Notes under the pieces: generated by a model
Databases searched by the model: none
Told to the model about the DNA's origin: nothing
The model's input: the letters and a program-made list of their open reading frames with translations, nothing else
Part shown: in pieces, positions 1-64,000 of the stretch
How the letters are laid out: the number at the start of each line of letters is the position of its first letter
How positions within the stretch are numbered: position 1 is the stretch's first letter
Made by a program: the position numbers and the translations under genes
Assembly (NCBI GenBank): GCA_020059745.1
Contig: JAGVBK010000002.1
Span: 104,301 to 168,300 of the forward strand
Direction: 5' to 3'
Origin: Candidatus Shapirobacteria bacterium
GTDB taxonomy: Bacteria > Patescibacteriota > Microgenomatia > UM-FILTER-40-11
DNA: 64,000 nt

Positions 1-185
1 ATCGGATATCTTGATTCTGAGGAAATTAAAACTGAATTCATTGTAAGCTGTCAACTATAAAACTTTAGTAATAAAGTGTATCAACCATTTAATTCTTTCA
101 ATTTACAATTATCAATTTTCATTAAATGCTTCATTGAATCAATGTTACATTGAAAATTCATTGTGAATTGAAAATTATTCAATAG

Positions 186-629
186 TTATTGAAGCATTTC
201 TCTCACAATCCTGCCAACCTCGTTTCCTTCTGCCCTACCCTTTACTTTTGCCATTACCATCCCCATTACTTTTCCAAAGTTATTTTTTTCGTTTTCCGGT
301 AAGGTGGAAATTACTTCCTGAACCACATTTCTTAATTCATCTTCAGAAAGCTGTTGGGGCAAAAACTTACTCAAAACCTCAATTTCAGCCCTTTCTTTAC
401 TTGACAATTCCTCGCGTCCTGCTTTTTCGTAAATCTCTGCAGATTCTTTTCTTTGTTTGATTTGCCTCTGTACTACCGCGATAACATCTTCGTCAGTGGC
501 TTCTCTTTGTTTGGCGATTTCCTCGTTCTTAACTGCGGCAAGAAGCATCCTTAAAGCAGATAGCTCCTCTTTTTGTCCTGCTTTTAAGGATTGTTTTATG
601 TTTTCCTCAATTTGGGTTTTTAAAGACAT
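186..629 (-). CDS. yqeY: GatB/YqeY-domain protein
   Basis: 147-aa ORF. It is a helical Lys/Glu-rich protein with the LRMLLAAVKNEEI...QRQIKQRKES pattern typical of YqeY. It lies directly downstream of rpsU, a common arrangement. Confidence 0.75.
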   Translation of the reverse strand: MSLKTQIEENIKQSLKAGQKEELSALRMLLAAVKNEEIAKQREATDEDVIAVVQRQIKQRKESAEIYEKAGREELSSKERAEIEVLSKFLPQQLSEDELRNVVQEVISTLPENEKNNFGKVMGMVMAKVKGRAEGNEVGRIVREMLQ

Positions 630-824
630 TTACTTATTACCTTTCTTAAGCTTTTTCATCTTTTCGTATTTAGCTCTTGAAGGCTTTACGTAAAACTCTC
701 TTTTTTTAAGTTCGCCGATAATGTCATCAGCAAGGACTTTTTTCCTAAATTGGGCAATAAGTTGGTCATCAGTTTGACCTGGTTGTTTTTTGACAATGGT
801 TGCCATGAGTGATTCAAATAACAC
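630..824 (-). CDS. rpsU: 30S ribosomal protein S21
   Basis: Small basic ORF with a KREFYVKPSRAKYEKMKK C-terminus typical of S21. The start is ambiguous: GTG at 824 or ATG at 806. Confidence 0.8.
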   Translation of the reverse strand: MLFESLMATIVKKQPGQTDDQLIAQFRKKVLADDIIGELKKREFYVKPSRAKYEKMKKLKKGNK

Positions 825-830
825 CTCCCC

Positions 831-1835
831 TCAATCTTTTTTATTATTTTTATTTAATATATTTTCTGGCTGTTTCCAGAACCTTTTTTCAGCTTCTTCA
901 ATGGGCATTTCAAGAGAAAAACCGGCTGCTTGTTTGTGGCCGCCGCCTCCAAGTTCAACAGCTATTTGGGAAACATCAAAATCTTTCCTTGAGCGCAAAC
1001 TGCCACGCACCAAACAACCTCCCTCTTCATTAAGTATTATACCAAATTCTGTCCCCCCAACAACAGGGGCAAACAAACTGGCCGCCCCCTCAATTTCAGT
1101 CGGGTCAACTCCCAACTCTTCTCTTTCTTTGGCGCTTATTTTTGACCAAATAAACTTACCGCTTTCGTCTATCTGCATATTGTTCAATATTTTTCCCCAA
1201 TACTTCAAAGTTTTAAAACTGTATGAGCGCAAACTAAACAAAACCGACTCATCAAGGGAAGCGCCTTTTTCAATAAGCTCGGCAGCGGCTAAAAAAGTGC
1301 GGGATGAAGTCATCGGATACTGGAAACCGCCGGTATCGGTCATTATGCCCCTGAAGAGAAGGTCGGCCAGTTTTTCGTTAATCTTTATCCCCCAGTCTTT
1401 ATAAAGCCAAAAAAGAAGCTCTGCCGTTGAGCTAAAAGGATAAACCAGGTTAATGTCTCCATACTTATTATTTGTGATATGGTGGTCAATGTTTATTACT
1501 TTAAATTTATTCGGGAACTCTTTTGGATACGGGCTTCTGGTAATCATTCTTTCCTGGGCACTGTCAAGGGCAATAAAAAGGTCAAAGTCGGAAAAATTTA
1601 TCTTTGAAAAATCAGTAATTTCAATTTTGCTTTCTCCGGCAAAGTCAAGAAGCTTGGGTGGAATTTGGCTAAAAGAAATTATTTTTGTTTCCTTGCCCAT
1701 TGACCTTAAAACTTGATCCATGCTTAAAGTTGAAGTCAAGCTGTCAATATCAGGCGAAACATGCAAGGAAAGAAGGATTTTTTTAGCTTTTTTAATTTCA
1801 GAAAGAACTTTCCTTGACTCTTTTTTTAAAAACAC
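831..1835 (-). CDS. DHH/DHHA1 phosphoesterase (NrnA-like)
   Basis: 334 aa. Contains HVSPDIDS, DHHITN and a C-terminal GGGGH motif, characteristic of DHH-DHHA1 oligoribonuclease/pAp phosphatases. Confidence 0.8.
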   Translation of the reverse strand: MFLKKESRKVLSEIKKAKKILLSLHVSPDIDSLTSTLSMDQVLRSMGKETKIISFSQIPPKLLDFAGESKIEITDFSKINFSDFDLFIALDSAQERMITRSPYPKEFPNKFKVINIDHHITNNKYGDINLVYPFSSTAELLFWLYKDWGIKINEKLADLLFRGIMTDTGGFQYPMTSSRTFLAAAELIEKGASLDESVLFSLRSYSFKTLKYWGKILNNMQIDESGKFIWSKISAKEREELGVDPTEIEGAASLFAPVVGGTEFGIILNEEGGCLVRGSLRSRKDFDVSQIAVELGGGGHKQAAGFSLEMPIEEAEKRFWKQPENILNKNNKKD

Positions 1836-1856
1836 TTCTCTATTTTACTAAAATCT

Positions 1857-2942
1857 TTAGTTTCTTACCAGTCTGGCAACATCATTTATGGTGATAAGAA
1901 GCATCAAGGCTAGTAAAAGCGCCATGCCAATACTATTAGCCCAGACTTCAATTTTTGGATTAACTTTTTTCCTGAAAATTGCTTCATAACCTAAAAAGAC
2001 AAGTCTGCCGCCGTCTAAGGCCGGAAAAGGCAAAATGTTAATAATGGCAAGATTTACAGAAAGAATGCCCAAAAACTGAAGTAAAGCAAGGAAACCCGCT
2101 TCTTTTACCTGGCCGGTAATCTGGTAAATTCCAACAGGTCCTGCTAAATCTTTACTAGGCGCTTCACCCTTAACCAGCCTAAGAAGAACATTATCTTTTA
2201 GAGAAGTCAGTATCATTTTTCCCCAATTTATTGATTCTTTAAACCCTTCCCTCACACCTAAATAGGGCATTTGCCAGGCTGGATATTTTTTTAATTCCGT
2301 GTCTGAAATCGCTACACCTAAAGGCCCTTCGCCTTCTGGCGGCTCTTTTCTAGGCACTACCCGATAAACCTGGCTTTCATTTTCTCTGGCGACAGTAAGC
2401 TCGACCTCTTCCCCTGCTTTGGCAGTGGTATATTCAACAAAGCTGTCAATTTCGTTAAACTCCCTGCCGTCAACGGAAATGATTTTATCCTCTGGCATAA
2501 GCCCAATTTCGCTGGCCGGAGAACCAGATGATACTGCCAAGATTTTAATCTCTCCTGTTTTAGTCGGAATACCGTAAATAAAATAAAGGATAGAAAAAAC
2601 AACTATCGCCAATAAAACATTCATTGTTACTCCGCCGACAAGAACAGAAAATCTTTTAAAAAGCGACTTTTCAAAAAAGGCTCTACCTTTAGCTTTTTCA
2701 ATTTTCTCGGCTGTTTCTGCCTGCTCGCCATTCTCTCCAAAGAGTCTGACAAAACCGCCAATAGGAAGCGCGTTTATTGAGTAAATTGTTTCACCTACTT
2801 TTTTACCCCAAATTCTTGGAGGCAAGCCAAAACCAAATTCTTCAACTAAAATACCTGCTTTTTTGGCAGCAATAAAATGGCCGAGCTCGTGAATGAAGAC
2901 CAAAACCGACAGAATCAGAATAAAAATTATTAAAGTCATCAA
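1857..2942 (-). CDS. rseP: RseP-type site-2 metalloprotease (M50 with PDZ)
   Basis: 361 aa. It has an N-terminal HELGHF zinc motif in a TM helix, a central PDZ-like segment and a C-terminal NLAIINILPFPALDGG motif. Confidence 0.85.
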   Translation of the reverse strand: MMTLIIFILILSVLVFIHELGHFIAAKKAGILVEEFGFGLPPRIWGKKVGETIYSINALPIGGFVRLFGENGEQAETAEKIEKAKGRAFFEKSLFKRFSVLVGGVTMNVLLAIVVFSILYFIYGIPTKTGEIKILAVSSGSPASEIGLMPEDKIISVDGREFNEIDSFVEYTTAKAGEEVELTVARENESQVYRVVPRKEPPEGEGPLGVAISDTELKKYPAWQMPYLGVREGFKESINWGKMILTSLKDNVLLRLVKGEAPSKDLAGPVGIYQITGQVKEAGFLALLQFLGILSVNLAIINILPFPALDGGRLVFLGYEAIFRKKVNPKIEVWANSIGMALLLALMLLITINDVARLVRN

Positions 2943-2946
2943 GAAG

Positions 2947-5900
2947 TTAGTATACCCTAATTTTTTCCTGATTCAAAGCAACAATCGCGCTTATGGTTGC
3001 GAGCAGCAAGGTAAAACCAAAATATTGAAGATACTGGGGGATGAAAATCAGAACTACTCTGCTCTCGTTTTCCGAGCCAGGCAACACCCAACCGTTTTCC
3101 CAATTATTGACAAGAACATGATCATTAATCTCCCGGCCAACTAAAGGCAGTAGAAAAGCGGGTCTTTTAATTAAGCTTTCTCCTTCGAAGTAAGCTTTCC
3201 AGCCTTCATGATAAGACTGGGATAAGACAAGAAGGCTTTCCTGCCGTGGGGGGACATCGATTTTATAAAGGCTGGGGTTGGGGTGAGAACTTTCCGCCTT
3301 CATGTATTTAATTGGAGCCAAAGAAACATCTTTTTGGAAACGAATTCCAGAAAGAAAGTAGTATGGAATTGGGTTGATAGTAATCATCCCCAAATCATTG
3401 ACAGATTCATGCCTGCCAATAGAGATATTGTCAAAATGGAGCCGGTAGCCAATGCCTGATTTCTGCATCGGTGGTTGGATAATGAACTTCTCTCCTCCTT
3501 CTTTTTGAAGATAAAATTCCTGGTCTGCCCTTCTTGCACTTTGATTTTCCAGCCAAAAAAGCAGGCTTTTGCCTTTGACATTTTCATTCTCAACTTTAAT
3601 AAGATAGCCGAATTTATGAAGCAAATTCTCAAAACTAAAAGTGGCTGAGCAGTTGGTGGAATTAACGGCGCTAAGCCTTAGAAAGTTATTCCCCTGTTTA
3701 TTTGCAATTTCATTTTTGACTGTACCGAAACTGAATTGATTGCAGTTTTTAGCTTCTAAGCCTCCGGCAGTCGGATTAACTTCACCGCTGAAATAGCCCC
3801 CAACCTTAGGAACAATCACCTCGATATTCCTTCCCTGAACATTTACCTTTGGAATAAGATACTTAACATCGCTAAAGTCCCCGGGGTTTACCCAAATGAG
3901 TTCTCTGCCGTCAAAATCTGGAAGCCTTAGTTCATATGACAAAACCTCTTGAGGCACTTCCTTTGAAAAAATAAAGCTGTCTTTTGTTTCCTTAATATTA
4001 AAATCAAAACCTTCTGTCCCCCTGCCGGTAAAAATGGAACGGAACGGATAGTAGTAGTCCGCTTCTTTTTGCTCTGAATATATCCCCAAATCCAAAAAAG
4101 CCCGGTCATAACTTCCCCACCTGTAAGAAGAAGCCACTTTGGCAGTATCGGTAGAAATAAAGACATAATTTTCTATTGGATAGTCCAGATTAACTTTATA
4201 AAGCAGGATATTGCCAAAAGTTTTTTCAAGGCTGAATTTTGGCGAAGAAAACATCTCTTCAAGCTCGTCAAAACCCAGAGCTTTATAGTTGCCGGTATTG
4301 TAAATGTTTTTATCGACAAGCGCGTATTCTATTTGGTACTTATCAAATATCTTTTCAAATATTTCATTTTTCCTTGAAAAAAGAGCATACGACATTTCCC
4401 AGTAATAGTTCTCGTTTTGGCTGCTCCACATGTCAAAATTACGGTCTAGAATCGGCTGGTTAATACCATACCAAATAAAACCCGAGCCGGTATAATTCCA
4501 ACGGTAAAGACTCCAACCCCAAAAACTTGATTGGGGAAAATCGGCAATTCTCCCGTCTTTACCGCTTTTTTTAAGATAAGAAAAAAGCTCAAAATAGTTT
4601 TCGGGAATGCGGGCTTTTACCCTTGGGTAAAATAATTTACCCTGAAAAACCGGATACAAATAAAACACGGGCAAAAAAGCCAAAAGGACAATGATTAAGA
4701 GGCTCTTTTTTGAGTTTGCCTTTGAACTTAACCAAAAACAAAATGCACCAAAATACAAAGAAAGGCAAAAAGCAAGCAAAGCGGAAAACTTAGTAAAAGG
4801 AAATCTGAACATCTGAGAAAATAGCGGAAGCTTAAAGAAAGCTTTTGACAAAAGCGAAATAACCGGTGTTTCGTTGGCTAAAACTAAAAAAGACAAGAAG
4901 AAAACCGGCAAAAAAGAGATTAATTTTTTAAATTTTAAAAATGAAATTAAAGCGCCTGCCGTTCCTAAGAAAAAAAGCAAAAACCCAAAGAAAGAAATCA
5001 CCGGATTTTCGAGGTGTCCTGTCCAAGGCGCCATTAGATAATTCACTGTTCCGTTCTCACTTGTTTCCGTGGTATCAAACCAAAAACCTTTAAGAAGAAC
5101 GACATTTTTTAGATCCCCGTATTTTTTGTTTTTAAGTAAGTTGTCTTCGGTTGTCATCTGGCTAATTTTTGACTGGACCGTGATATTAACATCCGAAAAG
5201 ACAAAATAAAGATTTGGCAAAAGCCAAAAAGCGTTAGTGATAAAAATAAAAGCAAAAGAAAGCAAAACCCTCTTAAGACTGCCTTTGTTTTGCAAAAGAT
5301 AAACAAAAGAAGCCAAACCCCAAGCCATTAAATAGACCGCAAAAAAGGTGCCTACATATCCCTGTGGCACAGCCAGCAAATTCACCAAAAGAAGAAAAAT
5401 AAGGCTCTTTTTATCCCTTTTCTCCAGGAAATTAAGATTAACTAAAAACAACCAGGGCAAAGAAGCAAAGTGGTGAGAAAAAGCTTCAAAAGGAACATAA
5501 AAAAGCTGAATTGTGGCCAGGTTAAAAAGATAAAAGACAGAGCCGGCCAGAGCGGAAAGTTTTTTCTTACCTTTTCCTGCCAAGAGAAAAGAAAGTAAAA
5601 AGTAAATCCCCAAAGACCCCAGGTAAAGCATTAGAAAGTGGTAAAAATATCTGAGAAACGAACTTGGGAGAAACAAAGAAAAAATCCATAAAATTAGCTG
5701 CCTTGGCAAGTCTGCGGCATGGCCCATGCCACCCATTAAACCCAAGCCCTGATACTCCTGCCAGGAAGCAAAAAATGATCTTTTAAGATTAAGGCCAAAA
5801 TCAAACTCAGGATGAAGGTTATCCCAACCTGAAAGCCATGTTCCGGCATGAGAATTTGCAATGCTTATAGCCAAAAAGACGGCAGTTAAAATCAGCACCG

Positions 5901-5949
5901 GCCAAATGTCAATTACTTTAAGGAAAAATTGTTTAAAAAAGTTTTTCAT
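2947..5949 (-). CDS. Large polytopic membrane protein, GT-C-fold glycosyltransferase-like
   Basis: 1000 aa. The N-terminal half has many hydrophobic helices with an early GWDNLHPEFDF loop. The C-terminal roughly 450 aa is soluble. It neighbours GT1 and GT2 genes. The family assignment (AftD/DUF3367- or YfhO-like) is inference only. Confidence 0.45.
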   Translation of the reverse strand: MKNFFKQFFLKVIDIWPVLILTAVFLAISIANSHAGTWLSGWDNLHPEFDFGLNLKRSFFASWQEYQGLGLMGGMGHAADLPRQLILWIFSLFLPSSFLRYFYHFLMLYLGSLGIYFLLSFLLAGKGKKKLSALAGSVFYLFNLATIQLFYVPFEAFSHHFASLPWLFLVNLNFLEKRDKKSLIFLLLVNLLAVPQGYVGTFFAVYLMAWGLASFVYLLQNKGSLKRVLLSFAFIFITNAFWLLPNLYFVFSDVNITVQSKISQMTTEDNLLKNKKYGDLKNVVLLKGFWFDTTETSENGTVNYLMAPWTGHLENPVISFFGFLLFFLGTAGALISFLKFKKLISFLPVFFLSFLVLANETPVISLLSKAFFKLPLFSQMFRFPFTKFSALLAFCLSLYFGAFCFWLSSKANSKKSLLIIVLLAFLPVFYLYPVFQGKLFYPRVKARIPENYFELFSYLKKSGKDGRIADFPQSSFWGWSLYRWNYTGSGFIWYGINQPILDRNFDMWSSQNENYYWEMSYALFSRKNEIFEKIFDKYQIEYALVDKNIYNTGNYKALGFDELEEMFSSPKFSLEKTFGNILLYKVNLDYPIENYVFISTDTAKVASSYRWGSYDRAFLDLGIYSEQKEADYYYPFRSIFTGRGTEGFDFNIKETKDSFIFSKEVPQEVLSYELRLPDFDGRELIWVNPGDFSDVKYLIPKVNVQGRNIEVIVPKVGGYFSGEVNPTAGGLEAKNCNQFSFGTVKNEIANKQGNNFLRLSAVNSTNCSATFSFENLLHKFGYLIKVENENVKGKSLLFWLENQSARRADQEFYLQKEGGEKFIIQPPMQKSGIGYRLHFDNISIGRHESVNDLGMITINPIPYYFLSGIRFQKDVSLAPIKYMKAESSHPNPSLYKIDVPPRQESLLVLSQSYHEGWKAYFEGESLIKRPAFLLPLVGREINDHVLVNNWENGWVLPGSENESRVVLIFIPQYLQYFGFTLLLATISAIVALNQEKIRVY

Positions 5950-5959
5950 TTTGTTTAAC

Positions 5960-7240
5960 TTATCCGTTTAACAAATAAGCGTATTTTTCTCCGATTGCCG
6001 ACCAGCTTCTTTTTTCAGACATGATCTTGGAAAACTTTTTCATTTTCCCCTGCAAAACCTTGCTTTCCGACACTTCTTTTAATTTTTTAAACAAATCTTT
6101 TGAATCAAGACTAAAAATAATCTCTTCCATTTTAAGATTACTTTTTTCTAATGCCTCTTTTATGTCCAAAGAAAGGCAGTAAGCGCTTAAAGGCTCAGAA
6201 AACAAAACCGGCTTTTTATAGGAAAAGGCAATGGACAGTGGTCCGCTGCTGCTGACAAATATCCGGTAAGGAAGTATTACTACATCACTTAAGCTAAAAA
6301 AGTCGTTTATATTTTCTTCATTAATAAAGCCGGTTATTTCGATGTTTTTACCTGCTTTTTTAGCGCATTTGTAAATAGCGGCAATGAATTTTTTATAAAC
6401 CCTATCCTCTTCATGAGTTTTTGCCGGACCGCCGGCCATTATGAGTTTGATGTTTGTTTTTTTGTTCTTTGAAAAATAATGGCTTAAGGTTTTAACCAAC
6501 CAGTCCGAACCCTTATACCAAGTCAAAAAACCAAAACAAAGAACCACAAAATCACTCTCTTTAATTCTCATTTCTTTAAGTTTCACTCTTGAAAGAGCTT
6601 CTTTTCTTTTGGAAGTTCTTCCGTTTGGCTCAACTCCTAATGAAATAGTAACCACCTTTGAGCGGTCAGAGGTAAACTGAAGAGCATGGTTCCTTAGTAT
6701 TTCTTCAAAAGCCACTGTTTTATGACTTAGGTTAACTCCAAGAAAGTAAAGTGTTTTTAAAGCCAAGGTGTATGCTTTCGCCCGAAAACTGTCTTTTTTA
6801 ATTCCCAATTGTTCCACTGCTAAATTGGCATCAGTTAAAATGCCGTGAGAAACAAAATAAACTTTTTTTTGCATGAGCCTTAAAAATAAAAGCAGTGCCG
6901 GAACGCCGGCAAGAAGATAGCGTTTATTGCCGAATATCGCCCATTCAAAAGCAAAAAACACTTTTAAACAGTTTCTCTCCTTTAGTATCTCCCGCACAAT
7001 CTGCAAAAAAAGCTTTGGCTTGTTTCTATCCCAAACTCTTTTTACCTTGATTTTGTCTTCAAAGTATTCTTCTTTACCACCGTCAAGCTTGTCCGCCAAA
7101 ACCACAAACTTTAGTTTTTTCTCTTTTTCCATGCTGGAGAGCAGGGTTTTTTTGGAATAAGGAGCAACTGCCGAATAAGGGTGGTTGTGTAAACTTCCTT
7201 TAGGAGGATAAGTGGTAATAACTAGAATTTTTTCTTTCAT
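5960..7240 (-). CDS. Glycosyltransferase, GT1/GT4-like
   Basis: 426 aa with Rossmann-like halves. The C-terminal half shows GFINEE...SDVVILPY...SSGPL, resembling the GT-B retaining glycosyltransferase signature. Confidence 0.65.
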   Translation of the reverse strand: MKEKILVITTYPPKGSLHNHPYSAVAPYSKKTLLSSMEKEKKLKFVVLADKLDGGKEEYFEDKIKVKRVWDRNKPKLFLQIVREILKERNCLKVFFAFEWAIFGNKRYLLAGVPALLLFLRLMQKKVYFVSHGILTDANLAVEQLGIKKDSFRAKAYTLALKTLYFLGVNLSHKTVAFEEILRNHALQFTSDRSKVVTISLGVEPNGRTSKRKEALSRVKLKEMRIKESDFVVLCFGFLTWYKGSDWLVKTLSHYFSKNKKTNIKLIMAGGPAKTHEEDRVYKKFIAAIYKCAKKAGKNIEITGFINEENINDFFSLSDVVILPYRIFVSSSGPLSIAFSYKKPVLFSEPLSAYCLSLDIKEALEKSNLKMEEIIFSLDSKDLFKKLKEVSESKVLQGKMKKFSKIMSEKRSWSAIGEKYAYLLNG

Positions 7241-7255
7241 AGGGCAGAAAAGAAA

Positions 7256-8062
7256 TTAATATTCGAAAACTTTTTTAAAAGAAGAAACCACTACCTTTCT
7301 GAATTGTGGCCTTATCTGATAAATATTCTTTAGATCATTAACTTTAATGGCAAACATTTCTTTGAAAGCTCTCAAAATATCCCTTACCAGGTTAACTTTA
7401 CTTGACTTACTTATATGTTTCCAAGTAACAGGCAGCTCGACAATTCTGTAATTAAGCTTGTTGCTGACATAAATTACTTCCGGATCCAGCCCCCATCTTT
7501 CTTGAGTCAATCTGGGAAAAACATCGCGACAGACTTGGTAAGAAAAAACCTTAAAGCCGCCGGTAAAATCAGCAATTTTAATTCCTAAAACAGTTTGGAG
7601 AATTTTACTGTGAACCGTGCCGATTATTTCCCTAACCATACTTCTTTTAACCAAGGAAATAGTTTGGGGAAGCTTTTTGCTGCCTACTAAAACTTCATAA
7701 CCTTTATGCATAAAGAGAGAAAATTCTTTAAGGTTTTCAAGAGGAATTGACATGTCGCCGTCTAAAAACATGCCAAAATCAGTATTTACCTCTTTTACTC
7801 CCTGCATGACCGCATATCCCCGGCCTTTGTTTAAGGGATAGGAAATAAGGAAAATTTCCGTTTGGTCAATAATATTTCCGGAGTACTGTCTTTGGAAATT
7901 TTTCAGTAAAGAAAGAGTTTTGTCTTTACTGCCGTCATCAACAAAAATAAGTTTTTCAATCTTAATGCTTTTTGGGCTTTTGTAATTGACAAGATAACCC
8001 AAAGTTTTTTTAAGCCTTTTTTCTTCATTATAGAGAGGGACAATGACAGTTAATGTTTTCAT
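7256..8062 (-). CDS. GT2 glycosyltransferase (polyprenol-phosphate sugar transferase-like)
   Basis: 268 aa. Contains VIVPLYNEE, VDDGSKDKT and a DGD motif, typical of dolichyl/undecaprenyl-phosphate glycosyltransferases. Confidence 0.8.
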   Translation of the reverse strand: MKTLTVIVPLYNEEKRLKKTLGYLVNYKSPKSIKIEKLIFVDDGSKDKTLSLLKNFQRQYSGNIIDQTEIFLISYPLNKGRGYAVMQGVKEVNTDFGMFLDGDMSIPLENLKEFSLFMHKGYEVLVGSKKLPQTISLVKRSMVREIIGTVHSKILQTVLGIKIADFTGGFKVFSYQVCRDVFPRLTQERWGLDPEVIYVSNKLNYRIVELPVTWKHISKSSKVNLVRDILRAFKEMFAIKVNDLKNIYQIRPQFRKVVVSSFKKVFEY

Positions 8063-8063
8063 C

Positions 8064-8279
8064 TTAAAACCCCTTTTCTTTCATGCACCTTTGGTATGAG
8101 TCCCAATCAGGGACACGGGCGCTGCTGCCGCCCTCAGGGTTCTCATAAGTATTGACGCCCACTGTCATACACCCCTGAACAGCATTGTTTTTTATCATTC
8201 TTTCCGATTGCCTGTATCCCAAAACCACCGCTCCAATAAGGGCGGCGCCGATTAAGATAGTTCCGATATCTTTTCTCAT
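8064..8279 (-). CDS. Small single-pass membrane protein, unknown function
   Basis: The internal Met (MRKDIGTILIGAALIGAVVLGY...) gives a 71-aa protein with one TM helix and two Cys. The longer 94-aa version has an unlikely N-terminus. Confidence 0.45.
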   Translation of the reverse strand: MRKDIGTILIGAALIGAVVLGYRQSERMIKNNAVQGCMTVGVNTYENPEGGSSARVPDWDSYQRCMKEKGF

Positions 8280-8403
8280 TTTTTCACCGATAAAAGCATA
8301 AAATAAATTTTTATACTTTAGTCGATGCGTAACCCGAAGAGTGTTCATTTACCTTATGAAGGTAAACTACTAACCCTCCGGGTTACGCGATCGGCATGCA
8401 ATG

Positions 8404-9549
8404 CTACTTGACAAGTCCCAGATACTGCTCCCGCCAGAATGTGGCTGCAATAGCCATTCCTTCCCACCCTACGGGAATTCTGGCTTTGGGATAGCTTGGG
8501 ATCAATATCAAGTTTGGGTCGGTCGGCACCTCCAGACGCTCTCCGTCGAACGGAAATTCGAACGGATTCCTGATGAAAAACGCGTCTTGGGGAGGTGCCT
8601 GCCAGTTGCCGTTGCCCAGATCGACGAGCCTGACACTCGGTGCAAGGCCGAATGTTGAGCGGATCCACGCTTCGTTCACCTGTGAAGGCGAAAAAGCGGG
8701 GGTCGCACTGGGAACGACGGGCGTTGGGGCAGCTAGCGGAACTGGTGTCTGAGTTGGCACAACTTGGGCTACCAAAGTAGCTGTCGGCTGTACCAAACTT
8801 GAGACCTGACCGATTTGACCAACTGAGGTCACAGGGATCACGCCAGTGATCCTGTGATACTCGTCAATACTGAAAGGCCTGAACGTGATCCCCTGTACAG
8901 GACCACACCAACCAGCAGGAATTCCTGACCCAACTGCTTCTGGGGGAAAACCCTCTTCTAGGGTCCTCCCGTGCAACTCCCGCTGTCTGCGGTCCGCCAT
9001 CCAGCCATCTTGCCGGAAAGGAGTGAAGTTACAAACCTCAATGGAAACAATATTCCCAAAGAGGTCTTTCTCCTCCGGCACCTTCCAGCTCCATGGCTCA
9101 CCCCTAGCCCTGCTAACCTCGCTGGGCTCAATGGACGGCTGAGCCTGTCTCCTTGTTGCAAGGATAACAAACTCATCCACTGACCTTGGCCAATCCTCCA
9201 TGACCTCAAGGCCTAGAACCCTGATGTCGTCCAGAGTCTGACCGCCAGTCAGAGTAAGCCCGAAAGCCTGAACCCTAGGTGACGGTGCCATTGCAACCGT
9301 CGGTTCGGATTGAACAGCCTCCTGACCGGGAGTCGGAGTCACAAGGACCTCAACAACCCGAGTCACTTCGACCGGAACCTCCTTCTCGACAACGACGGTC
9401 TCCTTGACCACCTGAGGGACGACCCTGGTGACCTCGACCGGGACCGTCTCCTTGACGATCTCGGGCGTTGGTGTCAGAGCACTTTCCCTGAGCGCACAAC
9501 CCGTGATCATCACGATAGCCACCATTACAACCAGGAATATCATCTTCAT
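8404..9549 (-). CDS. Lipoprotein, unknown function (GC-rich island)
   Basis: 381 aa. It has a signal peptide with lipobox MITGC and an AGGAGG-type SD upstream. An N-terminal tandem KETV.VEVTRVV repeat and Pro/Thr linkers are present. I recognised no family. Confidence 0.6.
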   Translation of the reverse strand: MKMIFLVVMVAIVMITGCALRESALTPTPEIVKETVPVEVTRVVPQVVKETVVVEKEVPVEVTRVVEVLVTPTPGQEAVQSEPTVAMAPSPRVQAFGLTLTGGQTLDDIRVLGLEVMEDWPRSVDEFVILATRRQAQPSIEPSEVSRARGEPWSWKVPEEKDLFGNIVSIEVCNFTPFRQDGWMADRRQRELHGRTLEEGFPPEAVGSGIPAGWCGPVQGITFRPFSIDEYHRITGVIPVTSVGQIGQVSSLVQPTATLVAQVVPTQTPVPLAAPTPVVPSATPAFSPSQVNEAWIRSTFGLAPSVRLVDLGNGNWQAPPQDAFFIRNPFEFPFDGERLEVPTDPNLILIPSYPKARIPVGWEGMAIAATFWREQYLGLVK

Positions 9550-9559
9550 CTCAACCCTC

Positions 9560-10072
9560 CTAATCCCTCTGATGTCTCCGAAGAAACCCTGGAATGTCCA
9601 ACTCCGAACCGGGCGGATCCAGAGGATTTTCAGGCGTCTGCCTTTCCTCTTTCATCTCCGCCGCCCTGAAATTCAACCGTTCCAATTCCTCGATAAGCTC
9701 CTCCCTTTTCTCGTTCAGCTTCTTGATCTCATTTCTCGCCTGCTCGAGTTGAACTCTTTTTTCGCCAACGACACTAGTCAACTCTGCCACAGTCTTCTGT
9801 AGTTCGAGAACTTCTCCGTACAACTCATTTTTTCGACGCTGGCCTTCCTCAATCTTCTCGTCTGTTGTTGAGGCAACTTCCTCTTTCCTCCCTCTCACGT
9901 TCAAGATTATGGAAAGAACGAAAAGCAAAACCCCAACGACCAGGAGAATCCAGACCCAAGGCTCAAAAATCGCGAAAAAGTCGACGAGGACAAGCCCAAC
10001 AACAATATTTACCAGGCTCACCCCCAAAAACACAGTACCAACAATAAGTAAGACCAACACCAGGCGCTTCAT
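9560..10072 (-). CDS. Membrane-anchored coiled-coil protein (GC-rich island)
   Basis: The start is taken at MKRLVLVLLIVG, which has an AGGAGA SD 7 nt upstream. There are two or three TM helices, then a heptad-like Glu/Lys-rich segment (LQKTVAELTSVVGEKRVQLEQARNEIKKLNEKREELIEELERL). Confidence 0.55.
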   Translation of the reverse strand: MKRLVLVLLIVGTVFLGVSLVNIVVGLVLVDFFAIFEPWVWILLVVGVLLFVLSIILNVRGRKEEVASTTDEKIEEGQRRKNELYGEVLELQKTVAELTSVVGEKRVQLEQARNEIKKLNEKREELIEELERLNFRAAEMKEERQTPENPLDPPGSELDIPGFLRRHQRD

Positions 10073-10285
10073 GTCTTCTTCTCCTTTGCATGCCGATGTC
10101 AAAGAACTACTTTTGGCTCCTTCCAAGAACCGCAATTGGTCCTCTTTCTGGGCCAAAAGACCGATTTTTCAAAATCGGAATAATACCCACTATTAATGAA
10201 CATCTTTCCGACTTCAAAAGACAACCAGCCGGAGAGAGAAAGATACGCTTGCGCGTAAACAAACTCTCTCCGGCGAGATGCCATC

Positions 10286-11068
10286 CTACTCGAACCAAAC
10301 CACTGCGGTCCAGACCTTAACGTGCCCCGGCCCCTTGAATTTGTCTAGGTTTTCCCCAAGAATTGGGTTCCACCCGGTGACCAAGGCATTCTCGGGCACA
10401 GCGAGCATGACAGGGTTTCCACCACTGTTATAGTCAAAGCTGCACCCATCCTTCCGAAGGGCCCAGACACCACCAGTGACAACATTGGCTTGAAGCCAAT
10501 CGATGCTTGGGCAACCCTCGGGTTGGTCCGGAATCGGGAGCCTCGGCAAAGGCGGATTGAACACCACTGGGAGAAACAAAATACTTTCTCCAGGTGTCGG
10601 AACCACCGTTGGCTCGGCGGTTGCCATTGCAGTTGGTTCCGGCGTGGCGGTCGGCGTTGCCGTTACAGTTGGTACTGTAACCGTTGGCTCGGCCGTTGCC
10701 GTGGCGCTCTGTGGCTCAATCCACAGAACCCCGTCCCAAAATTCTCCCGAACCAGGTCCTTCCACCAGAAGGTCTTTTTGGCCCTCCGGCTCCGGCCGCG
10801 GATCCCAACCAGTCATCTTGGATCCACCCGCGGGGACAACGAGCAAGATCGGCTCCTCAAACGGGCCTCTTCCGCTCTCGAAAACAAAATCACAACCTTC
10901 GTCGGGCCCGACTTTCCACATCGAGAGTTCACCCCCGATGTTTTCCGCGACCCACTCGAGATCCGGGCACTCTTGCGGGGGTTCCGGAATGGCAACCTCC
11001 GCTGAGAGCTGGAACGGCAAAACTGCCGCCAGCGCGACCACAACCGCGAGTACAAGACTGCGCTTCAT
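10286..11068 (-). CDS. Secreted protein with internally duplicated 2-Cys domain (GC-rich island)
   Basis: The start is taken at MKRSLVLAVVVALAAV (signal peptide), with an AGGAGGGG SD. Two homologous ~85-aa domains (CPDLEW...GCDF...TGWDP and CPSIDW...GCSF...TGWNP) are joined by a Thr/Pro/Ala linker. Confidence 0.6.
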   Translation of the reverse strand: MKRSLVLAVVVALAAVLPFQLSAEVAIPEPPQECPDLEWVAENIGGELSMWKVGPDEGCDFVFESGRGPFEEPILLVVPAGGSKMTGWDPRPEPEGQKDLLVEGPGSGEFWDGVLWIEPQSATATAEPTVTVPTVTATPTATPEPTAMATAEPTVVPTPGESILFLPVVFNPPLPRLPIPDQPEGCPSIDWLQANVVTGGVWALRKDGCSFDYNSGGNPVMLAVPENALVTGWNPILGENLDKFKGPGHVKVWTAVVWFE

Positions 11069-11216
11069 TTCCCCTCCTGGGATCATAAGGATGGCAAATA
11101 CTCAATGTGCTTCTGGTCTCACCAGCCAGATTGGCGCTTACGCCTTTCTAGTTATTGAAACCAGAAAAGGAAATTGAACTCCTAGTTTCCTTTCCCGGCT
11201 TCAACCGGAAACTTCT

Positions 11217-11849
11217 TTATTTTTTAAGACGAAGCAGCATGTATCCGGCAAGACCGGCAATTGAGGTTAAAGGGGCAACGAAAAGCAAACTAGAACCTGT
11301 GGCAGGAGTTTCACCTAAAACTTTTTTAACTTTGGTAACACAAACTTTAGAAGTGTCTTCTCTTTCTTCACCGCCGAATTTAGCCCTGACAGTGTTTTTG
11401 ACATCACAGTCAAAATCTTTATCACTCGGAGTGGAAACAACAACTGTTTCAATCTGTTTCTCTTCTGATTCGCCAGGTCCTAAATCTAAAATATCAAAAG
11501 TAAGGCTTCCTGACTCAAGCTTTAACTCAGCCGGAAGAAAGTCTGTAACAGTCACTTTTTCAAAAGTGCTGTTGCTGTTGTTAATGATTTTTATTCTGAA
11601 AATAACTTTTTCGCCAATGCTGAATTTATAGCCTTCAGGAGTAATGTCGGCTAAATTGTCTTCGAACCTTTTGTCAATCGGGCTCCAAACCTTTTTATCT
11701 AAAACAAGCTCTTCAACTTCGGTACAGACTTCGCCGCCGCCGTATAAAGATTCGCAACGGATTGCTCCAAAAGCATTTTTAGGAGAAATAATAAAAGCCG
11801 CAATAAATAAAATTGCGGTTAACAAAGCATGTTTCCTGTCCATTTTCAT
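11217..11849 (-). CDS. Surface protein with DUF11-like repeat domain and C-terminal sorting signal
   Basis: It has a signal peptide and a V.F.I...N.....F..V.V.D.LP..L core shared with the 12846-13490 protein. The C-terminus reads GETPATG, then a hydrophobic helix and an RLKK tail, a variant of LPXTG. Confidence 0.65.
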   Translation of the reverse strand: MKMDRKHALLTAILFIAAFIISPKNAFGAIRCESLYGGGEVCTEVEELVLDKKVWSPIDKRFEDNLADITPEGYKFSIGEKVIFRIKIINNSNSTFEKVTVTDFLPAELKLESGSLTFDILDLGPGESEEKQIETVVVSTPSDKDFDCDVKNTVRAKFGGEEREDTSKVCVTKVKKVLGETPATGSSLLFVAPLTSIAGLAGYMLLRLKK

Positions 11850-11974
11850 TTTTATTAAGGCTAAATAATAAAGACATGGCGTATTATAGGGCATGTTTAT
11901 TGCTTTGTCAACTGCCGATTTCTTGATTTTAGTAAACTTTTAAGAGATAATATCGCCGTTTACTAGAGGATATT

Positions 11975-12730
11975 ATGGAAATAATTCTTTTTGATTCATC
12001 CTGGGAAAAGGAAAAAATAATACCGGTTGATATTCCGGTTCCTAAACCTGTGGAACCAAAAATTTCTTCTTCTTTCCCTTTCGCAAAATTTGCCAGAGGC
12101 CTTGCTTTGGGCTTAATCGGCATTTCTCTTTTTGTTTTTGGCGCAGCAGTTTTGCCAATAATCAAGCTGGAATTAAGCTACCGCCTTAATCCTAAAAATG
12201 AAGCTGAAGCAAGAGAATACTTTCCCAAAACTCCAAGTTATGAGGTTGCCTTAGAAAACAAAAAGCAGCTTGCCTCACAAGAAGCAGCCAAATACGGGGT
12301 TGATACAGATTTTTCTCTGGTCATCCCTAAAATTTCTGCTACCTCAAAAATCATTGCCAATGTGGACCCGGCAGACGAAAATAAATACAAAGCTGCTCTT
12401 AAAAATGGAGTTGCCCACGCCAGCGGCACCAAATTCCCTGGCAGCAAAGGCACTATTTATCTTTTTGCCCATTCCACCAACACTTTAGTTAATGTTTCCC
12501 GCTACAATGCTGTCTTTTATCTAGTTAAAGAGCTGGAACCCGGAGACCAGGTTATCATCTTTTTTGCCGGTCTAAAATATTCGTACCGGGTAACCGAAAA
12601 GGTCATCACTACTCCAGAAGATTTATCTTTGATAAAAGACAACCAATCAACTGAAAAGCTAATTCTTCAAACCTGTTGGCCGCCGGGAACAACCTTAAAA
12701 CGGCTCATGGTTGTAGCAGAAAGAATTTAA
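11975..12730 (+). CDS. Sortase-family transpeptidase (copy 1)
   Basis: 251 aa with an N-terminal TM helix. Contains IYLFAHST (catalytic His region) and LILQTCWPPGT (TLxTC-like Cys motif). Confidence 0.8.
   Translation: MEIILFDSSWEKEKIIPVDIPVPKPVEPKISSSFPFAKFARGLALGLIGISLFVFGAAVLPIIKLELSYRLNPKNEAEAREYFPKTPSYEVALENKKQLASQEAAKYGVDTDFSLVIPKISATSKIIANVDPADENKYKAALKNGVAHASGTKFPGSKGTIYLFAHSTNTLVNVSRYNAVFYLVKELEPGDQVIIFFAGLKYSYRVTEKVITTPEDLSLIKDNQSTEKLILQTCWPPGTTLKRLMVVAERI
12281..12392 (+). repeat. Near-identical 112-nt tract shared by the two sortase paralogs (copy 1)
   Basis: Differs at only 2 positions from 13871-13982, while the flanking coding sequence is clearly diverged. Shorter identical blocks lie at 12449-12482 = 14039-14072 and 12653-12687 = 14243-14277. 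Confidence 0.9.
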
Positions 12731-12845
12731 CTTTCCATTTAAAAGTTCCCGAAATTAGTTTTCAAAGAGCTTAAATTGAAAATAATGGTTGGGGTTTAGA
12801 GCAGTTTTAGAAGCATGTAACAACATGGTAATAACTTTGTTAAAG

Positions 12846-13490
12846 CTATCTTCTTTTACCAAAGAAGACCAAGGCCAGACCCAAGAGTCCGTTTACTAAA
12901 GAAAGACCCAAAGTTGCTGGCATGGCACCGCTTCCGGTTTTCGGTAAAACCGTTGGTTTCCTCTCAACAACTTCTCGTCTGCTTACGCAAATTCTTGAGG
13001 TATCTTTATCCTCAATTCCGTCAGCTTTAACCGCTACTTCGTTAAAATCACAGATAACATCCTTATCTTTTGGAAATCTGCCTTCACTTACTACCCTTAC
13101 CCTGATATCCCTTTCCTCCACTTCATTGCGGTCAAAATCTGTAATATCAAAATCCAAATCTCCAGAAACAAACTCTAAAAATGAAGGAAGAGTATCTCTT
13201 ACCTCAACCCTGTCAAAGTCTCTTTCTCCTGTATTTTCCACCCTAATCCTGAAAACAACTTCATCCCCGGAAAAAAACTCATGGTCAGTAAAATCAAGGT
13301 TGTCAACAAAACGGCCGTCTCTTGGGTCCTGCACTTTTTTGTCAACATCAATTTCAATCGGCGGGCAAACATCATACTGAGGCTCACAAATATCAGAAGC
13401 AGCCGCATCTTTCCTCAAAACAAAAAAAAATGAAGCGGATAAAAAGATTAAGCCAAGTTTTCTTAATGTCATTTTGCTTACAATTTCCAT
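12846..13490 (-). CDS. LPXTG-anchored surface protein with DUF11-like repeat domain
   Basis: 214 aa with a signal peptide. The canonical LPKTG is followed by a hydrophobic segment and a GKRR tail. It is a paralog of the 11217-11849 product. Confidence 0.75.
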   Translation of the reverse strand: MEIVSKMTLRKLGLIFLSASFFFVLRKDAAASDICEPQYDVCPPIEIDVDKKVQDPRDGRFVDNLDFTDHEFFSGDEVVFRIRVENTGERDFDRVEVRDTLPSFLEFVSGDLDFDITDFDRNEVEERDIRVRVVSEGRFPKDKDVICDFNEVAVKADGIEDKDTSRICVSRREVVERKPTVLPKTGSGAMPATLGLSLVNGLLGLALVFFGKRR

Positions 13491-13603
13491 TTCTATTTAT
13501 TATTCACAGGGTGCCAAATCGTGTCAAGCAGAAAGAAACATTTTTAGTTCAAATTTATTTTTTTAGCTTGAATTTCCTAGCTTTTTTTTAATATAAACAG
13601 AGT

Positions 13604-14320
13604 ATGGAAATAATTCTTTATGAGGCTAAAGATAAAAAAAGCCTTGTTTTAAAAGAGTTTACAAAACTTTCTTTCATAAACTCCAAAGCCGCAGCCGAAT
13701 ACCTGGGCTACAGCTTTCTTGCCGCCTCCTTAATGTTTCTATTGGTCGGCTTTGCCCCGATTATTAAAGAAGAAGCAAAATATCAACTAAAAAGACTTTT
13801 TACTTTCTCTGCTCCGGAGGCAAGCGTTGAAAGTGTTTTTTTTGAAAACTCAAAAAAAATTGTTGAAGAGGAAGCAGCCAAATACGGGGTTGATACAGAT
13901 TTTTCTCTGGTCATCCCCAAAATTTCTGCAACCTCAAAAATCATTGCCAATGTGGACCCGGCAGACGAAAATAAATACAAAGAACTTCTAAAAACCGGAG
14001 TGGCACACGCGACAGGCACAAAGTTTCCCGGAAACAATGGCACTATTTATCTTTTTGCCCATTCCACCAACAACCCGGAAAACATTGTCCGCTACAATGC
14101 GGTTTTTTACCTTTTAAAAGAACTTGAGCCTGAAGATGAAGTCATTGTTTTTTTTGCCGGCCAAAAATTTGTCTATAAAGTTACCAAAAACTTTATTGCC
14201 GAAGCCGGTGACCTAAAATGGCTCTCGGGAGATGAGAATGAAGAAAAGCTAATTCTTCAAACCTGTTGGCCGCCGGGGACAACTTTCAAACGGCTCATTG
14301 TTGAAGCTAAACCTTTATAA
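13604..14320 (+). CDS. Sortase-family transpeptidase (copy 2)
   Basis: 238 aa with the same IYLFAHST and LILQTCWPPGT motifs as copy 1. Confidence 0.8.
   Translation: MEIILYEAKDKKSLVLKEFTKLSFINSKAAAEYLGYSFLAASLMFLLVGFAPIIKEEAKYQLKRLFTFSAPEASVESVFFENSKKIVEEEAAKYGVDTDFSLVIPKISATSKIIANVDPADENKYKELLKTGVAHATGTKFPGNNGTIYLFAHSTNNPENIVRYNAVFYLLKELEPEDEVIVFFAGQKFVYKVTKNFIAEAGDLKWLSGDENEEKLILQTCWPPGTTFKRLIVEAKPL
13871..13982 (+). repeat. Near-identical 112-nt tract shared by the two sortase paralogs (copy 2)
   Basis: Partner of 12281-12392, with 2 mismatches by direct comparison. Confidence 0.9.
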
Positions 14321-14359
14321 AGGTCTTTCTTAAAGAAAGCTTCATTTTATGTTAAAATA

Positions 14360-16528
14360 TTGATGGACAGAAACCAAATGACTGGAGAAGAATTACCTTT
14401 CTCATTGATTGAGATCCGTTTACCTAAATCAAGCGAAAAAACCCCGGAAGCGGCGGCTCAGCTTTTTGCGGCCTTTTCCTCCCTTCCTAAAAAGTCTTTT
14501 TTGTCTTTTAAACCTCCAGTAAGCATTTGTTTTGAAATTGTTTGTGTTGACCAGGTCGTCCATTTTCTCATTTCCTGCCCTAAGGAAATGAAAGGTTATG
14601 TTGAAAGCCAGCTTTCTGCCCAATATCCGGAAAGCATCCTTCTGGAAATTCCCAAAGATTATCTTGCCGGCTACACCCAAAACTCAAACCCAAACCTGGG
14701 CCAGCTTACTTTATCAAACAGCTTTTATCTGCCTTTGCGAACCTATAAGGAAGTTAAAGACTCTGATCTTATTTCTTCTGTTTTGGGCGCTATGTCCAAA
14801 GCCGGGCCGGAAGATTTTATGGCTATCCAATTTATTATCGCCCAAGCCGGTAACTGGCAAGGCTATGCCCAGGGAATCATTGACAGAGGAATCCCCTCAG
14901 GAGAGGAAGGAAAAACTCTTCCCCACCCCCAGGCAAAACACATTGCTGAAAAAATAAGCAGCGGTGGCTTTTGGACCGCCATAAGAATCATTGCCAGTTC
15001 AGAAGAACTTCTAAGAAATATTTCCAATTCCTTTTCTTCCTACCAAAGCGATGTCAATGGCTTAAAACTTAAAAAAATAAGCCCGAGAAACAAAAAAAAG
15101 CTGCTTGAATCTTGTCTCAAAAGGTCTTTCGAAATGGCTCCTGCTAACCAGGTTCTTAACCTTGACGAGCTCGCTTCTCTTTGGCACCCTCCATCAAAGC
15201 ATTTGTCGGGCATTAAAAACATCATGTGGACACAAACCATTATGAGTGAGCCTCCCCTAAACCTGCCTACAGCAATCGACCTTAATGAAGCTGACAAAAA
15301 AGAAATCAATTTCATAGCCCGGACTGAGCATAAAAACAAGGTGGCAACCTTTGGCATTAAGAAAAAAGACCGTAGAAGGCATGTTTACATTATCGGGAAA
15401 AGCGGTACCGGAAAATCAACTTTAATTGCCAATATGGCCATAAACGACTTAAGGAACCGGGAAGGTCTGGCAGTTATTGATCCTCACGGCGATTTAACTG
15501 AAATTCTTTTGGATTATATTCCCTCTTTTAGGATAAACGAAACTTGCTATCTTGACCCGAGCGACACCGCCAACCCTTTTCATCTTAATCCCCTTGAGGT
15601 TAAAAACCCGGCCCATAGAGAACTTGTGGCCTCGAATATTGTCGCCATTTTTTATAAGCTCTACCACTATTCCTGGGGGCCAAGGCTTGAATACATTTTA
15701 AGAAATACAATCCTGACTTTACTGCAAACCCCGCAGCCAACACTTCTTCAGATTACGGAAATGCTTTCCAATAAAAACTTCAGGAAAAGAGTGGTTGATA
15801 ACCTCAATGACCCGGTCTTAAAAAGCTTCTGGGTTAATGAGTTTGAAAAAATGTCTGAAAAAATGATGAATGAAGCGGTTTCTCCGATTTTAAATAAAGT
15901 CGGCCAGTTTACTTCCTCTCCCACCATCAGACAAATTGTCGGCTCTTATCACTCAACAGTTGACCTTGAGGGTATCATGAATTCCGGCAAAGTTTTGCTT
16001 GTTAACCTTTCCCAAGGAAAAATTGGAGAAGACAATGCTGCGCTTTTAGGTGCCATGATTATTACCCAGCTTCAACTGGCGGCCATGAACAGGATTAATG
16101 TTGCTGAAGAACAAAGGAGAGATTTTTATCTTTATGTTGACGAGTTTCAAAACTTTGCCACCAGTGCCTTTGTTAAAATACTTTCTGAGGCAAGAAAATA
16201 CCGCTTAGACCTTTGTCTGGCAAATCAGTATGTCGGCCAGCTTGAAGAAGACCTGCAAAAAGCAATTTTCGGGAATGCGGGAACTTTAATTTCTTTTGTT
16301 GTCGGTGCCGGAGATGCAGGCTACATGGCCCAGGAATTCGGCCAGATTTATAAAGAAGAAGATTTAGTTAATCTGGGCATGTATCAGGTGGCAATGAAGC
16401 TTTGCATCGACAACTTAACATCTTCTCCGTTTTTGGCTACCACCATGCCTCTTCCAAGATGCAAAAACCAAAACAGGTCAAAAGTGCTTAAGGTCTCCAA
16501 GGAAAGACACACGGTCAAGCAAAAATAA
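14360..16528 (+). CDS. VirD4/TraD/TraG-like P-loop NTPase (type IV secretion coupling-protein family) with orphan N-terminal domain
   Basis: 722 aa. Walker A is IIGKSGTGKST, followed by VIDPHGD. Walker B-like is FYLYVDEFQNF, with a KYRLDLCLANQY region. The N-terminal ~330 aa have no obvious TM helices and no motif I recognise. Confidence 0.65.
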   Translation: MMDRNQMTGEELPFSLIEIRLPKSSEKTPEAAAQLFAAFSSLPKKSFLSFKPPVSICFEIVCVDQVVHFLISCPKEMKGYVESQLSAQYPESILLEIPKDYLAGYTQNSNPNLGQLTLSNSFYLPLRTYKEVKDSDLISSVLGAMSKAGPEDFMAIQFIIAQAGNWQGYAQGIIDRGIPSGEEGKTLPHPQAKHIAEKISSGGFWTAIRIIASSEELLRNISNSFSSYQSDVNGLKLKKISPRNKKKLLESCLKRSFEMAPANQVLNLDELASLWHPPSKHLSGIKNIMWTQTIMSEPPLNLPTAIDLNEADKKEINFIARTEHKNKVATFGIKKKDRRRHVYIIGKSGTGKSTLIANMAINDLRNREGLAVIDPHGDLTEILLDYIPSFRINETCYLDPSDTANPFHLNPLEVKNPAHRELVASNIVAIFYKLYHYSWGPRLEYILRNTILTLLQTPQPTLLQITEMLSNKNFRKRVVDNLNDPVLKSFWVNEFEKMSEKMMNEAVSPILNKVGQFTSSPTIRQIVGSYHSTVDLEGIMNSGKVLLVNLSQGKIGEDNAALLGAMIITQLQLAAMNRINVAEEQRRDFYLYVDEFQNFATSAFVKILSEARKYRLDLCLANQYVGQLEEDLQKAIFGNAGTLISFVVGAGDAGYMAQEFGQIYKEEDLVNLGMYQVAMKLCIDNLTSSPFLATTMPLPRCKNQNRSKVLKVSKERHTVKQK

Positions 16529-16531
16529 AAA

Positions 16532-16888
16532 CTAGGTTCTTCTTCTGGAAAAATTCAGAAACCGGCAACCATATCTTTTCCTGTGTTCCAAACCCTCCTT
16601 AACCTTACCGCTCATATGGGTGCAGGGCGCGCCCTTACCGGAAGTAATTACTTCAAACAACCTAGCTTTATCTTCTCCTGACAAAAACTCACTTTGCCTT
16701 AGCCTTTCAATTTCCGAAAGCGCTTCAGAAGATAAAGATATGTGGCTGCCAAATTGCTTTTCAATCCTTAAAAGTATTCCACCAAGCATGCCATTACCTC
16801 CCTCCTCAAAATAGCTTTTAACAAATTTTCCAAGCGGTCTAGCGGCAAGATCGCCAGATATTCTCTCAGGTCTCATAGTAATTTTCAT
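16532..16888 (-). CDS. Hypothetical protein
   Basis: 118-aa ORF with no recognised motif and no SD. A TATAAT overlaps the first ATG, so the true start may be Met5 (16876) on a short-leader mRNA. Confidence 0.4.
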   Translation of the reverse strand: MKITMRPERISGDLAARPLGKFVKSYFEEGGNGMLGGILLRIEKQFGSHISLSSEALSEIERLRQSEFLSGEDKARLFEVITSGKGAPCTHMSGKVKEGLEHRKRYGCRFLNFSRRRT

Positions 16889-16926
16889 TATAGCAGTTTA
16901 GCTGAGATTTTTTCCAACAAAAAATC

Positions 16927-16952
16927 CGCCTATTCGGCGGACTTCTTGAAAA
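16927..16952 (-). terminator. Intrinsic terminator of ncRNA candidate 2
   Basis: The minus strand reads UCCGCC-GAAUA-GGCGGA followed by UUUUUGUU. Confidence 0.7.
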
Positions 16953-17232
16953 CAATCGAGAGCCAGAGAGAGAATTTGGATTTGCGGGAAACGCTGGCTT
17001 AGCCAACGAATCTCATCCTCTTTCCTCTCTGGCTCTCACCTCCCCAAAGGGAGAAGATAAAGACATCGGACAAAACCTTCTTCTCATTCTCTCCTCTCCA
17101 GCAGCCATTGATGGAAAAGAAAGGTTTCCTGTGCCCCAGCTCACAGTTAGAGATTGGGTTTCTCCTAGTCTTTTTTTTAAAGGACTCCGCACAAAAAAAC
17201 ACTTTCTGCTTTCTTAGGAAGTGTTTGTGAGG
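16927..17232 (-). ncRNA. Structured ncRNA candidate 2 (unclassified)
   Basis: It is bracketed by a TTGACA-17-TATTAT promoter and an intrinsic terminator. It contains a 13-bp perfect helix (16968-16980 with 17025-17037) and further hairpins. There is no ORF with an SD. Confidence 0.5.
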
Positions 17233-17238
17233 AAGATA

Positions 17239-17267
17239 ATAATAACAAATGCTATTTTTCTTGTCAA
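17239..17267 (-). promoter_or_regulatory. Sigma-70-type promoter for ncRNA candidate 2
   Basis: The minus strand has TTGACA (17267-17262), a 17-nt spacer and TATTAT (17244-17239). Confidence 0.6.
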
Positions 17268-17272
17268 GCCCA

Positions 17273-17300
17273 ACAAAAAACCCGCCTATTCGGCGAGTTC
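17273..17300 (-). terminator. Intrinsic terminator of ncRNA candidate 1
   Basis: The minus strand reads CUCGCC-GAAUA-GGCGGG followed by UUUUUUGUU. The loop and 3' arm are almost identical to the terminator at 16927-16952. Confidence 0.7.
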
Positions 17301-17645
17301 TTTGAGAAAACAAGGGAAAACGGATGGGGTCGGGGGAAGGCAACAATACATCAAGTGGTTTTAAAAACCCACAAAATGTATCTTTACCTTCCCGGGTTCC
17401 CCTTACCCTCCCGTTTGACGGGACCGACAGTTGCTTCTCTTTGGTTTGGTAAAAATACACCTTGCCTGGAGAAGCTGGCCCGCTTTAAGCGGAGCCAAAG
17501 GAAGTAGTCCGAGGATATCTGCGAATAAAAGGCAAAATCCCTCCTTTCCTTCAATCACTGCAGTGGCGGATACAACGCCGGGTCGGGGTAACCAAGCTTT
17601 TGTCTTTTGGGTCAGCTTGGTTTTTTAATCCGTTTTCCCTTTTAA
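17273..17645 (-). ncRNA. Structured ncRNA candidate 1 (unclassified)
   Basis: A 14-bp perfect closing helix (17312-17325 AAGGGAAAACGGAT with 17628-17641 ATCCGTTTTCCCTT) encloses about 300 nt that is visibly GC-richer and has several internal hairpins. A terminator follows immediately on the minus strand. The 5' end and promoter are uncertain. Confidence 0.5.
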
Positions 17646-17744
17646 AAGAACAAAACATTCTTACCTTTGCTTATAAAGATAAGAAAAATGACACTAAATA
17701 AATGCTATATAATTTTTTATTTTCTGTCAATATACACCTTGTGC

Positions 17745-18068
17745 CTAAACCTTTGTCCAGCCGGTTTTTTCAAGCTGGCTTATAAGCTGGGGACAATCGC
17801 CTTCTGTAGTAAGCTGCATCACGAAAGCTCCGGTGTCGGTAACCACCTCGCAGATTTCACCTACTTTTCTGCCCTCTTTATAAAGACAAAGACCGCCTTT
17901 TCTTTCCGTAATCTGCTCAGTGCCATGCCCATTTTGCCGAGAAAATCTGACTTCATGATACTCGTTTCCCTTATCGTTCCAAAAGTTTCCATTGCAGTTT
18001 TCGCTAAAGATACAGTGGTTTATAATCCAAACTGAAGGTTGAAAGTGTCCATTTTCAGGACTTAGCAT
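17745..18068 (-). CDS. Hypothetical small Cys-containing protein
   Basis: 107-aa ORF with no recognised motif and no clear SD. Confidence 0.35.
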   Translation of the reverse strand: MLSPENGHFQPSVWIINHCIFSENCNGNFWNDKGNEYHEVRFSRQNGHGTEQITERKGGLCLYKEGRKVGEICEVVTDTGAFVMQLTTEGDCPQLISQLEKTGWTKV

Positions 18069-18201
18069 AATTAATTTTGATATTTTTCAACAAAAATTTC
18101 AATTATCAAATTAAGCCATAAAAATTGACATTATAGGATATTTATGATAAATTTCTGCCCATCCGTTCATTACGGTATGCACATTCACAACAGGAGGTAC
18201 A

Positions 18202-18729
18202 ATGTACATCCGGGAGTTGCCCGCAGTTGGAGAGCTAGCAAAAGTGCAGGCTCAAATCGTCCGGTATGTTCTGCTCACGATTTTTTTCGGATCTCTCCTT
18301 TTTCTCTCTGCCGCTCTTTTCGGCTCCGACATTGTTTGGAGCTGGGATGGCTTTGATCCCTTCTTGGGAGAAAGAGCCATCGAGGGCCTGGCAATCTCAT
18401 TTCTTACCTCTGGGCTGGAAATGCTCAGGGGCATATTGGTTGCAGGAGAAGTAGTAAAAAGGAAATCGCCCGAGTACTACCTTTTGTGCATCCTTGAAGC
18501 AGTTGCCTATGTAGTTGATATCATTACCAACTACTTGGGCATATCTGTACGGCGAGGAGAGTCGGCCTGGGGCTGGACGAGCGACAATGCTGTCGCCACT
18601 ATAGTCAAGGCAGGACTGGCCATCGTCGTCAGCTTCATGGAAATGTTTGTGTTCTGGTTTGCTGAGGCAACGGCTGTTTGCTCGAAATCTCTACAGGCTG
18701 CTGTAGAAACAAAAAAGCAACTGTCCTAG
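18202..18729 (+). CDS. Hypothetical integral membrane protein
   Basis: 175 aa. AGGAGG lies 4 nt upstream of the ATG. There are about 4 hydrophobic helices. It is followed by a long GC-rich hairpin around 18735-18775. Confidence 0.55.
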   Translation: MYIRELPAVGELAKVQAQIVRYVLLTIFFGSLLFLSAALFGSDIVWSWDGFDPFLGERAIEGLAISFLTSGLEMLRGILVAGEVVKRKSPEYYLLCILEAVAYVVDIITNYLGISVRRGESAWGWTSDNAVATIVKAGLAIVVSFMEMFVFWFAEATAVCSKSLQAAVETKKQLS

Positions 18730-18787
18730 CCTCATACCTAAGAGAGGGGGTCTCTTGTTTTTTTTGAGGGACCCTCTCTCGCCTTGC

Positions 18788-19348
18788 TTAAATAGAAGTA
18801 ATCTCTTCTTCTTTTCTCTTGCTTAATTCCTCTACTCTTCCTGTATATTCATCGGTTATTTTTTGCAAATCGTCCTCTGCTTTAAATTTCTCGTCTTCCG
18901 AAATTTCCTTTTCTTCAAAAGCCGTTTTTATTTCTCTTATCTTGTCCTGTCTTATGTTTCTAATCGCAATTCTTGCATTTTCTGTTTTCTGACTTAAAAG
19001 TTTGACGTATTCCTGTCTTCGTTCCGAAGTTAAAGGCGGCACTGAAATTCTTATGATGTTGTTATCAATTACCGGAGTCAATCCGACATTGGCAGCCAGA
19101 ATTCCCTGCCTTATCTCTCCAATCACTGAAGCATCCCAAGGCTGGATAAGAAGTGTTTGCGGGTCTGAAGCAGTAATCATACCCAAAGCCTGAACAGTCA
19201 TTTTTTGGGTTCCGCCGTAAGCGTTTACGGAGATATTTTCAACCAAAGCCGGCACGGCCCTGCCTGTTCTTATGGCAGAAATTTCCGTTTTAAAGTGGTC
19301 AACGGTTTTCTGCATATCAGCTTTAGTGTCTGAAAAATCAACCGCCAT
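18788..19348 (-). CDS. frr: Ribosome recycling factor
   Basis: RRF-like sequence (ISAIRTGRA...LLIQPWD...PPLTSERRQEYVK...IRNIRQD). The first ATG at 19348 gives 186 aa; the longer ORF starts at a TTG. Confidence 0.9.
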   Translation of the reverse strand: MAVDFSDTKADMQKTVDHFKTEISAIRTGRAVPALVENISVNAYGGTQKMTVQALGMITASDPQTLLIQPWDASVIGEIRQGILAANVGLTPVIDNNIIRISVPPLTSERRQEYVKLLSQKTENARIAIRNIRQDKIREIKTAFEEKEISEDEKFKAEDDLQKITDEYTGRVEELSKRKEEEITSI

Positions 19349-19395
19349 AGATAGTTGAAGCGTATCACAAAAGAAGGTTTGCTTCAAGGAATTTA

Positions 19396-19854
19396 TTAGG
19401 CACCAACTTCAAACCTGGCAATTTTGCCGATTTGGATATTTTCCCTGATTTTGCCAATTGCCTCGTTAACAAGGTCTTTAACTTTTTTTGAAGGATCTCT
19501 AATATAATCCTGTTCCAAAAGCTCTTCCTTGTCCTTGGGGCTCATAGCTGCCACCTGCATAGCAAGCTCATGGGCTAAGCTTTTAAATTCATCGTTTCTG
19601 GCCACAAAATCAGTTTCCGAAAGAAGTTCAACCACGCCCACCACTTTTCCCCCGGCATGAGAGTAAACTTCAATAATTCCGGCTTTTGTTTCCCTTTCTT
19701 TTTTTTCTTCGGCAATCTCCAAGCCCTTTTGTTTTATTGCCTCGTAGGCCTTTTCTTCATCGCCTTCAAATTCTTCCAAAGCACGACGGCATTCCATTAT
19801 CCCTGCTCCGCATTTTTCTCTTAATTTTTTAATCTGTTCTGCGGTTACTTTCAT
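19396..19854 (-). CDS. tsf: Elongation factor Ts (short form)
   Basis: It has an N-terminal UBA-like KVTAEQIKKLREKCGAGIMECRRAL motif. It is only 152 aa, so it lacks much of the usual C-terminal module. Confidence 0.8.
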   Translation of the reverse strand: MKVTAEQIKKLREKCGAGIMECRRALEEFEGDEEKAYEAIKQKGLEIAEEKKERETKAGIIEVYSHAGGKVVGVVELLSETDFVARNDEFKSLAHELAMQVAAMSPKDKEELLEQDYIRDPSKKVKDLVNEAIGKIRENIQIGKIARFEVGA

Positions 19855-19862
19855 ATTTCTCC

Positions 19863-20687
19863 TTATGCTGCTTTGACAACTTCTTTAACGCTTTCTTTTT
19901 TTACTTTACTGACTTTTTTTCCCTCTTTTTCTTCTTTTTCCGGAGCTTTTTCTACTTTCTTAGTCTCTTTTTTCGGCTCTGCTTCTTTTTCGCTTTTTGT
20001 GACCTGATTTTTAATTCCCTCTTCAATGGCCTTTCTTATTGTGTCCACAATTAGCTGAAGAGATTTTGATGCGTCATCATTGGCAGGAATCACATAATCA
20101 ACATTACCCGGATCAACATTAGTATCGACAATAGCAACAGTAGTAACTCCCCTGCCTTTGGCTTCTTTTAAAGCACCGTCATCTTTTCTGGCGTCGGTAA
20201 CAAAGATTGCCTCGGGAATGCCTTTAAGACCGGAAATGCCGCCAAAACTTCTCTCCAGCTTAACAATCTCTTTGTCAATTAAAATTCTCTCCTTTTTTGT
20301 TCTGTTTTTGAATCTTTCCTCGGTTTTGCCGGCTTTTAAATCAGCCAAACGGTCAATCCTTTTTTTAATCTGGTCCCAGTTTGTAATAAGTCCGCCAACC
20401 CATCTTTCCGTGATGTATGGCATCCCTACTTTTTCCGCTGCTTCTTTAACAATATCCTGAGCTTGTCTTTTGGTGCCAACAAAAATAATTTTGCCCCCTT
20501 TCGAAGCGATTTCCCTTAACTTTTCTGCCGCCTCTTCAAGGCCTTTTTTGGTTTTTACCAAATCAAAGATATGAATACCGTCCCTGGCTGTATAAATGTA
20601 TTCCTTCATTTTTGGATGCCAACGAGTGGTCTGATGACCAAAATGACATCCGGCTTCTAAGAGTTCTTTTAGTGAAACTTCTTCCAT
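19863..20687 (-). CDS. rpsB: 30S ribosomal protein S2
   Basis: Contains LLEAGCHFGHQTTRWHPKM and IVDTNVDP motifs. It has a Lys/Glu-rich C-terminal extension. Confidence 0.9.
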   Translation of the reverse strand: MEEVSLKELLEAGCHFGHQTTRWHPKMKEYIYTARDGIHIFDLVKTKKGLEEAAEKLREIASKGGKIIFVGTKRQAQDIVKEAAEKVGMPYITERWVGGLITNWDQIKKRIDRLADLKAGKTEERFKNRTKKERILIDKEIVKLERSFGGISGLKGIPEAIFVTDARKDDGALKEAKGRGVTTVAIVDTNVDPGNVDYVIPANDDASKSLQLIVDTIRKAIEEGIKNQVTKSEKEAEPKKETKKVEKAPEKEEKEGKKVSKVKKESVKEVVKAA

Positions 20688-20762
20688 ACTTCCTTTCTTT
20701 ATTAGGACTTAGCTCCTTTATTCCTCCACTTGGTTGAAGCGTTCAAGGAGCCAAACCAAGTG
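20688..20762 (-). promoter_or_regulatory. Candidate rpsB 5' leader pseudoknot
   Basis: On the minus strand, hairpin CUUGGUU (20760-20754) pairs with AACCAAG (20735-20729). Its loop sequence GGCUCCUU (20752-20745) is complementary to the downstream AAGGAGCU (20718-20711). Confidence 0.35.
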
Positions 20763-20813
20763 TGTGTTTTTATTAATTTATAAAATTCATTTTACCAAGT
20801 TCCCGAAAGGTTT

Positions 20814-21245
20814 TCAACTTTTGTTCATTTGTAGAACTTTCAACCCGGTTTCCGGGTCATAAGCTTTACTCAAATTGGTTTCAAGCTTGGTAAAAAGTAT
20901 TTCTCCCACTCCGGAAACCCTGGCATTGACTAAATGGCCTCCAACCATTTCTCCGTTAGGGCGGCTAAAAGAAGCATGGGCGTGAACTATTAATTTTCCC
21001 TCTTCGTCGGGAAAAACATTGCCGACAATGGAAACACCTTCTAATGGCTCTTCTAACATAAAACTGGTGTATTTTTGGGTGTCAACTGAGTAATGAGCCA
21101 ATTCTGCCCGGTCAACCGCCCCAATTCCGTAAAAAAAACCGTTTTTAATACCTTCCTTTTGGCAAAACTCAAAAATCTGACCTATAATTTCCTCCCTTCT
21201 GGTAAGATATATGACATACTTTTTTCCGTCACTATGATATTTCAT
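20814..21245 (-). CDS. PPC/DUF296-domain protein
   Basis: 143 aa. The pattern GAVDRAEL...SIVGNVF...LIVHAHASFS...GGHLV resembles the PPC (DUF296) fold family. Confidence 0.6.
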   Translation of the reverse strand: MKYHSDGKKYVIYLTRREEIIGQIFEFCQKEGIKNGFFYGIGAVDRAELAHYSVDTQKYTSFMLEEPLEGVSIVGNVFPDEEGKLIVHAHASFSRPNGEMVGGHLVNARVSGVGEILFTKLETNLSKAYDPETGLKVLQMNKS

Positions 21246-21299
21246 ATATATTCAAACTACCAGATTTTAAAACCAATCTCAAGGAATTAACTTACAAAA

Positions 21300-21770
21300 A
21301 TGACACCAGAAAATACGCCCCATAAGGAAAACGATCCTCTTCGGGGGAAAAGGGTTTTAATTGTTGACGATGATATCTGTAATGTTTTTTGCTTCGAAGA
21401 AACTCTAAAGCATCTAAGCAACCGCAACAACTTAAACCTGACCATTTTTACTGCCCATTCAGGAAAAGAAGCATTAAAATTACTAGAATCAGGAGAAACA
21501 ATTGACCTTCTTGTCACCGACTGCAACATGGGCGAAAAATCCGGCCCTCGGCTTATTGGCGACATTAAGGCATTGTCTTTAAAAAAAGGCTTTGAATATC
21601 TTGCCTCAATGGCAATCATTATGGCAAGTGCCAGATTTTATGCAGACAGCGCTGAAAAACAGGCGCAAGAATACGGAGCTGATACAGGTTTTGCCAAACC
21701 GGTAAATCCCAAAATAGTGTTTGAAAAAGCAAGAGAAATTTTCAGAAGCCGTCTACAGAAGGCAACTTAA
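21300..21770 (+). CDS. Response regulator, receiver domain only
   Basis: Contains KRVLIVDDD...LLVTDCNMGEKSG...AKP, a CheY-like pattern. There is no output domain. Confidence 0.75.
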   Translation: MTPENTPHKENDPLRGKRVLIVDDDICNVFCFEETLKHLSNRNNLNLTIFTAHSGKEALKLLESGETIDLLVTDCNMGEKSGPRLIGDIKALSLKKGFEYLASMAIIMASARFYADSAEKQAQEYGADTGFAKPVNPKIVFEKAREIFRSRLQKAT

Positions 21771-22506
21771 TAGTGACCCTTGTTCCCGAAGCTTCCTCGC
21801 CTAAATCTTTTCTGTTCCCTATCTCGATACTTCCTCCATGAGCTAAAACTACAGTTTTGGCAACAAAAAGACCGGTAGAAAGAACCTGAAGCCCGCCGTT
21901 TACTGTTTTGGTTGAGAACTTTAATCCAAACATGTCTTCTTTTGGCAATTTAACTCCCTCACCGTTATCAGTAATTTCCACAACAGTTTTTCCCTCTTCT
22001 TCTCTAACGCCCACTTCAACTTGAGAAGCACCTGCTTCTAAGCTGTTGGTAAAAAGACAGGCCAGAGCGTAAGAAAACTTTCTTTTGTCAGCCAAAAGCC
22101 TTTTTTCCCCCGAAAACTCAATCTTAAGCGAATCTTCCCCTTCCGGCATAAATTTCCCGGCAGCCTTGATAAGCTCATCTGTTTTCCCTCTCGAAAAGCT
22201 GTAATTATCAATCTGGCAAGCGTCATTAAGCTCTTTTAACTTTTTCATTATCCTGGTTATATCCTTGGCACTTTCAAGAGACAGCCTAAAATCTTTTTTT
22301 ACCTGATTTTCAGGAAGTTCTATCATGCCAAATTCCAGATAACCCTGAACTGTAACCATCTTGTTATTAATAAGATGAAGCAGTCCTGCTGAAAGCTGTT
22401 CTGCTGTCTCTACCGGACCGGTTGGAGAAAACCAGGCTTCGCCCTCGGGAGTAAGCTTGGGCATTTCTTTAACTAAGGTTTCTTTTCCAAATTGTTCTTC
22501 CATCAA
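21742..22506 (-). CDS. Cytoplasmic sensor histidine kinase
   Basis: 254 aa with no TM helix. It has an H-box-like LHLINNKM and HATPase_c motifs (NSLEAG, ITDNGEGV, GGLQVLSTGLFVAK, HGGSIEI). Its 3' end overlaps the convergent receiver gene by 29 nt. Confidence 0.7.
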   Translation of the reverse strand: MMEEQFGKETLVKEMPKLTPEGEAWFSPTGPVETAEQLSAGLLHLINNKMVTVQGYLEFGMIELPENQVKKDFRLSLESAKDITRIMKKLKELNDACQIDNYSFSRGKTDELIKAAGKFMPEGEDSLKIEFSGEKRLLADKRKFSYALACLFTNSLEAGASQVEVGVREEEGKTVVEITDNGEGVKLPKEDMFGLKFSTKTVNGGLQVLSTGLFVAKTVVLAHGGSIEIGNRKDLGEEASGTRVTIKLPSVDGF

Positions 22507-22522
22507 AAAAATTAAAACCTAA

Positions 22523-23389
22523 TTACAAGCATTTTTCAAGTAGATTTGCAAAAAGAGAGGCCACGGTCACTGGTCCGATGCCTCCGGGAACCGGGGTAAT
22601 AAAGCTTGCTTTTTCTTTTACTGACTCAAAATCAAGATCTCCTTTGGGCTCGCCTTTTTCAACTATCATTACCCCAAGATCAAAAGCTTTTACCCCGTTT
22701 TTTAAATAGTCACCCATTATTATCCCCGGGCTGCCGGTACAGGAAATAACCGTGTCAGCCTTTCTCAAGTCTTGTAGTTTTTCTTCTGTGCCTAGATCAA
22801 TTTCCAAAACTTCAGCCCCATTGTTTTTTAAAACCAAAGCCATCCTCTTACCCACCCAGCCCTTAGCACCAACAACAGCAAAAACCCCCTCGGTTGGCTT
22901 TATTTTATAGGTATCCATTACCTCAAGAACCGCCCTGGTTACCGCAGGCATAAACAGCGCTTTGTTTTCTTTGAGTAAGTCAAATGAGGCTGTAGTTAAA
23001 CCGTCAATGTCTTTTTTAAGAGCAATTGCGTCAAGAATCTCCTGGGTACCTTCTTTTAAACCTTCAGGTAAAGGAAGCTGAACTGTTATTCCGTCAATAA
23101 AAGCGTCTTCTGAAAACTTGGTTATTTTCTTTTTTATTTCCTCTTTTGTTTTGTTTTCTACTATCCTTTTAATTAAGACTTCTACGGAAAGCTCTTGGGC
23201 AAGCTTTTGTTTTTGTTTTACATAAAGCTCTGAAGAAGGGTTTTTGCCAACAAGAACAAAGGCAACTTTTGGCTTGCGCCGGTGCTCCGTTTGCCAGCGT
23301 TCGGATAAATCTTTAAGCTTTATTTTTTGCTCTTTAGTAAATTTTCTGCCGTCAAAAACTATCATTCTGGAATCGGAAATCTCTCGCAT
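22523..23389 (-). CDS. folD: Methylenetetrahydrofolate dehydrogenase/cyclohydrolase
   Basis: 288 aa with VLVGKNPSS..YV, a VVG....VGKRMA NAD(P) motif and TPVPGGIGPVTVA at the C-terminus. Confidence 0.9.
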   Translation of the reverse strand: MREISDSRMIVFDGRKFTKEQKIKLKDLSERWQTEHRRKPKVAFVLVGKNPSSELYVKQKQKLAQELSVEVLIKRIVENKTKEEIKKKITKFSEDAFIDGITVQLPLPEGLKEGTQEILDAIALKKDIDGLTTASFDLLKENKALFMPAVTRAVLEVMDTYKIKPTEGVFAVVGAKGWVGKRMALVLKNNGAEVLEIDLGTEEKLQDLRKADTVISCTGSPGIIMGDYLKNGVKAFDLGVMIVEKGEPKGDLDFESVKEKASFITPVPGGIGPVTVASLFANLLEKCL

Positions 23390-24585
23390 AAAGTTTCAAC
23401 TTCTTTTAAAACATTCTTTTTCCCCTTTAAAACCAAGTTAATTAAGCCGGCAATTTCTTTCATTTCTTCTTCTTTCATCCCCCTTACTGTTACTGCCGGA
23501 GTTCCCAGCCTTATCCCTGAAGGCCGAAAAGGAGGATTAGGGTCATTGGGAATAGTGTTGGCGTTTAAGATAATACCCGACTCTTCCAGCAAAACCGCTG
23601 CTTTTTTACCGTCAATCCCGATATTTCTTAAATCCAAAACCATTAAGTGGTTGTCTGTTCCTCCGGTTACCAAATCAAAATCCAAGCTTTTAAGCTCTTC
23701 TGCTAAAACAGCTGCGTTTTTAACCACCTGCCTTGCATAATCTCTAAAAGAGTTACTCCCTGCTTTTTTAAGAGCAATGGCAATCCCGGCAATACTGTGA
23801 AGGTGCGGCCCGCCCTGCAATCCCGGGAAAACCGCTTTGTTTATCTTTTCTCCTAAATCTTTATCCTTTTTTAAGCCTTTGTCAGTCACAAGAATTATGG
23901 CTCCCCTCGGACCCCTTAAGGTCTTGTGTGTGGTTGAGGTAATAATATGGGCATATGGAGCCGGTGAAGGATGAACCCCCCCCACTACCAATCCGGCAAT
24001 GTGGGAAATATCGGCCATTAAATATGCTCCAACTTCGTCAGCGATTTGGGCGAATTTCTCCCAATTTAAAGTCCTCGGAAAAGCGGTTGTTCCCACCACA
24101 ATAATCTTTGGCTTCTCTTTAAGGGCAAGTTCTCTTATTTTCTCAAAGTCAAAATATTTTTCTTTTTCCGGATCAAGGCCGTACCTTATGCTTTCAAAAT
24201 ACTTACCGGAAAAAGTAATTTTCGGGTGGCCGTGAGTCAGGTGCCCGCCGCTTGAAAGCTCAAGCCCCATAATGCCGTCGCCCGGGTTAAGCAAAGCAAA
24301 GTAAACCGCCGCATTGGCAGGAGAGCCAGAGTATGGCTGAACATTGGCAAAAGGAACCCCAAAAAGCTTTTTTGCCTCCTCTACGGCTAGGGTTTCCACC
24401 TGATCGGCAAACTCATTTCCCTGGTAATAGCGCTTGCCGGGGTAGCCCTCTGCGTATTTGTGTACTAAAAAGGAACCCAAAGCGCTTCTTACCTCGGAGT
24501 AAGTGTAGTTCTCCGAGGGAATAAGCATGAGGGTTCGGGCTTGCCGCTCCTCCTCCTTTTTAATAAGCTCAAAAACTTCTTCCAC
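23362..24585 (-). CDS. glyA: Serine hydroxymethyltransferase
   Basis: 407 aa with LIPSENY, the SHIAGLV...TSTTHKTLRGPRG PLP-lysine region and GLQGGPH. Confidence 0.95.
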   Translation of the reverse strand: MEEVFELIKKEEERQARTLMLIPSENYTYSEVRSALGSFLVHKYAEGYPGKRYYQGNEFADQVETLAVEEAKKLFGVPFANVQPYSGSPANAAVYFALLNPGDGIMGLELSSGGHLTHGHPKITFSGKYFESIRYGLDPEKEKYFDFEKIRELALKEKPKIIVVGTTAFPRTLNWEKFAQIADEVGAYLMADISHIAGLVVGGVHPSPAPYAHIITSTTHKTLRGPRGAIILVTDKGLKKDKDLGEKINKAVFPGLQGGPHLHSIAGIAIALKKAGSNSFRDYARQVVKNAAVLAEELKSLDFDLVTGGTDNHLMVLDLRNIGIDGKKAAVLLEESGIILNANTIPNDPNPPFRPSGIRLGTPAVTVRGMKEEEMKEIAGLINLVLKGKKNVLKEVETLCERFPIPE

Positions 24586-24595
24586 AGCCTCTATT

Positions 24596-25336
24596 TTACT
24601 CTCTCTCCCTACGAATTGAAACCCGAGGGTTAAGTTCTGCCTGCATTTCCCATATCAATTCCCTTTTTCCTTCAATTAACGGTCCAGTCTTCTCCCATAT
24701 TAATTCAGCTTGAGTTTCAATCGGCAGGGAGCCGTCAATCATAAAAATTCTGTCTTTAAACATGCAAGCAAAAAACAAATATCCATCTCTCACTCTTTTG
24801 TAATATTCAAGGCCATGCGAATCATAAACATTGTCTCTTTGCTCCCTTAACGCCACTCTTTGCGCTGACAACTCCGGAGAAATATCAGGGACAATAATTA
24901 AATCAGGACAAACCCCATCCAAACCTTTTTCATTCTCCTTCCAAACATTTTGCCATCCCAAATCCAAACCAAACCCCTGATAACAAAGACTGGAAAGAAC
25001 ACTGCGGTCAGAGACGACAATGGCTCCTCTTTCCAAAGCAGGCTTAATAAGGGTAGCAATTGTCTGCTCTCTTGAGGCGGCAAAAAGTTTGACCTCAACT
25101 CCGGGAAGCAGCTTTTCTCCGGTTTTTGACTGGGTAACAATCACCTCCCTTATCTGGCCGCTCTTTTCCGTTCCTCCAGGTTCTTTAGTAACTACCAGCT
25201 CTCTTCCCCGATATTCCCTTTTTATTCTTTCCCCCAAAAGCCGTGTTTGGGTTGATTTGCCGCAACCGCGGATTCCTTCCAGGGCAATATATACTCCGGG
25301 CAGACTGTTTCCAAGATAATGATTATTTCCGTTCAT
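24596..25336 (-). CDS. tmk: Thymidylate kinase
   Basis: Contains the IALEGIRGCGKSTQ P-loop and a DRSVLSS motif. Confidence 0.85.
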   Translation of the reverse strand: MNGNNHYLGNSLPGVYIALEGIRGCGKSTQTRLLGERIKREYRGRELVVTKEPGGTEKSGQIREVIVTQSKTGEKLLPGVEVKLFAASREQTIATLIKPALERGAIVVSDRSVLSSLCYQGFGLDLGWQNVWKENEKGLDGVCPDLIIVPDISPELSAQRVALREQRDNVYDSHGLEYYKRVRDGYLFFACMFKDRIFMIDGSLPIETQAELIWEKTGPLIEGKRELIWEMQAELNPRVSIRRERE

Positions 25337-25339
25337 TTT

Positions 25340-26251
25340 TTATTTCATTCCAAATATTAAATGGTCATGTGGGTAAATCTCGTCATTCGCGTGAGCCACT
25401 ATCCCATCCTTAACCGGATTACCGCAACTTCTTTTCCCCTCCAAACATTTATCTCTGGAGCACTCCGGCCCTGCAGACTCAAAAATGGAAGGAGCTTCTT
25501 TGTAAGCCAAAAGAACCATTTGAGTTGCTACCATATCAAACTCCCATTGGGCTAGAGCGCAAGTTCTCTTGGAAGCAAATTCCAAAAGGGCTCTTGGATT
25601 CATCGAAACGGTAACGTTTGTAGCCGCGGCATTCGGCAAAAACATGCGCGCATCCTCTTCGGCATGGCCTTCTTTTATTGCTTTTATGTAAAACCTTAAG
25701 TCTCCCTTTATTTTGTCGACATAGTCTCTAAAATCAGACTCTGAATACCTGAAAGACGGAGGAACAACAAAGTTAAAAAACGGTCTTTTCAGCTTTTCGG
25801 CTACCGGGTTAGTATATCTTTGGCTTTGTTGAGAATAGGAGGCGTGACGATGGCGCACTAGCTGATGACTACAGGCACGGGAAATTCCTTCAATACTAAA
25901 TGTAAAAATTCCATGCTCCGCCACTGAATAATGTCTTGACGGTATTATCCTCTCTCCTAAAAATTCCCTGCTTTGATCGGTCGTAAGATTAGGGTAAACT
26001 TCAGAGGCCGGGAAACGGCTATAACAGCTTTTTCCGGCAGCTGCCATAACATTTTCCATGTTTGGCGAACTGGCAATCAACACAACACGGCCAGTTGTGG
26101 GAACTAACTGGATTTCCCTGTTGTCAATTTCTAAAACAAGAGCTTCCTCTTCAATATTAAATCTAACCACATCCATCTGGGGATTTCTGGCTTTCACCTC
26201 CAAATTTCCGTCGGAATTAAAGGAATAAGTTCTGGGCAATTCTTTGCGCAT
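25340..26251 (-). CDS. thyX: Flavin-dependent thymidylate synthase
   Basis: Contains the ThyX signature RHRHASYSQQSQRY. Confidence 0.9.
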   Translation of the reverse strand: MRKELPRTYSFNSDGNLEVKARNPQMDVVRFNIEEEALVLEIDNREIQLVPTTGRVVLIASSPNMENVMAAAGKSCYSRFPASEVYPNLTTDQSREFLGERIIPSRHYSVAEHGIFTFSIEGISRACSHQLVRHRHASYSQQSQRYTNPVAEKLKRPFFNFVVPPSFRYSESDFRDYVDKIKGDLRFYIKAIKEGHAEEDARMFLPNAAATNVTVSMNPRALLEFASKRTCALAQWEFDMVATQMVLLAYKEAPSIFESAGPECSRDKCLEGKRSCGNPVKDGIVAHANDEIYPHDHLIFGMK

Positions 26252-26293
26252 ATTAAACTCCCTGGGCAGGGATATAAAATTAATAACTGAAGT

Positions 26294-26716
26294 TTACCTT
26301 CCAGTGCTGCCAAAACCGCCTGTCCCTCTTTCGGTTTCGGAAAGATTATCTGCCTCTTCTATCTCGGCTTGTTCGATTTTTTGCAATAAAGCCTGGCATA
26401 CTTTGTCGCCTTTTTTAAAGCTTTTTACCTCTTCCCCGTGGTTTATAAGCGCCACAATCCACTCTCCTCGATAGCCATTGTCAATTACCCCCGCCAAAAG
26501 ATCTATTCCACTTTTAACCGCCAGTCCGCTCTTGGGAGCAAACCTAATAAAATAGCCGGGGGGCAACTCAGAGGCAATACCGGTCAAAAATCCATGTCTT
26601 TCTCCTGGTTTTAAGTCATAATCCTCCAGAGTATAAACATCCATAGCCGCATCTCCAGGCAATGCATAAGCAGGAAGTATTGCTTCTTTGTTTATTTTTT
26701 TAAATCTTATTAACAT
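26294..26716 (-). CDS. dut: dUTP diphosphatase
   Basis: Contains AGVIDNGYRGE and a C-terminal RGTGGFGSTG motif. Confidence 0.9.
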   Translation of the reverse strand: MLIRFKKINKEAILPAYALPGDAAMDVYTLEDYDLKPGERHGFLTGIASELPPGYFIRFAPKSGLAVKSGIDLLAGVIDNGYRGEWIVALINHGEEVKSFKKGDKVCQALLQKIEQAEIEEADNLSETERGTGGFGSTGR

Positions 26717-26730
26717 ATTTCTCCCTTCTT

Positions 26731-28572
26731 TTAAATCCTCTGATTGGAGAATTGGCTTTGAACTTCTCCTTTTCCTTCTTCTTTTTTTTCTTTGGATATT
26801 TCAAAGGTTTTTCTTTCCGCAAATTCCCGTGCTTTTCCTTGATTCCAGCGTTTAACCGGTCTTAGGTAACCCACTATTCTTGAATAAACCTCGGTTTCTT
26901 TGCCGCATTTTGGACATATTTCAACCGCTCCTTTTAATCTGCCACAGCTTGAACAAACCGAAAAGGTCGGGGTAATAGTAAAGTAAGGAATCCTTGTTGT
27001 TTCCGCAATCTTTTTAACCAAAGCTTTAGCCGAGCGCCAATCATCCATTTCTTCACCTAAAAAGGTATGGAAAATAGTGCCGCCTGTATAAATGGACTGA
27101 AGCTCATCCTGAAGGCCTAAAGCTTCCCAGAGGTCATTGGTATAATCAACCGGAAGCTGGGTTGAGTTTGTCAGATAAGGATTTTGCTTTGTGCCGGCAG
27201 TTTTTATTCCCGGACAATATTTTTGGTCTAGAATGGCAAAACGATACGAAGTTGATTCAGCCGGAGTAGCCTCAAGGTTATACAGGTGTTTTGTTTCTTT
27301 TTGGAACTTAACCAGCTCATCTTTAATAAAGTTTAAGGTTTCGACCATCAACTTCTGCCCTTCTTTCGTGGTTAAAGACTTGCCAATAAGATTAAGGCAG
27401 GCTTCATTTCCGCCGCAAACGCCAATCGTAGAAAAATGATTTCTTACTGTTCCCAGATAATGCTTAGAGTACGGCATTAACCCTTCTTTCATGCTTTTTT
27501 CAACAATTCTCCTTTTTACTTCCAAGGCTTCCTTGGCAATTTCGAGATATTTTCTAATAAGTTTTTTAAATTCTTTTTGCTCACCCTTGGCCTCATAGGC
27601 TAGCCTATTTAGGTTAATTGTTACCACTCCTACCGAGCCGGTTGAATCTCCTTTAGCCCAAAGATTACCAGGCTGCTTAATAAGCTGGTTTAGGTCCATA
27701 TTAAGCCGGCAGCACATAGCCCTGATTGAACCCGGATCTAAGTTGCTGCCCAAATAGTTTTGGAAATAAGGCAACCCGTATTTGGCAGTTACTTTAAATA
27801 AAAGTTCCTGGTTTTCGCCGTTGGTTTCGAAAAATTCCTTGGTAATGTTGTAGGTGGGAATCGGAAAAGTAAACGGCCGGCCGTTTTTATCACCTTTAAG
27901 CATTACTTGCAAAAAAGCTTTGTTTATCATGTCAGCTTCTTTTTGAAACTGCTTGTATTTCTCTTTTCTTGGCTTGCCGCCGACAACTACATTTTGCTCA
28001 GCCAGGTCTTTTGAGATAATCCAGTCAAAAGTCAGGTTTGAAAAAGGCATCTCAAAACCCCATCTTGAAGGCAGGTTAAGAGAATAAACCAGCTTTTGAA
28101 TTTCCTGATAAACTTGACCATAACTTAGATTATCGTAATGTATAAAAGGGGCAAGCAGTGTATCAAAAGAAGAAAAAGCCTGAGCTCCAGCCCATTCCTG
28201 GTACATGATTTTAATAAAATAAACCACATGCTGGACTGCGGTGGCAAAGTGATGAGCAGGCTTGGTTTCTACCTGGCCTGCTACTCCGCCAAACCCGTCC
28301 ATCAGTAACTTCTGAAGCGACCAGCCGGCACAATAACCAACCAGCGAGTGAGCCAGATCGTGAATATGGATTTCTCCCCTGTCGTGGGCTTTTCTGGCTT
28401 TTGCAGAGTAAAGATTAAACAAAGCATACTTGCCTAAAACTGAAGCTGAAGTATGGGAAATTAAACCTGAAAGTGAATAGTTGGAATTGGAAGTTGCCTT
28501 TGCTTTCCAACCGTCCTGTTTAATATATTCGTCCACTAAAGAGGTAAAATCAAGCATCCCTTTCCTGGCCAT
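26731..28572 (-). CDS. nrdD: Anaerobic ribonucleoside-triphosphate reductase (class III)
   Basis: 613 aa. It has a C-terminal Zn-ribbon (CSSCG...CPKCG) followed by the glycyl-radical motif SRIVGYLRPV. Confidence 0.85.
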   Translation of the reverse strand: MARKGMLDFTSLVDEYIKQDGWKAKATSNSNYSLSGLISHTSASVLGKYALFNLYSAKARKAHDRGEIHIHDLAHSLVGYCAGWSLQKLLMDGFGGVAGQVETKPAHHFATAVQHVVYFIKIMYQEWAGAQAFSSFDTLLAPFIHYDNLSYGQVYQEIQKLVYSLNLPSRWGFEMPFSNLTFDWIISKDLAEQNVVVGGKPRKEKYKQFQKEADMINKAFLQVMLKGDKNGRPFTFPIPTYNITKEFFETNGENQELLFKVTAKYGLPYFQNYLGSNLDPGSIRAMCCRLNMDLNQLIKQPGNLWAKGDSTGSVGVVTINLNRLAYEAKGEQKEFKKLIRKYLEIAKEALEVKRRIVEKSMKEGLMPYSKHYLGTVRNHFSTIGVCGGNEACLNLIGKSLTTKEGQKLMVETLNFIKDELVKFQKETKHLYNLEATPAESTSYRFAILDQKYCPGIKTAGTKQNPYLTNSTQLPVDYTNDLWEALGLQDELQSIYTGGTIFHTFLGEEMDDWRSAKALVKKIAETTRIPYFTITPTFSVCSSCGRLKGAVEICPKCGKETEVYSRIVGYLRPVKRWNQGKAREFAERKTFEISKEKKEEGKGEVQSQFSNQRI

Positions 28573-28683
28573 GGTGAAAATAATTTATGATAAAAATCGC
28601 CTTTTGTAAAGATAGCAATTTAGGCCTTTAAATGGGGAAACTTTTTTTCAAAGAAAAAAATTGAGGCTGTTTTTTCAAAGAAA

Positions 28684-30654
28684 TTACTGTTTTGGCGGCT
28701 TTCTCCAAGAAGCAAAGTCGCACTTAGGATAATTTGAACAACCGTAAAAACCTTTGCCCTTTTTAGTCTTTTTGTAAATTACTTCTCCCCCGCACTTCGG
28801 ACATTTAATGCCTTCCACTTTTTGAATGTAAGGAGCGCGCCAGTCGCAGTCCGGAAAACGGCTGCAGGATAAAAACTTTCCAAACCGGCCAACCCTGATT
28901 ACAACCGCGCCTTCTTTGCATTTAGGACAGGCTTCCCCGGTTGCTTCAGTCTGAATAGCCACTCTTTGAGCCACTTTTTTAACGCCCTCAAGTTTTTCTT
29001 CAAACGGCAGGTAAAATTCAGTTAAAACCGGCACTCTTTTTTTCTTTCCTCCGGCAATTTCGTCAAGGTCGTCCTCCATTTTGGCAGTAAACTGATAATC
29101 CAAAACATTGGGAAAGTACTCTGTCAAAAAATCATTTACCGCAATCCCTAAAGGAGTGGGAGAAAACTGGCGTTCCTTTTTTTCAACATAATTCCTGTCT
29201 TGAATAGTGGAAATAATCGGCGCATAAGTTGAAGGCCGGCCAATCCCAAGCTCTTCCAGGGTTTTAATAAGCGAGGCCTCATTATAGCGAGGCGGCGGCT
29301 GGGTAAACTTTTGCTCAGGTATAACCTCAAGAAGTTTAAGCTCATCTTTTTCGTTAAGCTTAGGCAGAGGCTCAATTTTGCCCTCCTCGTCTGTTTCTTC
29401 AGTAAGACCATAAACTTTTCTCCAGCCGTCAAATTTTTCCAATGCCCCTTTTGTTTCCAGGCTGTAAAGATTCTGGCCTCCTTCAGCCTGAACTGTCAGG
29501 GTAGTAATTTCTGTAATAGACTGCTCCATCTGGCAAGCAGCAAACCTTTTCCAGATTAAATCATAAAGTTTGGCTTGGTCTCCGTGTAGGCCTGCACCTT
29601 TTTCTCCAACATCAGTCGGCCTGATTGCCTCATGGGCCTCCTGGGCAGACTTACTTTTAGTGGCAAAAAACCTGGCTTTTTCCGGCAGATACTGGTCACC
29701 AAAATTAACCTTAATATAGTCTCTTAACCTTAGAACCGCTTCTGATGCTAAATTTGTGGAGTCGGTCCGATGGTAAGTAATTAAGCCCTGTTCATAAAGA
29801 TCCTGAGCAACATTCATGGTTTTTTTAGAACTCCAACCCAACCGGCTTGAAGCTGTCTGCTGAAGGGTCGAGGTGGTAAAAGGCGGCGGCGGGTTTCTAC
29901 GCGAGTCTTTTTTCTCCACCCCCGCCACTTCATAACCGGCAGATTCAAGCTCTTTGACAACATCCTGTGCTTCCGCGCCATTTTTAATCTCTATTTTTTC
30001 ACCGTTTTTTTTAACTAATTTTGACAAAAACTTTGGAGAATCAGGAAGGTCGCTGCCAGCCATTCTTTGCAGCAAGGTTTCAATTTCCCAGTATTCAACC
30101 GGAACAAACTTTTCAATCTCTCTTTCTCTTTCTACAATCAGTCTTACCGCCACAGATTGCACCCGGCCGGCAGAAAGACCTCTTCTCACTTTTTGCCATA
30201 GTAAAGGTGAGAGTTTATAGCCAACCAAACGGTCTAGAATCCTTCTGGCTGCCTGCGCTTCAACCAAATCAACATTTATACTTCCTGAATGTTTTAGAGC
30301 CTCATCAAGGGCTGAACGGGTAATTTCATGGAAGGTAATCCTGGCAATTTCTGCTTTTTTGGGAAGCATTTCCTTAACATGCCAGGCAATAGCTTCTCCC
30401 TCCCGGTCAGGGTCTGTAGCCAGATAAATCTTATCAGCAGTTTTGGCGATTTTTTTAAGCTTATCAATGGTTTCTTTCTTTTTAGAAGAAAGAACATATT
30501 CAGGCTCAAACTTTTCTTTTACATTTACTCCAAGCTTTTTTTCCGGCAAATCCCTAATATGACCCATAGTTGCCTCAACCCTGAATTTTTTGTCATCAAG
30601 AAACCTTCCTAAAGTCCTTGCTTTGGTTGGCGATTCAACAATAATTAAATCCAT
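28684..30654 (-). CDS. topA: DNA topoisomerase I
   Basis: It has the Toprim start MDLIIVESPTKA, an ATDPDREGE motif, the active-site region ITYHRTDS and C-terminal CPKC zinc ribbons. The first ATG is at 30654. Confidence 0.95.
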   Translation of the reverse strand: MDLIIVESPTKARTLGRFLDDKKFRVEATMGHIRDLPEKKLGVNVKEKFEPEYVLSSKKKETIDKLKKIAKTADKIYLATDPDREGEAIAWHVKEMLPKKAEIARITFHEITRSALDEALKHSGSINVDLVEAQAARRILDRLVGYKLSPLLWQKVRRGLSAGRVQSVAVRLIVEREREIEKFVPVEYWEIETLLQRMAGSDLPDSPKFLSKLVKKNGEKIEIKNGAEAQDVVKELESAGYEVAGVEKKDSRRNPPPPFTTSTLQQTASSRLGWSSKKTMNVAQDLYEQGLITYHRTDSTNLASEAVLRLRDYIKVNFGDQYLPEKARFFATKSKSAQEAHEAIRPTDVGEKGAGLHGDQAKLYDLIWKRFAACQMEQSITEITTLTVQAEGGQNLYSLETKGALEKFDGWRKVYGLTEETDEEGKIEPLPKLNEKDELKLLEVIPEQKFTQPPPRYNEASLIKTLEELGIGRPSTYAPIISTIQDRNYVEKKERQFSPTPLGIAVNDFLTEYFPNVLDYQFTAKMEDDLDEIAGGKKKRVPVLTEFYLPFEEKLEGVKKVAQRVAIQTEATGEACPKCKEGAVVIRVGRFGKFLSCSRFPDCDWRAPYIQKVEGIKCPKCGGEVIYKKTKKGKGFYGCSNYPKCDFASWRKPPKQ

Positions 30655-30901
30655 AATAAACAAATACTACACTGGAAAATTTCAAATTCCAAGCTCCAAT
30701 TTCCAAATGGTTCGACCTTGCTCACCATCTTACAAACCCCAACTAAATTTTAAAATCCAAATTTTAAATTTTAATTCAAATTAAAATGATTAAATAATTA
30801 AGCATTAAAACATTTAAACATTCATTTAAAACTTTAAATTTAAAACTTAAAATTGCATTTTACTGCTTTGTTTCTTGTTTTTTGGAACTTGGCTGTTTGA
30901 T

Positions 30902-31789
30902 TTAATCTAGTTCTTCAAGTATATCCTCAACCCGTGTAACCAATTTGGCTCCCTTTTTAATTAAGCTCGCTGTTCCTTCAGACAAAGGAGAATTTACCGG
31001 TCCCGGCACGGCAAAAACTTCTCTTCCCTGTTCTGCTGCCAAAGAAGCGGTAATTAAAGACCCTGAATCAAGGGCTGCTTCTGTAACCAAAACTCCCCGG
31101 CAAAGCCCGCTAATTATTCTGTTTCTGGCGGGAAAGTTTGCCGGTGAAAGCTTTGTCCCAAAAGGAAACTCCGACAAAATTGCCCCTTTGTTTTTAACAA
31201 TTCTTTCTGCAAGCAATTTGTGCTCAGGCGGATAAACCCGGTCAAGCCCGCTGCCGATAACTGCAACGGTAATTCCACTGTTCTCGAGAGCTACCTCGTG
31301 GGCCACTCGGTCAACCCCGCGCGCCAATCCCGAAACAATCACCCAATTTTTTAAAACAAGTTCTTTAACAAGAGCCCGGGTTACCCTGTCGCCATAAGGG
31401 GTCATTTTCCTGCTGCCGACAACAGCTATCGTTTTCTTTCTAAAAATTTCCTTCAGGCTGGTTCTCTCTGACAATTTTACATATAAAACTGACGGTGCTG
31501 AATCAATTTCTTTTAACAAATCTGGGTAATTTTCTTCTCCGCTGAAAACTGCTTTTACCCCTTCATCGGAAAACCGAACAAAATCCGAACCAAAGTTATA
31601 TTTTTTCCTGAAGATTAAAAATTTATCGACTGTTTTTTGCGGCAAACCTATTTCTCTTAACTGTCTTTCTCCGGCATTAAAGGCTTTCTCTGCAGAACCA
31701 AAATAGTCTAAAAGAAGCTTAAAACGGACCGGGCCAATGCCCTCAAAAAGCGAAAAAGCAAGCCAGTATTTTTTTTCCCCTTCTTCCAT
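30902..31789 (-). CDS. dprA: DNA processing protein DprA
   Basis: Contains AVVGSRKMTPYG...SGLARGVD...GSGLDRVYP motifs. Confidence 0.9.
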   Translation of the reverse strand: MEEGEKKYWLAFSLFEGIGPVRFKLLLDYFGSAEKAFNAGERQLREIGLPQKTVDKFLIFRKKYNFGSDFVRFSDEGVKAVFSGEENYPDLLKEIDSAPSVLYVKLSERTSLKEIFRKKTIAVVGSRKMTPYGDRVTRALVKELVLKNWVIVSGLARGVDRVAHEVALENSGITVAVIGSGLDRVYPPEHKLLAERIVKNKGAILSEFPFGTKLSPANFPARNRIISGLCRGVLVTEAALDSGSLITASLAAEQGREVFAVPGPVNSPLSEGTASLIKKGAKLVTRVEDILEELD

Positions 31790-31836
31790 GATTCTATTAT
31801 CAGCTAATCTATCATTAAAAACAAAAGTGCAAAGTA

Positions 31837-33453
31837 TTATTTGTTTTCAAAATACTTCTTGAGAATTTCTTTTGCGATTGGACCAGCGACCGAAGAACCC
31901 TCTCCTCCTTTTTCAACCAAAACCGTCAGCACTATTTCAGGATTCTCGAGAGGGGCAAAAACTGTAAACCAGGCATGGGTTGTTTTTCCGTCTCCTGTTT
32001 CCGCTGTGCCTGTTTTACAAGCCACTTGGGGTTGAAAACCAAAAAAAGGCCAAGCAGTACCACCTTCCTGGCAAGCTAAAAACATTCCTTTTTTAACAAC
32101 CTGAAGATACTGCCTTTTAATGCCAATTTCCCGGCAATCAGCTTGATAAGGAGTGTTTTCCGCCTCGATTTTAAGCATTCTTGGAGTACAAATTTTGCCG
32201 CCACTGGCCACAACCGCGGTCATAAGGTTAACCCCCAAAGGGGTTAAATCTATATCTCCCTGACCGATTGACATGTGATAGGTATTACCCAAAAACCAAG
32301 ATTCGCCCTTTGCCTTCATCTTCCATTCAGGCGTGGCAATGAAACCTGCAAGCTCCCCCGGCATGTCAATGCCAAAAGCTTTATCAAGATTAAACTTTTC
32401 TGCCCAATAATTAAGTTTCTCAATACCTATCATTTCACCGAGCTTATAAAAGTAAGTGTCTGTTGATCTGGCCAGCGCTTTCTCAACATTTATGTCCCCT
32501 TCTTTACCGCCATAACTCGTGTAATACCAATTGGAATAACTGAAAGAGCCAATATAAATTACACCCGGATCGTTTATAAGGGTTTGGGGGGTAATTTTTC
32601 CTTCTTCAAGCCCGGCAATTGAGGTAACAATCTTAAAAGTTGAGCCTGGCTGGTAAAGCCCGCCGATTACCCGGTTTAAAAGAGGCCGGTTTTTTTCATC
32701 GCCAATGATTTGACCAAGTTCTTGCCTTTCATCGTTTAAAAAAAGATTGGGATCATAGGACGGCGAGGAAAAAAAGACAAGTATTTCGCCGTTTTGGGGG
32801 TTAGAAGCAATTACTGCTCCTTTTTTGCCAGCCATTTCTTTGGCCGCAACCTCCTGAAGATTTTTATCCAAAGCAGTAGTGAGGACTTTTCCCGGCAAAG
32901 GCAAAACCCTACCCATTCGCCTGATAATTCTTCCCTGGGTATCAACTTCAACAAGCTCGCTACCGTCTTTCCCTTTTAGAAGCTCCTCATATTGTGCTTC
33001 AAGCCCCACCCTGCCAATAAGGCTACCTAAACCATAACCTTTTAACTCAAGTTTTTTTTCAGTAAATTCTTCTTCCGTCACCTCGCTTAAATAACCAACA
33101 GCATGAGCAAAGAGCTCTTTATGGGGGTAATTTCTTTTTAAGCTTATTTTTAAGTTTTTATCTTCTGCCCTCGACTGAAGACTCAGCGCCTCCTCCCGGG
33201 AAACGGTTTCTTTTTTGTCAACCTCTTTTTCAAGAAGATAAACCGGCTGGTTTTCGGCAATTACTTCATTGTTTCTGTCTAAGATAAGGCCTCTGGGTGC
33301 CTCAATCCTTTTCCTTTGAATTCGGTTGTTATCAGCCAAAAACCTGTTGTCTTTTCCGTTTATAACTTGAAGCTGATAAAGCCTTGACAAAAGAACGGCA
33401 AAAAAGGCAAAGACTAAAAAAACCATTAGTCTCAGGCTAAATGTTTTGTTCAT
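31837..33453 (-). CDS. mrdA: Penicillin-binding protein 2 (elongasome transpeptidase)
   Basis: 538 aa with an N-terminal TM helix and the PGSTFK (SxxK) active-site motif. It lies upstream of mreDCB. Confidence 0.85.
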   Translation of the reverse strand: MNKTFSLRLMVFLVFAFFAVLLSRLYQLQVINGKDNRFLADNNRIQRKRIEAPRGLILDRNNEVIAENQPVYLLEKEVDKKETVSREEALSLQSRAEDKNLKISLKRNYPHKELFAHAVGYLSEVTEEEFTEKKLELKGYGLGSLIGRVGLEAQYEELLKGKDGSELVEVDTQGRIIRRMGRVLPLPGKVLTTALDKNLQEVAAKEMAGKKGAVIASNPQNGEILVFFSSPSYDPNLFLNDERQELGQIIGDEKNRPLLNRVIGGLYQPGSTFKIVTSIAGLEEGKITPQTLINDPGVIYIGSFSYSNWYYTSYGGKEGDINVEKALARSTDTYFYKLGEMIGIEKLNYWAEKFNLDKAFGIDMPGELAGFIATPEWKMKAKGESWFLGNTYHMSIGQGDIDLTPLGVNLMTAVVASGGKICTPRMLKIEAENTPYQADCREIGIKRQYLQVVKKGMFLACQEGGTAWPFFGFQPQVACKTGTAETGDGKTTHAWFTVFAPLENPEIVLTVLVEKGGEGSSVAGPIAKEILKKYFENK

Positions 33454-33460
33454 ATTTTTT

Positions 33461-33667
33461 TTAAATCTTTAAACGGTGGTTATCCTGTCTTAGCCGCCAG
33501 AAAAAGAAATACAAAATAAGGTAAAAAAGAAGAATAAGTATTCCGCTTTGGCCAACCGGCCTTAAACTCCAAAAATCAAAAAAAATGCTTATAAGTAAAA
33601 CCCCCGCTAAAAGCGGAGTTTTTTCTGAACGAAAAATTAAAAAAGTGATAAGAAAAAGAAAAAGCAT
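33461..33667 (-). CDS. mreD: MreD-like small membrane protein
   Basis: 68-aa hydrophobic ORF abutting the mreC stop. It is much shorter than typical MreD, so the call rests mainly on position. Confidence 0.45.
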   Translation of the reverse strand: MLFLFLITFLIFRSEKTPLLAGVLLISIFFDFWSLRPVGQSGILILLFYLILYFFFWRLRQDNHRLKI

Positions 33668-34425
33668 TAAAGTCTGCCTCTTACTAAAAATATGGTGTTT
33701 AGCTCTTCAGGGTTATAAAACCTTTTGACTGAGACATTTTTAAAAACTTCACCCTGATTTTGAAAAATTTCTTCTACTTCGCCCACAAACAATTCCCCTC
33801 CTTCAACACTGGTAAAAATTAGATTCCCTTTTTCGGCTTTTTCTGACGAAAGAATCTGCTCAACCTTCATTTTCCCCTCTCCCTTGCCCACCAAAAGGCC
33901 TTTACCAAAAATTTCTTTGTCTTTCGAGGTAATATTAACTACCGCCTTTTCTTCAAAAAAAGAAGCAAGCCTGACTATGGCAATTTTTTCGCTGACTTTC
34001 TCCACTTTACCTAAATAAGTTTCTCCGAACACAGCTATCATGCCTTCACTGACGCCGTCCCTAATACCGCTGCTTATAGTTAGCTCTTCTCCTTCTGAGC
34101 CAATCACTTTGACTGTCATAAACTGCCAATTCTTTGGTAAAGGAGAAGAAAGAAGCCTCTTTTGGGAAAGATTTTCCTCTTCCAAAACAGCAATTCTTGC
34201 CTTAAGCTCTTTAACCTCTTTCTCGTTAATAAGGCCACAACCGTCTAAGTCTTTTTTAAATCTCCTTTGCCAGGTATAAATTTTTTCTTTTAAGGGAACA
34301 ACTAAGGTTGACTCAGCCAAAAATCTTAAACCCTTAAAAGCGCCTAAAAAGTTTAAAAAGTACAACAAAAGAAAAAGAGCAAGAAGACAGTAGAAAAAAG
34401 AAGATAATCTTTTTTTGTTAAACAT
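33667..34425 (-). CDS. mreC: Rod shape-determining protein MreC
   Basis: 252 aa with an N-terminal TM helix, a coiled coil (LKARIAVLEEENLSQKRLL) and a beta-rich C-terminal domain. It sits between mreB and mreD. Confidence 0.8.
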   Translation of the reverse strand: MFNKKRLSSFFYCLLALFLLLYFLNFLGAFKGLRFLAESTLVVPLKEKIYTWQRRFKKDLDGCGLINEKEVKELKARIAVLEEENLSQKRLLSSPLPKNWQFMTVKVIGSEGEELTISSGIRDGVSEGMIAVFGETYLGKVEKVSEKIAIVRLASFFEEKAVVNITSKDKEIFGKGLLVGKGEGKMKVEQILSSEKAEKGNLIFTSVEGGELFVGEVEEIFQNQGEVFKNVSVKRFYNPEELNTIFLVRGRL

Positions 34426-34462
34426 TGACCCAATAATAACAGTTTATGAAGCTAAAAAAAAG

Positions 34463-35515
34463 TTATCTTACCCCGCCCCTGACCATAACCTTATTAAGAA
34501 GCTCGTTGTCCTCAAGCACCTTTGAACAACCCCTGACTACCGCAGAGGTAGGGTCCTCGACTACCATGCAAGGAATTTTTGCAATTTCTGTAACCAGGCT
34601 TTCCAAACCAGGCAGCTGGGAAACGCCTCCGGAAAGATAAACTCCTTTTTGGGTAATGTCTCCTAAAAGCTCAGGCGGAGTTTCTTCAACGATGTCAGTA
34701 ATGCCGGAAAGAATCTGATTTAAAATCGGGGCCAAAGCCTCCCTTATCTCAGCCGCACTCACCCTTAATGATTTTGGCAAGCCGTTAGAAAGGTCTCTGC
34801 CTCTGACCACCATCATTTTTTCATTTTTGCCGCTGTCGCTGGCTGAACCAATTTGCACCTTTAAAGCCTCTGCTGTCGGCAGGCCGATTAAAACCGAATA
34901 TTTAAGCCTGAGATAATTTATTATTGCCTCGTCCATTTCTGTTCCTGCAATTTTAAGGGATTTATTTATCACAATACCGCCAAGGGAAATAACTGCCAGT
35001 TCTGTGGTTCCGCCGCCAATGTCAACCAAAAGAATTCCGGCTGCTTCAAAAATTGGCAAATTACTGCCAACTGCAATTGCTAAAGGATGTTCAATTAAAA
35101 AAGCTTCCCTGGCACCGGCAGCCAAAGCAGCATCACGAACCGCTTTTTTCTCAACATCAGTCACACTGGTAGGAATGCCAACCGCCACTCTTGGCCTGGG
35201 AACTTTTATCCTAAAACCATGGCTTTCATGAAGCTTCTTAAAATAGTAAGAGAGCATCCCAACTGTGGCATCAAAATCGGAAATTACACTATTTTGAAGC
35301 GGTAAAACCGTTTCCAGCTGACCGGGGGTCCGGCCAATCATTTTTTTTGCCTCTGAGCCAACCGCCACAATTTCTTTGGTTTTTTTATTTCTGGCAACCA
35401 CAGTTGGTTCCCTAACGGCAATACCCTTTCCTAATACCTGAATTAAGATATTTGAAGAACCTAGATCTATTCCCAAATCATAACTAACCAGCTGAAAAAG
35501 TTTATTAAACATCAA
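34463..35515 (-). CDS. mreB: Rod shape-determining protein MreB (copy 1)
   Basis: Actin-fold motifs DLGSSN, VDIGGGTTE and GGVSQLPGL. Confidence 0.9.
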   Translation of the reverse strand: MMFNKLFQLVSYDLGIDLGSSNILIQVLGKGIAVREPTVVARNKKTKEIVAVGSEAKKMIGRTPGQLETVLPLQNSVISDFDATVGMLSYYFKKLHESHGFRIKVPRPRVAVGIPTSVTDVEKKAVRDAALAAGAREAFLIEHPLAIAVGSNLPIFEAAGILLVDIGGGTTELAVISLGGIVINKSLKIAGTEMDEAIINYLRLKYSVLIGLPTAEALKVQIGSASDSGKNEKMMVVRGRDLSNGLPKSLRVSAAEIREALAPILNQILSGITDIVEETPPELLGDITQKGVYLSGGVSQLPGLESLVTEIAKIPCMVVEDPTSAVVRGCSKVLEDNELLNKVMVRGGVR

Positions 35516-35600
35516 AATTAATTTTAACAGGAAGAAAGATGAAAGTTAAGAATACCGGGGAAGCCGAAAATAAAAAGCCTATCGGCTTCCCCTAGAGAAA

Positions 35601-35828
35601 CTACCAACCAACCGGCAAAACCTCAAGAACTCCATCTCGACACCCCAGCAAGTCAAAATCTCCGACCCGTCCGTTTCCGAAATGAAACCGGTAAATCGAC
35701 TCCAAACTTTCCTTGAGGGTCCCGCCTTTGGGTTCTACCAAAAAGTCAGGTTCATGCCCAACAAAGCGGACACGAACTTTGCCCAAAAACGGCTCGTTCA
35801 GCGTCAAGGGAAGTAACATGGTAACCAT
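35601..35828 (-). CDS. Hypothetical protein (GC-richer two-gene cassette, distal gene)
   Basis: 75 aa. AAGGAG lies 5 nt upstream of the ATG. It is followed by an 11-bp hairpin (35563-35597). No family recognised. Confidence 0.5.
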   Translation of the reverse strand: MVTMLLPLTLNEPFLGKVRVRFVGHEPDFLVEPKGGTLKESLESIYRFHFGNGRVGDFDLLGCRDGVLEVLPVGW

Positions 35829-35837
35829 GAATTCTCC

Positions 35838-36125
35838 TTAATTGCTGGCCAGTTCTGCAACCACCTCGGCAATGTCGCCATTCAGTGTAAGTTCCACATT
35901 TTTGAAACTATCAACAGTAGCCCGAAACGATCCTCGATCGCTATACTGAATAAGCACAATAGTGATTAACTCCAAGATTGTCTGGCCAACTCCCCTGATT
36001 ATCTTCCCGTTAATTCCTTCTTCACCTACAATCGTGACAGAAAGCCTTCCGCGGCATCGGCACAAAAGTAACCTCCTGTCTTCCTTCCTTCTTCGGCGTT
36101 CTCTTAGAAAAGCAAGAAGCCCCAT
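35838..36125 (-). CDS. Hypothetical protein (GC-richer two-gene cassette, proximal gene)
   Basis: The start is taken at MGLLAFLRERRRRKEDRR, which has AAGGAG 4 nt upstream and a TATAAT further upstream. This gives 95 aa. No family recognised. Confidence 0.5.
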   Translation of the reverse strand: MGLLAFLRERRRRKEDRRLLLCRCRGRLSVTIVGEEGINGKIIRGVGQTILELITIVLIQYSDRGSFRATVDSFKNVELTLNGDIAEVVAELASN

Positions 36126-36270
36126 TTCACTCCTTTCTTCCGGTTGGTTTTCAATGTGCATTTCCAAGCGCTTGAGCTTGGCTTGCCAATTTGAGGCAAT
36201 TATAGCACTTTAGGTCCATTTGCCAGTGTTCTTTTTTATTAAAGAAAGATTCTGATATACTTTTAAAATA

Positions 36271-38373
36271 ATGAAACTTGATAACTTCTTTAAAAAAGCG
36301 ATTTTTTTTCTTTTTTCGGCGCTGTTTTTTACGGTTCCTCTTTTTTTTACTCCCTATAATTCTGAACTTTTTGAATTTAACAAAATTCTTCTTGTTTACA
36401 GCTTTACCGTCCTGATTCTTGGCTTTTGGCTTGCCAGGATGTTCCTTTTAAAAAAGATTGTTTTCAGAAAAACTCCGCTTGATATTCCTCTTTTTATGTT
36501 TTTTATTTCTCAGGTTGTAAGCACCATCTTTTCAATTGACCCCCATACCAGTATTTTTGGCTATTACTCCCGTTTTAACGGCGGACTGCTTTCAACCACC
36601 TCCTTTTTATGTCTTTATTGGGCCTTAGTTTCAAACTCAAAAAAGATAGATATTTTTAGGTATATTAAAGTCTCTTTTGTCTCGGCTTTGTTGGTTTCTT
36701 TTTACGGCATTTTGGAGCATTTTGGTCATTCATTTAGTTGCCTTTTTTTTGAAGGCAAGTTCGATGTCTCCTGCTGGATTCAGGATGTTAAAACCAGGGT
36801 TTTTGCCACCGTCGGCCAGCCAAACTGGCTGGCTTCTTATCTTGCTGTTTTCATTCCCGTTACTTCTGCTTTTTTTCTAAGAGCAAACTCGATAAAGACC
36901 AAAATCTACTACACACTACTTACTACTAGCTACTTTCTGTGCCTTCTGTTTACCGGTTCGCGCTCTGGCTTTTTAGGTTTTGTAGTCTCTTTAGTTTTTT
37001 TCTGGGCTTCTTTTGTTTTCTCAAGGCTAAAATACCCAAGTAAGCTAAACTCGATTATCAAGCCCTCCGTTTTCTTTGCCCTATTTTTACTTTTCATCTT
37101 ATCCTTGTTCGGCTCCCCTTTTGCTCAGATAAATCGCTATCTTCAGATTAAAAACTGGTTTCCCAAAAATGAGGCTCCGGTTCAAGCCGAAGCAGCAAAC
37201 TTAGTTGTCGAACCCCAGCTTGAGTCAGGCGGCACAGAATCAGGCATAATAAGAAAAATTGTCTGGAATGGCGCTTTGGATATTTTTAAAGCCAATCCTC
37301 TTTTAGGAACCGGTCCGGAAACCTTTGCCTATTCCTACTATAATTTCCGGCCTATGGAACACAATTTAGTTTCTGAATGGGATTTTCTCTATAACAAGGC
37401 ACATAATGAGTACCTTAACTTCCTTGCCACCACCGGCCTTGTCGGTACCGGCACTTATCTTCTTTTTATCGGGTTTTTCTTAGTATGGGGAACAAAAAAA
37501 GCCCTGAAAAGTACTGCAGATAATTTTTTGCTTTCGGTCTCTATCCTTGCTGGTTTTACCTCAATCCTGGTTGCCAATTTCTTTGGCTTCTCCGTAGTTT
37601 TGGTATCCCTTTATTTTTACCTTCTTCCCGGGTTTTTCTTTATCCTTTCAGCCGAAGAACAAGAAAATCTTAAAGTGTCAAAAATTTCCACATTTCAAAC
37701 CTTATCTTTCCTAGCCTTAGCCCTATCCTCGGTTTATCTTCTCTCTGCCGTTATTAATCTCTGGCGCGCTGATTATTATTATTCCCTAGGTCAAAAGCTT
37801 AACAAAGGCAGCGACTATGTAAACGGTTATCAAATGCTTGCCAAAGCCGTGGAAATTTCCCCTAACGAGCCTGTTTTCTTAAATGAGCTTTCCACTGTCA
37901 CTGCAAGTACTGCTCTTCTTTCATACCTTCAGAAAGATGAAAGCGCCGCTCCCCTGGCTGAGGCAGCGTTATATTATTCCGACCTTGCTCTTGAAAAAAG
38001 CCCCAAAAACTTAAATATTTATAAAAGCAGAGTCAGGGTTCTTTACACTCTTTCTCAGATTAATGAAATATATCTTGATAAAGCTATTGAAACGATTAAT
38101 AAAGCCATTAGCCTGGCTCCAACTGATCCAAAACTTGTTTACAATCTCGGCCTTCTTTACGGTCGCAAGGGCATGGTTCAGGAAGCGCTTGATACCATCA
38201 AAAAGTCAATTGAAATGAAACCAAATTATGAAGAAGCTAGAAACGCTTTGGCAATTTTTTATGAAGATTTGGGCATGAATAAAGAAGCCCTAGAGCAGCT
38301 TGAGATTATCTATAAAAACAAAAAAGACGACCCGTCACTGCTCCAAAGAATTGAAAAACTAAAAAATCTTTAA
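36271..38373 (+). CDS. O-antigen ligase-like (Wzy_C) membrane protein with C-terminal TPR repeats
   Basis: 700 aa with about 12 TM helices. It has a periplasmic loop reading AHNEYLNFLATTG and C-terminal TPR-like repeats (AIS..P....YNLG..Y...G....A). Confidence 0.7.
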   Translation: MKLDNFFKKAIFFLFSALFFTVPLFFTPYNSELFEFNKILLVYSFTVLILGFWLARMFLLKKIVFRKTPLDIPLFMFFISQVVSTIFSIDPHTSIFGYYSRFNGGLLSTTSFLCLYWALVSNSKKIDIFRYIKVSFVSALLVSFYGILEHFGHSFSCLFFEGKFDVSCWIQDVKTRVFATVGQPNWLASYLAVFIPVTSAFFLRANSIKTKIYYTLLTTSYFLCLLFTGSRSGFLGFVVSLVFFWASFVFSRLKYPSKLNSIIKPSVFFALFLLFILSLFGSPFAQINRYLQIKNWFPKNEAPVQAEAANLVVEPQLESGGTESGIIRKIVWNGALDIFKANPLLGTGPETFAYSYYNFRPMEHNLVSEWDFLYNKAHNEYLNFLATTGLVGTGTYLLFIGFFLVWGTKKALKSTADNFLLSVSILAGFTSILVANFFGFSVVLVSLYFYLLPGFFFILSAEEQENLKVSKISTFQTLSFLALALSSVYLLSAVINLWRADYYYSLGQKLNKGSDYVNGYQMLAKAVEISPNEPVFLNELSTVTASTALLSYLQKDESAAPLAEAALYYSDLALEKSPKNLNIYKSRVRVLYTLSQINEIYLDKAIETINKAISLAPTDPKLVYNLGLLYGRKGMVQEALDTIKKSIEMKPNYEEARNALAIFYEDLGMNKEALEQLEIIYKNKKDDPSLLQRIEKLKNL

Positions 38374-38419
38374 GAGACTTTTCCTTTTCCATCGTCCTGG
38401 GTTGGGGTATAATTAAACT

Positions 38420-38950
38420 ATGGCAAAAATCATCACTGTTCCTGATCCGGTTTTAAGGGAAAAATCAAAAGAAGTCTCTGTCGATAAAAAAACTCTTGAC
38501 TTGGTAAAAACCCTTAAGCAAACCATTAAAGAAAGCAAAGACATTAAAGGCGTTGGCCTGGCAGCTGTCCAGGTCGGTATTCCTAAAAGAGTCTTTATTG
38601 CTTATTCTGATGCAAGCAAAAAATTTTTAACCTTTATTAACCCGGAAATTACCTGGGTTTCCAAAAGACTGACTAACCAAAAAGAGCAAAAATTTGAAGG
38701 CTGCCTTTCCATACCTAATAAATGGGTTTTAATTAAAAGGCCAAAAGAAGTTAAGGTTAAATACCAAACCGAATCTGGCCAGACGCAAATAAGAAAGTTT
38801 TCCGGCCAAATGGCTACCGTTGTCCAGCACGAATATGACCACTTAAACGGTGTTTTGATTGTCGACCGGGCTTTGGAACAAAAAGAAAAAATTTATGAGC
38901 TGGAAAAAGACGAAAAAGGTGAAGAATATTTAAAAGAAGTGGCACTTTAA
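38420..38950 (+). CDS. def: Peptide deformylase
   Basis: Contains GVGLAAVQVG, EGCLSIP and QHEYDHLNG motifs. Confidence 0.95.
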   Translation: MAKIITVPDPVLREKSKEVSVDKKTLDLVKTLKQTIKESKDIKGVGLAAVQVGIPKRVFIAYSDASKKFLTFINPEITWVSKRLTNQKEQKFEGCLSIPNKWVLIKRPKEVKVKYQTESGQTQIRKFSGQMATVVQHEYDHLNGVLIVDRALEQKEKIYELEKDEKGEEYLKEVAL

Positions 38951-38961
38951 AGAATAAAAAT

Positions 38962-39804
38962 ATGTTTGTTTTTTTTGGCTCTTCGATTCATTCTGCTTAT
39001 TTTTTAGAATTGGGCGTAAAAAACGGCCTTAAAATTGACCTTGTGGTCTCAAACCCTCCCAAACTGCTTGGAAGAAAAAAAATCCTTACTGAAAACCCTA
39101 CTGTTTCTGCTGCCAAAAAACTTGGTATTCCCTATCTTTTAGACCTTAGGGGGTTAGAAAAATTCCAAAACCTGAAGCTGGGCTTGATTCTTGATTATAA
39201 TAAAATTATTCCCGGCGCTTTTATAGACCTTTTTGAAAAAGGCATTATAAATGTTCATTTTTCAAAGCTTCCTGAGTATCGCGGGCCTTCTCCGGTCCAG
39301 CAAACCATTCTTGACGCGAAAACCAAAGCCCATATTTCCTACTTCCTGATTTCAGAAAAGCTTGACCAGGGAAACATTCTTTTCCAATCAGAAGAAGATA
39401 TCAGTCAAAATGAAAATACAGGCTCGCTTTACCTCAAATTAACAGAAAAAGCCTCGAAAGAGATTAAAAAGATGGTTTCTAATTATCTTTCCGGCAAACT
39501 TGTCCCTCAACCCCAAAAAGGGAAAGCCTCTTATACCAAAAAATTTACTGCTGAAGACTGCAAAATCGACTGGCAAAAACCTGATGAATATTCAGAAAGG
39601 CTAGTAAGGGCTTGCTCCCCTGAGCCCGGTACCTGGACTCAAGTACGCATCGGTCCCCAAGTAAAAAGGCTTAAAATCCTTTCTGCCCAGCTTGAGCAAG
39701 GAAAATTTGTGCCTTTAGTTGTCCAACTTGAAGGAAAAAATCCGGTAATGTGGAAGCAATTCTGGCAAGGTTATCCCAATGCGGAGATTATAAAAGAAGC
39801 TTAA
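38962..39804 (+). CDS. fmt: Methionyl-tRNA formyltransferase (short)
   Basis: Contains an INVHFSKLPEYRGPSPVQ motif. It sits after def. Confidence 0.8.
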   Translation: MFVFFGSSIHSAYFLELGVKNGLKIDLVVSNPPKLLGRKKILTENPTVSAAKKLGIPYLLDLRGLEKFQNLKLGLILDYNKIIPGAFIDLFEKGIINVHFSKLPEYRGPSPVQQTILDAKTKAHISYFLISEKLDQGNILFQSEEDISQNENTGSLYLKLTEKASKEIKKMVSNYLSGKLVPQPQKGKASYTKKFTAEDCKIDWQKPDEYSERLVRACSPEPGTWTQVRIGPQVKRLKILSAQLEQGKFVPLVVQLEGKNPVMWKQFWQGYPNAEIIKEA

Positions 39805-40040
39805 GCAGTTACCGCTTTTTTTTCTTCTAAATCAGCCTGTTCTTTTTTAATTCTTTTAAGGCACTTCATACAAAGAAGCATCTGCACACCATTAATGGTA
39901 GCCGGGTGCAGGTTTGGTTTAAACACTTTGACTGTTTTTTGTGCTCTTTTTGCCCACTGTTTACCTGCCACCCCTCTTTTGTGGCGTGATTGCCTTCCTA
40001 TTTGTCTGGCTTTGGCGCAAATGAAACACTGTTGAGACAT
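39801..40040 (-). CDS. rpmB: 50S ribosomal protein L28
   Basis: 79-aa basic protein with C.IC....G......H, a KVFKPNL pattern and a second CxxC. Confidence 0.75.
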   Translation of the reverse strand: MSQQCFICAKARQIGRQSRHKRGVAGKQWAKRAQKTVKVFKPNLHPATINGVQMLLCMKCLKRIKKEQADLEEKKAVTA

Positions 40041-40121
40041 ATTTGTTTGCTTGACCTAAATTTAAGCTAAAGGTTATAATAACACAATCTTGGCTTGGAG
40101 ACAATAACTTTTTAAGGATTT

Positions 40122-40766
40122 ATGAGTGTAATTTTAACCTTACTTGGATTTATTTTTTTTATCTACTCTGTTATCGTCCACGAAATTTCCCATGGCTTTA
40201 TAGCGGAAAAACTGGGAGACCCGACAGCTAGGCTTTCCGGCCGGCTGACCTTAAACCCGCTCCCCCATATTGACCCGGTTACCAGCCTTCTTTTACCCTT
40301 ACTGCTTTTAACAACCGGCTCGCCAATAATAATCGGCGCTGCCAAACCTGTCCCCATTGATCCTTTTAATCTAAGAAATCCAAGAAAAGAAATGGGGCTT
40401 ATTGGCCTGGCGGGCCCAGCTTCAAACCTGCTTTTAGCCATTGCCTTTGGTTTGGTGGCCAGATTAATTTCTCCGGCAACCCCTTCACCCGAAATTTTCG
40501 CTTTCTTGGCCAGGCTTTCACTCATTAATATTGTTTTAGCAGTCTTTAACCTGATCCCCATTCCCCCTTTAGACGGAGGCAGGATCCTGGCGGCAATTTT
40601 ACCCAAAAACGCAGCTCAATCCCTTATGGGCCTGGAACGCATTGGCATCTTTATTGTTATTTTCCTGCTTTTATTCCCCAACCCAATCTTTTCCCTTCAG
40701 AACATAATCTTTAGTATTACCTCTACAATTTTCGGGATTATTTTTCCTTCTTTACCTGTAATTTAA
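40122..40766 (+). CDS. M50-family membrane metalloprotease (no PDZ)
   Basis: Contains HEISHG in TM1 and NLIPIPPLDGGRIL in a later helix. Confidence 0.8.
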   Translation: MSVILTLLGFIFFIYSVIVHEISHGFIAEKLGDPTARLSGRLTLNPLPHIDPVTSLLLPLLLLTTGSPIIIGAAKPVPIDPFNLRNPRKEMGLIGLAGPASNLLLAIAFGLVARLISPATPSPEIFAFLARLSLINIVLAVFNLIPIPPLDGGRILAAILPKNAAQSLMGLERIGIFIVIFLLLFPNPIFSLQNIIFSITSTIFGIIFPSLPVI

Positions 40767-41055
40767 TGCTGCTCCCCATGGCCGGAAATTAAGGTTTTTC
40801 CCTCTATGTCGCAGCATTTAATTGCTTGATTTTTGTGCCTGGGTAGGCTAGACTTTAAATAGTCCTGCCAGCAAGGCAAAGGTTTTGAAAACGCTTTTCT
40901 CTACAATTTCAATGCGTAAGGGAAAGCGAAGTTCTAAAAGAGCGTGCTTTTTTAGACAGCTTACCCACCTGGTTTTCCAGGGAAATGCGCTCAAAACCAC
41001 CTATATTGGCGGGACTTTCCACATCCAAAACCACTCTTTTCCACCCACAAAACCA

Positions 41056-41084
41056 TTTACCCTTGAGGCTTTTTAAGGTAAAAT
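41056..41084 (+). promoter_or_regulatory. Promoter of the tRNA cluster
   Basis: TTTACC (41056-41061), a 17-nt spacer, then TAAAAT (41079-41084). It lies about 20 nt upstream of the tRNA-like 5' end at 41104. Confidence 0.5.
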
Positions 41085-41103
41085 ATACATGTAAATATTT
41101 TTT

Positions 41104-41355
41104 GCCGAAGTAACTCAGCGGCCCGCCCGCCACGCAAGCCAGCTTGCTGGTGTTGCGGGCAGGTAGAGCAAATGTTTTGCCTACCCGCAGTGCTACAGCG
41201 TTGCAGGCGGGCCTGCCCACAGAAGCCTAGCCCTTCTAGCTCAACGGCAGAGCGACGGTTTTGTAAACCGTTGATCAGGGTTCAATTCCCTGGAAGGGCT
41301 CCAGTTTAGGTAGGCGGGTAAACATAGGTCGTCAGTTCAATCCTGACCGTCGGCT
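41104..41355 (+). other. Interrupted tRNA-Thr(UGU)-like gene enclosing an intact tRNA-Thr
   Basis: The 5' part (41104-41179) supplies the acceptor, D-arm and anticodon-stem 5' strand. The 3' part (41318-41355) supplies the anticodon-stem 3' strand, variable loop, T-arm GUCAG-UUCAAUC-CUGAC and acceptor. The acceptor pairs 6/7. There is a 42-nt GC-rich hairpin in the D-loop. See findings. Confidence 0.55.
41230..41303 (+). tRNA. tRNA-Thr (anticodon UGU)
   Basis: Manual cloverleaf: acceptor GCCCUUC/GAAGGGC, D-stem GCUC/GAGC, anticodon arm ACGGU-UUUGUAA-ACCGU, T-arm CAGGG-UUCAAUU-CCCUG, with an encoded CCA. Confidence 0.85.
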
Positions 41356-41403
41356 CTTGATAGTCGGTTAGTTTATTAGTATGTTAGAATTTAGTATTAA
41401 TTT

Positions 41404-41488
41404 GCCGAGATGGCGGAGCGGTCAAACGCAATGGTCTGTAAAACCATCGCTCGAAAGGGCTACGTAGGTTCGAATCCTGCTCTCGGCA
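41404..41488 (+). tRNA. tRNA-Tyr (anticodon GUA)
   Basis: Acceptor GCCGAGA/UCUCGGC, anticodon arm AUGGU-CUGUAAA-ACCAU, a long variable arm and T-arm GUAGG-UUCGAAU-CCUGC. CCA is not encoded. Confidence 0.85.
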
Positions 41489-41495
41489 CTTAACC

Positions 41496-42122
41496 TTAGA
41501 ACTTAAGAATTGAAAACTTCAGGTTCTCCCCTTCAAGCTCAAAAAGAAACCAGACCGAGTAGTCTTTGTTGTTTCTAATATACAAATTTTGCTTTTGGGA
41601 ATTAAGGCCTCCTGAAGGTACAAACTTGATTGAAGTGCCGTATTTTGAGTCAATGCCGGGAATGGCGGCAAAATCATGGTCAACCTCAGCTCTCACTTCC
41701 AAACCTGCTTCCTGGGCGGTCCAATTCATAAGAGAAGCCAGGTGACAAACTCCGTTTCCGCCTAAACCTGCCACTACTTTATAGCCATCATTAACCATAA
41801 ATCCGCTTTCTTGGGTAATTATCTTTTGCCCTTCGTATTCCGGAAGAATGTTTTTATGAAAGCTGAAAACCTCGCCAGGGTTTAGGATAATTACTCCGCT
41901 ACCTACCTTGTTTAAATAGTCTGTGGCAATAAGAATATTTTCTTTAAACCCATTACTGATGGCAGGCTCTGGATAACGGTAAGAAAGGTCAATAGATTTG
42001 GAAGCAATAGTTTCCCATTTAAAGAGATCTTTTTTCTCTTTTTGGGCCGAAACTGTGGCGTTTGCCTCACCTCTAAGTATTAAAGAGGCGACAAGTAGGG
42101 CAGAAATTATTTGATTGAGCAT
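41496..42122 (-). CDS. VanW-like domain protein
   Basis: 208 aa with a signal/TM start. The GLGGNGVCHLASLMNWTAQEAGLEV region resembles the VanW GGGVCQ motif. Confidence 0.55.
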   Translation of the reverse strand: MLNQIISALLVASLILRGEANATVSAQKEKKDLFKWETIASKSIDLSYRYPEPAISNGFKENILIATDYLNKVGSGVIILNPGEVFSFHKNILPEYEGQKIITQESGFMVNDGYKVVAGLGGNGVCHLASLMNWTAQEAGLEVRAEVDHDFAAIPGIDSKYGTSIKFVPSGGLNSQKQNLYIRNNKDYSVWFLFELEGENLKFSILKF

Positions 42123-42134
42123 TATTTATACAAC

Positions 42135-42165
42135 AAAAAAAGTGTTCTCAAAGAGAACACTTTTT
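42135..42165. terminator. Bidirectional intrinsic terminator
   Basis: AAAAAAGUGUUCUC-AAA-GAGAACACUUUUU is a perfect hairpin flanked by A-runs and U-runs. Confidence 0.7.
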
Positions 42166-42499
42166 CGCCTTACCTCAACTAAGTAAGCTGATTTTACCAA
42201 GCGCTTATAGGACAAGTCAAGGGCTTGTTTGAGGCTAATTTTGTCTAGTTTTAAAACAATTTTCTTTTCGTCTCCTCGCGAATATGAATGCTGGCTTTTG
42301 ATGCCTTTTATTTTAGTCTTCTATGTAAACAAAAATTTACTTTTATTTTGTTACTATGAGATACTTTACAAATATTTTCTTTAATTTGTTTGAGTAAAAT
42401 ATTTGCTCTATACCATACTAAAGAATAAATTTTCACCTCTCTTCTTTTTTGTATTTACTTGTTCCCAAAAATGCTGAAGTTTGCTAAAATTACTAGACT

Positions 42500-42573
42500 C
42501 GCCTAAGTAGCTCAGTCGGTAGAGCATTCCCTTGGTAAGGGAAAGGTCTCGGGTTCGATTCCCGACTTAGGCT
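42500..42573 (+). tRNA. tRNA-Thr (anticodon GGU)
   Basis: Acceptor GCCUAAG/CUUAGGC, D-arm GCUC-AGUCGGUA-GAGC, anticodon loop UUGGUAA and T-arm with UUCGAUU. Confidence 0.85.
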
Positions 42574-42654
42574 CAAGGCTAAAAACCGCTAGAAAGCTTT
42601 TAAAAGGCTTTTTAGTTTTAAATTTGATATAATTCCATCTAGAAAGGAAGAAAA

Positions 42655-42825
42655 ATGGCTAAAGGACAAAGAATGATGCTTGGTTTTGCTTGCTCTGTTT
42701 GCAAGAAACTGAACTACTTAACAGAAAAAAACAGGACTAACACTCCTGATAAATTGGTATTGAAAAAATTCTGCAACACCTGCAAAAAAGTAACTGACCA
42801 TAAAGAAAGCACCAAATTTAAGTAA
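42655..42825 (+). CDS. rpmG: 50S ribosomal protein L33
   Basis: 56-aa ORF, below the ORF-track cutoff: MAKGQRMMLGFACSVCKKLNYLTEKNRTNTPDKLVLKKFCNTCKKVTDHKESTKFK. It has two CxxC pairs and the usual position upstream of secE-nusG. Confidence 0.85.
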   Translation: MAKGQRMMLGFACSVCKKLNYLTEKNRTNTPDKLVLKKFCNTCKKVTDHKESTKFK

Positions 42826-42839
42826 ACCGAAAAACTAAA

Positions 42840-43301
42840 TTATTTCTTCTCCGGAGGTTCTGGATATTTTAAAAATTTTGTTTTCTCCCTGTTAACCTTT
42901 AATGTTCTGGCGTGTCTTCGCCCATCAACAGGGCACCTAAGCTCAGAAAGCACTATTGCCATTGCCGGAAGTTTTTCCCCTCTCTTTATAATTTCCCTGG
43001 GCAGTTCAACCCCCTTTTCTGTTTCAAAGCCAATGATAAAATTATTGTAATAAAGAGGGCCTTGACAGCGTCTGCATCTTTTAGGTTCTCCCGAAGTCTC
43101 TCTTGCCGGGATGTCGCGGCCAAGGACAAACACATCGCTGTGCCACTCTTCAATTTCATTTTTACGGGCTTTTGGGGAATTTTCAGGGTGTCTTGGGTGA
43201 GGCTTAGGGAGGATCGGTGAAGAATATTGGACCTCAAAACCAGGCATAGTCATCTGCCCAAAAGAAGAATGTCCTTCAAGTATTAATTCCTTTACAGACA
43301 T
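42840..43301 (-). CDS. Hypothetical protein with CxxC...C.VDG Zn-ribbon-like element
   Basis: 153-aa ORF with no recognised family. Confidence 0.4.
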   Translation of the reverse strand: MSVKELILEGHSSFGQMTMPGFEVQYSSPILPKPHPRHPENSPKARKNEIEEWHSDVFVLGRDIPARETSGEPKRCRRCQGPLYYNNFIIGFETEKGVELPREIIKRGEKLPAMAIVLSELRCPVDGRRHARTLKVNREKTKFLKYPEPPEKK

Positions 43302-43416
43302 ATCCTATATTATACACGAAAGTATCAAGTTTTACCTTAAAACGGCAATCTTTGAATATCTTTTGTGATATATAGCAATCTTACTGTAACAGTTTGCTTT
43401 TGCTAAAGTCAAGAAT

Positions 43417-44208
43417 TTAAAAAATAAAGTGGCCGGCATCAAAAAATACAAATCGGTTAGCCAGATAAAGATGTGAGTTGAGCATGCTTTCCACCACTTC
43501 CCTGTCTCTTTCGCTGCTGCCAATGTAATAAGTAATGTCCGGACCTACTTTTTCTATCATTCCGGCCAAGTCCTCACCTGCCGAACCTATAGGTTTATTG
43601 GGAACCACCAAGAGCTTGTCTTTCCCCAGCCTTTCCAGCCTTCTTACTGTATCATCGTCTATAAAAGGAAAATAGCTAATTGGCCCCCGAAAAGGCTCAG
43701 CCAGTTTTCTTAGTGGTCCTACTTTTTGCAAGGTCTCGTCAGAAAGATAAAAACGGCTGCTCCAAAAAATTGTGAGATCAGAAGCTTTTATTATCCTGGC
43801 AAAAGCCAAGGCTGTTTTTTGGCTTATCTTGCCTCTTTCTTTTGCCTCTCCAAAAGCTTTTTTAATAGCAATTTCACCGTTAAAAACACCGTTTACCACC
43901 TCGTGTAGGGTGTGGGCCGGACTGACAAAAACACCGTCAAAATCAGTAATTGTCAGCACCTTACATTCTCCGCCCTGTCCCAGTACTCCTGACAGCATTC
44001 TTTCCGAAGAGGTGAACTCGTTTAGGTTAACTCTTCTTCCCAACCTTAATCCAAGAAGGCTTCTGTCAAGAACGCTATTAAGATTGGGAACACCATTGCC
44101 GTCATAAATAATCCTGCTCTCCGCCCCTATCCTTCTAATTACCCTTCTGCATTCTTCTGCCCGGCCAAAACAAGGGACAGTTGGGTTAATAAATGTTTCA
44201 ACAGACAT
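43417..44208 (-). CDS. HAD-superfamily hydrolase-like protein
   Basis: The ITDFDGVF motif (HAD motif I, DxDxV) lies mid-protein. The start is taken at MSVETF, immediately after the galU stop. Confidence 0.45.
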   Translation of the reverse strand: MSVETFINPTVPCFGRAEECRRVIRRIGAESRIIYDGNGVPNLNSVLDRSLLGLRLGRRVNLNEFTSSERMLSGVLGQGGECKVLTITDFDGVFVSPAHTLHEVVNGVFNGEIAIKKAFGEAKERGKISQKTALAFARIIKASDLTIFWSSRFYLSDETLQKVGPLRKLAEPFRGPISYFPFIDDDTVRRLERLGKDKLLVVPNKPIGSAGEDLAGMIEKVGPDITYYIGSSERDREVVESMLNSHLYLANRFVFFDAGHFIF

Positions 44209-44210
44209 TG

Positions 44211-45110
44211 TTAGTCTTGAAGTTTTTGCTTCAACCAAATTTTAAAGTCTTCTCCAAACTTAGGGTTTTCTATGCCCAGTTCGACTAAGGTCTTAAGATA
44301 ACCATACCTATCTCCTGTATCAAAAAAGCGGTAGTTTTGATATTCAACCGCATAAACTTTTCTGCCGCCGGCAAGCTGGCCTTTTATACCGTCAATATAA
44401 TAAAGCTCTCTTTGTTCTTCAATTTCTTTGTCTGCTTTTTTAAGATATTCAAAAATGTCCGGAGTAAAAATCTGGCCAGACATGGTTGCCAGGTCAGAAG
44501 GAGCCTGGCCTACACCTGGTTTTTCAATCACATCGCTGACTTCTATAACTCTTTCTTTTACTTCTTCTCCAACTGCAAATCCAAACCTGGCTCCATCTTC
44601 GGGGTTTCCGGTTCTGATACAGCCTAAAACCGTTCCTCCGTATTCATTGTAGACCTCCAAAAGCTGAGTAACCCTGCCAGGGCTGGCTTTATAAAACTCA
44701 TCGGCAAACAAAAGCAAAAAAGGCTCGTCGCCAACAAGTTCCTGGGCAGAAAGAATGGCCACACCGGTTCCCCTTCTTTTTCCTTCTTTTTGCAAACAAA
44801 AAGAAAACTTAGCCATTTGCTCAATTTCCTTAAGCTCATTTAAATAGTCTTCCTTACCTCCTTCTGCAAGCACCTTGTTTAATTCCTCAAAGGGCTCAAA
44901 ATGCCTTCTAATTTCCTGGGTAAAAGGAGAAAGCACAAAAATCACTTCTTTTATGCCTGCTTCAACCGCTTCCTCGGTCACATACTGAATAATCGGCCTG
45001 TCAATAACCGGAAACATGATTTTTGGAACCGCTTTGGAAGCAGGAAGAAAACGGGTACCAAACCCTGCCGCCAAGATAACAGCTTTGTTAACTTTTTTAA
45101 TTTCTGACAT
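44211..45110 (-). CDS. galU: UTP--glucose-1-phosphate uridylyltransferase
   Basis: Contains the KAVILAAGFGTRFLPASKAVPKIMFPV N-terminal signature. The start is taken at MSEIKK, avoiding overlap with the upstream gene. Confidence 0.8.
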   Translation of the reverse strand: MSEIKKVNKAVILAAGFGTRFLPASKAVPKIMFPVIDRPIIQYVTEEAVEAGIKEVIFVLSPFTQEIRRHFEPFEELNKVLAEGGKEDYLNELKEIEQMAKFSFCLQKEGKRRGTGVAILSAQELVGDEPFLLLFADEFYKASPGRVTQLLEVYNEYGGTVLGCIRTGNPEDGARFGFAVGEEVKERVIEVSDVIEKPGVGQAPSDLATMSGQIFTPDIFEYLKKADKEIEEQRELYYIDGIKGQLAGGRKVYAVEYQNYRFFDTGDRYGYLKTLVELGIENPKFGEDFKIWLKQKLQD

Positions 45111-45117
45111 TTTTCCT

Positions 45118-45753
45118 TTACTTGGGTTGACTATCGGGTTTAACTCTTTGAGCATAGTTTTCACTGTCTTCTTTAAGGCAAACAAAGACATATTGAGCCT
45201 TGTCAACCTCAAGATAATCGCCGGGTTTATCCGGCCTGGCAAGAGGATTGCTGTCCATATCAGTAAGTAAAACTGCCCCCCAATCCCACTGGCCTTTCTC
45301 TGTTCTGTAGCTAACTACAAACCGAACCTTAAACTCATCTTTAAAAGAAAGCGCCTTCCCGGTATCTGTTTCTTCATTAACTCTGGGAAATCTTCTGACT
45401 TTTAGCCCGATTGGGCTGCCAACTTTGTAAATTGCTGTCTTTTCAGAATATTCATCAACCGGAGTGACACTAAGCTCTCCAATTTTCTGGCCGGAAAACT
45501 TATTTGCAATTTCTTCTTTAAGCAAGGCTGTTTTTTGGCTTACCAATTTCTTTTCAGCTTCTTTTTCCAAAAGAGGGTTTTCGGGAGTCGGGAATTTAGG
45601 GGCTTCAGGGACACCTTGAGAAGCAGCTTCAAGAAATGCTTTATCTCTCTTGCCAAGCCATCTGTTTACAAATAATGCGGCTGCCCCCACGGCTCCGGCT
45701 TTTATAAGCGTTCTCCTGCCGGGGTCTTTTGGCCCTTCTCCTGTCTCGGACAT
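45118..45753 (-). CDS. Exported protein with twin-arginine signal
   Basis: The N-terminus GRRTLIKAGAVGAAALF fits the Tat motif. No other family recognised. Confidence 0.5.
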   Translation of the reverse strand: MSETGEGPKDPGRRTLIKAGAVGAAALFVNRWLGKRDKAFLEAASQGVPEAPKFPTPENPLLEKEAEKKLVSQKTALLKEEIANKFSGQKIGELSVTPVDEYSEKTAIYKVGSPIGLKVRRFPRVNEETDTGKALSFKDEFKVRFVVSYRTEKGQWDWGAVLLTDMDSNPLARPDKPGDYLEVDKAQYVFVCLKEDSENYAQRVKPDSQPK

Positions 45754-45835
45754 AAACTGATTATATTATATGGCATATTTTACATACAAGAGTCTAAATT
45801 GACTCTCTTTTTAGATTCCGTTAACATGACAAGGT

Positions 45836-46648
45836 ATGATTGATACTCATGCCCACCTTCAGTTTCCCGAGCTTTTGAGAAAAATCGAGGAGATTATCTC
45901 TCAAAGCAAAAAAGCCGGAGTTTCCGGGGTGGTTATTGCCAGCAGCAATGTCTCAGATTCCAAAAAAGCTGTCGAGCTTGCAGAAAAATATTCGGGTTTT
46001 TTATTTGCTTCAATAGGTATTCACCCGCAGAAAACAGATCCCTACAATAAATCATCAATTACCGAGCAAATTGCCAGCTTAAAGGCACTTTTAACTAAGT
46101 CTCAAGATAGCATTTTTGCCATTGGTGAAACCGGACTTGACTTTGCCCCTGCCCCGCCGGTTGAAGAAGACCGTTTGCTTAAAGATCAGGAAAAGCTTTT
46201 TATAGAACAAGTAAAACTGGCCCAAGAATTTAAGCTTCCTCTTATCCTTCATGCCAGGCAAGCCAACGACCAGCTAATTGAAATGCTTAAGCAAATTAGT
46301 GATCCTAATCTTAAAGGAGTTTTCCATTGCTATTCCGGCGGCAAAAAAAAAATTTCAAAAATTCTTGAGATTCCGGGCGAGTGGTATTTTGGCTTTGACG
46401 GCAACCTTACTTATGATCAGGGGCTTCAGACTACCATACGCTTTATTCCTGAACAAAGAATTTTAGTGGAAACAGATTCCCCCTACCTTAGCCCTGAACC
46501 TTACCGGGGTAAAGTTAATACCCCGGCTACAATTCCGATTATCGTTAAAAAAATAAACGAAATTCTCGGTAAAGATACTTCTGAGAATATTTTTGAGAAT
46601 TCAATAAAGCTTTTTAATCTTAAAAAGTTATCTAGCCATAACCCTTAG
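45836..46648 (+). CDS. tatD: TatD-family metal-dependent hydrolase
   Basis: Contains IDTHAHL, GETGLDF, ILHAR, FHCYSG and ETDSPYL motifs. Confidence 0.9.
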   Translation: MIDTHAHLQFPELLRKIEEIISQSKKAGVSGVVIASSNVSDSKKAVELAEKYSGFLFASIGIHPQKTDPYNKSSITEQIASLKALLTKSQDSIFAIGETGLDFAPAPPVEEDRLLKDQEKLFIEQVKLAQEFKLPLILHARQANDQLIEMLKQISDPNLKGVFHCYSGGKKKISKILEIPGEWYFGFDGNLTYDQGLQTTIRFIPEQRILVETDSPYLSPEPYRGKVNTPATIPIIVKKINEILGKDTSENIFENSIKLFNLKKLSSHNP

Positions 46649-46695
46649 CTCTTTTTGCTAAATACTGATTGAAACCTTTATAGTATTTTGTTAAA

Positions 46696-46896
46696 ATGTC
46701 CTTTATGCCGCAAACAAACCCGGCTAAATTTTTGAGTGAGGTTAAAAGCGAACTAACCAAAGTCACCTGGCCTTCCAGGCCTGAAGTTGTCCGCTTAACC
46801 ATGGTGGTAGTAATAATCTCCCTTATTGTCGGACTTTTTGTTGGAGGGCTTGATTTAATTTTTACCAAAATCATACAGCTAATTTTAGGAAGGTAA
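46696..46896 (+). CDS. secE: Preprotein translocase subunit SecE
   Basis: 66 aa with FLSEVKSELTKVTWPSR and a single TM helix. It lies directly upstream of nusG. Confidence 0.85.
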   Translation: MSFMPQTNPAKFLSEVKSELTKVTWPSRPEVVRLTMVVVIISLIVGLFVGGLDLIFTKIIQLILGR

Positions 46897-46898
46897 GT

Positions 46899-47537
46899 AT
46901 GGCCAAGAAAAAACAAGAAGAAATTAAAGAAGAAAAAGTTAGTGAAAAAGAAACCCTAAAAAAAGAGAAAAAAGGGTTTCCTAACCACTTGGTAATTACC
47001 AAATCTGATGACCCAAGAGCTAAGTGGTTTGTTGTCCATACCTACTCTGGCCATGAAGCCAGAGTAATGGCTTCTTTGCAGCAAAGAGTGGAAACCATGA
47101 AGCTTGCAGACAGGATTTTAGAAGTCTTAATCCCTACACAAGAACAAATTCAAATAAGGTCAGGCAAAAAGCACCAGGTTACGGAAAAGATTTTTCCCGG
47201 CTATATCTTGGTTAGAATGATTCTGGATGACAACTCCTGGCTGGCAGTAAGAACTACCCAAGGAGTAACCGGCTTTGTCGGTGTTGGCAACAAACCAACC
47301 CCAATCTCAGACGAAGAAGTTAATACCATCCAAAAGTTCATGAGCATGGAAGCTCCTAAATACAGGGCCAAGTTTTCTGCTGGTGAAGCGGTTAAAATTA
47401 TTGACGGCCCTTTTAATGAGTTTTTAGGCTCAATTGAATCAATTGACGAGGAAAGAGGCAAACTTAAAGTGCTTGTTTCCATTTTCGGAAGAGAAACTCC
47501 GGTAGAACTGGACTTTCTTCAAGTTAAAAAGCTATAA
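46899..47537 (+). CDS. nusG: Transcription termination/antitermination factor NusG
   Basis: Contains WFVVHTYSGHE, FPGYILV and a KOW region (GEAVKIIDGPF...G). Confidence 0.9.
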   Translation: MAKKKQEEIKEEKVSEKETLKKEKKGFPNHLVITKSDDPRAKWFVVHTYSGHEARVMASLQQRVETMKLADRILEVLIPTQEQIQIRSGKKHQVTEKIFPGYILVRMILDDNSWLAVRTTQGVTGFVGVGNKPTPISDEEVNTIQKFMSMEAPKYRAKFSAGEAVKIIDGPFNEFLGSIESIDEERGKLKVLVSIFGRETPVELDFLQVKKL

Positions 47538-47579
47538 TTCAACTTTGTTTAGAGTTTAAAATTTTAAATTTTTAAATAT

Positions 47580-48005
47580 ATGGCAGCAAAAAAAGTTAAA
47601 ACAGTTATCAAGCTAAATTTACCGGCCGGAGAAGCCAATCCTGCTCCTCCTGTTGGTCCGGCCTTAGGACAGCACGGCCTTCCAATCATGGACTTTATTA
47701 AGGCTTACAACGAAAGAACTGCCCAGCTTAAAGGCAATGTTATTCCGGCAGTTATTACCGTTTATGAGGACAGAACTTTTTCCTTTGTTACCAAGCTTCC
47801 TCCGGTAGCAGCCATGATTAAAAAGACCTTGAGCTTGTCGAAGGGTTCGGGAAAAGCAGGCCGGGAAACAGCTGCCACTTTAAGCAAGTCTCAAGTTGAA
47901 CAAATTGCTAAAGAAAAAATGGAAGACTTAAACACTAAAGATTTGGAGGCTGCAAAAAGAACGGTTGAGGGAACAGCAAGAAGCATGGGAATCAAAATAA
48001 AGTAA
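47580..48005 (+). CDS. rplK: 50S ribosomal protein L11
   Basis: Contains the signature PAGEANPAPPVGPALGQHG. Confidence 0.95.
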   Translation: MAAKKVKTVIKLNLPAGEANPAPPVGPALGQHGLPIMDFIKAYNERTAQLKGNVIPAVITVYEDRTFSFVTKLPPVAAMIKKTLSLSKGSGKAGRETAATLSKSQVEQIAKEKMEDLNTKDLEAAKRTVEGTARSMGIKIK

Positions 48006-48047
48006 ATATAACAATTACAACGGTTATAAAATTTATAAATATTATAC

Positions 48048-48788
48048 ATGGCCAAAGATAAAGATAAAAAAGACGAAAAAGAAAAGAAAGTAAAATCTTC
48101 CGGTAAGGGCGAGCGGTTTGTGGATATGTCAGCCGATGCTGTAGTTGTCGACGAAAATGTTCTTGAAGAACAACTTAACGAGGAAAAAGAAGAGAAAGAA
48201 CCTAAAGTCAGAGGTAAAAAATACCAGGAAGCAAGAAAAAAAGTTGATACCACCAAAGCCTATTCGCCTAAAGAGGCCTTTGAGCTTCTTAAAGAAGTTT
48301 CAGTTTCTAAGAAAAACGGCACTGTTGAAGCCCATTTCAATGTCACTGAAAAAGGCTTAAGCGGAGACACCAACCTTCCCCATTCAACCGGAAAAGCAAG
48401 GAAAGTGGCCATATTTAGCGACGAACTGGCAGAACAAATCAAGGCCGGAAAAATTGACTTTGATGTTCTTTTGGCCACTGCTGCTGACATGCCGAAAATT
48501 CTGCCTCTAGCAAAAGCTTTAGGACCCAAAGGTCTGATGCCAAACCCAAAAAGCGGCACTCTTGTTCCTGATCCCAAAAAAGCTTTAGAAAACTTTTCGG
48601 GAAATAGCCTTCACTATAAAACTGAAAAAGATTTCCCTCTTATCCATACTGTCATTGGCAAAGTTGACCAGCCGGTTGAAGAATTAACAGAAAACCTTAA
48701 AGCCCTGGTAAAAGCAGTAAACCCCAAAAACATCAAAAAAGTCACGGTCAAATCCACCATGAGCCCGGGAATAAGAGTAAACTTCTGA
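48048..48788 (+). CDS. rplA: 50S ribosomal protein L1 (with Lys/Glu-rich N-terminal extension)
   Basis: Contains GTVEAHFNV, GLMPNPKSGT and IHTVIGK motifs. Confidence 0.9.
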   Translation: MAKDKDKKDEKEKKVKSSGKGERFVDMSADAVVVDENVLEEQLNEEKEEKEPKVRGKKYQEARKKVDTTKAYSPKEAFELLKEVSVSKKNGTVEAHFNVTEKGLSGDTNLPHSTGKARKVAIFSDELAEQIKAGKIDFDVLLATAADMPKILPLAKALGPKGLMPNPKSGTLVPDPKKALENFSGNSLHYKTEKDFPLIHTVIGKVDQPVEELTENLKALVKAVNPKNIKKVTVKSTMSPGIRVNF

Positions 48789-48792
48789 AAAA

Positions 48793-50100
48793 TTAGCTTG
48801 TCTTGTTTCTTAATTGCCTGAATTTGTCTTGAACTTCAATTGGTAAATCCTCTGTGGCTTTCCCCTTCTCACTGACCATGATTCCGTAGATAGTGTCAAG
48901 CACTTCCTCTGGCCTTAACTCACGACCCCCGGTTTCAAAAGATGAACGCCTTAAAATTGCGTATTCAAGTTCCAAAAGATTTTGAGCATTTTCTAAAGTA
49001 GGATTTCCTCCCCTTTTTACTGCTCTTGCCCTTAATTCAACTACTTTATCCCTCAGTCTTTCTCCATTGGTAATATAGTTTTTATCTAGCTCTCCGCTTA
49101 GATAACCTTTTATTCTATTAACCAAATCCTCTGTTTTATAAGTAAAATTATGGCTGCCCATAATTGTCCTTCCTTTAAGTGCTTCTAAAAGTTCAGAAAA
49201 AAGCTGTGAAGAAGCAATGCTTGGTTTTTCCCGAGATTTTTCTTCAGGCTTTAAAGCCGGCTCAGCCCGATATCCTGTCACTTCGGTGGCAACAACAGTA
49301 ATGTCATCTTTTTTTGCCCTGAAATGGCGGCTTTGCGCTCTTTCCAGAGCTTTTTCCACCAACCTTTTTGCCACTTGTTTTGAATTCCCAAAAAGAGCTT
49401 CTTTAATTTCCTCATCAGTCAAGTTATCGGAAACTCCGTCAGTTACCCCGATAATCCTGTCTCCGGGTTTAAGAGCCAAGACAAAAATATCAGGAAGTTC
49501 TTCTTCGTCGCTGCCAAGATAGCGAACCAGCTTATTTCTGTGCTTGTAAAAAAGACCCACCTCCGGTCTAAGATTTTTAAGTTCCGACTCATTTTTTGCC
49601 TGGTCAACCGCCTTAGCTTCGCTTGGAGTTATTTTCCCGGCATCAACCATTTCATTTAAAGGATTGTGGTCTTTGGTTATTTGTTCAAGCCTTCCGTCCC
49701 GGTAAAGGTAAACCCGGCTGTCTCCAATATTCCCAATTACTACTTTTTTTCCTCCTTCCACAAAAAGAGCAGCAACCGCAGTTGTTCCAGACTCAGGAAC
49801 TCCATTTCTAACACCTCTTCCTGCTTCAATAAAAGCTTCCTCTAAAGTCCTTCTTGCCTCAAACTCATTGCTGTTAGAAGAAAAACCTTTTAGTTTTCTG
49901 GAAAAGACCAAATTCGCCCTTGAGGCAGCCTCTTTCCCTCCTGACATGCCTCCCATACCATCAAAAACAGCAAAATTGCTTCCTTCGGTCCAAAAAGAGT
50001 CTTCGCCCTTTTCCGCCCTGTTTTCAACAGCCAAAGTAGCAGAAAGCCTTTGGCTGGTTTCCGGAGGTCGGGCAAATTCCTGAAAAGATTGGTCGCTCAT
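48793..50100 (-). CDS. PP2C-family Ser/Thr phosphatase with ~150-aa C-terminal extension
   Basis: Contains FAVFDGMGG, GDSRVYL and TDGVSDNL motifs in the N-terminal ~270 aa. The C-terminal part is unassigned. Confidence 0.8.
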   Translation of the reverse strand: MSDQSFQEFARPPETSQRLSATLAVENRAEKGEDSFWTEGSNFAVFDGMGGMSGGKEAASRANLVFSRKLKGFSSNSNEFEARRTLEEAFIEAGRGVRNGVPESGTTAVAALFVEGGKKVVIGNIGDSRVYLYRDGRLEQITKDHNPLNEMVDAGKITPSEAKAVDQAKNESELKNLRPEVGLFYKHRNKLVRYLGSDEEELPDIFVLALKPGDRIIGVTDGVSDNLTDEEIKEALFGNSKQVAKRLVEKALERAQSRHFRAKKDDITVVATEVTGYRAEPALKPEEKSREKPSIASSQLFSELLEALKGRTIMGSHNFTYKTEDLVNRIKGYLSGELDKNYITNGERLRDKVVELRARAVKRGGNPTLENAQNLLELEYAILRRSSFETGGRELRPEEVLDTIYGIMVSEKGKATEDLPIEVQDKFRQLRNKTS

Positions 50101-50146
50101 CTTAGACCATGATATTTTGTTTTTTCTTTCAATGCAACCAATACCA

Positions 50147-50176
50147 TTGCCAAGAAATAAATATAAATGCTATAAT
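50147..50176 (+). promoter_or_regulatory. Strong sigma-70-type promoter (extended -10)
   Basis: TTGCCA (50147-50152), an 18-nt spacer, then TGcTATAAT (50168-50176). Confidence 0.6.
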
Positions 50177-50248
50177 ATTAATAGCTTATAGTATTCATTG
50201 TCTGATAGCCGTTGCCGTCGTCTTCTTCCCCCAGGAAAAGGAGGCATC

Positions 50249-50434
50249 GTGGCAAAGCCGGCAAGAAAGGGCAATGGATCAAAGCCTCGGGGTGAAAAGG
50301 GTCAAGCCAGGCACAGAAGCGCCAGGCCAGTCATTCCTGATCCTTCTCCACTCGTGGCAGGCGGAGACTACAGTGACGAGAATTTGTTGGCAAGAGCCGA
50401 AAGGGGCCTGCTACATTCTCTGCACATCACCTGA
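50249..50434 (+). CDS. Candidate 61-aa basic protein in a GC-rich patch (or part of an ncRNA)
   Basis: AAGGAGG (50238-50244) lies 4 nt upstream of GTG 50249. The product is MAKPARKGNGSKPRGEKGQARHRSARPV.... The unit has its own promoter and terminator. No family recognised. Confidence 0.35.
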   Translation: MAKPARKGNGSKPRGEKGQARHRSARPVIPDPSPLVAGGDYSDENLLARAERGLLHSLHIT

Positions 50435-50451
50435 AGTCCCCCCTCCCCACC

Positions 50452-50505
50452 GGTCCGGTGTTGAAGCGCTGCTTGCAGCCCTTCTTTTTTTCACCGGACC
50501 TTTTT
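50452..50505 (+). terminator. Terminator-like hairpin
   Basis: GGUCCGGUG (50452-50460) pairs with CACCGGACC (50492-50500) and is followed by UUUUU. The loop is unusually long. Confidence 0.45.
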
Positions 50506-50559
50506 CTGGCTTTCTTCTACTCCCTTGCTTTTAAAACACTTTCATGCTATTATTTTTTA

Positions 50560-50668
50560 AGCCTTAAGACAGTAAGTGTCTGGTGAAACCGGACTTAATT
50601 TCTTACCGAGGGGACAAATTAATCTTTTGTTTTTGCCTCGGTAAAGCCGGGGTTTTTATTTTTTAAGG
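50560..50668 (+). promoter_or_regulatory. rplJ (L10) leader with terminator/antiterminator alternative
   Basis: UACCGAGG (50604-50611) can pair with CCUCGGUA (50636-50643). Alternatively, CCUCGG (50636-50641) pairs with CCGGGG (50647-50652), which is followed by a U-run just before the rplJ SD. Confidence 0.5.
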
Positions 50669-50674
50669 AGTAAA

Positions 50675-51193
50675 ATGAAAAAACAAGATAAATTTTTTGA
50701 AGTTGACAACTTAAATGCAAAAATTAAGGACGCCAAATCAGTGGCCCTGGTTGACTACCGCGGCATTACCGTCTCTCAGGCTACTGCTTTAAGAGAAAAA
50801 GTAAAAGAGGCCGGCGGTGAGCTTCAGGTTGTAAAAAATAACCTTTTCTTTAGGGCCTTAAGACAAAACGACTACGAAGTTGAAAAAGAAAAACTTGAAG
50901 GCCCTTCCCTTGCCCTTTTTGCCAACGCTGATGAGATTACTCCCCTTAAAGCTTTAGTTTCATTTGCCAAAACATCAGGACTTCTACCTTTTAAAATTGG
51001 TTTTATGGAAGGAAGAGTTCTTTCTGAGGCTGAACTTAACCGCTTTGCCAATCTTCCCAGCAAACAGGAACTGCAAGCCAAACTCGTCGGCATGTTGGCA
51101 AGTCAGCCCGGCCGTTTGGTTTATGCTTTAAACTACAACTTACAAAGACTGGCTTTAGTATTAAATGCTGTAAAAGAGAAAAAACAGCAATAA
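50675..51193 (+). CDS. rplJ: 50S ribosomal protein L10
   Basis: 172 aa with a [18 protein letters not shown] motif. It is followed by rplL. Confidence 0.9.
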
Positions 51194-51230
51194 TTGTTTA
51201 AAATTTAAAATTTTTGTAAGGAGGTGTAAA

Positions 51231-51641
51231 ATGGCAGACGAAGCTCAAGTATCCAAAAATGTTGAAGGCTTAATTTCAGAAATCGAAAAACTGTCTGTTT
51301 TAGAACTGGCAGATCTAGTCAAGGCTTTAGAGGATAAATTCGGTGTTAGTGCCGCTCCTGTAGCCATGGCTGCTCCTGCGGGCGCTGCTCCCGCTGCTGG
51401 CGGCGAAGCTGCTCCAGCCGAGGAACAAACCACTTTCAATGTGGTTATTGCCAACGCAGGCGCCAACAAAATTTCGGTTATTAAGGCTGTAAGAGAAATC
51501 AACCAAAACCTGGGTTTAAAAGAAGCTAAGGATTTAGTTGAAGCAGCCCCGAAAGAAGTCTTAACCGGGGTTAACAAGAGTACCGCTGAAGAAGCCAAGA
51601 AAAAACTCGAGGCAGCAGGCGCTACTGTTGAATTAAAATAA
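51231..51641 (+). CDS. rplL: 50S ribosomal protein L7/L12
   Basis: It has an Ala-rich hinge and the C-terminal domain [20 protein letters not shown]... Confidence 0.95.
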
Positions 51642-51656
51642 GGCTAAGCACACCTT

Positions 51657-51685
51657 AAAAATCCCCTCTTTCTGAGGGGATTTTT
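51657..51685 (+). terminator. rplL intrinsic terminator
   Basis: AAAAUCCCCUC-UUUCU-GAGGGGAUUUUU. Confidence 0.8.
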
Positions 51686-51799
51686 AGTGGAAAAACTACA
51701 AAAATTGTAATTGCTTGACAAGCGGTTGTAGAATACATCTATAGAAAAAAGCTAAAAAGAGGCTAAAGCGCTTCTTAACAGCTTATTTTTTGTTCTTTG

Positions 51800-52617
51800 A
51801 AAAGGGAGACAGAGTTGAAGACCGAAAGGCGAAGGCACAAAACCTTCGGCTTTCGGTCTTCAGCATTCAAGATAGCCAAAAATGGCAGAAAGGAGAACTT
51901 GGCTACGGATTAGTCGATCCGCCTTACTCACCCCCAGGAGAAAAAAGTGAGAGTAGTTACGGTCGGTTCGGCAAAGGTAGTTCCAACTATCGGGGAAGAG
52001 ATGTTCCCAATGGTCGGCTTCGGACTGGGAGTCCAAACGTCAATGGGAGGCTGTTTCGGACTTAGGTCTGACCACGATGAGTCGGTTCTTGTCTGGAACA
52101 GCCAAAAGAAGCTTCCCGAGCTGCTTGAAGAAGCAGGTATTCCCTTCGTGCAGACGGGGAAAGAGTTCACAACTACTGTTCCCGGCTGCAGGGAGACTGT
52201 AATCAAATCTGGAGAAAGATTGTCTTGGAGCTTCCCGATGCCCACCCTGACAAGCGGACACCCAAAGTTCGCATTCCTTCCCCAACCCCGGTTCGCACGC
52301 ATTGGAGAAGGAAGAAGACAATACTACCTGATCAAGCTTCTCGGCGCACTGGTCGGCACCCAAGAGGCCATTGTATGCCTCGAGTTCGGACAGTTCAGCT
52401 CAAGTTACAAGAACTTGTGCTACAAGTTCGAGCTCAAGGGGGTGGTGGCAATCGGACCAAAAGAACATCTTTTCTGGCAGTTTGAACTACCCCCAGAAGA
52501 AAGCTTTGATTCTCTTCTCAAGAGAATCAAGCTTTACTAGATCCTGGCTCGCGTGCCAATTTTCCCCCAGCCTTGCGGCACGCGAGCCTTCCGTTTGGCA
52601 CTCTCTGTCTCCCTTTT
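51800..52617 (+). other. Inverted-repeat-bounded GC-rich cassette carrying one orphan gene
   Basis: A 15-bp perfect IR: AAAAGGGAGACAGAG (51800-51814) with CTCTGTCTCCCTTTT (52603-52617). Inside are a ~20-bp hairpin (51816-51862), the CDS, and a 12-bp hairpin (52546-52588). Confidence 0.6.
51947..52540 (+). CDS. Hypothetical 197-aa protein (orphan)
   Basis: GTG start with AGGAG 6 nt upstream. The amino-acid composition is balanced. No motif I recognise. Confidence 0.55.
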   Translation: MRVVTVGSAKVVPTIGEEMFPMVGFGLGVQTSMGGCFGLRSDHDESVLVWNSQKKLPELLEEAGIPFVQTGKEFTTTVPGCRETVIKSGERLSWSFPMPTLTSGHPKFAFLPQPRFARIGEGRRQYYLIKLLGALVGTQEAIVCLEFGQFSSSYKNLCYKFELKGVVAIGPKEHLFWQFELPPEESFDSLLKRIKLY

Positions 52618-52799
52618 GTAATTCTTCTATTTTCTTTCTCTTTTTTTTACTATAAAAACATCAATATATTTCAAAATGTCTAAAAGTATTTCACCCCTTT
52701 TATATCCTATTGACAACTTTTTAACTACTGTGATACTCTTTTGATTAGAAAAACATATTCTAAAGTTTAGTATTTTGAATTTCTCCCGAAAGGAGCTAT

Positions 52800-53015
52800 A
52801 TGCCTGATAAAAAGAATCTTAACCTGGATAATCTTCCCGACTTGCTTACTGTCCGCGAGGTAGCTGAAATTCTAAGAGTTTCTCCCCTAACCATTAAAAG
52901 ATGGGGCAAAAGAGGCAAGCTGCCGGCAATCAGAATCAATTCCAGAGGCGACAGAAGGTATAAAAAAGAAGCGGTCCTTTGGATGCTAGGTATTCAACCG
53001 AAAGACCAAATCTAA
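52800..53015 (+). CDS. Excisionase/MerR-type helix-turn-helix DNA-binding protein
   Basis: 71 aa. LLTVREVAEILRVSPLTIKRWGKRGKLPAIRI matches the excisionase-family HTH pattern. Confidence 0.65.
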   Translation: MPDKKNLNLDNLPDLLTVREVAEILRVSPLTIKRWGKRGKLPAIRINSRGDRRYKKEAVLWMLGIQPKDQI

Positions 53016-53089
53016 TTTTTAAAAAATTTGTTTCTTTTTAAAATCGAATAAACAGAGTTTGAAAGTTGTTTTTGCACAGTTTATAAAAA

Positions 53090-53872
53090 TTAAGAATTTA
53101 TTTTAAATTTTTCTCGAAATATTAACCAAGGAAACACAACTGTTGCCGTCCACACCCTTTTTAAGTGCCCCGGCTTTGTTAAACCTCGCCAAAGCCACTC
53201 TAAACCAATCTTCCGCATCAAAAAAGGCGCCCTCTTACTAAAACCCGTTAAAAAGTCAAGAGAGCCACCTATGCCGATAAACACTTTGGCGTTTATTTTT
53301 TCTTTATTGCCAATAATCCACTCTTCTTGCTTAACCATGCCGTGGCAAGCGAAAACAATTTTAAGCCCGCCTGCCGGATGGGCAGGTTTTAAATCTTGCC
53401 TGTCGGCAGACAGGTTTTCTATTTTAAATTCTAAGTTATCGAGGTTAACAAATTTGACCCGAGGGTACTTTTCAGATAACTTTTTAAAAAGAAACTCAGC
53501 TTCCCCTCTATCTCCTCTTCTGGCTCCGGCAATACCCACAGACCAGCCTTTACTATTAGCTGTTTCAAGTAAGCAGGAAACAAGATCAGCACCGCTTACT
53601 CTTTCTTTAACTTCCTTCCTAAATACTCTTGAAAAAAGAACCAAACCAAAACCGTCAGGAATGTTGATATCAGCCACTTTAAGGATTTCTTTGAATTTTA
53701 GGTTTTTTTGAGCTTCAACTAGAAATTCAGGATTAGGAGTAAAAATAATCAGGGGGGGCTTAGCCTCAAAACCTGGCTTTTCTTCAATTAACCCCTCAAT
53801 TTGGTCTAGCAAACTTGGCAGCTGAGTGCTATTTATGGGTACACCTAGAATATTAGCTATATTTCGGCTCAT
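53090..53872 (-). CDS. WecB/TagA/CpsF-family glycosyltransferase
   Basis: Contains PDGFGLV, GIGGSLDFLTG...RAP and GLEWLWR motifs. Confidence 0.8.
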   Translation of the reverse strand: MSRNIANILGVPINSTQLPSLLDQIEGLIEEKPGFEAKPPLIIFTPNPEFLVEAQKNLKFKEILKVADINIPDGFGLVLFSRVFRKEVKERVSGADLVSCLLETANSKGWSVGIAGARRGDRGEAEFLFKKLSEKYPRVKFVNLDNLEFKIENLSADRQDLKPAHPAGGLKIVFACHGMVKQEEWIIGNKEKINAKVFIGIGGSLDFLTGFSKRAPFLMRKIGLEWLWRGLTKPGHLKRVWTATVVFPWLIFREKFKINS

Positions 53873-54228
53873 TTTTTACATCCCCTTTGGCTTTTATGGC
53901 TGTTTTTTTTGATTTTTTCCTGCCCTGTTTTTTGCCCGCTTCAAATTTTTTTTATTTTTTTGCTAATTTTTTTGTATTTTTGTTAAAAAAAACAGGTTTT
54001 TGGCAAAAAAGACATAGGGTTTTTTTATTTTTTTCTCTTTTAATCTTACAGGATATTTTTAAAAAATAGTGTTTGTTTACTTTTTTCAGTTTTTGGGCAA
54101 ATGTTTTACTCTGGCTTTTAAACTTAATTTTTTGTTTTTCAAAGGATTTTTGCTAAAAAAATCAACTTAAAAGCTATAAGATTTATTGCTCTATTTCTAC
54201 AAGCTTATTTTTTAACACAAATTTGCTC

Positions 54229-55233
54229 CTATTTTCTAGTGACTGATCGCTTGTAAAGTTCAATGTTTTCCAAAGCAATTCCCGTTCCTTTAACAACGCA
54301 AAAAAGCGGGTCTTCGGCCACATGGCAGGAAACTCCCAACTCCTTAGTTAGCATCTTGTCAAAACCTCTAAGCAAACTTGTTCCTCCGGTCATCACAATT
54401 CCCTTGTCAATAATATCTGAGCTTAACTCAGGTGCGGTTTCTTCTAAAACCTCCTTAAGCATGTTCACAATCATGTTTAAAACCGGCTTTATTGCCTCGG
54501 TAACTTCATTTGAAGAAATAGTGATAATCTTAGGAAGACCAAGCAGAGAATCCCGGCCCTTGACTTCAAGGCTTTCTTCTTTTACCAAAGGCAAAGCAGA
54601 GCCGATTTTAATTTTAATCTCCTCAGAGGTTTGCTCGCCAATAACAATATTGTGCTTTCTCCTTAAATAAGAAGCAATTGCTTCATCAATCCTATTACCA
54701 GCCACTCTCACGCTTTTATGGACCACAACTCCGCCCAAAGAAATTACCGCTGCCTCAGAAGCACCGCCGCCCATATCTAAAACCATGTTACCCGAAGCCT
54801 GGGCAATCGGAATTTTGGCACCTATGGCCGCAGCTAAAGGCTCGTCAATAAGATAAGCGTTTCTGGCACCGGCAGAAAGAGTGGCATCCAAAACTGCCCT
54901 TCTTTCCACCTGGGTTACTCCAGCCGGAGTGCAAATCATTACCTCGGGCTTAAAAAGCCAAATCTTGCCGCAAACTTTCTGGACAAAATAGCGAAGCATT
55001 GCCTCGGTTACTTCGTAGTCAGCGATCACGCCTTCCCGAAGCGGTCTTAAAGCGGCAATATTACCGGGAGTTCTTCCCAGCATTGTCTTTGCCTCACCGC
55101 CAACTGCTAAAACCCGGTTATCTTCAACTGAAACCGCCACCACGGTTGGCTCATTAAGAACAATGCCCTTCCCAACCTCCCAAACCACAGTGTTTGCTGT
55201 CCCTAAATCAATGGCAATCTGCTTAGAAATCAC
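54229..55233 (-). CDS. mreB: MreB (copy 2)
   Basis: Contains IDLGTANT, LDMGGGASE and GGTSLLRG motifs. It is closer to canonical MreB than copy 1. Confidence 0.9.
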   Translation of the reverse strand: MISKQIAIDLGTANTVVWEVGKGIVLNEPTVVAVSVEDNRVLAVGGEAKTMLGRTPGNIAALRPLREGVIADYEVTEAMLRYFVQKVCGKIWLFKPEVMICTPAGVTQVERRAVLDATLSAGARNAYLIDEPLAAAIGAKIPIAQASGNMVLDMGGGASEAAVISLGGVVVHKSVRVAGNRIDEAIASYLRRKHNIVIGEQTSEEIKIKIGSALPLVKEESLEVKGRDSLLGLPKIITISSNEVTEAIKPVLNMIVNMLKEVLEETAPELSSDIIDKGIVMTGGTSLLRGFDKMLTKELGVSCHVAEDPLFCVVKGTGIALENIELYKRSVTRK

Positions 55234-55347
55234 TTGATATCTTCTGATATTAAATGCATATAGATAGAGACAGTTTTTAGACTATCTCTAAACTTTATTA
55301 TACAGACCTTCAAGGCTTTAGCAAGAATATTTGTAAGCTTTGCTTGG

Positions 55348-56688
55348 TTGTCTAAAATAAAGAAAAAAGATATAATTGCTAAAATGTTAAACCTTTCCAA
55401 ATACCGGGTACCCTTCTTTTTTTTAATCGTTGCTTTTGTAATCATTGGCACCTATGTTGCCATTAAATTCACTCAAGGTTATAGATTTGACTTTTCCAGT
55501 AAGTCGGTAATGCCCACCGGCATGCTGGTAGTTAACTCTTCTCCCCATGGCGCTCAAGTTTTTATTGACGGCAAGCTTAAAGGAGCCACAAACAGCACTC
55601 TTTCCCTTCCTCCGGGCGAATATCTGGTTGAAATTAAAAAACCTGGTACTTTCCCCTGGCAAAAAAAATTACTGATTGAAAAAGAGTTGGTTACCCAGGC
55701 TAACGCCTTGCTTTTCCCCCAGGTTCCTGATCTTAAACCCCTAACCTTTACCGGTGTGGAAAACCCAAAAATTTCACCTGACGGAGGAAAGATTGTTTAC
55801 AGCATTTCCTCACCTAGTCCCCAAGCCGGGCTTTGGGTTCTAGACTTGGGTGGTTTTCTTTTTAGCTCTAATCGAGAACCAAGGCAGATTGCAAAAGATA
55901 GGGCCGGTTATAACTTCTCTGAACTTAACTACTACTGGACTCCCGACTCAAGACAAATTCTTGTTGAAACCCAAAAAGAAAAATATCTGCTTGATCCCAG
56001 CCAGCTAAACCCGTCTGCAAGCTTTGTTGATGTTTCCAAAAGCCTTGAACAAATGGCTTTAACTTGGACTAAAGAAGAAAAAATCAGAAATGAAGCCAGG
56101 TTTAAGAAAGTTCCAGAAAAGTTAAAAGAAATTCTGGCTAGTTCTGCCACAGATATAAGCTTTAGCCCCGACGGCACTAAAATCCTTTACACAGCTACCG
56201 CTTCGGCTGAAATTCCGGAAAAGTTGATTCCGCCGGTTCCCGCTTCCTCAAACCAGCCTGAATCAAGAAAAATCGAGGCAGGTAGGCTTTATGTTTACGA
56301 CATAAAAGAGGATAGAAACTTTACAATTCCCTTTAATCTGCCTGAACCTACCCCCACCCCAACACAAGCCAAAAGCGTAAAAACAAAAGATAAAACCATA
56401 ACTCCCACTCCAACCCCCACCCCGGTTAAGATTGAAACGGAAAACTGGCTAACTAAACCCAATTGGTTTCCTTCAAGCAACCACTTAATCTGGCTTGAGG
56501 CGGGAGAGAACGGAGACAAGGTCATTATCTGCGAGTATGACGGCACCAACTCCACTGCTGTTTACTCTGGCCCAATGGTAAGTCCATTTGCCTTTGTTTC
56601 TCCAGGCGGAGAAAGGCTGGTTATTCTTACTCAGATTAGTTTTGACCCTGAATCAAAACCAAACCTCTACTCTGTTTCCTTGAAGTAA
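55348..56688 (+). CDS. PEGA-domain protein with beta-propeller-like C-terminal region
   Basis: It has an N-terminal TM helix and a PEGA-like SSPHGAQVFIDGKLKG...PGEYLVEIKKPG motif. Repeated SPDG.KI.Y segments and a Thr/Pro linker follow. Confidence 0.6.
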   Translation: MSKIKKKDIIAKMLNLSKYRVPFFFLIVAFVIIGTYVAIKFTQGYRFDFSSKSVMPTGMLVVNSSPHGAQVFIDGKLKGATNSTLSLPPGEYLVEIKKPGTFPWQKKLLIEKELVTQANALLFPQVPDLKPLTFTGVENPKISPDGGKIVYSISSPSPQAGLWVLDLGGFLFSSNREPRQIAKDRAGYNFSELNYYWTPDSRQILVETQKEKYLLDPSQLNPSASFVDVSKSLEQMALTWTKEEKIRNEARFKKVPEKLKEILASSATDISFSPDGTKILYTATASAEIPEKLIPPVPASSNQPESRKIEAGRLYVYDIKEDRNFTIPFNLPEPTPTPTQAKSVKTKDKTITPTPTPTPVKIETENWLTKPNWFPSSNHLIWLEAGENGDKVIICEYDGTNSTAVYSGPMVSPFAFVSPGGERLVILTQISFDPESKPNLYSVSLK

Positions 56689-56755
56689 CTTCTCTGAACT
56701 AAACAAATTGTCCCGCCCTTAGCGGGACAATCGTTCTCACATATCCTAATTTTTT

Positions 56756-57535
56756 TTATTCACTTTCCCCTACCGGAGCAATTGACCAGTCTTTAATCAG
56801 CCTGGTTTCTTCTACCTGGTTTAAGGAAGAATCCCAAGTTCCGCTTACCCTGACACGGTGGCCCTCTTTAAGCTCGGAAAAGGGAATCTCCTTGTGAGCC
56901 CTATTAACAATTTTAGTGCTCTCTTTAACAAGTACGGCTTGATCCTCTCTTTTTGCCGTCTCAATAACCAGCTTGCCCTCGCTTAGGCTTTTTATCTTGC
57001 CCCAAAAAGTGGCAAACCTCTTTTGTAAGGAAAGATCTCTCAAAATCCTTAATTCAAGTACCGCGTTGTCGCTGTCCTGCCAGGTTCCCCGGGCAGAAAC
57101 AAGATGGCCGACTTTAAGATCAGAAACCAAAGCCTTTCCTCCATATTTTTTAAGAATGACTGTTTTCTCAGTTACCAAAAGCTTAACTTCTTTACTTTCA
57201 TGGGTAACAGTAATTTCGTTTCCGGAAATTACTTTTATTTCTGCTTGGTTAAGTCCGGCCGGAAGAAGCTTTGGGTAAAGTTTTCTTATTCTTTCAAGAA
57301 TTCTTGAACGGATGTTTTGACCTGCCTGGCCTGAAGGCGTTGCCAATCTTTTTTCTTCCGTTATCTCGTTTCTTGCTTCTTCTTTTATCCCTTTAATGCT
57401 TTCCCTTACCTCCTCCTTAATTTCTTTTCTTATTGCATTTTGCATTTGGGGAGCATTGCCCTGGCCAAAAACCTGGGTATTAAAAAGAAAAAGAAAGATG
57501 ACAAAAAAAACAGCAGTTTTCTTCAATGGTCTCAC
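56756..57535 (-). CDS. Secreted protein with two DUF5666-like repeats
   Basis: It has a signal peptide and the repeated pattern S.LK.GH.V...GTW. Confidence 0.45.
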   Translation of the reverse strand: MRPLKKTAVFFVIFLFLFNTQVFGQGNAPQMQNAIRKEIKEEVRESIKGIKEEARNEITEEKRLATPSGQAGQNIRSRILERIRKLYPKLLPAGLNQAEIKVISGNEITVTHESKEVKLLVTEKTVILKKYGGKALVSDLKVGHLVSARGTWQDSDNAVLELRILRDLSLQKRFATFWGKIKSLSEGKLVIETAKREDQAVLVKESTKIVNRAHKEIPFSELKEGHRVRVSGTWDSSLNQVEETRLIKDWSIAPVGESE

Positions 57536-57599
57536 CCCCTTTCTTTTTATTAATACCCCAAAAGAAGCAAAAAAGTTTCAAACTGCTAAAGGTTTGGGA

Positions 57600-58016
57600 T
57601 TATTCAATTTCGTAGTAAACCACTAGCTCTTCTTCCGCATCTCCAATTTCATTTCCGGCTACTACCAAAATATAGTTTTCCCCTTCCTCAAGTTCAAGGG
57701 AAACATTGAAACTCCCGTCTTTGTCGGCAACAGTCTCTTTATCATTCACAAACACTTCAGCTTGAGCCAATGTTTTACCCCTAACTTCAACTATGGCTTG
57801 GCCTAGCGTGGTCTTGTTTTTAGGGCTCTCTATTTCAAGAAAGAATCGCTCTTTTTTTAATAAAGAATCTTCTTCCTTGTTTACCGCTGTTTGGCTTTCC
57901 TCGGTTAATTCCTTCAGGCTCTCCGGCTTTTGGGTGAAAACAAGGTACCCCCCCAAAAAAAGAAGAATAATAAACCCGGCAAGTAAATAAATTGTGGCTG
58001 CTCCTTTATTTTTCAT
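57600..58016 (-). CDS. Membrane-anchored extracytoplasmic protein
   Basis: The start is taken at MKNKGAATIYLLAGFIILLF. It has a single TM helix and a beta-rich C-terminal domain. Confidence 0.45.
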   Translation of the reverse strand: MKNKGAATIYLLAGFIILLFLGGYLVFTQKPESLKELTEESQTAVNKEEDSLLKKERFFLEIESPKNKTTLGQAIVEVRGKTLAQAEVFVNDKETVADKDGSFNVSLELEEGENYILVVAGNEIGDAEEELVVYYEIE

Positions 58017-58389
58017 TTTCTTTAAAGAGAATATATAAAGAAAAAGCAAAAGTTGTCACTAAGAAGAAAAGCAGGAAAAGCTCTTTTAATGGGTTTGCCT
58101 CAAGCATGGCTTGAAAAACTGCCCTAGGTTCTGTGGCTAGCCAGCTTTTATCCCAAAAAAGAAGCTGCCAGAACCCAAGGCTGTTAAGTGTTTTTGATAC
58201 CTGGAAAGCTTGCCTGACTGTAAAGAAAGCCAAAAGCACGGAAAGAAAAAGAAGCAAAAAAGAAAGCCTTCTTTCCCAAAGCTTTATTGCCTCCATTTTA
58301 ATTATTTCCCAAATGATTTTTTCAACCGGCCTTTTAGGCTCTACCTTAGGCAAGTTTTCAATTAGTTTTTTTAATTTGTCTTCTTTCAT
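58006..58389 (-). CDS. Putative anti-sigma factor (membrane protein)
   Basis: 127 aa with several TM helices. It lies immediately downstream of, and is probably translationally coupled to, the ECF sigma gene. The call is by position only. Confidence 0.4.
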   Translation of the reverse strand: MKEDKLKKLIENLPKVEPKRPVEKIIWEIIKMEAIKLWERRLSFLLLFLSVLLAFFTVRQAFQVSKTLNSLGFWQLLFWDKSWLATEPRAVFQAMLEANPLKELFLLFFLVTTFAFSLYILFKENEK

Positions 58390-58390
58390 T

Positions 58391-58945
58391 TTAAATTAAA
58401 TCGCTAAGTTCTGATTCAAGCTTTTCCTTGCCCCTTTTGATGTGGGTTCTTATGGTATTAACCGGCATACCCAGGCTTTCGGCAATCTCATTATATTTCA
58501 AGTCTTCAAAATAGTATAAAAAAAGTGCTAAACGGTACTTTTCAGGCAGTTTTTGCAAGGCTTTCTGCACTCTTTCCGCTATCTCATTCCCGCAAACTTC
58601 ATCTAAAAGGTTAGTTTTCTCATCTACCACTTCCTTTTCCTGCCATTCTCCGTTTTCGTTTTTAATTTTAGGAAAAAGAAAGGTTGTTTTTGCTTTCCTA
58701 AAGCTTAAACAGGTGTTTGTGGCTACCTTGTAAGCCCATGGTTTAAACCGTGAGCCCTTGTCAAAAGTTTTAAGATATTTATAAATTCTTAAAAATATTT
58801 CGCTGGTCAGGTCTTCAGCTAAAAAGTGGTCGCCAAGAAAACGGTAAGAAAGATTAAAAAAAGGTTTGTGATAACGCCTAAAAAGCTCTCCTAAAGCTTC
58901 TTTATCGGAATTCAAAACCCTTTCTACTAATTCTTCGTCTGTCAT
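58391..58945 (-). CDS. ECF-type RNA polymerase sigma factor
   Basis: 184 aa with region 2 (FLRIYKYLKTFD....F.PWAYKVATN) and the region 4 HTH (YNEIAESLGMPVNTIRTHIKRGKEKL). Confidence 0.85.
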   Translation of the reverse strand: MTDEELVERVLNSDKEALGELFRRYHKPFFNLSYRFLGDHFLAEDLTSEIFLRIYKYLKTFDKGSRFKPWAYKVATNTCLSFRKAKTTFLFPKIKNENGEWQEKEVVDEKTNLLDEVCGNEIAERVQKALQKLPEKYRLALFLYYFEDLKYNEIAESLGMPVNTIRTHIKRGKEKLESELSDLI

Positions 58946-58976
58946 TAATAAAAATTAATTAAAAGGGCAGAATTTG

Positions 58977-59049
58977 TGCCGCTGGAGGGAATCGAACCCC
59001 CAACCTTTCCCTTAGGACGGGACTGCTCTATCCGTTGAGCTACAACGGC
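58977..59049 (-). tRNA. tRNA-Arg (anticodon CCU)
   Basis: The reverse complement folds as acceptor GCCGUUG/CAGCGGC, D-arm GCUC-AACGGAUA-GAGC, anticodon loop GUCCUAA and T-arm GGGGG-UUCGAUU-CCCUC. Confidence 0.8.
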
Positions 59050-59115
59050 ATTTTGTCATAAATTTACGACATATGTATTTTACCTTAAATAGCCTCGGGA
59101 AACAAACCGAAAAAG

Positions 59116-59562
59116 CTAATAGCTAACCCTATCTCCTATTTCAATGCCATTTGCTTCGCACCAGCCTGAATTAACCTCAATTACTTTGTCTGCCGGTTCG
59201 CGGCTGGTATAGGTTTTCCTTGGGCTCTCAAACTCATGAGGTCCTGGCCTAGAAACGCTTTTGGCAATATCGACAATGGTTTCTCCTCTTACCCAAATAA
59301 TATCAATATCAAAATGCATCTTCCTCATCCAAAAGCCATAAAATCCAGGTTCTGGAAACAAAAAAAGCATACCGCAATCTGGGCACAAACTTTTTCTCTC
59401 CGACAAACCCTGCTGCCTTAGGCTGGACGTATCAGCAATTTCAACTTCAATTTTTTTTCCATTAATGCTTATATAGTTTTTGCCTTCAGTTTTATGATTA
59501 AAAAAAATCAGGCCAATGATCAGAAAGACAAGACCAAAAATTATAATGCGAAGCTTAGCCAT
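59116..59562 (-). CDS. DUF192-family protein
   Basis: It has a signal anchor and the pattern GL......L....GMLF.F......FWM....F.IDIIW typical of DUF192. Confidence 0.65.
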   Translation of the reverse strand: MAKLRIIIFGLVFLIIGLIFFNHKTEGKNYISINGKKIEVEIADTSSLRQQGLSERKSLCPDCGMLFLFPEPGFYGFWMRKMHFDIDIIWVRGETIVDIAKSVSRPGPHEFESPRKTYTSREPADKVIEVNSGWCEANGIEIGDRVSY

Positions 59563-59599
59563 GCTTTAATTTTAGCATCTCGGGTGTTAAGATTTAGGT

Positions 59600-61366
59600 A
59601 TGAAGAAAATTTTTTTTGCCTTCTTGTCTTTACTACTTTTTTTCTCAAAACCCGCTTTTGCCCAAAAATACGGCTCACACCCTTACATTATAAACAACTT
59701 TGAAGCAGAAATTGACCTTAACAAAGACACTTCTTTAACTGTAACGGAAAAGATAAATACCCAGTTTAATATCCCCTCGCACGGCATTTTCAGAGTAATT
59801 CCTGTTACCTATACTGCCGGAGCCAAAACAATTAATGCAGACTTTGAAATACTTTCCCTTACTGACGAAAGCGATAATCCTGTTCCTTATGAAACAAGCC
59901 GGCTCAAGCAAAGCGTGAATATCAAAATCGGTAATCCTGACAGAGAGATAACCGGCGAAAAAACTTACCTTCTAAAATACAGAATTAAAGGCATTGTTTT
60001 AAGGTATGAGAACCACGATGAGATTTACTGGAACGTTACCGGCTGGGAATGGGACACCTGGATTGTCAAAGCCTCGGCTACCATAAATTCTCCCTATGCT
60101 GAGATTGCAAACCATCACTGTTTTGTCGGCAGTTTCGGCGAAAAAGAAACCGACTGCAGTGTTCAGAGTAGTAAAAATAAAATTGTTTTCTCCGCTAACA
60201 CCCCACTTGAGCCGGGAGAAAACCTAACTGTTGTTACCGGTCTTAACAAAAATAACCAACTTGCCTTCCCTGGCTTTTTTGAAAGGACTTTAAAAATAAT
60301 TATTGATAACTCCGGCTATTTACTGGCTTTACTGCCTTTGGCAGTTATCCTTATTGCCTGGTATAAAAAAGGCAGAGATTTAAAGTATCAATCTGATAAT
60401 GTCTATATAAAACAAGATCCGAAAACAGCTAAGGCAAAGCCTCTTTTTGCCAGAGAACACCTACCCACGGTTTACTCACCAATTGAAGGACTTACCCCTG
60501 CTGAAATCGGCACCATTCTTGACGAAAAAATGGATATGAACGATTTAATTGCTGAAATTGTGGAACTGGCCAGACTTGGGTTTTTAGAAATAAAAAAGAC
60601 AGAAGAAAAAGGGTTTTTGGTCAATAAAACCAATTATTTGTTTACTAAAAAAGGCAAATCTCCTTCAAACCTAAAGGAACACCAGAAATTGCTTCTTGAG
60701 AAGCTTTTTAATAATAAAGAAGAGGTAACCCTGGAAAGCTTAAAAAACCGTTTTTACAAACATATTCCCGCTTTTAAAGACAAAGTTTATGTTTCACTTA
60801 CTAAAGAAGAAGTTTTCGATAAAGACCCCCAAAAGGTAATTAAAAAGTGGTATTTAGTCATATTTCTTATTGGCCTTGCGGTAAGTGTGGCAATATTTTC
60901 ATTATTCCCGACACAAGGTAACCCCTTTGTGTTTGTTGTCTTGGTCTTTTCGCTGGTTGCCTCTTTTTTGGTGGTCAGACACATGCCCAGAAAAACAGGC
61001 TGGGGATACTCCCTTTATAGGCAAATAAAAGGACTAAAATATTATCTTGACAAGGGAAAGTGGCGGGAAGAAATTGCTGAAAAAAATTTGTTCTTTCAGG
61101 AAATTTTGCCTCTAAGCATTAGCCTGGGTCTGGTTCACAAGCTTTCGCGCGAAATGGCTGATTTGGGTGTTGAGCCGCCAAGTTACCTAAACGGCTTTAC
61201 CGCTGCCAGCTTTTCTTCAGACTTTAGCAGCTTTTCAAGCAGTGTTTCCGGCAACTTAGGCTCCTCTCCCAGTGGCAGATCTGGTTTTTCGGGAAGTTCT
61301 GGGTTTTCCGGAGGCGGAGGCTTCTCAGGCGGAGGTTTTGGTGGTGGTGGCGGCGGAAGATGGTAA
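59600..61366 (+). CDS. DUF2207-like membrane protein with Gly/Ser-rich tail
   Basis: 588 aa with a signal peptide and an extracytoplasmic N-terminal domain. TM helices follow, and the C-terminus ends SGGGGFSGGGFGGGGGGRW. Confidence 0.65.
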   Translation: MKKIFFAFLSLLLFFSKPAFAQKYGSHPYIINNFEAEIDLNKDTSLTVTEKINTQFNIPSHGIFRVIPVTYTAGAKTINADFEILSLTDESDNPVPYETSRLKQSVNIKIGNPDREITGEKTYLLKYRIKGIVLRYENHDEIYWNVTGWEWDTWIVKASATINSPYAEIANHHCFVGSFGEKETDCSVQSSKNKIVFSANTPLEPGENLTVVTGLNKNNQLAFPGFFERTLKIIIDNSGYLLALLPLAVILIAWYKKGRDLKYQSDNVYIKQDPKTAKAKPLFAREHLPTVYSPIEGLTPAEIGTILDEKMDMNDLIAEIVELARLGFLEIKKTEEKGFLVNKTNYLFTKKGKSPSNLKEHQKLLLEKLFNNKEEVTLESLKNRFYKHIPAFKDKVYVSLTKEEVFDKDPQKVIKKWYLVIFLIGLAVSVAIFSLFPTQGNPFVFVVLVFSLVASFLVVRHMPRKTGWGYSLYRQIKGLKYYLDKGKWREEIAEKNLFFQEILPLSISLGLVHKLSREMADLGVEPPSYLNGFTAASFSSDFSSFSSSVSGNLGSSPSGRSGFSGSSGFSGGGGFSGGGFGGGGGGRW

Positions 61367-61662
61367 ATAAACGAACGAGGGGTAGCAAAACCACAAGGCA
61401 AGAAACTGCTTTGCCACCCCTCCGGCCACTACCAACCTGATACCATGGAGAGAAATGCTCCTCCCCATTCTCTCAGTAGCGGCAGAATGCCGGTAAAAAA
61501 GGTCCAAAAAAAGATTACCTCGAAAACCGCGACCCCCATCCATGCCAAGGCGCACAGCGGATCGAATCCCAGCTTTCTCATTTTGCCCCTTTTGCCAGCT
61601 AGGCACTTGAGCCTGAACGACGCTTAAGTCTGACCAGACTCTTAAACCTCTTAAAAGTGCTA
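61366..61662 (-). ncRNA. Structured ncRNA candidate (unclassified), strand tentative
   Basis: This is a GC-richer, ORF-poor patch. On the minus strand, an extended -10 TGGTATAAT (61678-61670) lies upstream. A long hairpin (61378-61422) with a U-rich tail lies at the far end. Several perfect local hairpins lie inside. Confidence 0.4.
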
Positions 61663-61701
61663 TATAGTAATTATACCAAAAGGTATCAAATTATTGCGGT
61701 T

Positions 61702-61935
61702 TCAGGAAGTTTTCTGAGGATCGGAAGTCTTTTGAAAAGAAACATCGACCCCTGTTCCGTTGATAGGAAGATGAAGCTTAACTATATCCCCTACCTGGGA
61801 AATCCCGATTTTGCCACCATTTTTATGGACTATGATTTTTAACGCACCCATAAAAGCATCCGCTGCCTCGGGACCAAGAATTTTTTTAAAAGCTTCTATA
61901 GATTTTGCTACTCGGTCATCTTCTCTTTCCGACAT
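61702..61935 (-). CDS. Hypothetical small protein
   Basis: The start is taken at MSEREDDRVAKSIEAFKK, giving 77 aa. No SD and no recognised motif. Confidence 0.35.
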   Translation of the reverse strand: MSEREDDRVAKSIEAFKKILGPEAADAFMGALKIIVHKNGGKIGISQVGDIVKLHLPINGTGVDVSFQKTSDPQKTS

Positions 61936-61960
61936 ATTGCTAAAATATATCCAAAAGAGC

Positions 61961-61989
61961 TTTAAAATCAACCCCCAAAATGCTAAAAT
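61961..61989 (+). promoter_or_regulatory. Promoter upstream of the tRNA-half-like leader and tRNA-Pro
   Basis: TTTAAA (61961-61966), a 17-nt spacer, then TGcTAAAAT (61981-61989). Confidence 0.5.
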
Positions 61990-61999
61990 TCTATTGATA

Positions 62000-62084
62000 G
62001 CGAGCGTAGTTCACCCGCCTGCAAAAGCTGACGCTTTAGCGTCTGCGGGCAGGTCGGTAGAATGCACGGTTCAGCCTGCCCGCC
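62000..62084 (+). other. tRNA 5'-half-like leader with GC-rich D-loop hairpin
   Basis: GCGAGCG-UA-GUUC-A[40-nt hairpin 62014-62053]UCGGUA-GAAU-G-CACGG-UUC..., then GCCUGCCCGCC. The D-arm is near-identical to that of the downstream tRNA-Pro. No matching 3' half lies nearby. Confidence 0.5.
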
Positions 62085-62095
62085 AACAACAACGC

Positions 62096-62170
62096 CGGAA
62101 TGTAGTTCATCGGTAGAACGCTCGGTTCGGGACCGAGAGGTAGAGGGTTCAATTCCCTCCATTCCGACCA
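62096..62170 (+). tRNA. tRNA-Pro (anticodon CGG)
   Basis: Acceptor CGGAAUG/CAUUCCG, D-arm GUUC-AUCGGUA-GAAC, anticodon arm CUCGG-UUCGGGA-CCGAG, T-arm GAGGG-UUCAAUU-CCCUC, with an encoded ACCA. Confidence 0.85.
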
Positions 62171-62194
62171 GCTTCTAAATGCTAAAATAAATAA

Positions 62195-63097
62195 ATGCCT
62201 AAAACTGTTGTAACAACTGGTAAGCGATTTTGCGATATTGACGGTCTTGCTTGTGTTGTTGCCTACAGTGAAATTCCCCAAGTTCGCCCTATTCCGGTAA
62301 TTGTTTCCACCTTAAACCACAGTATCAGTAAAGAAATAAGGCAATGGCCGCTTAACTTTTTAAAACATTATGAAGACGAGCCTGACACCAGCTATGTAAT
62401 TGTCGATGTTTCTGAGCCCGACCAATTCCCCCCCTTTGTCAAAGACGAAAGGATTATTGAAATAATTGACCATCATGTTGGTTTTGAAAATCATTGGCAA
62501 GAAAAAATCGGGGAAAAAGCAAAAATTGAAGAAATCGGTGCTTGCGCCACACAAATTTGGGAAGAATTTAAGCTTCGAAAGCCGGGAGCCAAAATGAGCA
62601 GTCTAAGCGCCAATCTTTTATATACTGCCATTTTGTCAAATACCTTAAATTTTCAGTCTTTCTGGACCACTGAGAGGGACAAGAAGGCCTTCGAAGAGCT
62701 TAAGGCATATGTTAACCTACCTCCAAACTGGATTTCCATTTATTACCTTGATCAGGAAAGAGAAATTTACCAAAAACCTGAGGTTGTTCTTAAAAACGAC
62801 ACTAAAATTCAGACCATAAAGGGAATGAAGTGTACTTTCGGCCAGATTGAGCTTTACAACAGCAGGGACTTTTTAAAACAATTCAGCGGGTTGGTGGAAT
62901 CTGTTTTAAAAGAATACGGCAGCGAAGCTTGGATTTTGTCCTCCCCCTGCATTAGCGAAGGAAGAAACTATCTCTTCACTAAAAATAAAACTTTAAAAGA
63001 CTTAATAAGCAGGGTTTTACAAGTCTCTTTCGAGGGTAATGTGGGAGTAACCAGGAAGATTTGGACCAGGAAAGAAATTCTTCAAAAAATTCAGTAA
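62195..63097 (+). CDS. DHH-family phosphoesterase (family II pyrophosphatase-like)
   Basis: 300 aa with CDIDGLACVVAYSE and IIDHHVG (DHH) motifs. Confidence 0.6.
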   Translation: MPKTVVTTGKRFCDIDGLACVVAYSEIPQVRPIPVIVSTLNHSISKEIRQWPLNFLKHYEDEPDTSYVIVDVSEPDQFPPFVKDERIIEIIDHHVGFENHWQEKIGEKAKIEEIGACATQIWEEFKLRKPGAKMSSLSANLLYTAILSNTLNFQSFWTTERDKKAFEELKAYVNLPPNWISIYYLDQEREIYQKPEVVLKNDTKIQTIKGMKCTFGQIELYNSRDFLKQFSGLVESVLKEYGSEAWILSSPCISEGRNYLFTKNKTLKDLISRVLQVSFEGNVGVTRKIWTRKEILQKIQ

Positions 63098-63141
63098 AAA
63101 GTGCTTGATAAATTTTTTTCTTCTTGGTAAGGTTATAGAGA

Positions 63142-63477
63142 ATGAAGCTGTTGCTTGATCTTTTAGTAAAAACTGCGGCAATCTTTATTTCTGCCTACAT
63201 TCTTGAGGGTGTAGTGGTCAGGGATTTTTTAACTGCTTTTATAGTTGCCATAGTTTTGGGCTTGATAAATCTTGTTATCAAACCAATCCTCATTCTGCTA
63301 ACACTACCAATAAATGTCCTTACATTGGGACTTTTTACACTTGTTATTAATGCTTTCCTTATCCTCCTTGTCGGTAGAATTGTCCCCGGTTTTACTGTGG
63401 CCAGTTTTGGCTGGGCTCTTGCCTTTGGTATTATTTTAGCTCTGGTAAACTGGTTCCTCAGCCGTATAATTAAGTAG
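63142..63477 (+). CDS. DUF360 / phage-holin-4-like membrane protein
   Basis: 111 aa with four hydrophobic helices. The pattern LGLINL.IKPIL..LTLP...LTLGLF is typical of the YvlD/DUF360 family. Confidence 0.6.
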   Translation: MKLLLDLLVKTAAIFISAYILEGVVVRDFLTAFIVAIVLGLINLVIKPILILLTLPINVLTLGLFTLVINAFLILLVGRIVPGFTVASFGWALAFGIILALVNWFLSRIIK

Positions 63478-63630
63478 CTTTCTCCTCTTCTATTTCCATT
63501 TAGAGAAAGTTGTGTTATAATTTCTGCTCAGATACCCTGACTTTGTCTAAGTTTCACCGTCTCTGGTTAACCTAGAGCACTAGGAAAACTCACAGAGCTC
63601 TAGGGGCCCGAGAGGAGGTGAAATTTTTAA

Positions 63631-63909
63631 ATGGCATATCAGGATCAAGTTCTTAAATGTAAAGAATGCGGTAACGAGTTTACTTGGACCGCTTCTGAGC
63701 AGGAATTCTACGCCCAAAAAGGCTTTCAGAATGCTCCCCAAAGATGTCCTTCCTGCCGTCAGGCAAGAAAACAGCAATTAAGGGGTAACCGGCAAATGCA
63801 CACTGCTGTCTGCGCTCAATGTGGTAAAGAGTGTGAAGTTCCTTTTGAACCAAGAGGTGACAAACCGGTTTACTGCAACGAGTGTTACCAACAGCATAAA
63901 AACGGTTAA
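63631..63909 (+). CDS. Zinc-ribbon protein (CxxC-x17-CxxC type, duplicated)
   Basis: 92 aa. CKECG...F.W...EQ.FY..KGF...P.RCP.CR is followed by a second CAQCG...CNEC unit. Confidence 0.65.
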   Translation: MAYQDQVLKCKECGNEFTWTASEQEFYAQKGFQNAPQRCPSCRQARKQQLRGNRQMHTAVCAQCGKECEVPFEPRGDKPVYCNECYQQHKNG

Positions 63910-63927
63910 CACTTTATTGAAACAATA

Positions 63928-63955
63928 AACCCCGCCGACTCGGCGGGGTTTTTGG
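63928..63955 (+). terminator. Intrinsic terminator
   Basis: AACCCCGCCG-ACU-CGGCGGGGUUUUU. Confidence 0.8.
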
Positions 63956-64000
63956 TTGGCAAAAAAGGATTGAGGAGCGTTTTTCGCGGATAAGTTTTTT

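Follow-up and report, generated by a model that had tools for sequence, protein, structure and literature searches.

Do the tightly packed parts that lie between a sortase/ATPase block and the frr-tsf-rpsB genes of a Microgenomates genome form one functional unit? The question is raised by a region of about 2.2 kb, within positions 16532-18780 of the 64-kb stretch of DNA analysed here (the window), in which a first-pass annotation had placed two RNA candidates and three proteins, and had proposed that the RNAs could act together with these proteins. On balance, we favour the reading that the patch is a layered, lineage-specific mosaic variable region with two stand-alone structured non-coding RNA genes, and not one functional module.

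Composition of the patch

Every part listed in the first-pass annotation was found in the window at the position given for it, and the flanks are as conventional as described, with a TrwB/VirD4-like ATPase and sortases on one side and frr-tsf-rpsB on the other. Searches of Pfam, NCBIfam, PHROGs, PADLOC and PDB sequences with the three proteins, o118, o107 and m175, were empty or insignificant (o118 had no family match in any of them), so that the description "no recognisable functions" holds for all three. Values of dN/dS of 0.19-0.29 mark the proteins as products of real genes.

The ORF o118 (16532-16888, minus strand) encodes a small helical protein of 118 residues with a basic C-terminal tail. 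A promoter-like site with an extended -10 element (TGGAAA-18-TGcTATAAT; 16887-16916, minus strand) lies between the RNA1 terminator and the start of o118, and its extended -10 box, TGCTATAAT, is kept in the related lineages L033, L036 and L044. Because the first ATG of o118 overlaps this box and is missing in L044, the true start is probably the ATG at 16876, which would give a protein of 114 residues and a near-leaderless mRNA. Homologues of o118 are 72% (L036), 70% (L044), 44% (L043), 42% (L033) and 39% (L042) identical to it, with dN/dS of 0.22-0.29; AF2 gave a helical model of poor quality (pLDDT 52). The idea that o118 is an acyl carrier protein, which arose from one phmmer match (E 3e-4) to a PKS with four ACP (PP-binding) domains, was rejected: a PDB search with the family profile recovered no ACP, there is no Pfam PP-binding match, and the aligned position reads NG(D/M)L, without a Ser (the DSL motif is absent).

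The second gene, o107 (17745-18068, minus strand), encodes a cytoplasmic protein of 107 residues with five cysteines, three of which are conserved (C18, C25 and C92). The protein is predicted to fold into an antiparallel beta-sheet and a C-terminal helix, and the model matched no RNA-binding fold. A CYTH/triphosphate tunnel fold was also considered and rejected, as a confident match to an eight-stranded tunnel together with an ExExK motif was not found.

The third gene, m175 (18202-18729, plus strand), encodes a membrane protein of 175 residues with about four helices (3-4 hydrophobic segments), and the strong Shine-Dalgarno sequence noted earlier, AGGAGG, is indeed present. A search of 5.8 billion clusters returned only m175 itself, which is thus an ORFan; it is 100% identical on five contigs, and outside its strain it has no homologue. 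The gene has a GC3 of 0.55 and a GC content of 0.50, and the RNA2 core has a GC content of 0.485, against a window mean of 0.411 (sd 0.045). Both lie at about the 95th percentile among 500-nt windows, which agrees with the earlier remark that parts of the patch are richer in G+C than the backbone.

Two elements frame m175. Upstream, a block of about 45 nt (18110-18154) carries back-to-back promoters on both strands, in which a minus-strand TATAAT (for o107) abuts a plus-strand TTGACA-17-TAAATT (for the membrane-protein gene). The block is kept in L033 and L036; on the membrane-gene side, the sequence beyond it is unalignable. Downstream, between the convergent m175 and frr, is the long G+C-rich hairpin that had been taken for a terminator. 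The predicted hairpin is there (18742-18780; 16 bp, -26.9 kcal/mol, z -3.3), but it has no U-tail on either strand and is not a canonical terminator. It is kept in L033 beside a different membrane gene and is therefore part of the conserved frr flank.

Gene content at the ATPase/frr junction in related lineages

In the window and seven related lineages compared at the ATPase/frr junction, the ATPase-frr interval has six different contents. L033 carries the 107-residue protein, RNA1 as the only RNA, an o118 homologue and a different membrane protein, and L036 and L044 carry the 107-residue protein, RNA2 only and an o118 homologue. L035 lacks a membrane protein, and its frr is directly followed by the 107-residue gene and RNA2. 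In L042 and L043 the o118 homologue is present, but neither the 107-residue protein nor either RNA is, and L006 has none of the parts. The tail-to-tail arrangement of o118 and the ATPase gene is found in six lineages, or in seven if L043, in which an ORF of 76 residues lies between the two, is included. L036 and L044 have a chimeric terminator.

This comparison did not bear out the expectation that relatives either have the whole patch or lack it. Its parts occur independently in other genomes, with RNA1 alone, RNA2 alone or neither, and with o118 in the absence of the RNAs, which is the outcome that the first-pass annotation had named as refuting its proposal. Nor is an action of the RNAs with all three proteins supported; what survives is the position of o107 beside at least one RNA gene, in five of the five lineages that have o107, all of them close relatives. 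The view of the region as accessory and rich in unknowns is supported.

Stable flanks with differing content among related genomes, as expected of an island, were found at the ATPase/frr junction; mobility genes, a tRNA target or flanking repeats were not found for the patch. No integrase, transposase or tRNA gene lies between positions 13 and 22.5 kb in the window, and the sole direct repeat in 16400-18900 is the terminator module common to RNA1 and RNA2 (39 to about 45 nt).

The slot held by m175 is occupied in L033 (154 residues) and in L042 (153 residues, beside o118) by membrane ORFs that are equally GC3-rich and unalignable with it. The same conserved slot flanks are visible in one of these two relatives, L033. 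BLASTP detected no homology among the three ORFs. They may still be very remotely homologous, and they could represent one very fast-evolving family rather than replacements.

Two putative minus-strand RNA genes

RNA2 would be a stand-alone structured RNA gene on the minus strand (about 17695 to 17271), with a product of about 380-430 nt (about 425 nt in the window). Its promoter (TTGACA-17-TAGCAT; 17730-17702, minus strand) is kept in L035, L036 and L044 and begins 15 nt past the o107 stop codon, with no terminator in between. The core (17312-17641) is closed by a helix of 12-14 bp, which in the predicted fold has 14 bp (17641-17628 paired with 17325-17312). The consensus fold comprises 13 helices; its peripheral hairpins vary, and it includes an intrinsic terminator. 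In the relatives, a hairpin of 54 nt is inserted and the helices differ in length. The z of its fold is -8.3 for the single sequence; for the alignment, z is about -9.6 when the minus strand is folded and -7.7 when the plus strand is. RNA2 is 80-83% identical to its counterparts in L036, L044 and L035. In the four-sequence alignment, 99.8% of the cells are paired and both partners have changed in eight pairs, a count that falls to 0-3 once the partners are slid; when the structure was predicted from the window only, 3 of 2000 simulations were as good as the observation. These comparisons rest on three to four distinct sequences from one narrow clade. A weak nhmmer match of RNA2 at window positions 56771-56886 falls inside a coding ORF and was taken as chance.

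RNA1 (about 17232 to 16915, minus strand), of about 320 nt, would likewise be a structured RNA with a stand-alone gene. Its promoter (TTGACA-17-TGnTATTAT; 17267-17239, minus strand) has 11 of 12 consensus matches and is kept in L033, and an intrinsic terminator lies at 16914-16947. From the 5' end, the predicted layout consists of a hairpin, a central multi-branched domain, a hairpin of 81 nt and the terminator. The single-sequence fold has a z of -5.9; at the alignment level, z is -9.6 for the minus strand and -5.5 for the plus strand. RNA1 and its L033 counterpart are 83% identical, with indels that are not multiples of 3, and their pairs show 4 compensatory and 13 one-sided, pair-keeping changes. 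Laid on the structure predicted from the window only, the L033 substitutions break 5 pairs where 9.5 are expected, and 5 of 2000 simulations did as well. The comparison involves only two distinct sequences, again from one narrow clade.

Both candidates in the first-pass annotation thus look real, on the evidence of conserved promoters and terminators, fold z, constraint and compensatory changes. The promoters have 10-11 of 12 consensus matches, the terminators consist of a 13-bp stem and a T6 run, and these elements are kept across L033, L035, L036 and L044, as would be expected of ncRNA genes. The RNAs are about 83% identical while in the neighbouring genes pS is 0.54-0.67 and dS 1.0-1.7, that is, synonymous sites are saturated. 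Constraint and compensatory change are both seen, in 2-4 sequences, and the covariation statistics are weak and partly confounded by the kinship of the sequences. The k-mers shared by RNA1 and RNA2 are confined to the terminator, and the two are unrelated in sequence and architecture.

With Rfam 15, we scanned the whole window at the gathering threshold, and the region and the homologues at E up to 1 and 10. The RNA1/RNA2 region had no match at the gathering threshold or to any of the 4227 models at E up to 10, apart from scattered 13-19-bit matches to unrelated small RNAs, and the homologues in L033 and L036 likewise had none. ARAGORN found no tmRNA in the window, and no RNase P RNA, tmRNA, SRP RNA or 6S RNA was found elsewhere in its 64 kb. 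Two covariance models, one for the 3' domain of RNA2 and one for the central domain of RNA1, were run over 576 kb of related Gottesmanbacteria loci and the window, and recovered only their own source sequences. Viral contigs scanned with internal motifs of both RNAs, and phage and plasmid records searched by distant blastn, gave no match. A scan of metagenomes with the shared terminator module returned generic terminators only and no further RNA homologues; its matches lay after a tRNA, after rplS, in L038 and, by our own reading of L040, after a membrane-protein gene. In the literature, no relevant paper on structured ncRNAs in CPR, Patescibacteria or Microgenomates was found. Taken together, RNA1 and RNA2 look like two unrelated, well-conserved and highly folded minus-strand RNA genes outside known RNA families, and we infer from the sequence that they are transcribed as discrete units.

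A proposed layered variable region

The site lies where the sortase/VirD4-like ATPase block and the rpsB-tsf-frr operon converge, and the mosaic that we favour would have been built there in three layers, in an order that rests on few genomes and short contigs. The older layer would be o118, tail-to-tail with the ATPase gene. A younger layer, confined to the closest clade, would comprise o107 followed by RNA2 and RNA1 on the same strand. Each RNA would be transcribed independently, from a strong sigma-70-type promoter to an intrinsic terminator, into a stable multi-helix product of 320-430 nt. Recombination between the direct terminator repeats plausibly deleted one RNA unit in some lineages, and the chimeric terminator of L036 and L044 is consistent with such a deletion. 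The third layer would be a swappable slot between the divergent-promoter block and the hairpin, with a GC3-rich membrane ORF of about 150-175 residues that differs between the window and L033. A third such ORF lies beside o118 in L042. The differing ORFs point to repeated replacement, or to divergence beyond recognition.

Most likely, the RNAs would act in trans as folded molecules that bind a protein or a ligand, as 6S, OLE or raiA RNAs do; that they are base-pairing sRNAs or leaders of o118 is less likely. Three observations favour trans-acting folded RNAs: the long unpaired junction strands are invariant, the length of the peripheral helices varies, and o118 is served by a promoter of its own.

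CPR bacteria are uncultivated and have reduced genomes, and, to our knowledge, bacterial structured RNAs of more than 300 nt with many helices are rare. Historically, such RNAs have proved to be ribozymes or the cores of ribonucleoproteins. What is new here is that a Microgenomates genome, of roughly 1 Mb as estimated from related assemblies, carries two conserved RNAs this large, each apparently driven by its own promoter. The locus also appears to be a clean, small example of accessory turnover in CPR, with layered insertion, loss of an RNA unit and cassette-like replacement of a membrane ORF. As a functional patch it is ordinary, a variable region of orphan genes.

Alternative explanations

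The alternative that survives best, which we nevertheless regard as rather unlikely, is that o107 and the adjacent RNA or RNAs are a functional pair (an RNP, or a protein and its regulator) that entered the clade together, with RNA1 and RNA2 as alternative partners. RNA1 or RNA2 immediately follows o107 on the same strand in all five o107 lineages, the RNA2 promoter stands directly behind the o107 stop codon, and the lineages without o107 (L042, L043 and L006) also lack both RNAs. However, the association is equally explained by shared ancestry, because all five lineages are close kin (their ATPases are 91-96% identical). A single binding protein would also fit poorly with two RNAs that have no common motif beyond the terminator, and the o107 model resembles no RNA-binding fold.

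Somewhat more speculative still is the view that RNA2, and perhaps RNA1, founds a new class of large complex-folded RNA specific to this Microgenomates clade, either as an RNP with the co-inherited o107 or as a ribozyme, with RNA1 and RNA2 interchangeable in one slot. The interchangeability is suggested because every o107-bearing lineage keeps at least one RNA.

It is improbable that the RNAs are long cis-acting leaders, of the riboswitch or attenuator type, that govern o118 through their terminators. They do lie directly upstream of o118 on the same strand, each ends in a terminator, o118 starts within about 40 nt, and the order of RNA, terminator and o118 is kept in L033, L036 and L044. Yet a conserved extended -10 promoter separates the terminator from the o118 start, and the window has two unrelated RNAs in tandem, each with its own promoter. 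Moreover, orthologous o118 genes are preceded by either RNA, and the upstream sequence of the L042 and L043 homologues is only 106-129 nt long and holds no such RNA. Neither a 5' UTR without an intervening promoter nor an RNA that accompanies the orthologues was found for o118, and no Rfam riboswitch or leader matched.

We see very little likelihood that the whole patch, RNAs and three proteins, is one co-functioning accessory module, such as a defence or toxin-antitoxin-like system. The tight packing at one location of parts of unknown function is what speaks for it; against it stand the independent occurrence of the parts in relatives, the empty or insignificant PADLOC, PHROGs and Pfam searches, the absence of tandem RNA repeats and the lack of any homologue of m175.

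Even less credible are two further readings. Divergent housekeeping RNAs (RNase P RNA, tmRNA, SRP RNA or 6S RNA) missed by Rfam in CPR would account for the sizes of 320-430 nt, for the end-to-end closing helix of RNA2, which resembles RNase P RNA or tmRNA, and for the lack of these RNAs elsewhere in the window, but no Rfam model or ARAGORN prediction supports them, no P4-type conserved strands, T-arm or CCA end are visible by eye, each RNA is missing at the locus in close relatives, and nothing similar was found in the 576 kb of Gottesmanbacteria loci. That the 856-nt gap holds no RNA genes, only decaying former coding DNA or spacer that folds by chance, is hardly tenable: gene callers do put ORFs of 43-153 residues there, but the 83% identity where synonymous sites are saturated, the indels that are not multiples of 3, the compensatory changes, the strand-asymmetric folding signal and the conserved promoters and terminators all argue against it.

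Comparison with known systems

The preferred mosaic resembles the strain-variable hot spots between operons. As in these, relatives share the flanks (the ATPase gene and frr-tsf-rpsB) but vary in content, there are orphan genes whose composition is atypical (the GC3 of m175), and a membrane ORF appears swapped like a cassette between kept flanks. The patch differs in having no integrase, transposase, tRNA gene or flanking direct repeats, and in that o118, o107 and the RNAs are under purifying selection.

In type III toxin-antitoxin (ToxIN) loci, an RNA, a leaky terminator and a protein gene follow each other, and the antitoxin RNA consists of tandem direct repeats. The patch shares the order of RNA, terminator and small protein gene on one strand, but o118 has a promoter to itself and is also found where there is no RNA. 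No tandem RNA repeats of 30-40 nt were found in 16400-18900, and o118 showed no ToxN/AbiQ-like domain in Pfam or PADLOC.

Among the protein-sequestering housekeeping RNAs, 6S RNA (ssrS) has about 180 nt, folded into one long hairpin that is interrupted by a central bubble. The two RNAs of the patch would be like it in combining a near-consensus promoter with a probably abundant, folded RNA that acts in trans and not by base pairing. They differ in being branched and two times larger, in having no match to the Rfam 6S models and in being dispensable, each of them, in close relatives.

OLE, raiA, HEARO, ROOL and GOLLD are large structured bacterial ncRNAs found by comparative genomics, with functions that are unknown or recently found. 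RNA1 and RNA2 match none of them in sequence or structure, are far narrower in distribution (2-4 sequences from one small Microgenomates clade) and have no established conserved protein partner. They are nevertheless alike in being, as predicted, stand-alone, lineage-restricted genes of several hundred nucleotides with their own promoter and terminator, and in having multi-helix junctions with invariant junction strands and peripheral helices of variable length. Should RNA2, perhaps with RNA1, indeed found a new RNA class, that class would be comparable in kind to the OLE, ROOL and GOLLD RNAs.

Layout of the region between the ATPase gene and frr

The source genome is that of a Gottesmanbacteria-like Candidatus Microgenomates (CPR), in which the patch (16532-18780) lies between a gene for a TrwB/VirD4-like ATPase (14360-16528, plus strand; Pfam TrwB_AAD_bind, 1.5e-10) and frr (18788-19387, minus strand). 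The ORF map agreed with the parts listed in the first-pass annotation: a 118-aa ORF, o118 (16532-16888, minus), candidate RNA genes of about 320 nt (RNA1, 16915-17232, minus) and 425 nt (RNA2, 17271-17695, minus), a 107-aa ORF, o107 (17745-18068, minus), and a 175-aa membrane-protein ORF, m175 (18202-18729, plus). As also noted there, several parts are GC-richer than the window (0.411), namely the m175 gene (0.50; GC3 0.55), the RNA2 core (0.485) and RNA1 (0.45). The o107 and m175 genes diverge from a common block of about 45 nt that holds their back-to-back promoters, and the strong Shine-Dalgarno site ascribed to m175 was found (AGGAGG). The hairpin 3' of m175 is real (16 bp, -26.9 kcal/mol), but it has no U-tail and so is not a canonical terminator.

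The 856-nt gap separating o118 from o107 has no conserved ORF. Its minus strand carries two units in succession, each made up of a promoter, an RNA of about 320-430 nt and a terminator. A promoter scan placed the RNA2 promoter (TTGACA-17-TAGCAT) at 17730-17702; that of RNA1 (TTGACA-17-TGnTATTAT, 11/12 matches) lies at 17267-17239. An intrinsic-terminator search found the corresponding terminators at about 17303-17271 (RNA2) and 16947-16914 (RNA1). A third promoter-like site on this strand, with an extended -10 (TGCTATAAT), is located 5' of o118 (16916-16887).

Elsewhere in the window, the strongest compositional anomaly (GC 0.55-0.60, against 0.41) is a block of three ORFs on the minus strand (8404-11086; 381, 198 and 266 aa) whose products have Pro/Thr-rich linkers and either a lipoprotein-type signal or a TM segment; none had a Pfam match in the JGI gene calls. 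They are followed by a surface protein-sortase pair that occurs twice in succession (11217-14320). The surface proteins are of the DUF11/CLIPPER type and have LPxTG-like tails, and the 3' parts of the sortase genes are 78% identical in DNA (12281-12717 and 13871-14307). The Tsf homologue (19396-19854) has just 152 aa, a short form kept in every relative examined; EF-Ts usually has about 280 aa.

The patch proteins

The earlier view that o118, o107 and m175 have no recognisable function stood, as Pfam, NCBIfam, PHROGs and PADLOC gave no significant match; nor did profile searches against PDB sequences give any. The dN/dS values against relatives were 0.19-0.25 for o107 and 0.22-0.29 for o118; the range for frr, tsf and the ATPase gene was 0.03-0.07. 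Judged from sequence, the patch proteins are real genes. Among 1.84 billion cluster representatives, phmmer found only four small members of the o118 family (P0007-P0010); a fifth match, a PKS with four ACP (PP-binding) domains, was judged spurious. Because the first annotated ATG of o118 (16874-16916 region) overlaps the conserved TGCTATAAT -10 box and is missing from the related locus L044, the true start is probably ATG 16876, which would give 114 aa and a near-leaderless mRNA (leader about 3-4 nt). Unlike the m175 gene close by, with its AGGAGG, o118 would then lack a Shine-Dalgarno site. For o107 there are three homologues, and its AF2 model (pLDDT 70), a beta-sheet with a C-terminal helix, had no significant match in a structural-neighbour search. 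The m175 protein, NCBI 'hypothetical protein C4578_02270', present on contigs as long as 206 kb, has 3-4 hydrophobic helices, and GC across the codon positions of its gene is coding-like; a protein-cluster search returned no homologue.

RNA1 and RNA2 as candidate structured RNAs

Both RNA candidates look real, as assessed by folding, constraint and compensatory changes. Single-sequence folding z-scores were -5.9 (RNA1) and -8.3 (RNA2); at the alignment level both reached -9.6 on the minus strand (plus strand: -5.5 and -7.7). The two RNAs are about 83% identical to their relatives, with indels that are not multiples of three, despite neutral sites that are saturated between the window and the related loci L033 or L036 (pS 0.54-0.67, dS 1.0-1.7). 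In the RNA1 consensus fold, pairing is kept through 4 double and 13 one-sided changes, and no change breaks a pair. For RNA2 (four sequences), 99.8% of cells are paired and 8 pairs changed on both sides, compared with only 0-3 when the 3' partners were slid by 1-3 columns. Against fitting bias, we also predicted the structures from the window sequence alone and placed the relatives' substitutions at random in 2000 simulations. The actual substitutions break fewer pairs than randomly placed ones: 5 in RNA1 (9.5 for random placement; 5/2000 simulations as good) and 17 in RNA2 (24.2; 3/2000). Junction strands, e.g. GGGUAAGGGGAACCCGGGAAGGUAAAG, are nearly invariant, peripheral helices vary in length, and a hairpin is inserted in relatives, a pattern with the look of a functional fold. 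Rfam searches, both at the gathering threshold and with E-values allowed up to 10, gave no match to either RNA in the window or in homologues.

In public gene calls, hypothetical proteins of 43-153 aa overlap the RNAs (window 16999-17460 and 17013-17192; strain variants L001 8812-8943, L037 182-643 and L003 301-570). Their reading frames are disrupted by indels in L033 and L036; lacking conservation, they are probably mis-annotations.

The sole sequence common to RNA1 and RNA2 is the terminator module, present as two direct repeats of 39-45 nt. Terminators of similar type also occur on unrelated contigs, and the module appears to be a kind of terminator that recurs, not one specific to these RNAs. 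An unrelated 1.5-kb metagenome contig (L038) has two very similar modules (TTTTCAAGAAGGTCGCCGAACAGGCGGCTTTTTTGTTGG; 594-648 and 1218-1280); the one copy examined comes after a tiny hydrophobic ORF.

Distribution in related lineages

Related loci were collected by a genome scan with the ATPase (27 loci), contig look-ups for o107 homologues and an exhaustive phmmer search with o118 followed by contig look-ups; lineage contents were combined with tblastn, blastn and nhmmer. The full set of o118, RNA1, RNA2, o107 and m175 was found in the window and its strain variants (L001-L005, L037). L033/L034 (ATPase 93% identical to the window) have o118 (42%), RNA1 only (83%), o107 (67%) and an unrelated 154-aa membrane ORF. 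L036 and L044 (ATPase 96% and 91%) have o118 (72% and 70%), RNA2 only (80-83%, with an extra 54-nt hairpin) and o107. In L035, frr is directly followed by o107 and RNA2, with no membrane ORF, and the contig stops within RNA2. L042 (ATPase 84%) has o118 (39%), with 129 nt and another unrelated membrane ORF, the third, ahead of it, and no RNA or o107. L043 (ATPase 81%) reads frr, an o118-like gene (44%), a 76-aa ORF and the ATPase gene, with no RNA, o107 or membrane ORF, and L006 (ATPase 75%) has two small unrelated ORFs between the ATPase gene and frr. No frr synteny was found in 25 more distant Gottesmanbacteria loci. Because the components occur independently of each other, the proposal that the patch is one functional unit is not supported; what lies here is an unexceptional variable region of orphan genes, which also carries two candidate structured RNAs.

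Smaller changes were also seen. In L035, a PCC-domain gene is down to fragments, and tsf and frr are separated by an inserted DUF6922 gene (6751-6913, 8397-8711, 9511-9861); its o107 gene begins 5 nt beyond frr and has lost 1 nt from an A-run close to its end, which alters the C-terminus. Among near-identical strains (17131-18228 against L003, L005 and L037), 13 of the 16 differences from L003 lie within the patch; each of the four SNPs in the o107 gene changes the amino acid, and both in the m175 gene are silent.

The clade ancestor probably had both RNAs, as the window does, and o118, which extends to L042 and L043, would be older in range than o107 and the RNAs. The RNA2 terminator of L036 (917-952) and L044 (587-622), compared with window 16914-16947 and 17270-17303, is chimeric: its 5' arm is of the RNA2 type and its 3' arm of the RNA1 type, which leaves a C·A mismatch where the stem begins. 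It resembles the trace of a recombination between the two direct repeats that would have deleted RNA1. Beside the patch, three lineages have membrane ORFs that are about 150-175 aa long and cannot be aligned with one another (window 18110-18780, L033 3645-4320, L042 1-590; GC3 0.55, 0.57 and 0.57, genome GC about 0.40). In the window and L033, the promoter block and hairpin on the two sides of this slot are kept around an unalignable ORF, reflecting either cassette replacement or extreme divergence.

Possible roles of RNA1 and RNA2

On balance we lean towards an architecture of independent folded RNA units; that they act in trans as folded RNAs is a functional reading we hold with less confidence. 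The main rival, a partnership of o107 with the RNAs, appears rather doubtful. That the RNAs are leaders of o118 is more improbable still, as o118 has its own promoter-like site and the RNAs are interchangeable or absent before it in relatives. It is likewise unlikely that they are housekeeping RNAs or, given their folding and compensatory changes, that no RNA genes are present. What is new here, then, is two candidate structured RNA families of narrow distribution.

Follow-up and report, generated by a model that had tools for sequence, protein, structure and literature searches.

Large, intricately folded bacterial RNAs without a family are rare, and such orphan RNAs have earlier led to new biochemistry, e.g., to ribozymes, RNP machines, OLE, ROOL and GOLLD. 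RNAs of the OLE, ROOL, GOLLD, raiA and HEARO classes are hundreds of nucleotides long, contain multi-helix junctions and exceed their surroundings in GC content; they carry transcription signals of their own and show a patchy, accessory distribution, and their function is not obvious from the genomic context. The same properties were found for two units, designated U1 and U2, on the minus strand of the 64-kb stretch of DNA which was analyzed here (the window). With them the orphan structured ncRNAs, a familiar general kind, would be extended to the candidate phyla radiation; a full-text literature search found no report on structured ncRNAs of bacteria from this radiation. In contrast to OLE, ROOL and GOLLD, both units are smaller and have been found in about four lineages, all within one clade of Microgenomates, and, unlike the OLE-type classes, they were seen neither with partner genes such as oapA nor in a prophage context.

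Other described systems share part of this organization. Morons of phages or genomes are likewise autonomous promoter–payload–terminator modules, which lie between conserved neighbours and may be there, missing or stacked; the payload of U1 and U2 is, however, structured RNA and not a protein gene, and searches for relatives in phages or plasmids were negative. Type III toxin–antitoxin modules (ToxIN-like) have the same order of promoter, structured RNA, intrinsic terminator and small protein gene on one strand, but the tandem 34–36-nt repeats of a type III antitoxin were not detected in U1 or U2 with a repeat finder, and the small protein gene orf118 differs from a type III toxin in having no toxin, PADLOC or Pfam match and a separate, conserved putative promoter in front of it. 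6S and Ms1 RNAs resemble U1, a presumably stable, abundant-type RNA gene, in having a promoter and a terminator of their own as well as a long terminal helix, whereas U1 and U2 are not rod-shaped, have no central bubble and no Rfam 6S match, and are not conserved across relatives.

U1 and U2 are probably two separate, unrelated structured ncRNA genes, each of them a self-contained promoter–RNA–terminator cassette, in an accessory slot. This slot lies downstream of frr, is variable, and was observed in one narrow Microgenomates clade. To judge from their sequences, the two units would represent two new RNA families. They are arranged back to back, U1 before U2, between two orphan protein genes, orf107 (17745..18068, immediately upstream of U1) and orf118 (16532..16876 in the 114-aa reading, immediately downstream of U2); these genes and all features described below are on the minus strand. 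The wider neighbourhood contains rpsB, a short tsf, frr, sortases, CLIPPER-domain proteins and a VirD4/TrwB-like ATPase. The exact EF-Ts protein of the window is present on JGI contig Ga0104761_1000474 (locus L001), the flanking ORFs are labelled "Candidatus Microgenomates bacterium" C4578_02275 and C4578_02285 by NCBI, and, judged by frr, the most closely related genomes are Patescibacteria and Microgenomatus MAGs.

The two best sigma-70-like sites found by a promoter scan of positions 16400–18200 directly precede U1 and U2. The U1 promoter (17702..17730) consists of TTGACA, a 17-nt spacer and TAGCAT (10/12 match), and its -35 box, spacer and -10 box are unchanged in loci L090 and L087. The U2 promoter, which the original prediction had placed right after the U1 terminator, is indeed present there (17239..17267; TTGACA, 17-nt spacer, TATTAT, with an upstream TG; 11/12 match) and is 94.9% identical in locus L088. 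From these sites, a U1 transcript of about 425 nt with its start near 17695 and a U2 transcript of about 315 nt with its start near 17232 would be expected.

Intrinsic terminators had also been proposed for both units. A terminator scanner flagged neither of them; nevertheless, the minimum free energy (MFE) folds contain 13-bp stems with 5-nt loops at 17304..17274 (U1) and 16948..16918 (U2), and the corresponding U-tracts are correct on the minus strand only. In our reading, the scanner may have missed both structures because A-U pairs extend the stems into their own U-tracts, leaving no T-run after the stem. The terminators are located within a 3' module common to the two units (17313..17270 in U1; 16955..16914 in U2), in agreement with the suggestion that their last approximately 45 nt are homologous: a repeat finder aligned 17270–17308 with 16914–16952 at 82% identity without gaps, and the local alignment comprised 44 nt. 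U1 and U2 both terminate in UUGUUUUC..AAGAA, followed by the terminator and GUUGG. The core of the module, CGCCGAATAGGCGG, occurs exactly twice in 64 kb (0.18 occurrences expected). A metagenome scan with GCCGAAYAGGCGGRTTTTTTGTTGG from this module returned solely an unrelated GC-rich tRNA terminator (L092).

The U1 transcript would begin with a 5' hairpin (17658..17685), which lies upstream of the closing helix and shows one compensatory and three wobble changes in the L090/L087 lineage. In the core of U1 (17312..17641) a multi-helix junction is surrounded by the closing helix P1, a perfect 14-bp pairing of 17641..17628 with 17325..17312; the repeat finder reported the arms as 100% complementary, with 302 nt between them. 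This helix, which had been described as closing about 300 nt, was thus recovered, and the inner hairpins CCAAGCU/AGCUUGG and GGAAGG...CCUUCC, pointed out at the same time, are contained in both the MFE and the centroid folds. Further elements are the hairpins P2 (17620..17592) and P5 (17553..17526), P6 (17497..17476), the variable P7 (17475..17433), P8 (17423..17409) and the nearly invariant 60-nt hairpin P10 (17393..17334). At the junction, UACCC/GGGUA and GGGG/CCCC helices are formed from GGGUAAGGGG (17408..17399) and two CCCCGACC repeats, GGGUA pairing with the 5' copy and GGGG with the 3' copy of the repeated YCCCCGACC motif; three hairpins, one of them variable, are enclosed. The MFE of U1 is -169.5 kcal/mol (z -8.28 against dinucleotide shuffles, none of which was as good), and the plus strand folds less well (-151 versus -170 kcal/mol).

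U2 is built differently, with serial hairpins in its body (16958..17229). The 5' hairpin spans 17229..17190 and is followed by a long, irregular one at 17172..17060 and a small one at 17051..17042; the last hairpin (17037..16958) is closed by a 13-bp helix. The latter, announced as perfect, was found by the repeat finder with arms at 16958–16970 and 17025–17037 which are 100% complementary. The MFE is -126.7 kcal/mol (z -6.50; again no dinucleotide shuffle was as good), compared with -113 kcal/mol for the plus strand (-113 vs -127). In a sliding 300-nt fold scan from 14 to 21 kb, the region 16800–17700 stands out.

Comparison with related loci indicated that pairing is maintained. The consensus structure of U1 (RNAalifold, five sequences) has 131 pairs, and compensatory double changes affect ten of them; 96.6% of the cells are paired, versus 43–53% when the partners were slid by 1–3 columns, and the covariation score is 0.166, versus 0.05–0.06 in the slid controls. 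For U2, the consensus between the window and L088 has 96 pairs with four compensatory changes, 17 wobble-compatible single changes and none broken; the 13-bp helix contains two A-U to G-C swaps. Since the consensus structures were derived from the same sequences, a separate projection test was added, in which the single-sequence MFE structure of the window was laid on each relative and the substitutions were permuted 2000 times. For U2, 17 of 22 substituted pairs were kept, and 0 of 2000 permutations were as good. With U1, 23 of 40 substituted pairs were kept against L090 (2 of 2000 permutations as good) and 21 of 43 against L087, where the result was weak (262 of 2000). These figures are based on about two to three independent lineages per RNA, i.e., one or two evolutionary comparisons, and are below R-scape-type significance. 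U1 is about 80% identical to the copies of its relatives, which is no higher than for the adjacent coding sequences; U2 is 86.8% identical to its copy in L088, versus 79.5% for frr, 74% for orf107 and 56% for orf118. Folds better than those of shuffled sequences, pairing kept by compensatory change, and separate promoters and terminators together bear out the proposal of structured ncRNAs on the minus strand.

A perfect 14-bp inverted repeat around some 300 bp is also what might be expected of DNA that is selfish or has no function, such as a miniature inverted-repeat element or the decaying remnant of a mobile element, and the presence/absence variation at this locus, a variable hot-spot with an AbiEii-type insertion nearby in one relative (L097), would suit such an origin. 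However, changes in the arms are of the G-U type, which keeps the pairing of RNA but not that of DNA, the internal helices co-vary, and the promoters are precisely conserved. No target-site duplication was seen beside the inverted repeat, and the units are single-copy in the 64-kb window and in every fetched locus. There were no matches in phage, plasmid or viral collections: blastn against phages and plasmids was negative, and scans of viral contigs with U1/U2 patterns and an orf107 profile yielded nothing real, 23 matches to a 17-mer being due to chance. Selfish or decaying DNA is therefore regarded as quite unlikely.

The single long ORF across the two units (17460..16999, 153 aa) is exactly GenBank RJR24785.1 (C4578_02280, hypothetical protein), and its open frame was called by PGAP, by IMG and by the gene caller behind the Logan contigs, which would favour a coding region; smaller peptides inside the units could be considered as well. 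The ORF begins, however, within the 3' part of U1, crosses the terminator and the next promoter and ends in U2, and it is impossible in lineages where U1 and U2 occur singly. Its protein cluster has two members only, both of the window lineage, and no Pfam match was obtained. Changes by codon position are flat in this frame (16/8/12 and 7/10/13), and indels are of 1–2 nt, with ten in U2. In the flanking coding sequences the corresponding numbers are 22/17/76 for frr and 20/21/43 for orf107, with indels in multiples of three; orf107 shows an excess at the third codon position and no indels. Small ORFs behind a Shine-Dalgarno-like motif were inspected and discarded, since frame or length does not seem to be kept between lineages. 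A protein-coding role is hardly credible on these grounds. The substitutions among homologues resemble those of RNA and not of protein, the ORF is spurious, as had been supposed from its crossing of terminator and promoter, and the evidence here says that the public 153-aa annotation C4578_02280 should probably be corrected accordingly.

Known RNA families were searched with the covariance models of Rfam 15. At gathering thresholds, tRNAs and an L10 leader were detected elsewhere in the window and nothing on U1 or U2. At E ≤ 10, the region 16700–17900 gave only matches far below threshold to unrelated families, the best being a snoRNA model (E 0.025, 27/47 bits), and the homologous loci L087, L088 and L090 likewise yielded no family. 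There was no match of U1 or U2 to riboswitch or leader families and no covariance-model match to OLE, ROOL, GOLLD, raiA, HEARO and other large ncRNAs of Rfam 15. Both units being unassigned, the suggestion of undescribed families was strengthened by this search.

The other suggestion made from the start, that U1 and U2 are very divergent housekeeping RNAs (RNase P, SRP, tmRNA or 6S) missed by covariance models, must be judged very improbable. The size would fit, a long terminal helix enclosing about 330 nt, genomes of the candidate phyla radiation are divergent, and 6S-type RNAs are not easily recognized from their sequence. Yet no signal for RNase P, SRP, tmRNA or 6S RNA appeared even at E ≤ 10, and none at this level in four lineages. 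RNase P RNA (RF00010/RF00011) had no match in 16700–17900 at E ≤ 10 or in L087, L088 and L090 at E ≤ 1. The conserved P4 strands of RNase P RNA are sequences of the type GGAAAGUCC ... ACAGAA-CCGGCUUA; on inspection of 16700–17900 these were absent, as were the J-region sequences, and just the purine run GGAAAGGAGG was present. For SRP RNA (RF00169/RF01854) there was no covariance-model match, and the domain IV loop motif was absent on inspection; within U1, no helix varies more than the sole SRP-like hairpin, 17475..17433. No tmRNA was found in the window by ARAGORN or by Rfam. 6S RNA had no Rfam match, and neither the multi-branch junction of U1 nor the serial hairpins of U2 are rod-shaped. 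Distribution at this locus also disfavours a housekeeping function: relatives with 70–75% protein identity (L007, L008) do not have the island here, U1 is not at this locus in L007, L008 and L088, and each unit is dispensable at the slot in close relatives, which lack one or the other.

The content of the slot between orf107 and orf118 differs among lineages. Both U1 and U2 are held by the window lineage (L001, L093, L094), U2 alone by L088 and L089, and U1 alone by L090, L087 and the truncated loci L091, L097 and L098. In the U1 copies of the U1-only loci, an insertion of about 57 nt behind the 5' strand of P1 forms an additional hairpin. An AbiEii-type insertion was noted near the slot in L097. 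L007 and L008 keep rpsB-tsf-frr and the VirD4-like gene without the whole island, and at its position about 25 nt are found in L008 and an unrelated small ORF in L007; thus the 2.3-kb segment comprising orf175, orf107, U1, U2 and orf118 is an accessory island.

The original prediction had interpreted the homologous 3' ends as a sign of tandem duplication. This did not hold: the bodies and architectures of U1 and U2 are unrelated, just the 3' module of about 44 nt being in common, and each unit is found alone in sister lineages, so that two different genes in one slot, and not tandem copies, are indicated. Two unrelated RNA genes which occupy one slot singly or together and share a terminator module represent an unusual genetic behaviour. 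U1 and U2 may have been gained, lost or swapped by recombination, for which the conserved left flank after the stop codon of orf107 and the shared 3' terminator module would be candidate sites.

Only about four lineages, all of one Microgenomates clade, were found to carry U1 or U2, and this very narrow distribution limits generality. Searches with nhmmer for U1 and U2 in 86 frr-anchored loci, of which six belong to Patescibacteria relatives, gave no match beyond the immediate clade. A weak match at window positions 56771–56886 lies inside a coding ORF and was attributed to chance.

The flanking genes have few relatives, too: in a set of 5.8 billion proteins, orf107 is represented by four clusters and orf118 by three. 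For neither was there a match in Pfam, PADLOC, PHROG or NCBIfam, and fold searches gave no informative match. U1 or U2 follows orf107 in all four lineages which carry this gene. No Shine-Dalgarno sequence precedes orf118; after the last terminator and before the ATG of orf118, an extended -10 box, TGCTATAAT (16895..16887 in the window), is found in all four lineages, and its conservation suggests that orf118 might be transcribed from its own, nearly leaderless promoter. Remote homologues of orf118 occur elsewhere without an upstream RNA, namely beside a VirD4-like gene in L122 and, as a marine homologue, in a DsbA operon.

The main competing explanation is that U1 and U2 are cis leaders, i.e., riboswitches or protein-binding attenuators, with a terminator that controls read-through into orf118. 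All single-unit lineages have the arrangement of promoter, structured RNA, terminator, about 45 nt and orf118 on the same strand, and the missing Shine-Dalgarno sequence of orf118 would be consistent with a leader. Against this, the conserved TGCTATAAT box, a putative promoter, intervenes before the ATG, and in the window U1 precedes another promoter and RNA, not a gene. The same gene would have to be regulated by two unrelated folds. orf118-like genes elsewhere do without such a leader; no conserved antiterminator pairing was seen on inspection of the folds, and matches to riboswitch or leader families were lacking. A cis-acting leader appears unlikely in view of these points.

U1 and U2 may instead act in trans, as stable folded RNAs, and not as base-pairing sRNAs or cis leaders. 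Such a role is favoured by their size and junction-rich folds, by the conservation of unpaired junction and loop sequences, by the separate terminator of each unit and by the conserved TGCTATAAT between the last terminator and orf118. As to the kind of function, protein-binding or scaffold RNAs come to mind most readily, with orf107, the constant neighbour of U1 or U2, as the best candidate partner for this reason; this is put forward tentatively. Bolder, and rather doubtful at present, is the notion that U1 and U2 could be two new large RNA classes specific for the candidate phyla radiation, interchangeable "alleles" (idiomorphs) which are partners of orf107 in an accessory, conflict or defence-type module and would not serve to regulate a gene next to them. 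The usual 3' tail of 16S rRNA is complementary to the purine-rich motif common to U1 and U2, and this motif leaves open a possible ribosome-directed role. The alignments of U1 and U2 can be used for building covariance models.

Some further candidates were examined and rejected. U2 as an antisense regulator of orf118 was considered on account of a perfect complementarity of 13 nt, detected by the repeat finder (U2 17062..17050 versus orf118 mRNA 16678..16666), but this falls to 8/13 in L088. As a CsrA sponge, U2 would offer nine GGA motifs counted by eye, versus about four estimated from composition; most of them are in stems. The sliding fold scan also showed a z-score dip at 18300–18800. A third RNA in this region was considered, and the region was judged to be coding: it contains orf175, with a good Shine-Dalgarno sequence and a hydrophobic product, together with a bidirectional terminator.

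The 153-aa hypothetical protein annotated on the minus strand at 16999-17460 (GenBank RJR24785.1, C4578_02280; also in IMG and by the Logan-contig gene caller) is spurious. Its reading frame covers the 3' half of U1, the terminator, the promoter and most of U2, U1 (core 17641..17312) and U2 (body 17229..16958) being two adjacent structured RNA units on that strand. In lineages which possess U1 only, this RNA carries an additional hairpin of ~57 nt between the 5' strand of its closing helix P1 and hairpin P2 (locus L090, about 550-606; locus L087, about 217-276); variable helices of this type are typical of structured RNA families.

A purine-rich motif was present in both RNAs, as AGGAAAGGAGGGAU in U1 (17544..17538, minus strand) and as AGGAAAGAGGAU in U2 (about 17024..17012, minus strand). 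The U1 copy of L090 contains AGAAAGGAGG instead, which would be complementary over 10 nt to the usual 3' tail of 16S rRNA (the 16S rRNA gene of this organism is located outside the window). Hairpin P5 of U1 is predicted to display the GGAGG in its apical loop. The motif could reflect chance in purine-rich RNA, or it could be a contact site for the ribosome or a protein.

A perfect complementarity of 13 nt was found between U2 (17062..17050, minus strand) and the coding region of the flanking orphan gene orf118 (16678..16666, minus strand). This pairing is probably due to chance, since it is not maintained in the related locus L088, which has U2 only; its GAAGAUAAAG/CUUUAUCUUC motif occurred again at 16743..16727 and 17391..17379. 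In L092 (1600-1670), which belongs to an unrelated, GC-rich bacterium, a tRNA is followed by the terminator CTCCGCCGAACAGGCGGATTTTTTGTTGG. This differs very little from the 3' module shared by U1 and U2, a resemblance due to chance or convergence.

No Shine-Dalgarno sequence precedes either orf118 or the second flanking orphan gene, orf107, and in both a -10-like box stands only ~6-12 nt 5' of the ATG (minus strand, 16887-16895 and about 18074-18102, respectively), a combination suggestive of leaderless mRNAs. Unlike these genes, orf175 (18202-18729, plus strand), coding for a hydrophobic orphan protein, possesses a strong Shine-Dalgarno sequence, AGGAGG. It is GC-richer (about 50%) and shares a bidirectional terminator at its 3' end (18737-18780) with frr; a second dip of the fold z-score (-7) coincided with this region (18202-18780). 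The gene is absent from L097, and an unalignable ORF of 154 aa takes its place in L088.

In a sister lineage (L097/L098, 8397-8923) tsf and frr are separated by an inserted DUF6922 and AbiEii-like pair, of toxin-antitoxin type, which makes the surroundings of rpsB-tsf-frr a hot-spot of accessory insertions within the clade. EF-Ts (19396-19854, minus strand) is a short form of only 152 aa, which matches positions 3-77 of the 204 of Pfam EF_TS; the dimerisation and core region normally present is largely missing.

Follow-up and report, generated by a model that had tools for sequence, protein, structure and literature searches.

The tRNA-Thr(UGU) locus at 41104-41355 is best read as a resident tRNA gene that was disrupted and functionally replaced by a mobile tRNA cassette, with the two halves of the old gene now acting as leader and trailer of the replacement; we put the probability of this reading at roughly 0.7. 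The outer gene is most probably defunct, a shell that supplies nothing but a promoter, rather than a new kind of spliced bacterial tRNA. Positions throughout are those of the window, the whole 64-kb stretch of DNA analysed, and L numbers denote related loci and contigs.

Architecture of the nested loci

The outer tRNA-Thr(UGU) assembles from three pieces separated by three inserted elements, the last of which contains an intact tRNA gene (Table 1). The first-pass annotation had described this outer gene as a cloverleaf, and the description is borne out: ARAGORN calls the joined pieces a 72-nt tRNA-Thr(tgt), as it does the joined outer gene of the related locus L084, and while the cloverleaf is good in the window it is perfect in L084. 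The outer T-arm is likewise perfect, and GCCTACC (41179-41185) is complementary to GGTAGGC (41309-41315), both as first noted. In the native sequence, ARAGORN and the Rfam tRNA model both see the inner gene only, and ARAGORN in intron mode again returns the inner gene alone. The presence of an intact tRNA-Thr(UGU) inside the outer one, also claimed at first pass, is thus confirmed by both methods. In public gene calls the locus is covered by a spurious ORF of 103 aa.

Table 1. Features of the tRNA-Thr and tRNA-Pro composites (window positions).
Feature	Position	Strand	Basis or sequence
Promoter-like site of resident tRNA-Thr, TTTACC-17-TAAAAT, sigma-70-like	41056-41084	+	consensus scan; same motif in relatives
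Outer tRNA-Thr, piece 1: acceptor 5' strand, D-stem 5' strand, part of D-loop	41104-41121	+	GCCGAAGTAACTCAGCGG
Element a: short GC-rich palindromic insertion, 42 nt, forward, precisely in D-loop	41122-41163	+	end-pattern count; family alignment
Outer tRNA-Thr, piece 2: D-stem 3' strand, anticodon-stem 5' strand, loop bases U32-G35	41164-41179	+	TAGAGCAAATGTTTTG
Element b: short palindromic, 32 nt, reverse orientation, adjoins cassette at the 35/36 site	41180-41211	-	family alignment
Cassette c: 107 nt, tRNA-bearing, family ends in reverse orientation, promoterless	41212-41318	+	
Inner intact tRNA-Thr(UGU); CCA encoded at 41304-41306	41230-41303	+	ARAGORN; Rfam tRNA model, 69 bits; 21/21 stem pairs
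Outer tRNA-Thr, piece 3: U36-A38, anticodon-stem 3' strand, variable loop, T-arm, acceptor 3' strand, discriminator	41319-41355	+	(G)TAAACATAGGTCGTCAGTTCAATCCTGACCGTCGGCT from 41318/9
Promoter-like site ahead of tRNA-Pro composite	61961-61989		
Resident tRNA-Pro-like 5' fragment (62000-62013 + 62054-62074)	62000-62074	+	
Family element, 40 nt, interrupting tRNA-Pro D-loop	62014-62053	+	
Cassette-type left end CCTGCCCGCC and linker (62075-62095), then intact tRNA-Pro(CGG) (62096-62170) with CCA	62075-62173	+	

The interruption of the anticodon loop reported at first pass is real, but it is not a single insert: it consists of two adjacent elements, b and c, which together span 138/139 nt, 74 nt of which are the inner tRNA. 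The cassette boundaries in L084 and L100 place the insertion after G35 and before U36 of the outer gene. Of the 18 positions of piece 1, 17 are the same in L138 (GCCGAAGTAACTCAGTGG...), the closest relative. The promoter proposed earlier also holds as a promoter-like site, its TTTACC-17-TAAAAT arrangement being kept in relatives, and a consensus scan finds this one promoter-like site upstream of the whole locus and none within cassette c. Because this sole promoter lies upstream of the outer 5' part, the inner tRNA would now have that part as its leader.

A second composite, overlooked in the first-pass annotation, lies 21 kb from the first and involves tRNA-Pro. Here a resident-like 5' fragment with a family element in its D-loop is followed by a cassette-type left end and an intact tRNA-Pro(CGG). 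The anticodon-stem strand of the fragment, CACGG, is that of the resident tRNA-Pro in the relative L260, and the 3' flank of the intact gene continues GCTT, as in the tRNA-Thr cassettes (CCAGCTT). The outer 3' half of this composite is absent, and here too promoter-like sites occur only ahead of the outer 5' end.

A palindromic element family and its tRNA-bearing member

The inserted elements belong to one family of GC-rich palindromic hairpins with the ends CCCGCCYGC...GCGGGCAGG. Within the window the pattern CCCGCCYGC-N10-40-GCGGGCAGG occurs twice, against 0.00 expected occurrences, and four complete family elements and one truncated cassette end are present in total; two short copies and the 107-nt copy sit at the tRNA-Thr locus. 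Members are 32-42 nt long, or 107-108 nt with tRNA cargo. We aligned the three window copies with copies from L100, L121, L095, L045 and IMG/VR contigs, and found the ends invariant and the interiors variable yet self-complementary; the reverse complement of element b, CCCGCCTGCAACGCTGTAGCACTGCGGGTAGG, aligns with the rest of the family. In all, copies were found in L084, L100, L121, L095, L045 and L018, and multiple copies in the IMG/VR contigs L176, L218 and L241, where only multi-copy, AT-context or near-identical matches to the end pattern were used, many matches in GC-rich contigs being largely uninformative. The first-pass annotation had not noticed that a single repeat family accounts for both the flanks of the inner tRNA and the D-loop hairpin.

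Miniature palindromic repeats such as REP/BIME sequences and Rickettsia palindromic elements (RPE) insert into genes, RNA genes included. The family described here resembles them in its short, non-coding, GC-rich hairpin form with conserved ends and variable interiors, its multiple copies within and across genomes, its clusters of opposite orientation and its ability to occupy genes. It lacks the target-site duplication of MITEs: at five insertion sites compared with uninterrupted orthologues, no bases were duplicated and none were lost. Exact insertion without duplication fits REP or IS200/IS605-like behaviour better than that of a classical MITE. Unlike REP/BIME and RPE sequences, one member of the family carries a predicted functional tRNA gene as cargo, the copies in the window are concentrated in tRNA genes or their relics with no target duplication, and no cognate transposase (RAYT or other) was found among 50 window ORFs. 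More broadly, the scan of these 50 ORFs in the 64-kb window returned no transposase, integrase or other mobilising enzyme, and a search for a common target sequence across the insertion sites found none.

The tRNA-bearing member, cassette c, has the order CCTGCCCACAG-AAGCCTA-[tRNA-Thr + CCA]-GTTTAGGTAGGCGGG, its ends forming an imperfect inverted repeat rather than a direct one, with no ORF in its 107 nt. The inner tRNA is complete and separate, with linkers of 18 nt and 15 nt on either side, and is predicted to be the working gene. Its sequence type differs from that of the outer gene and equals that of stand-alone tRNA-Thr(UGU) genes, for example in L093, L092 and L110. A phage origin for the inner tRNA was considered and set aside, its core having no exact match in IMG/VR. 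The cassette matches L084 2081-2188 and L100 7312-7419 at 89-93% identity with identical boundaries, giving a unit of 107-108 nt across three lineages. Its position varies: the L084 copy interrupts the resident gene in the D-arm, between TAGA and GC, and that of the L100 group lies at anticodon position 35/36. The genes that host it have diverged, the window and L084 outer tRNAs being identical at 61 of 73 positions and the neighbouring protease of L084 only 68% identical. We give about even odds to the proposal that an active, mobile cassette of 108 nt, carrying its tRNA gene without a promoter, targets tRNA genes and replaces them. This proposal is more probable, and less radical, than one in which the outer tRNA is spliced.

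Origin and fate of the outer gene

Uninterrupted orthologues of the outer gene are found in L085, L086 and L087 and in the closest relative, L138, where they lie behind the same promoter and ahead of tRNA-Tyr in the syntenic order def-fmt-L28-like-S2P protease-6S-tRNAThr-tRNATyr-VanW; the TTTACC...TAAAAT motif precedes tRNA-Thr in L084-L087 and L138. Since syntenic relatives carry the gene uninterrupted behind the same promoter, the outer gene is, on this comparative evidence, the ancestral resident tRNA-Thr. A scan of contigs with the neighbouring site-2 protease returned 80 loci from many phyla at 55% identity or less, a tRNA-Thr lying nearby only in L074. The conserved structured element upstream of the composite is 6S RNA. 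We considered whether it might form part of the system, as its CCTGCC/GGCGGG closing stem resembles the cassette ends, and set this aside; the likeness may reflect just shared GC-rich stems.

When joined, the outer tRNA-Thr of the window forms 18 of 21 stem pairs; the three mispairs (A6.G67, A10.C25 and A27.A43) compare with 0-1 in the uninterrupted orthologues. The outer gene differs from that of L138 at 14 of 73 aligned positions, against 1 of 85 in the neighbouring tRNA-Tyr. All its T-stem differences from L138 are compensated, which would be compatible with selection having persisted on it for some time. The outer gene has the attributes of a pseudogene and appears to have lost its function: relatives keep a functional homologue at the syntenic position, the gene itself bears three mispairs as well as three insertions, and an intact isoacceptor lies inside it.

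The uninterrupted orthologues in L138 and L085-L087, the different sequence type of the inner tRNA, found as stand-alone tRNA-Thr in other CPR lineages, and the recurrence elsewhere of a discrete 107-108-nt cassette with identical ends all favour the first of three readings offered by the first-pass annotation, namely that an ancestral tRNA-Thr was disrupted by a cassette carrying its replacement. On this basis we propose that the resident tRNA-Thr(UGU) of a Microgenomates-like CPR genome was broken at the DNA level by a single family of palindromic elements, which would insert precisely and without target-site duplication. The member at 41212-41318, with a promoterless tRNA-Thr(UGU) of foreign type in its loop, would have landed between G35 and U36, and two cargo-less copies would have entered the D-loop and the site beside the cassette. 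The resident promoter would then transcribe the whole region, and RNase P together with a 3' processing enzyme would free the inner tRNA, now predicted to decode ACA and ACG. The outer pieces and hairpins would be discarded as a 126-nt leader and a trailer of roughly 50 nt, and the outer gene would be left free to decay. A cassette that inserts into a tRNA gene would survive only if its cargo replaces the gene destroyed and the promoter is captured, which would explain why Thr is found within Thr and Pro within Pro.

The same nested architecture is present in L084, the L100 group (8 loci), L090/L111, L129 and L123, and five of six nested cases are broken in the anticodon loop. In three composites (the L100 group, L090/L111 and the tRNA-Pro of the window) the outer gene is truncated: no 5' part was found at the loci checked in the L100 group, and no 3' half in L090/L111. 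The relic 5' halves examined (window Thr, window Pro, L090 and L129) all carry a D-arm hairpin, and the relic tRNA of L129 holds four or five hairpin insertions. Relic genes seem to attract hairpin insertions, which simple neutral decay fails to predict and which counts against the favoured reading.

The recurrent break in the anticodon loop is also what lends some credit to an unlikely alternative, in which the composite is the debris of integrase-mediated integration at the anticodon loop of tRNA-Thr(UGU), the element having brought its own tRNA-Thr and the remainder having later been deleted. Tandem displaced 3' halves of the kind that typify repeated integrase events, starting TAAACCG and preceded by the conserved motif GGCRAGC..ATTKTACTGGGA, are visible at the tRNA-Thr(UGU) loci of L100, L120 and L121. 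tRNA-integrating islands and prophages with tyrosine integrases, of the Islander/TIGER type (PMC4383910), likewise target tRNA genes and often split them at the anticodon loop, the incoming DNA maintaining tRNA function and a displaced fragment of the old gene remaining; classical displaced 3' halves are those seen in L100, L120 and L121. Unlike such elements (PMC4383910), the insert described here is just 107-108 nt long, has no integrase or att-type direct repeats, brings a whole separate tRNA rather than a new 3' half fused to the old 5' half, ends in GC-rich palindromes and can also occupy a D-arm (L084). The target has not been restored as a hybrid of host 5' and element 3' parts, no direct repeat of the tRNA 3' part lies at the ends, and no integrase gene was found among the 50 window ORFs scanned. 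Moreover, the unit is discrete: its GC-rich ends agree between three lineages and are shared by the cargo-less copies.

It is also unlikely that the outer halves and hairpins have been retained as a structured, tRNA-like leader and trailer controlling the processing, stability or dosage of the inner tRNA. The full composite transcript has a predicted fold far more stable than that of shuffled sequences (z = -4.4), the minimum-free-energy structure includes the helices of the outer acceptor and T-arm, and a D-arm hairpin accompanies every relic 5' half that is kept. This stability is explained by the two tRNAs and by the GC-rich palindromes of opposite orientation, element b being complementary to element a and thereby producing the long-range pairing in the minimum-free-energy fold. 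Furthermore, the subsets of the outer gene that are kept differ by lineage, with no conserved common structure beyond the cassette. The first-pass suggestion of a tRNA-like processing leader holds only in the trivial sense that the outer 5' part would now lead the inner tRNA.

Very unlikely, in our estimate, is the reading that the outer tRNA still functions, the hairpins and cassette being removed from the transcript, the pieces ligated and the inner tRNA released as a by-product. This would amount to a new, protein-dependent type of bacterial tRNA intervening sequence that is neither group I/II nor bulge-helix-bulge, with two tRNA-Thr(UGU) species made from one locus. The insertions are exact, so that conceptual joining restores a cloverleaf accepted by ARAGORN, flawlessly in L084; all four short elements that lie inside a tRNA and away from a cassette share the orientation of the tRNA (4/4); and interrupted designs recur in several lineages, with four or five inserts in L129. 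Against these points, each element begins and ends with bases that pair with one another, leaving a helix that is blunt at both junctions and without bulges, and neither a bulge-helix-bulge motif, which would set both splice sites in 3-nt bulges 4 bp apart, nor its relaxed helix-bulge-helix form was present at any junction inspected. The Rfam group I intron model (Intron_gpI) gave no match at E<=1 in window positions 38000-46000 and none at E<=0.1 across ten loci, either composite or related, and other Rfam ribozyme models matched neither the window region nor ten related loci. The inserts of 42 nt and 138/139 nt, the latter including 74 nt of tRNA, are too small for a group I core, for which about 200 nt or more are needed. 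The scan of 50 ORFs in the 64-kb window returned neither RtcB nor a splicing endonuclease, and if RNase P and RNase Z did the cutting, the flanks would stay attached. The same hairpins are also found between genes, where no tRNA surrounds them (L095 and others). Together with the three truncated composites, the pair-breaking substitutions in the window's outer gene and the redundant intact copy, the missing bulge-helix-bulge geometry and ribozyme argue against the first-pass suggestion of spliced, non-group-I intervening sequences.

RNase III excises the intervening sequences of bacterial 23S and 16S rRNA, and the rRNA then functions as separate fragments; to our knowledge, a tRNA cut in its anticodon loop cannot do so. 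The composite resembles such sequences, including CPR rRNA insertions, in holding extra helical segments within a co-transcribed structural RNA gene, and differs from them in that a replacement gene makes the interrupted tRNA dispensable. A closer parallel in site is offered by the group I tRNA introns of Patescibacteria (Nakagawa et al. 2026, PMC13011429), which in the same phylum occupy the same unusual 35/36 position inside the anticodon, a coincidence that favours splicing, and likewise cause genes to be missed by standard tRNA finders. That survey of 95 complete Patescibacteria genomes attributed the striking absences, which concern tRNA-Asn and tRNA-Asp, to group I introns at this position (PMC13011429), which speaks against protein-dependent splicing of the outer tRNA. 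Unlike these introns, the composite has no detected group I core, its insert is far too short and contains a tRNA gene, and hairpin ends identical to its own are found outside tRNAs. Archaeal split, multi-intron and permuted tRNAs (PMC4090602) are similar in their non-canonical and sometimes multiple interruptions (D-arm, anticodon loop and T-arm), in the GC-rich complementary segments around the breaks and in exons that rejoin into a cloverleaf. They differ in their bulge-helix-bulge motifs, whereas the composite lies in a bacterial host with no known splicing endonuclease, holds an intact redundant tRNA within the interruption and belongs to a set in which outer genes are often truncated.

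Finally, an assembly chimera or chance resemblance can practically be discarded: short-read contigs of related samples do break near the locus (L081-L083 and L136), but the composite has identical sequence in independent assemblies from other samples (L134, JGI 3300007354; L135, SRR10812145), the architecture recurs in the five sets of related loci named above, and the joined outer gene is recognised as tRNA-Thr.

Significance for tRNA gene turnover in CPR bacteria

We found no description of such an arrangement in the literature on nested tRNAs, palindromic elements in CPR tRNA genes or the end motifs. Under the favoured reading, that of a resident gene replaced by a mobile cassette, the locus shows a way for tiny CPR genomes to have single-copy tRNA genes replaced horizontally: a promoterless tRNA within a miniature palindromic element enters its cognate gene, captures the promoter and leaves a recognisable shell. 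The relic halves left behind can mislead intron-aware tRNA finders, and the composite offers a clean natural test case for non-ribozyme tRNA splicing in Bacteria. More generally, the hairpin repeat family is widespread, with an apparent preference for tRNA genes.

Architecture and ancestry of the interrupted gene

Copies of a repeat family interrupt a resident tRNA-Thr(UGU) gene at this locus, and one copy bears a complete isoacceptor tRNA (see table). The first-pass annotation had described the outer gene as interrupted, with an intact tRNA-Thr(UGU) nested inside it. This is confirmed, because independent assemblies from other samples (L134 and L135) carry an identical composite, and because the three outer pieces, once joined, are called by ARAGORN as a 72-nt tRNA-Thr(tgt). 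In the native sequence, the inner gene is the sole tRNA-Thr call at the composite (ARAGORN; Rfam tRNA model). The joined outer tRNA forms 18 of 21 stem pairs, with mispairs at A6.G67, A10.C25 and A27.A43. On the opposite strand, a 103-aa ORF overlapping the 6S RNA, promoter and composite is annotated as a protein in the public L134/L135 gene calls; it is almost certainly spurious.

Features of the window and hairpin-family copies in retrieved loci
Feature	Location	Strand	Remark
TrwB/TraG-like coupling ATPase	14360-16528	+	adjoins two sortases
DprA gene	30902-31789	-	DNA processing, natural transformation
6S (SsrS) RNA	40859-41019	+	between site-2 protease gene and tRNA promoter
103-aa ORF	40909-41220	-	
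Sigma-70-like site, TTTACC-17-TAAAAT	41056-41084	+	upstream of composite
Outer piece 1, GCCGAAGTAACTCAGCGG	41104-41121	+	sequence read
Element 'a', GC-rich palindrome, 42 nt	41122-41163	+	sequence read
Outer piece 2, TAGAGCAAATGTTTTG	41164-41179	+	sequence read
139-nt interruption enclosing intact tRNA-Thr(UGU), 41230-41303	41180-41318	+	sequence read
Outer piece 3, TAAACATAGGTCGTCAGTTCAATCCTGACCGTCGGCT	41319-41355	+	sequence read
Four ORFs	42840-45753	-	between tRNA-Thr(GGU) and TatD-like gene/nusG/L1 region
Promoter-like site	61961-61989		upstream of tRNA-Pro composite
tRNA-Pro-like 5' half, GCGAGCGTAGTTCA[40-nt family hairpin, in D-loop]TCGGTAGAATGCACGGTTCAG	within 62000-62173		
Cassette-type end CCTGCCCGCC and linker	within 62000-62173		3' of tRNA-Pro-like 5' half
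Intact tRNA-Pro(CGG) and CCA	within 62000-62173		3' of cassette-type end and linker
Family hairpin, 40 nt	62014-62053		same ends as element 'a'; the hairpin of the tRNA-Pro-like 5' half
Family hairpin, 37 nt	L100, T-stem of tRNA-Thr 3'-half relic		same ends
Family hairpin, 42 nt	L121, T-loop of relic		same ends
Family copy, intergenic	L095		same ends
Family copies, two Saccharibacteria MAGs	L018, L045		same ends
Family hairpins, multi-copy	IMG/VR contigs L176, L218, L241		same ends

The composite lies in the gene order def, fmt, L28-like ORF, site-2 protease, tRNAs, VanW protein; the best database relatives of these neighbours are Patescibacteria/Microgenomates, and overall G+C is 41%. Relatives with the same gene order hold an unbroken outer-type tRNA-Thr(UGU), with the promoter motif 5' and tRNA-Tyr 3' as in the window. 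They include L085, L086 and L087 (protease identity 65-66%) and the closest relative, L138 (VanW protein 79% identical), whose uninterrupted gene reads GCCGAAGTAACTCAGTGGTAGAGTAGCTG TTTTGTAA ACAGC... and agrees with the window outer gene in two diagnostic strands, GCCGAAG of the acceptor and ACTC of the D-stem. Since syntenic relatives hold the uninterrupted gene behind the same promoter motif, comparison identifies the outer gene as the ancestral resident tRNA-Thr(UGU).

A hairpin family and its tRNA-bearing cassette

The D-loop hairpin, element 'a', has CCCGCCCGC at its start and GCGGGCAGG at its end. Two matches to CCCGCCYGC-N10-40-GCGGGCAGG lie in the window; 100 shuffles gave an expectation of 0.00. 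Across the family alignment (A2) the ends are invariant, and the interiors vary yet stay self-complementary (GACGC/GCGTC, ATCGC/GCGAT, GTCCGAT/ATCGGAC). Element 'b' (41180-41211) is a reverse-oriented copy, with reverse complement CCCGCCTGCAACGCTGTAGCACTGCGGGTAGG, which accounts for the pairing between the D-loop and anticodon-loop inserts in the minimum-free-energy fold. On their sequence, the interruptions of the outer gene are assigned to one family of insertion elements. Compared with uninterrupted orthologues, all insertions are exact, with no target duplication or base loss; this and the hairpin ends recall, by analogy only, single-strand movement of the REP/RAYT or IS200/IS605 type. Near-identical 33-36-nt hairpins with family ends (e.g. 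CCCGCCTGCCTCGCGTTGCGAAGCATTGCGGGCAGG) also occur at 2-5 per contig in IMG/VR contigs classed as viral (L176, L194, L218/L172, L241, L243, L247), some flanked by short direct repeats (e.g. GGACACAGA).

The cassette at 41212-41318 reads CCTGCCCACAG-AAGCCTA-[tRNA-Thr, CCA]-GTTTAGGTAGGCGGG, with the family ends in reverse orientation and the tRNA in the loop. Cassettes with identical boundaries are present at L084 2081-2188 and in the L100 group (eight loci, several samples), with 89-93% identity to the window copy, flanks counted (alignment A1). In the window and L100 group the insertion site is between G35 and U36. In L084 the unit instead splits the D-arm of the resident gene, between TAGA and GC, and joining the outer pieces there gives a flawless tRNA gene. 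L084 has a neighbouring protease just 68% identical to that of the window, and over 73 aligned positions the two outer tRNAs agree at 61. Such conservation of a 108-nt unit, at differing positions in diverged genes, is best explained if the unit is a discrete mobile cassette. No promoter-like site was found within this tRNA-carrying family member. As a stand-alone gene, the inner tRNA type (GCCCTYCTAGCTCAACGGCAGAGCG...) is the usual tRNA-Thr(UGU) of other CPR lineages (e.g. L092, L093, L110), and it is therefore foreign to the window's lineage. The first of three earlier suggestions, that an ancestral tRNA-Thr was disrupted by a cassette carrying a replacement copy, is thus supported by both the uninterrupted syntenic orthologues and the recurrence of the cassette with its isoacceptor.

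In the second composite, the flank of the intact tRNA-Pro(CGG) runs on as GCTT, giving CCAGCTT as in the Thr cassettes. The anticodon-stem strand of the fragment, CACGG, is that of the resident tRNA-Pro in an 88%-identical relative (L260); the inner tRNA is more like the resident type of L263. A relative with 83% identity (L261/L262, ~1290-1490) has, at the tRNA-Pro place upstream of the DHH gene, only a degenerate hairpin-containing remnant ending ...TCTCGACCAGCTCTAAAATGC, with no tRNA call.

Probable decay and unlikely splicing of the outer gene

Several loci bear signs of decay or dispensability. The outer 5' part is missing from the L100 group (loci checked), L090/L111 keep the 5' part with D-loop and anticodon-loop inserts and lack the 3' half, and the outer 3' half is likewise absent from the tRNA-Pro composite. 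The outer gene of L129 (reverse strand, ~3260-3560, printed orientation) has a degenerate D-arm and is broken by four or five hairpins: in the D-arm, in the anticodon loop, where the inner tRNA lies, and in the T-stem and T-loop. Two of these inserts are from another hairpin family (CCCTG...CAGGATAAA). The window outer gene has 3 mispairs versus 0-1 in uninterrupted orthologues, and differs from L138 at 14 of 73 aligned positions, versus 1 of 85 for the adjacent tRNA-Tyr.

The first-pass annotation had also raised an intron-type tRNA, whose inserts are removed from the transcript and whose outer pieces are joined. The insertions are indeed exact, the cloverleaves are intact once joined (perfect in L084), and T-stem changes relative to L138 are fully compensated. 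Short elements in tRNA sequence, those not adjoining a cassette, all share the tRNA's orientation, and relics seem oddly prone to further hairpin insertion. Nonetheless, splicing is unlikely: Rfam models of group I introns and other ribozymes gave no match in the composites, the element helices close bluntly where they meet the tRNA pieces and so form no bulge-helix-bulge, outer genes are truncated elsewhere, and the same hairpins are also found outside tRNAs. Flanks would stay attached after RNase P and RNase Z cuts, and none of the 50 ORFs scanned in the 64-kb window matched a splicing endonuclease, RtcB, transposase or integrase. Moreover, a survey of 95 complete Patescibacteria genomes traced its striking tRNA absences (tRNA-Asn, tRNA-Asp) to group I introns located at 35/36 (PMC13011429). 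In the window and the L100 group the cassette occupies this same site, an overlap we regard as a coincidence without explanation.

Genomic surroundings and a model for gene replacement

The conserved, structured 6S RNA matches Rfam RF00013 over its full length (38.2 bits, E = 1.8e-6, below the gathering score of 46.4; fold z-score -5.3). A second 6S-like copy lies directly downstream in L084-L087 (L086 3447-3600, 23.6 bits; L084 ~1843-1990) and is absent from the window and L138. Its ends (CCTGCCCAAAAGAC...CGGCAGG/GGCGGG) resemble those of the cassette (CCTGCCCGCAGAAGAC...GGCAGGCGGG; window 41212-41229, 41307-41318), a likeness that may come from common descent or simply from closing stems that are GC-rich.

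Tandem tRNA-Thr 3' halves starting TAAACCG lie downstream of tRNA-Thr(UGU) in L100 (7440-7570) and L121 (1120-1215), and likewise in L120 (reverse strand of the locus, ~1830-1990 printed orientation). All follow a conserved GGCRAGC..ATTKTACTGGGA motif, their T-arm alleles differ and two carry family hairpins; from their sequence they look like displaced fragments of repeated integrase-type integrations. In a nested design from a different lineage (L123 2801-2990; L099 ~930-1085), a 70-nt structured spacer separates an inner-type tRNA-Thr 5' half (GCCTTTCTAGCTCAACGGTAGAGCGACGATTTTG) from the intact tRNA-Thr that follows (GCCTCCATAGC...), with CCCGCC-type ends absent. In the window, the usual tuf gene does not come next after tRNA-Thr(GGU), and three of the four ORFs there (153, 273 and 211 aa) have no Pfam match; this region may be an inserted island. 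DprA and the coupling ATPase are plausible routes for the uptake of foreign DNA such as cassettes.

We propose that the whole locus would be transcribed from the resident promoter, with the inner tRNA released by RNase P and 3' processing and the outer pieces serving as leader and trailer. A promoterless cassette would work only when placed behind a promoter, and where tRNA genes are single-copy, an insertion in tRNA-X would survive only if it brought tRNA-X. Cargo would then match target because selection keeps only insertions supplying the tRNA lost.

The split gene and restored function resemble tRNA-targeting integrative elements (PMC4383910), although the composite has no integrase, att repeats or hybrid gene. 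Archaeal split and multi-intron tRNAs are alike in appearance only. The hairpins resemble REP/RPE-type palindromic repeats, but go beyond them in their tRNA cargo and apparent preference for tRNA genes. Literature searches found no published account of nested tRNAs or of this hairpin family. The locus is best viewed as a tRNA-carrying palindromic repeat that has replaced a tRNA gene in situ.
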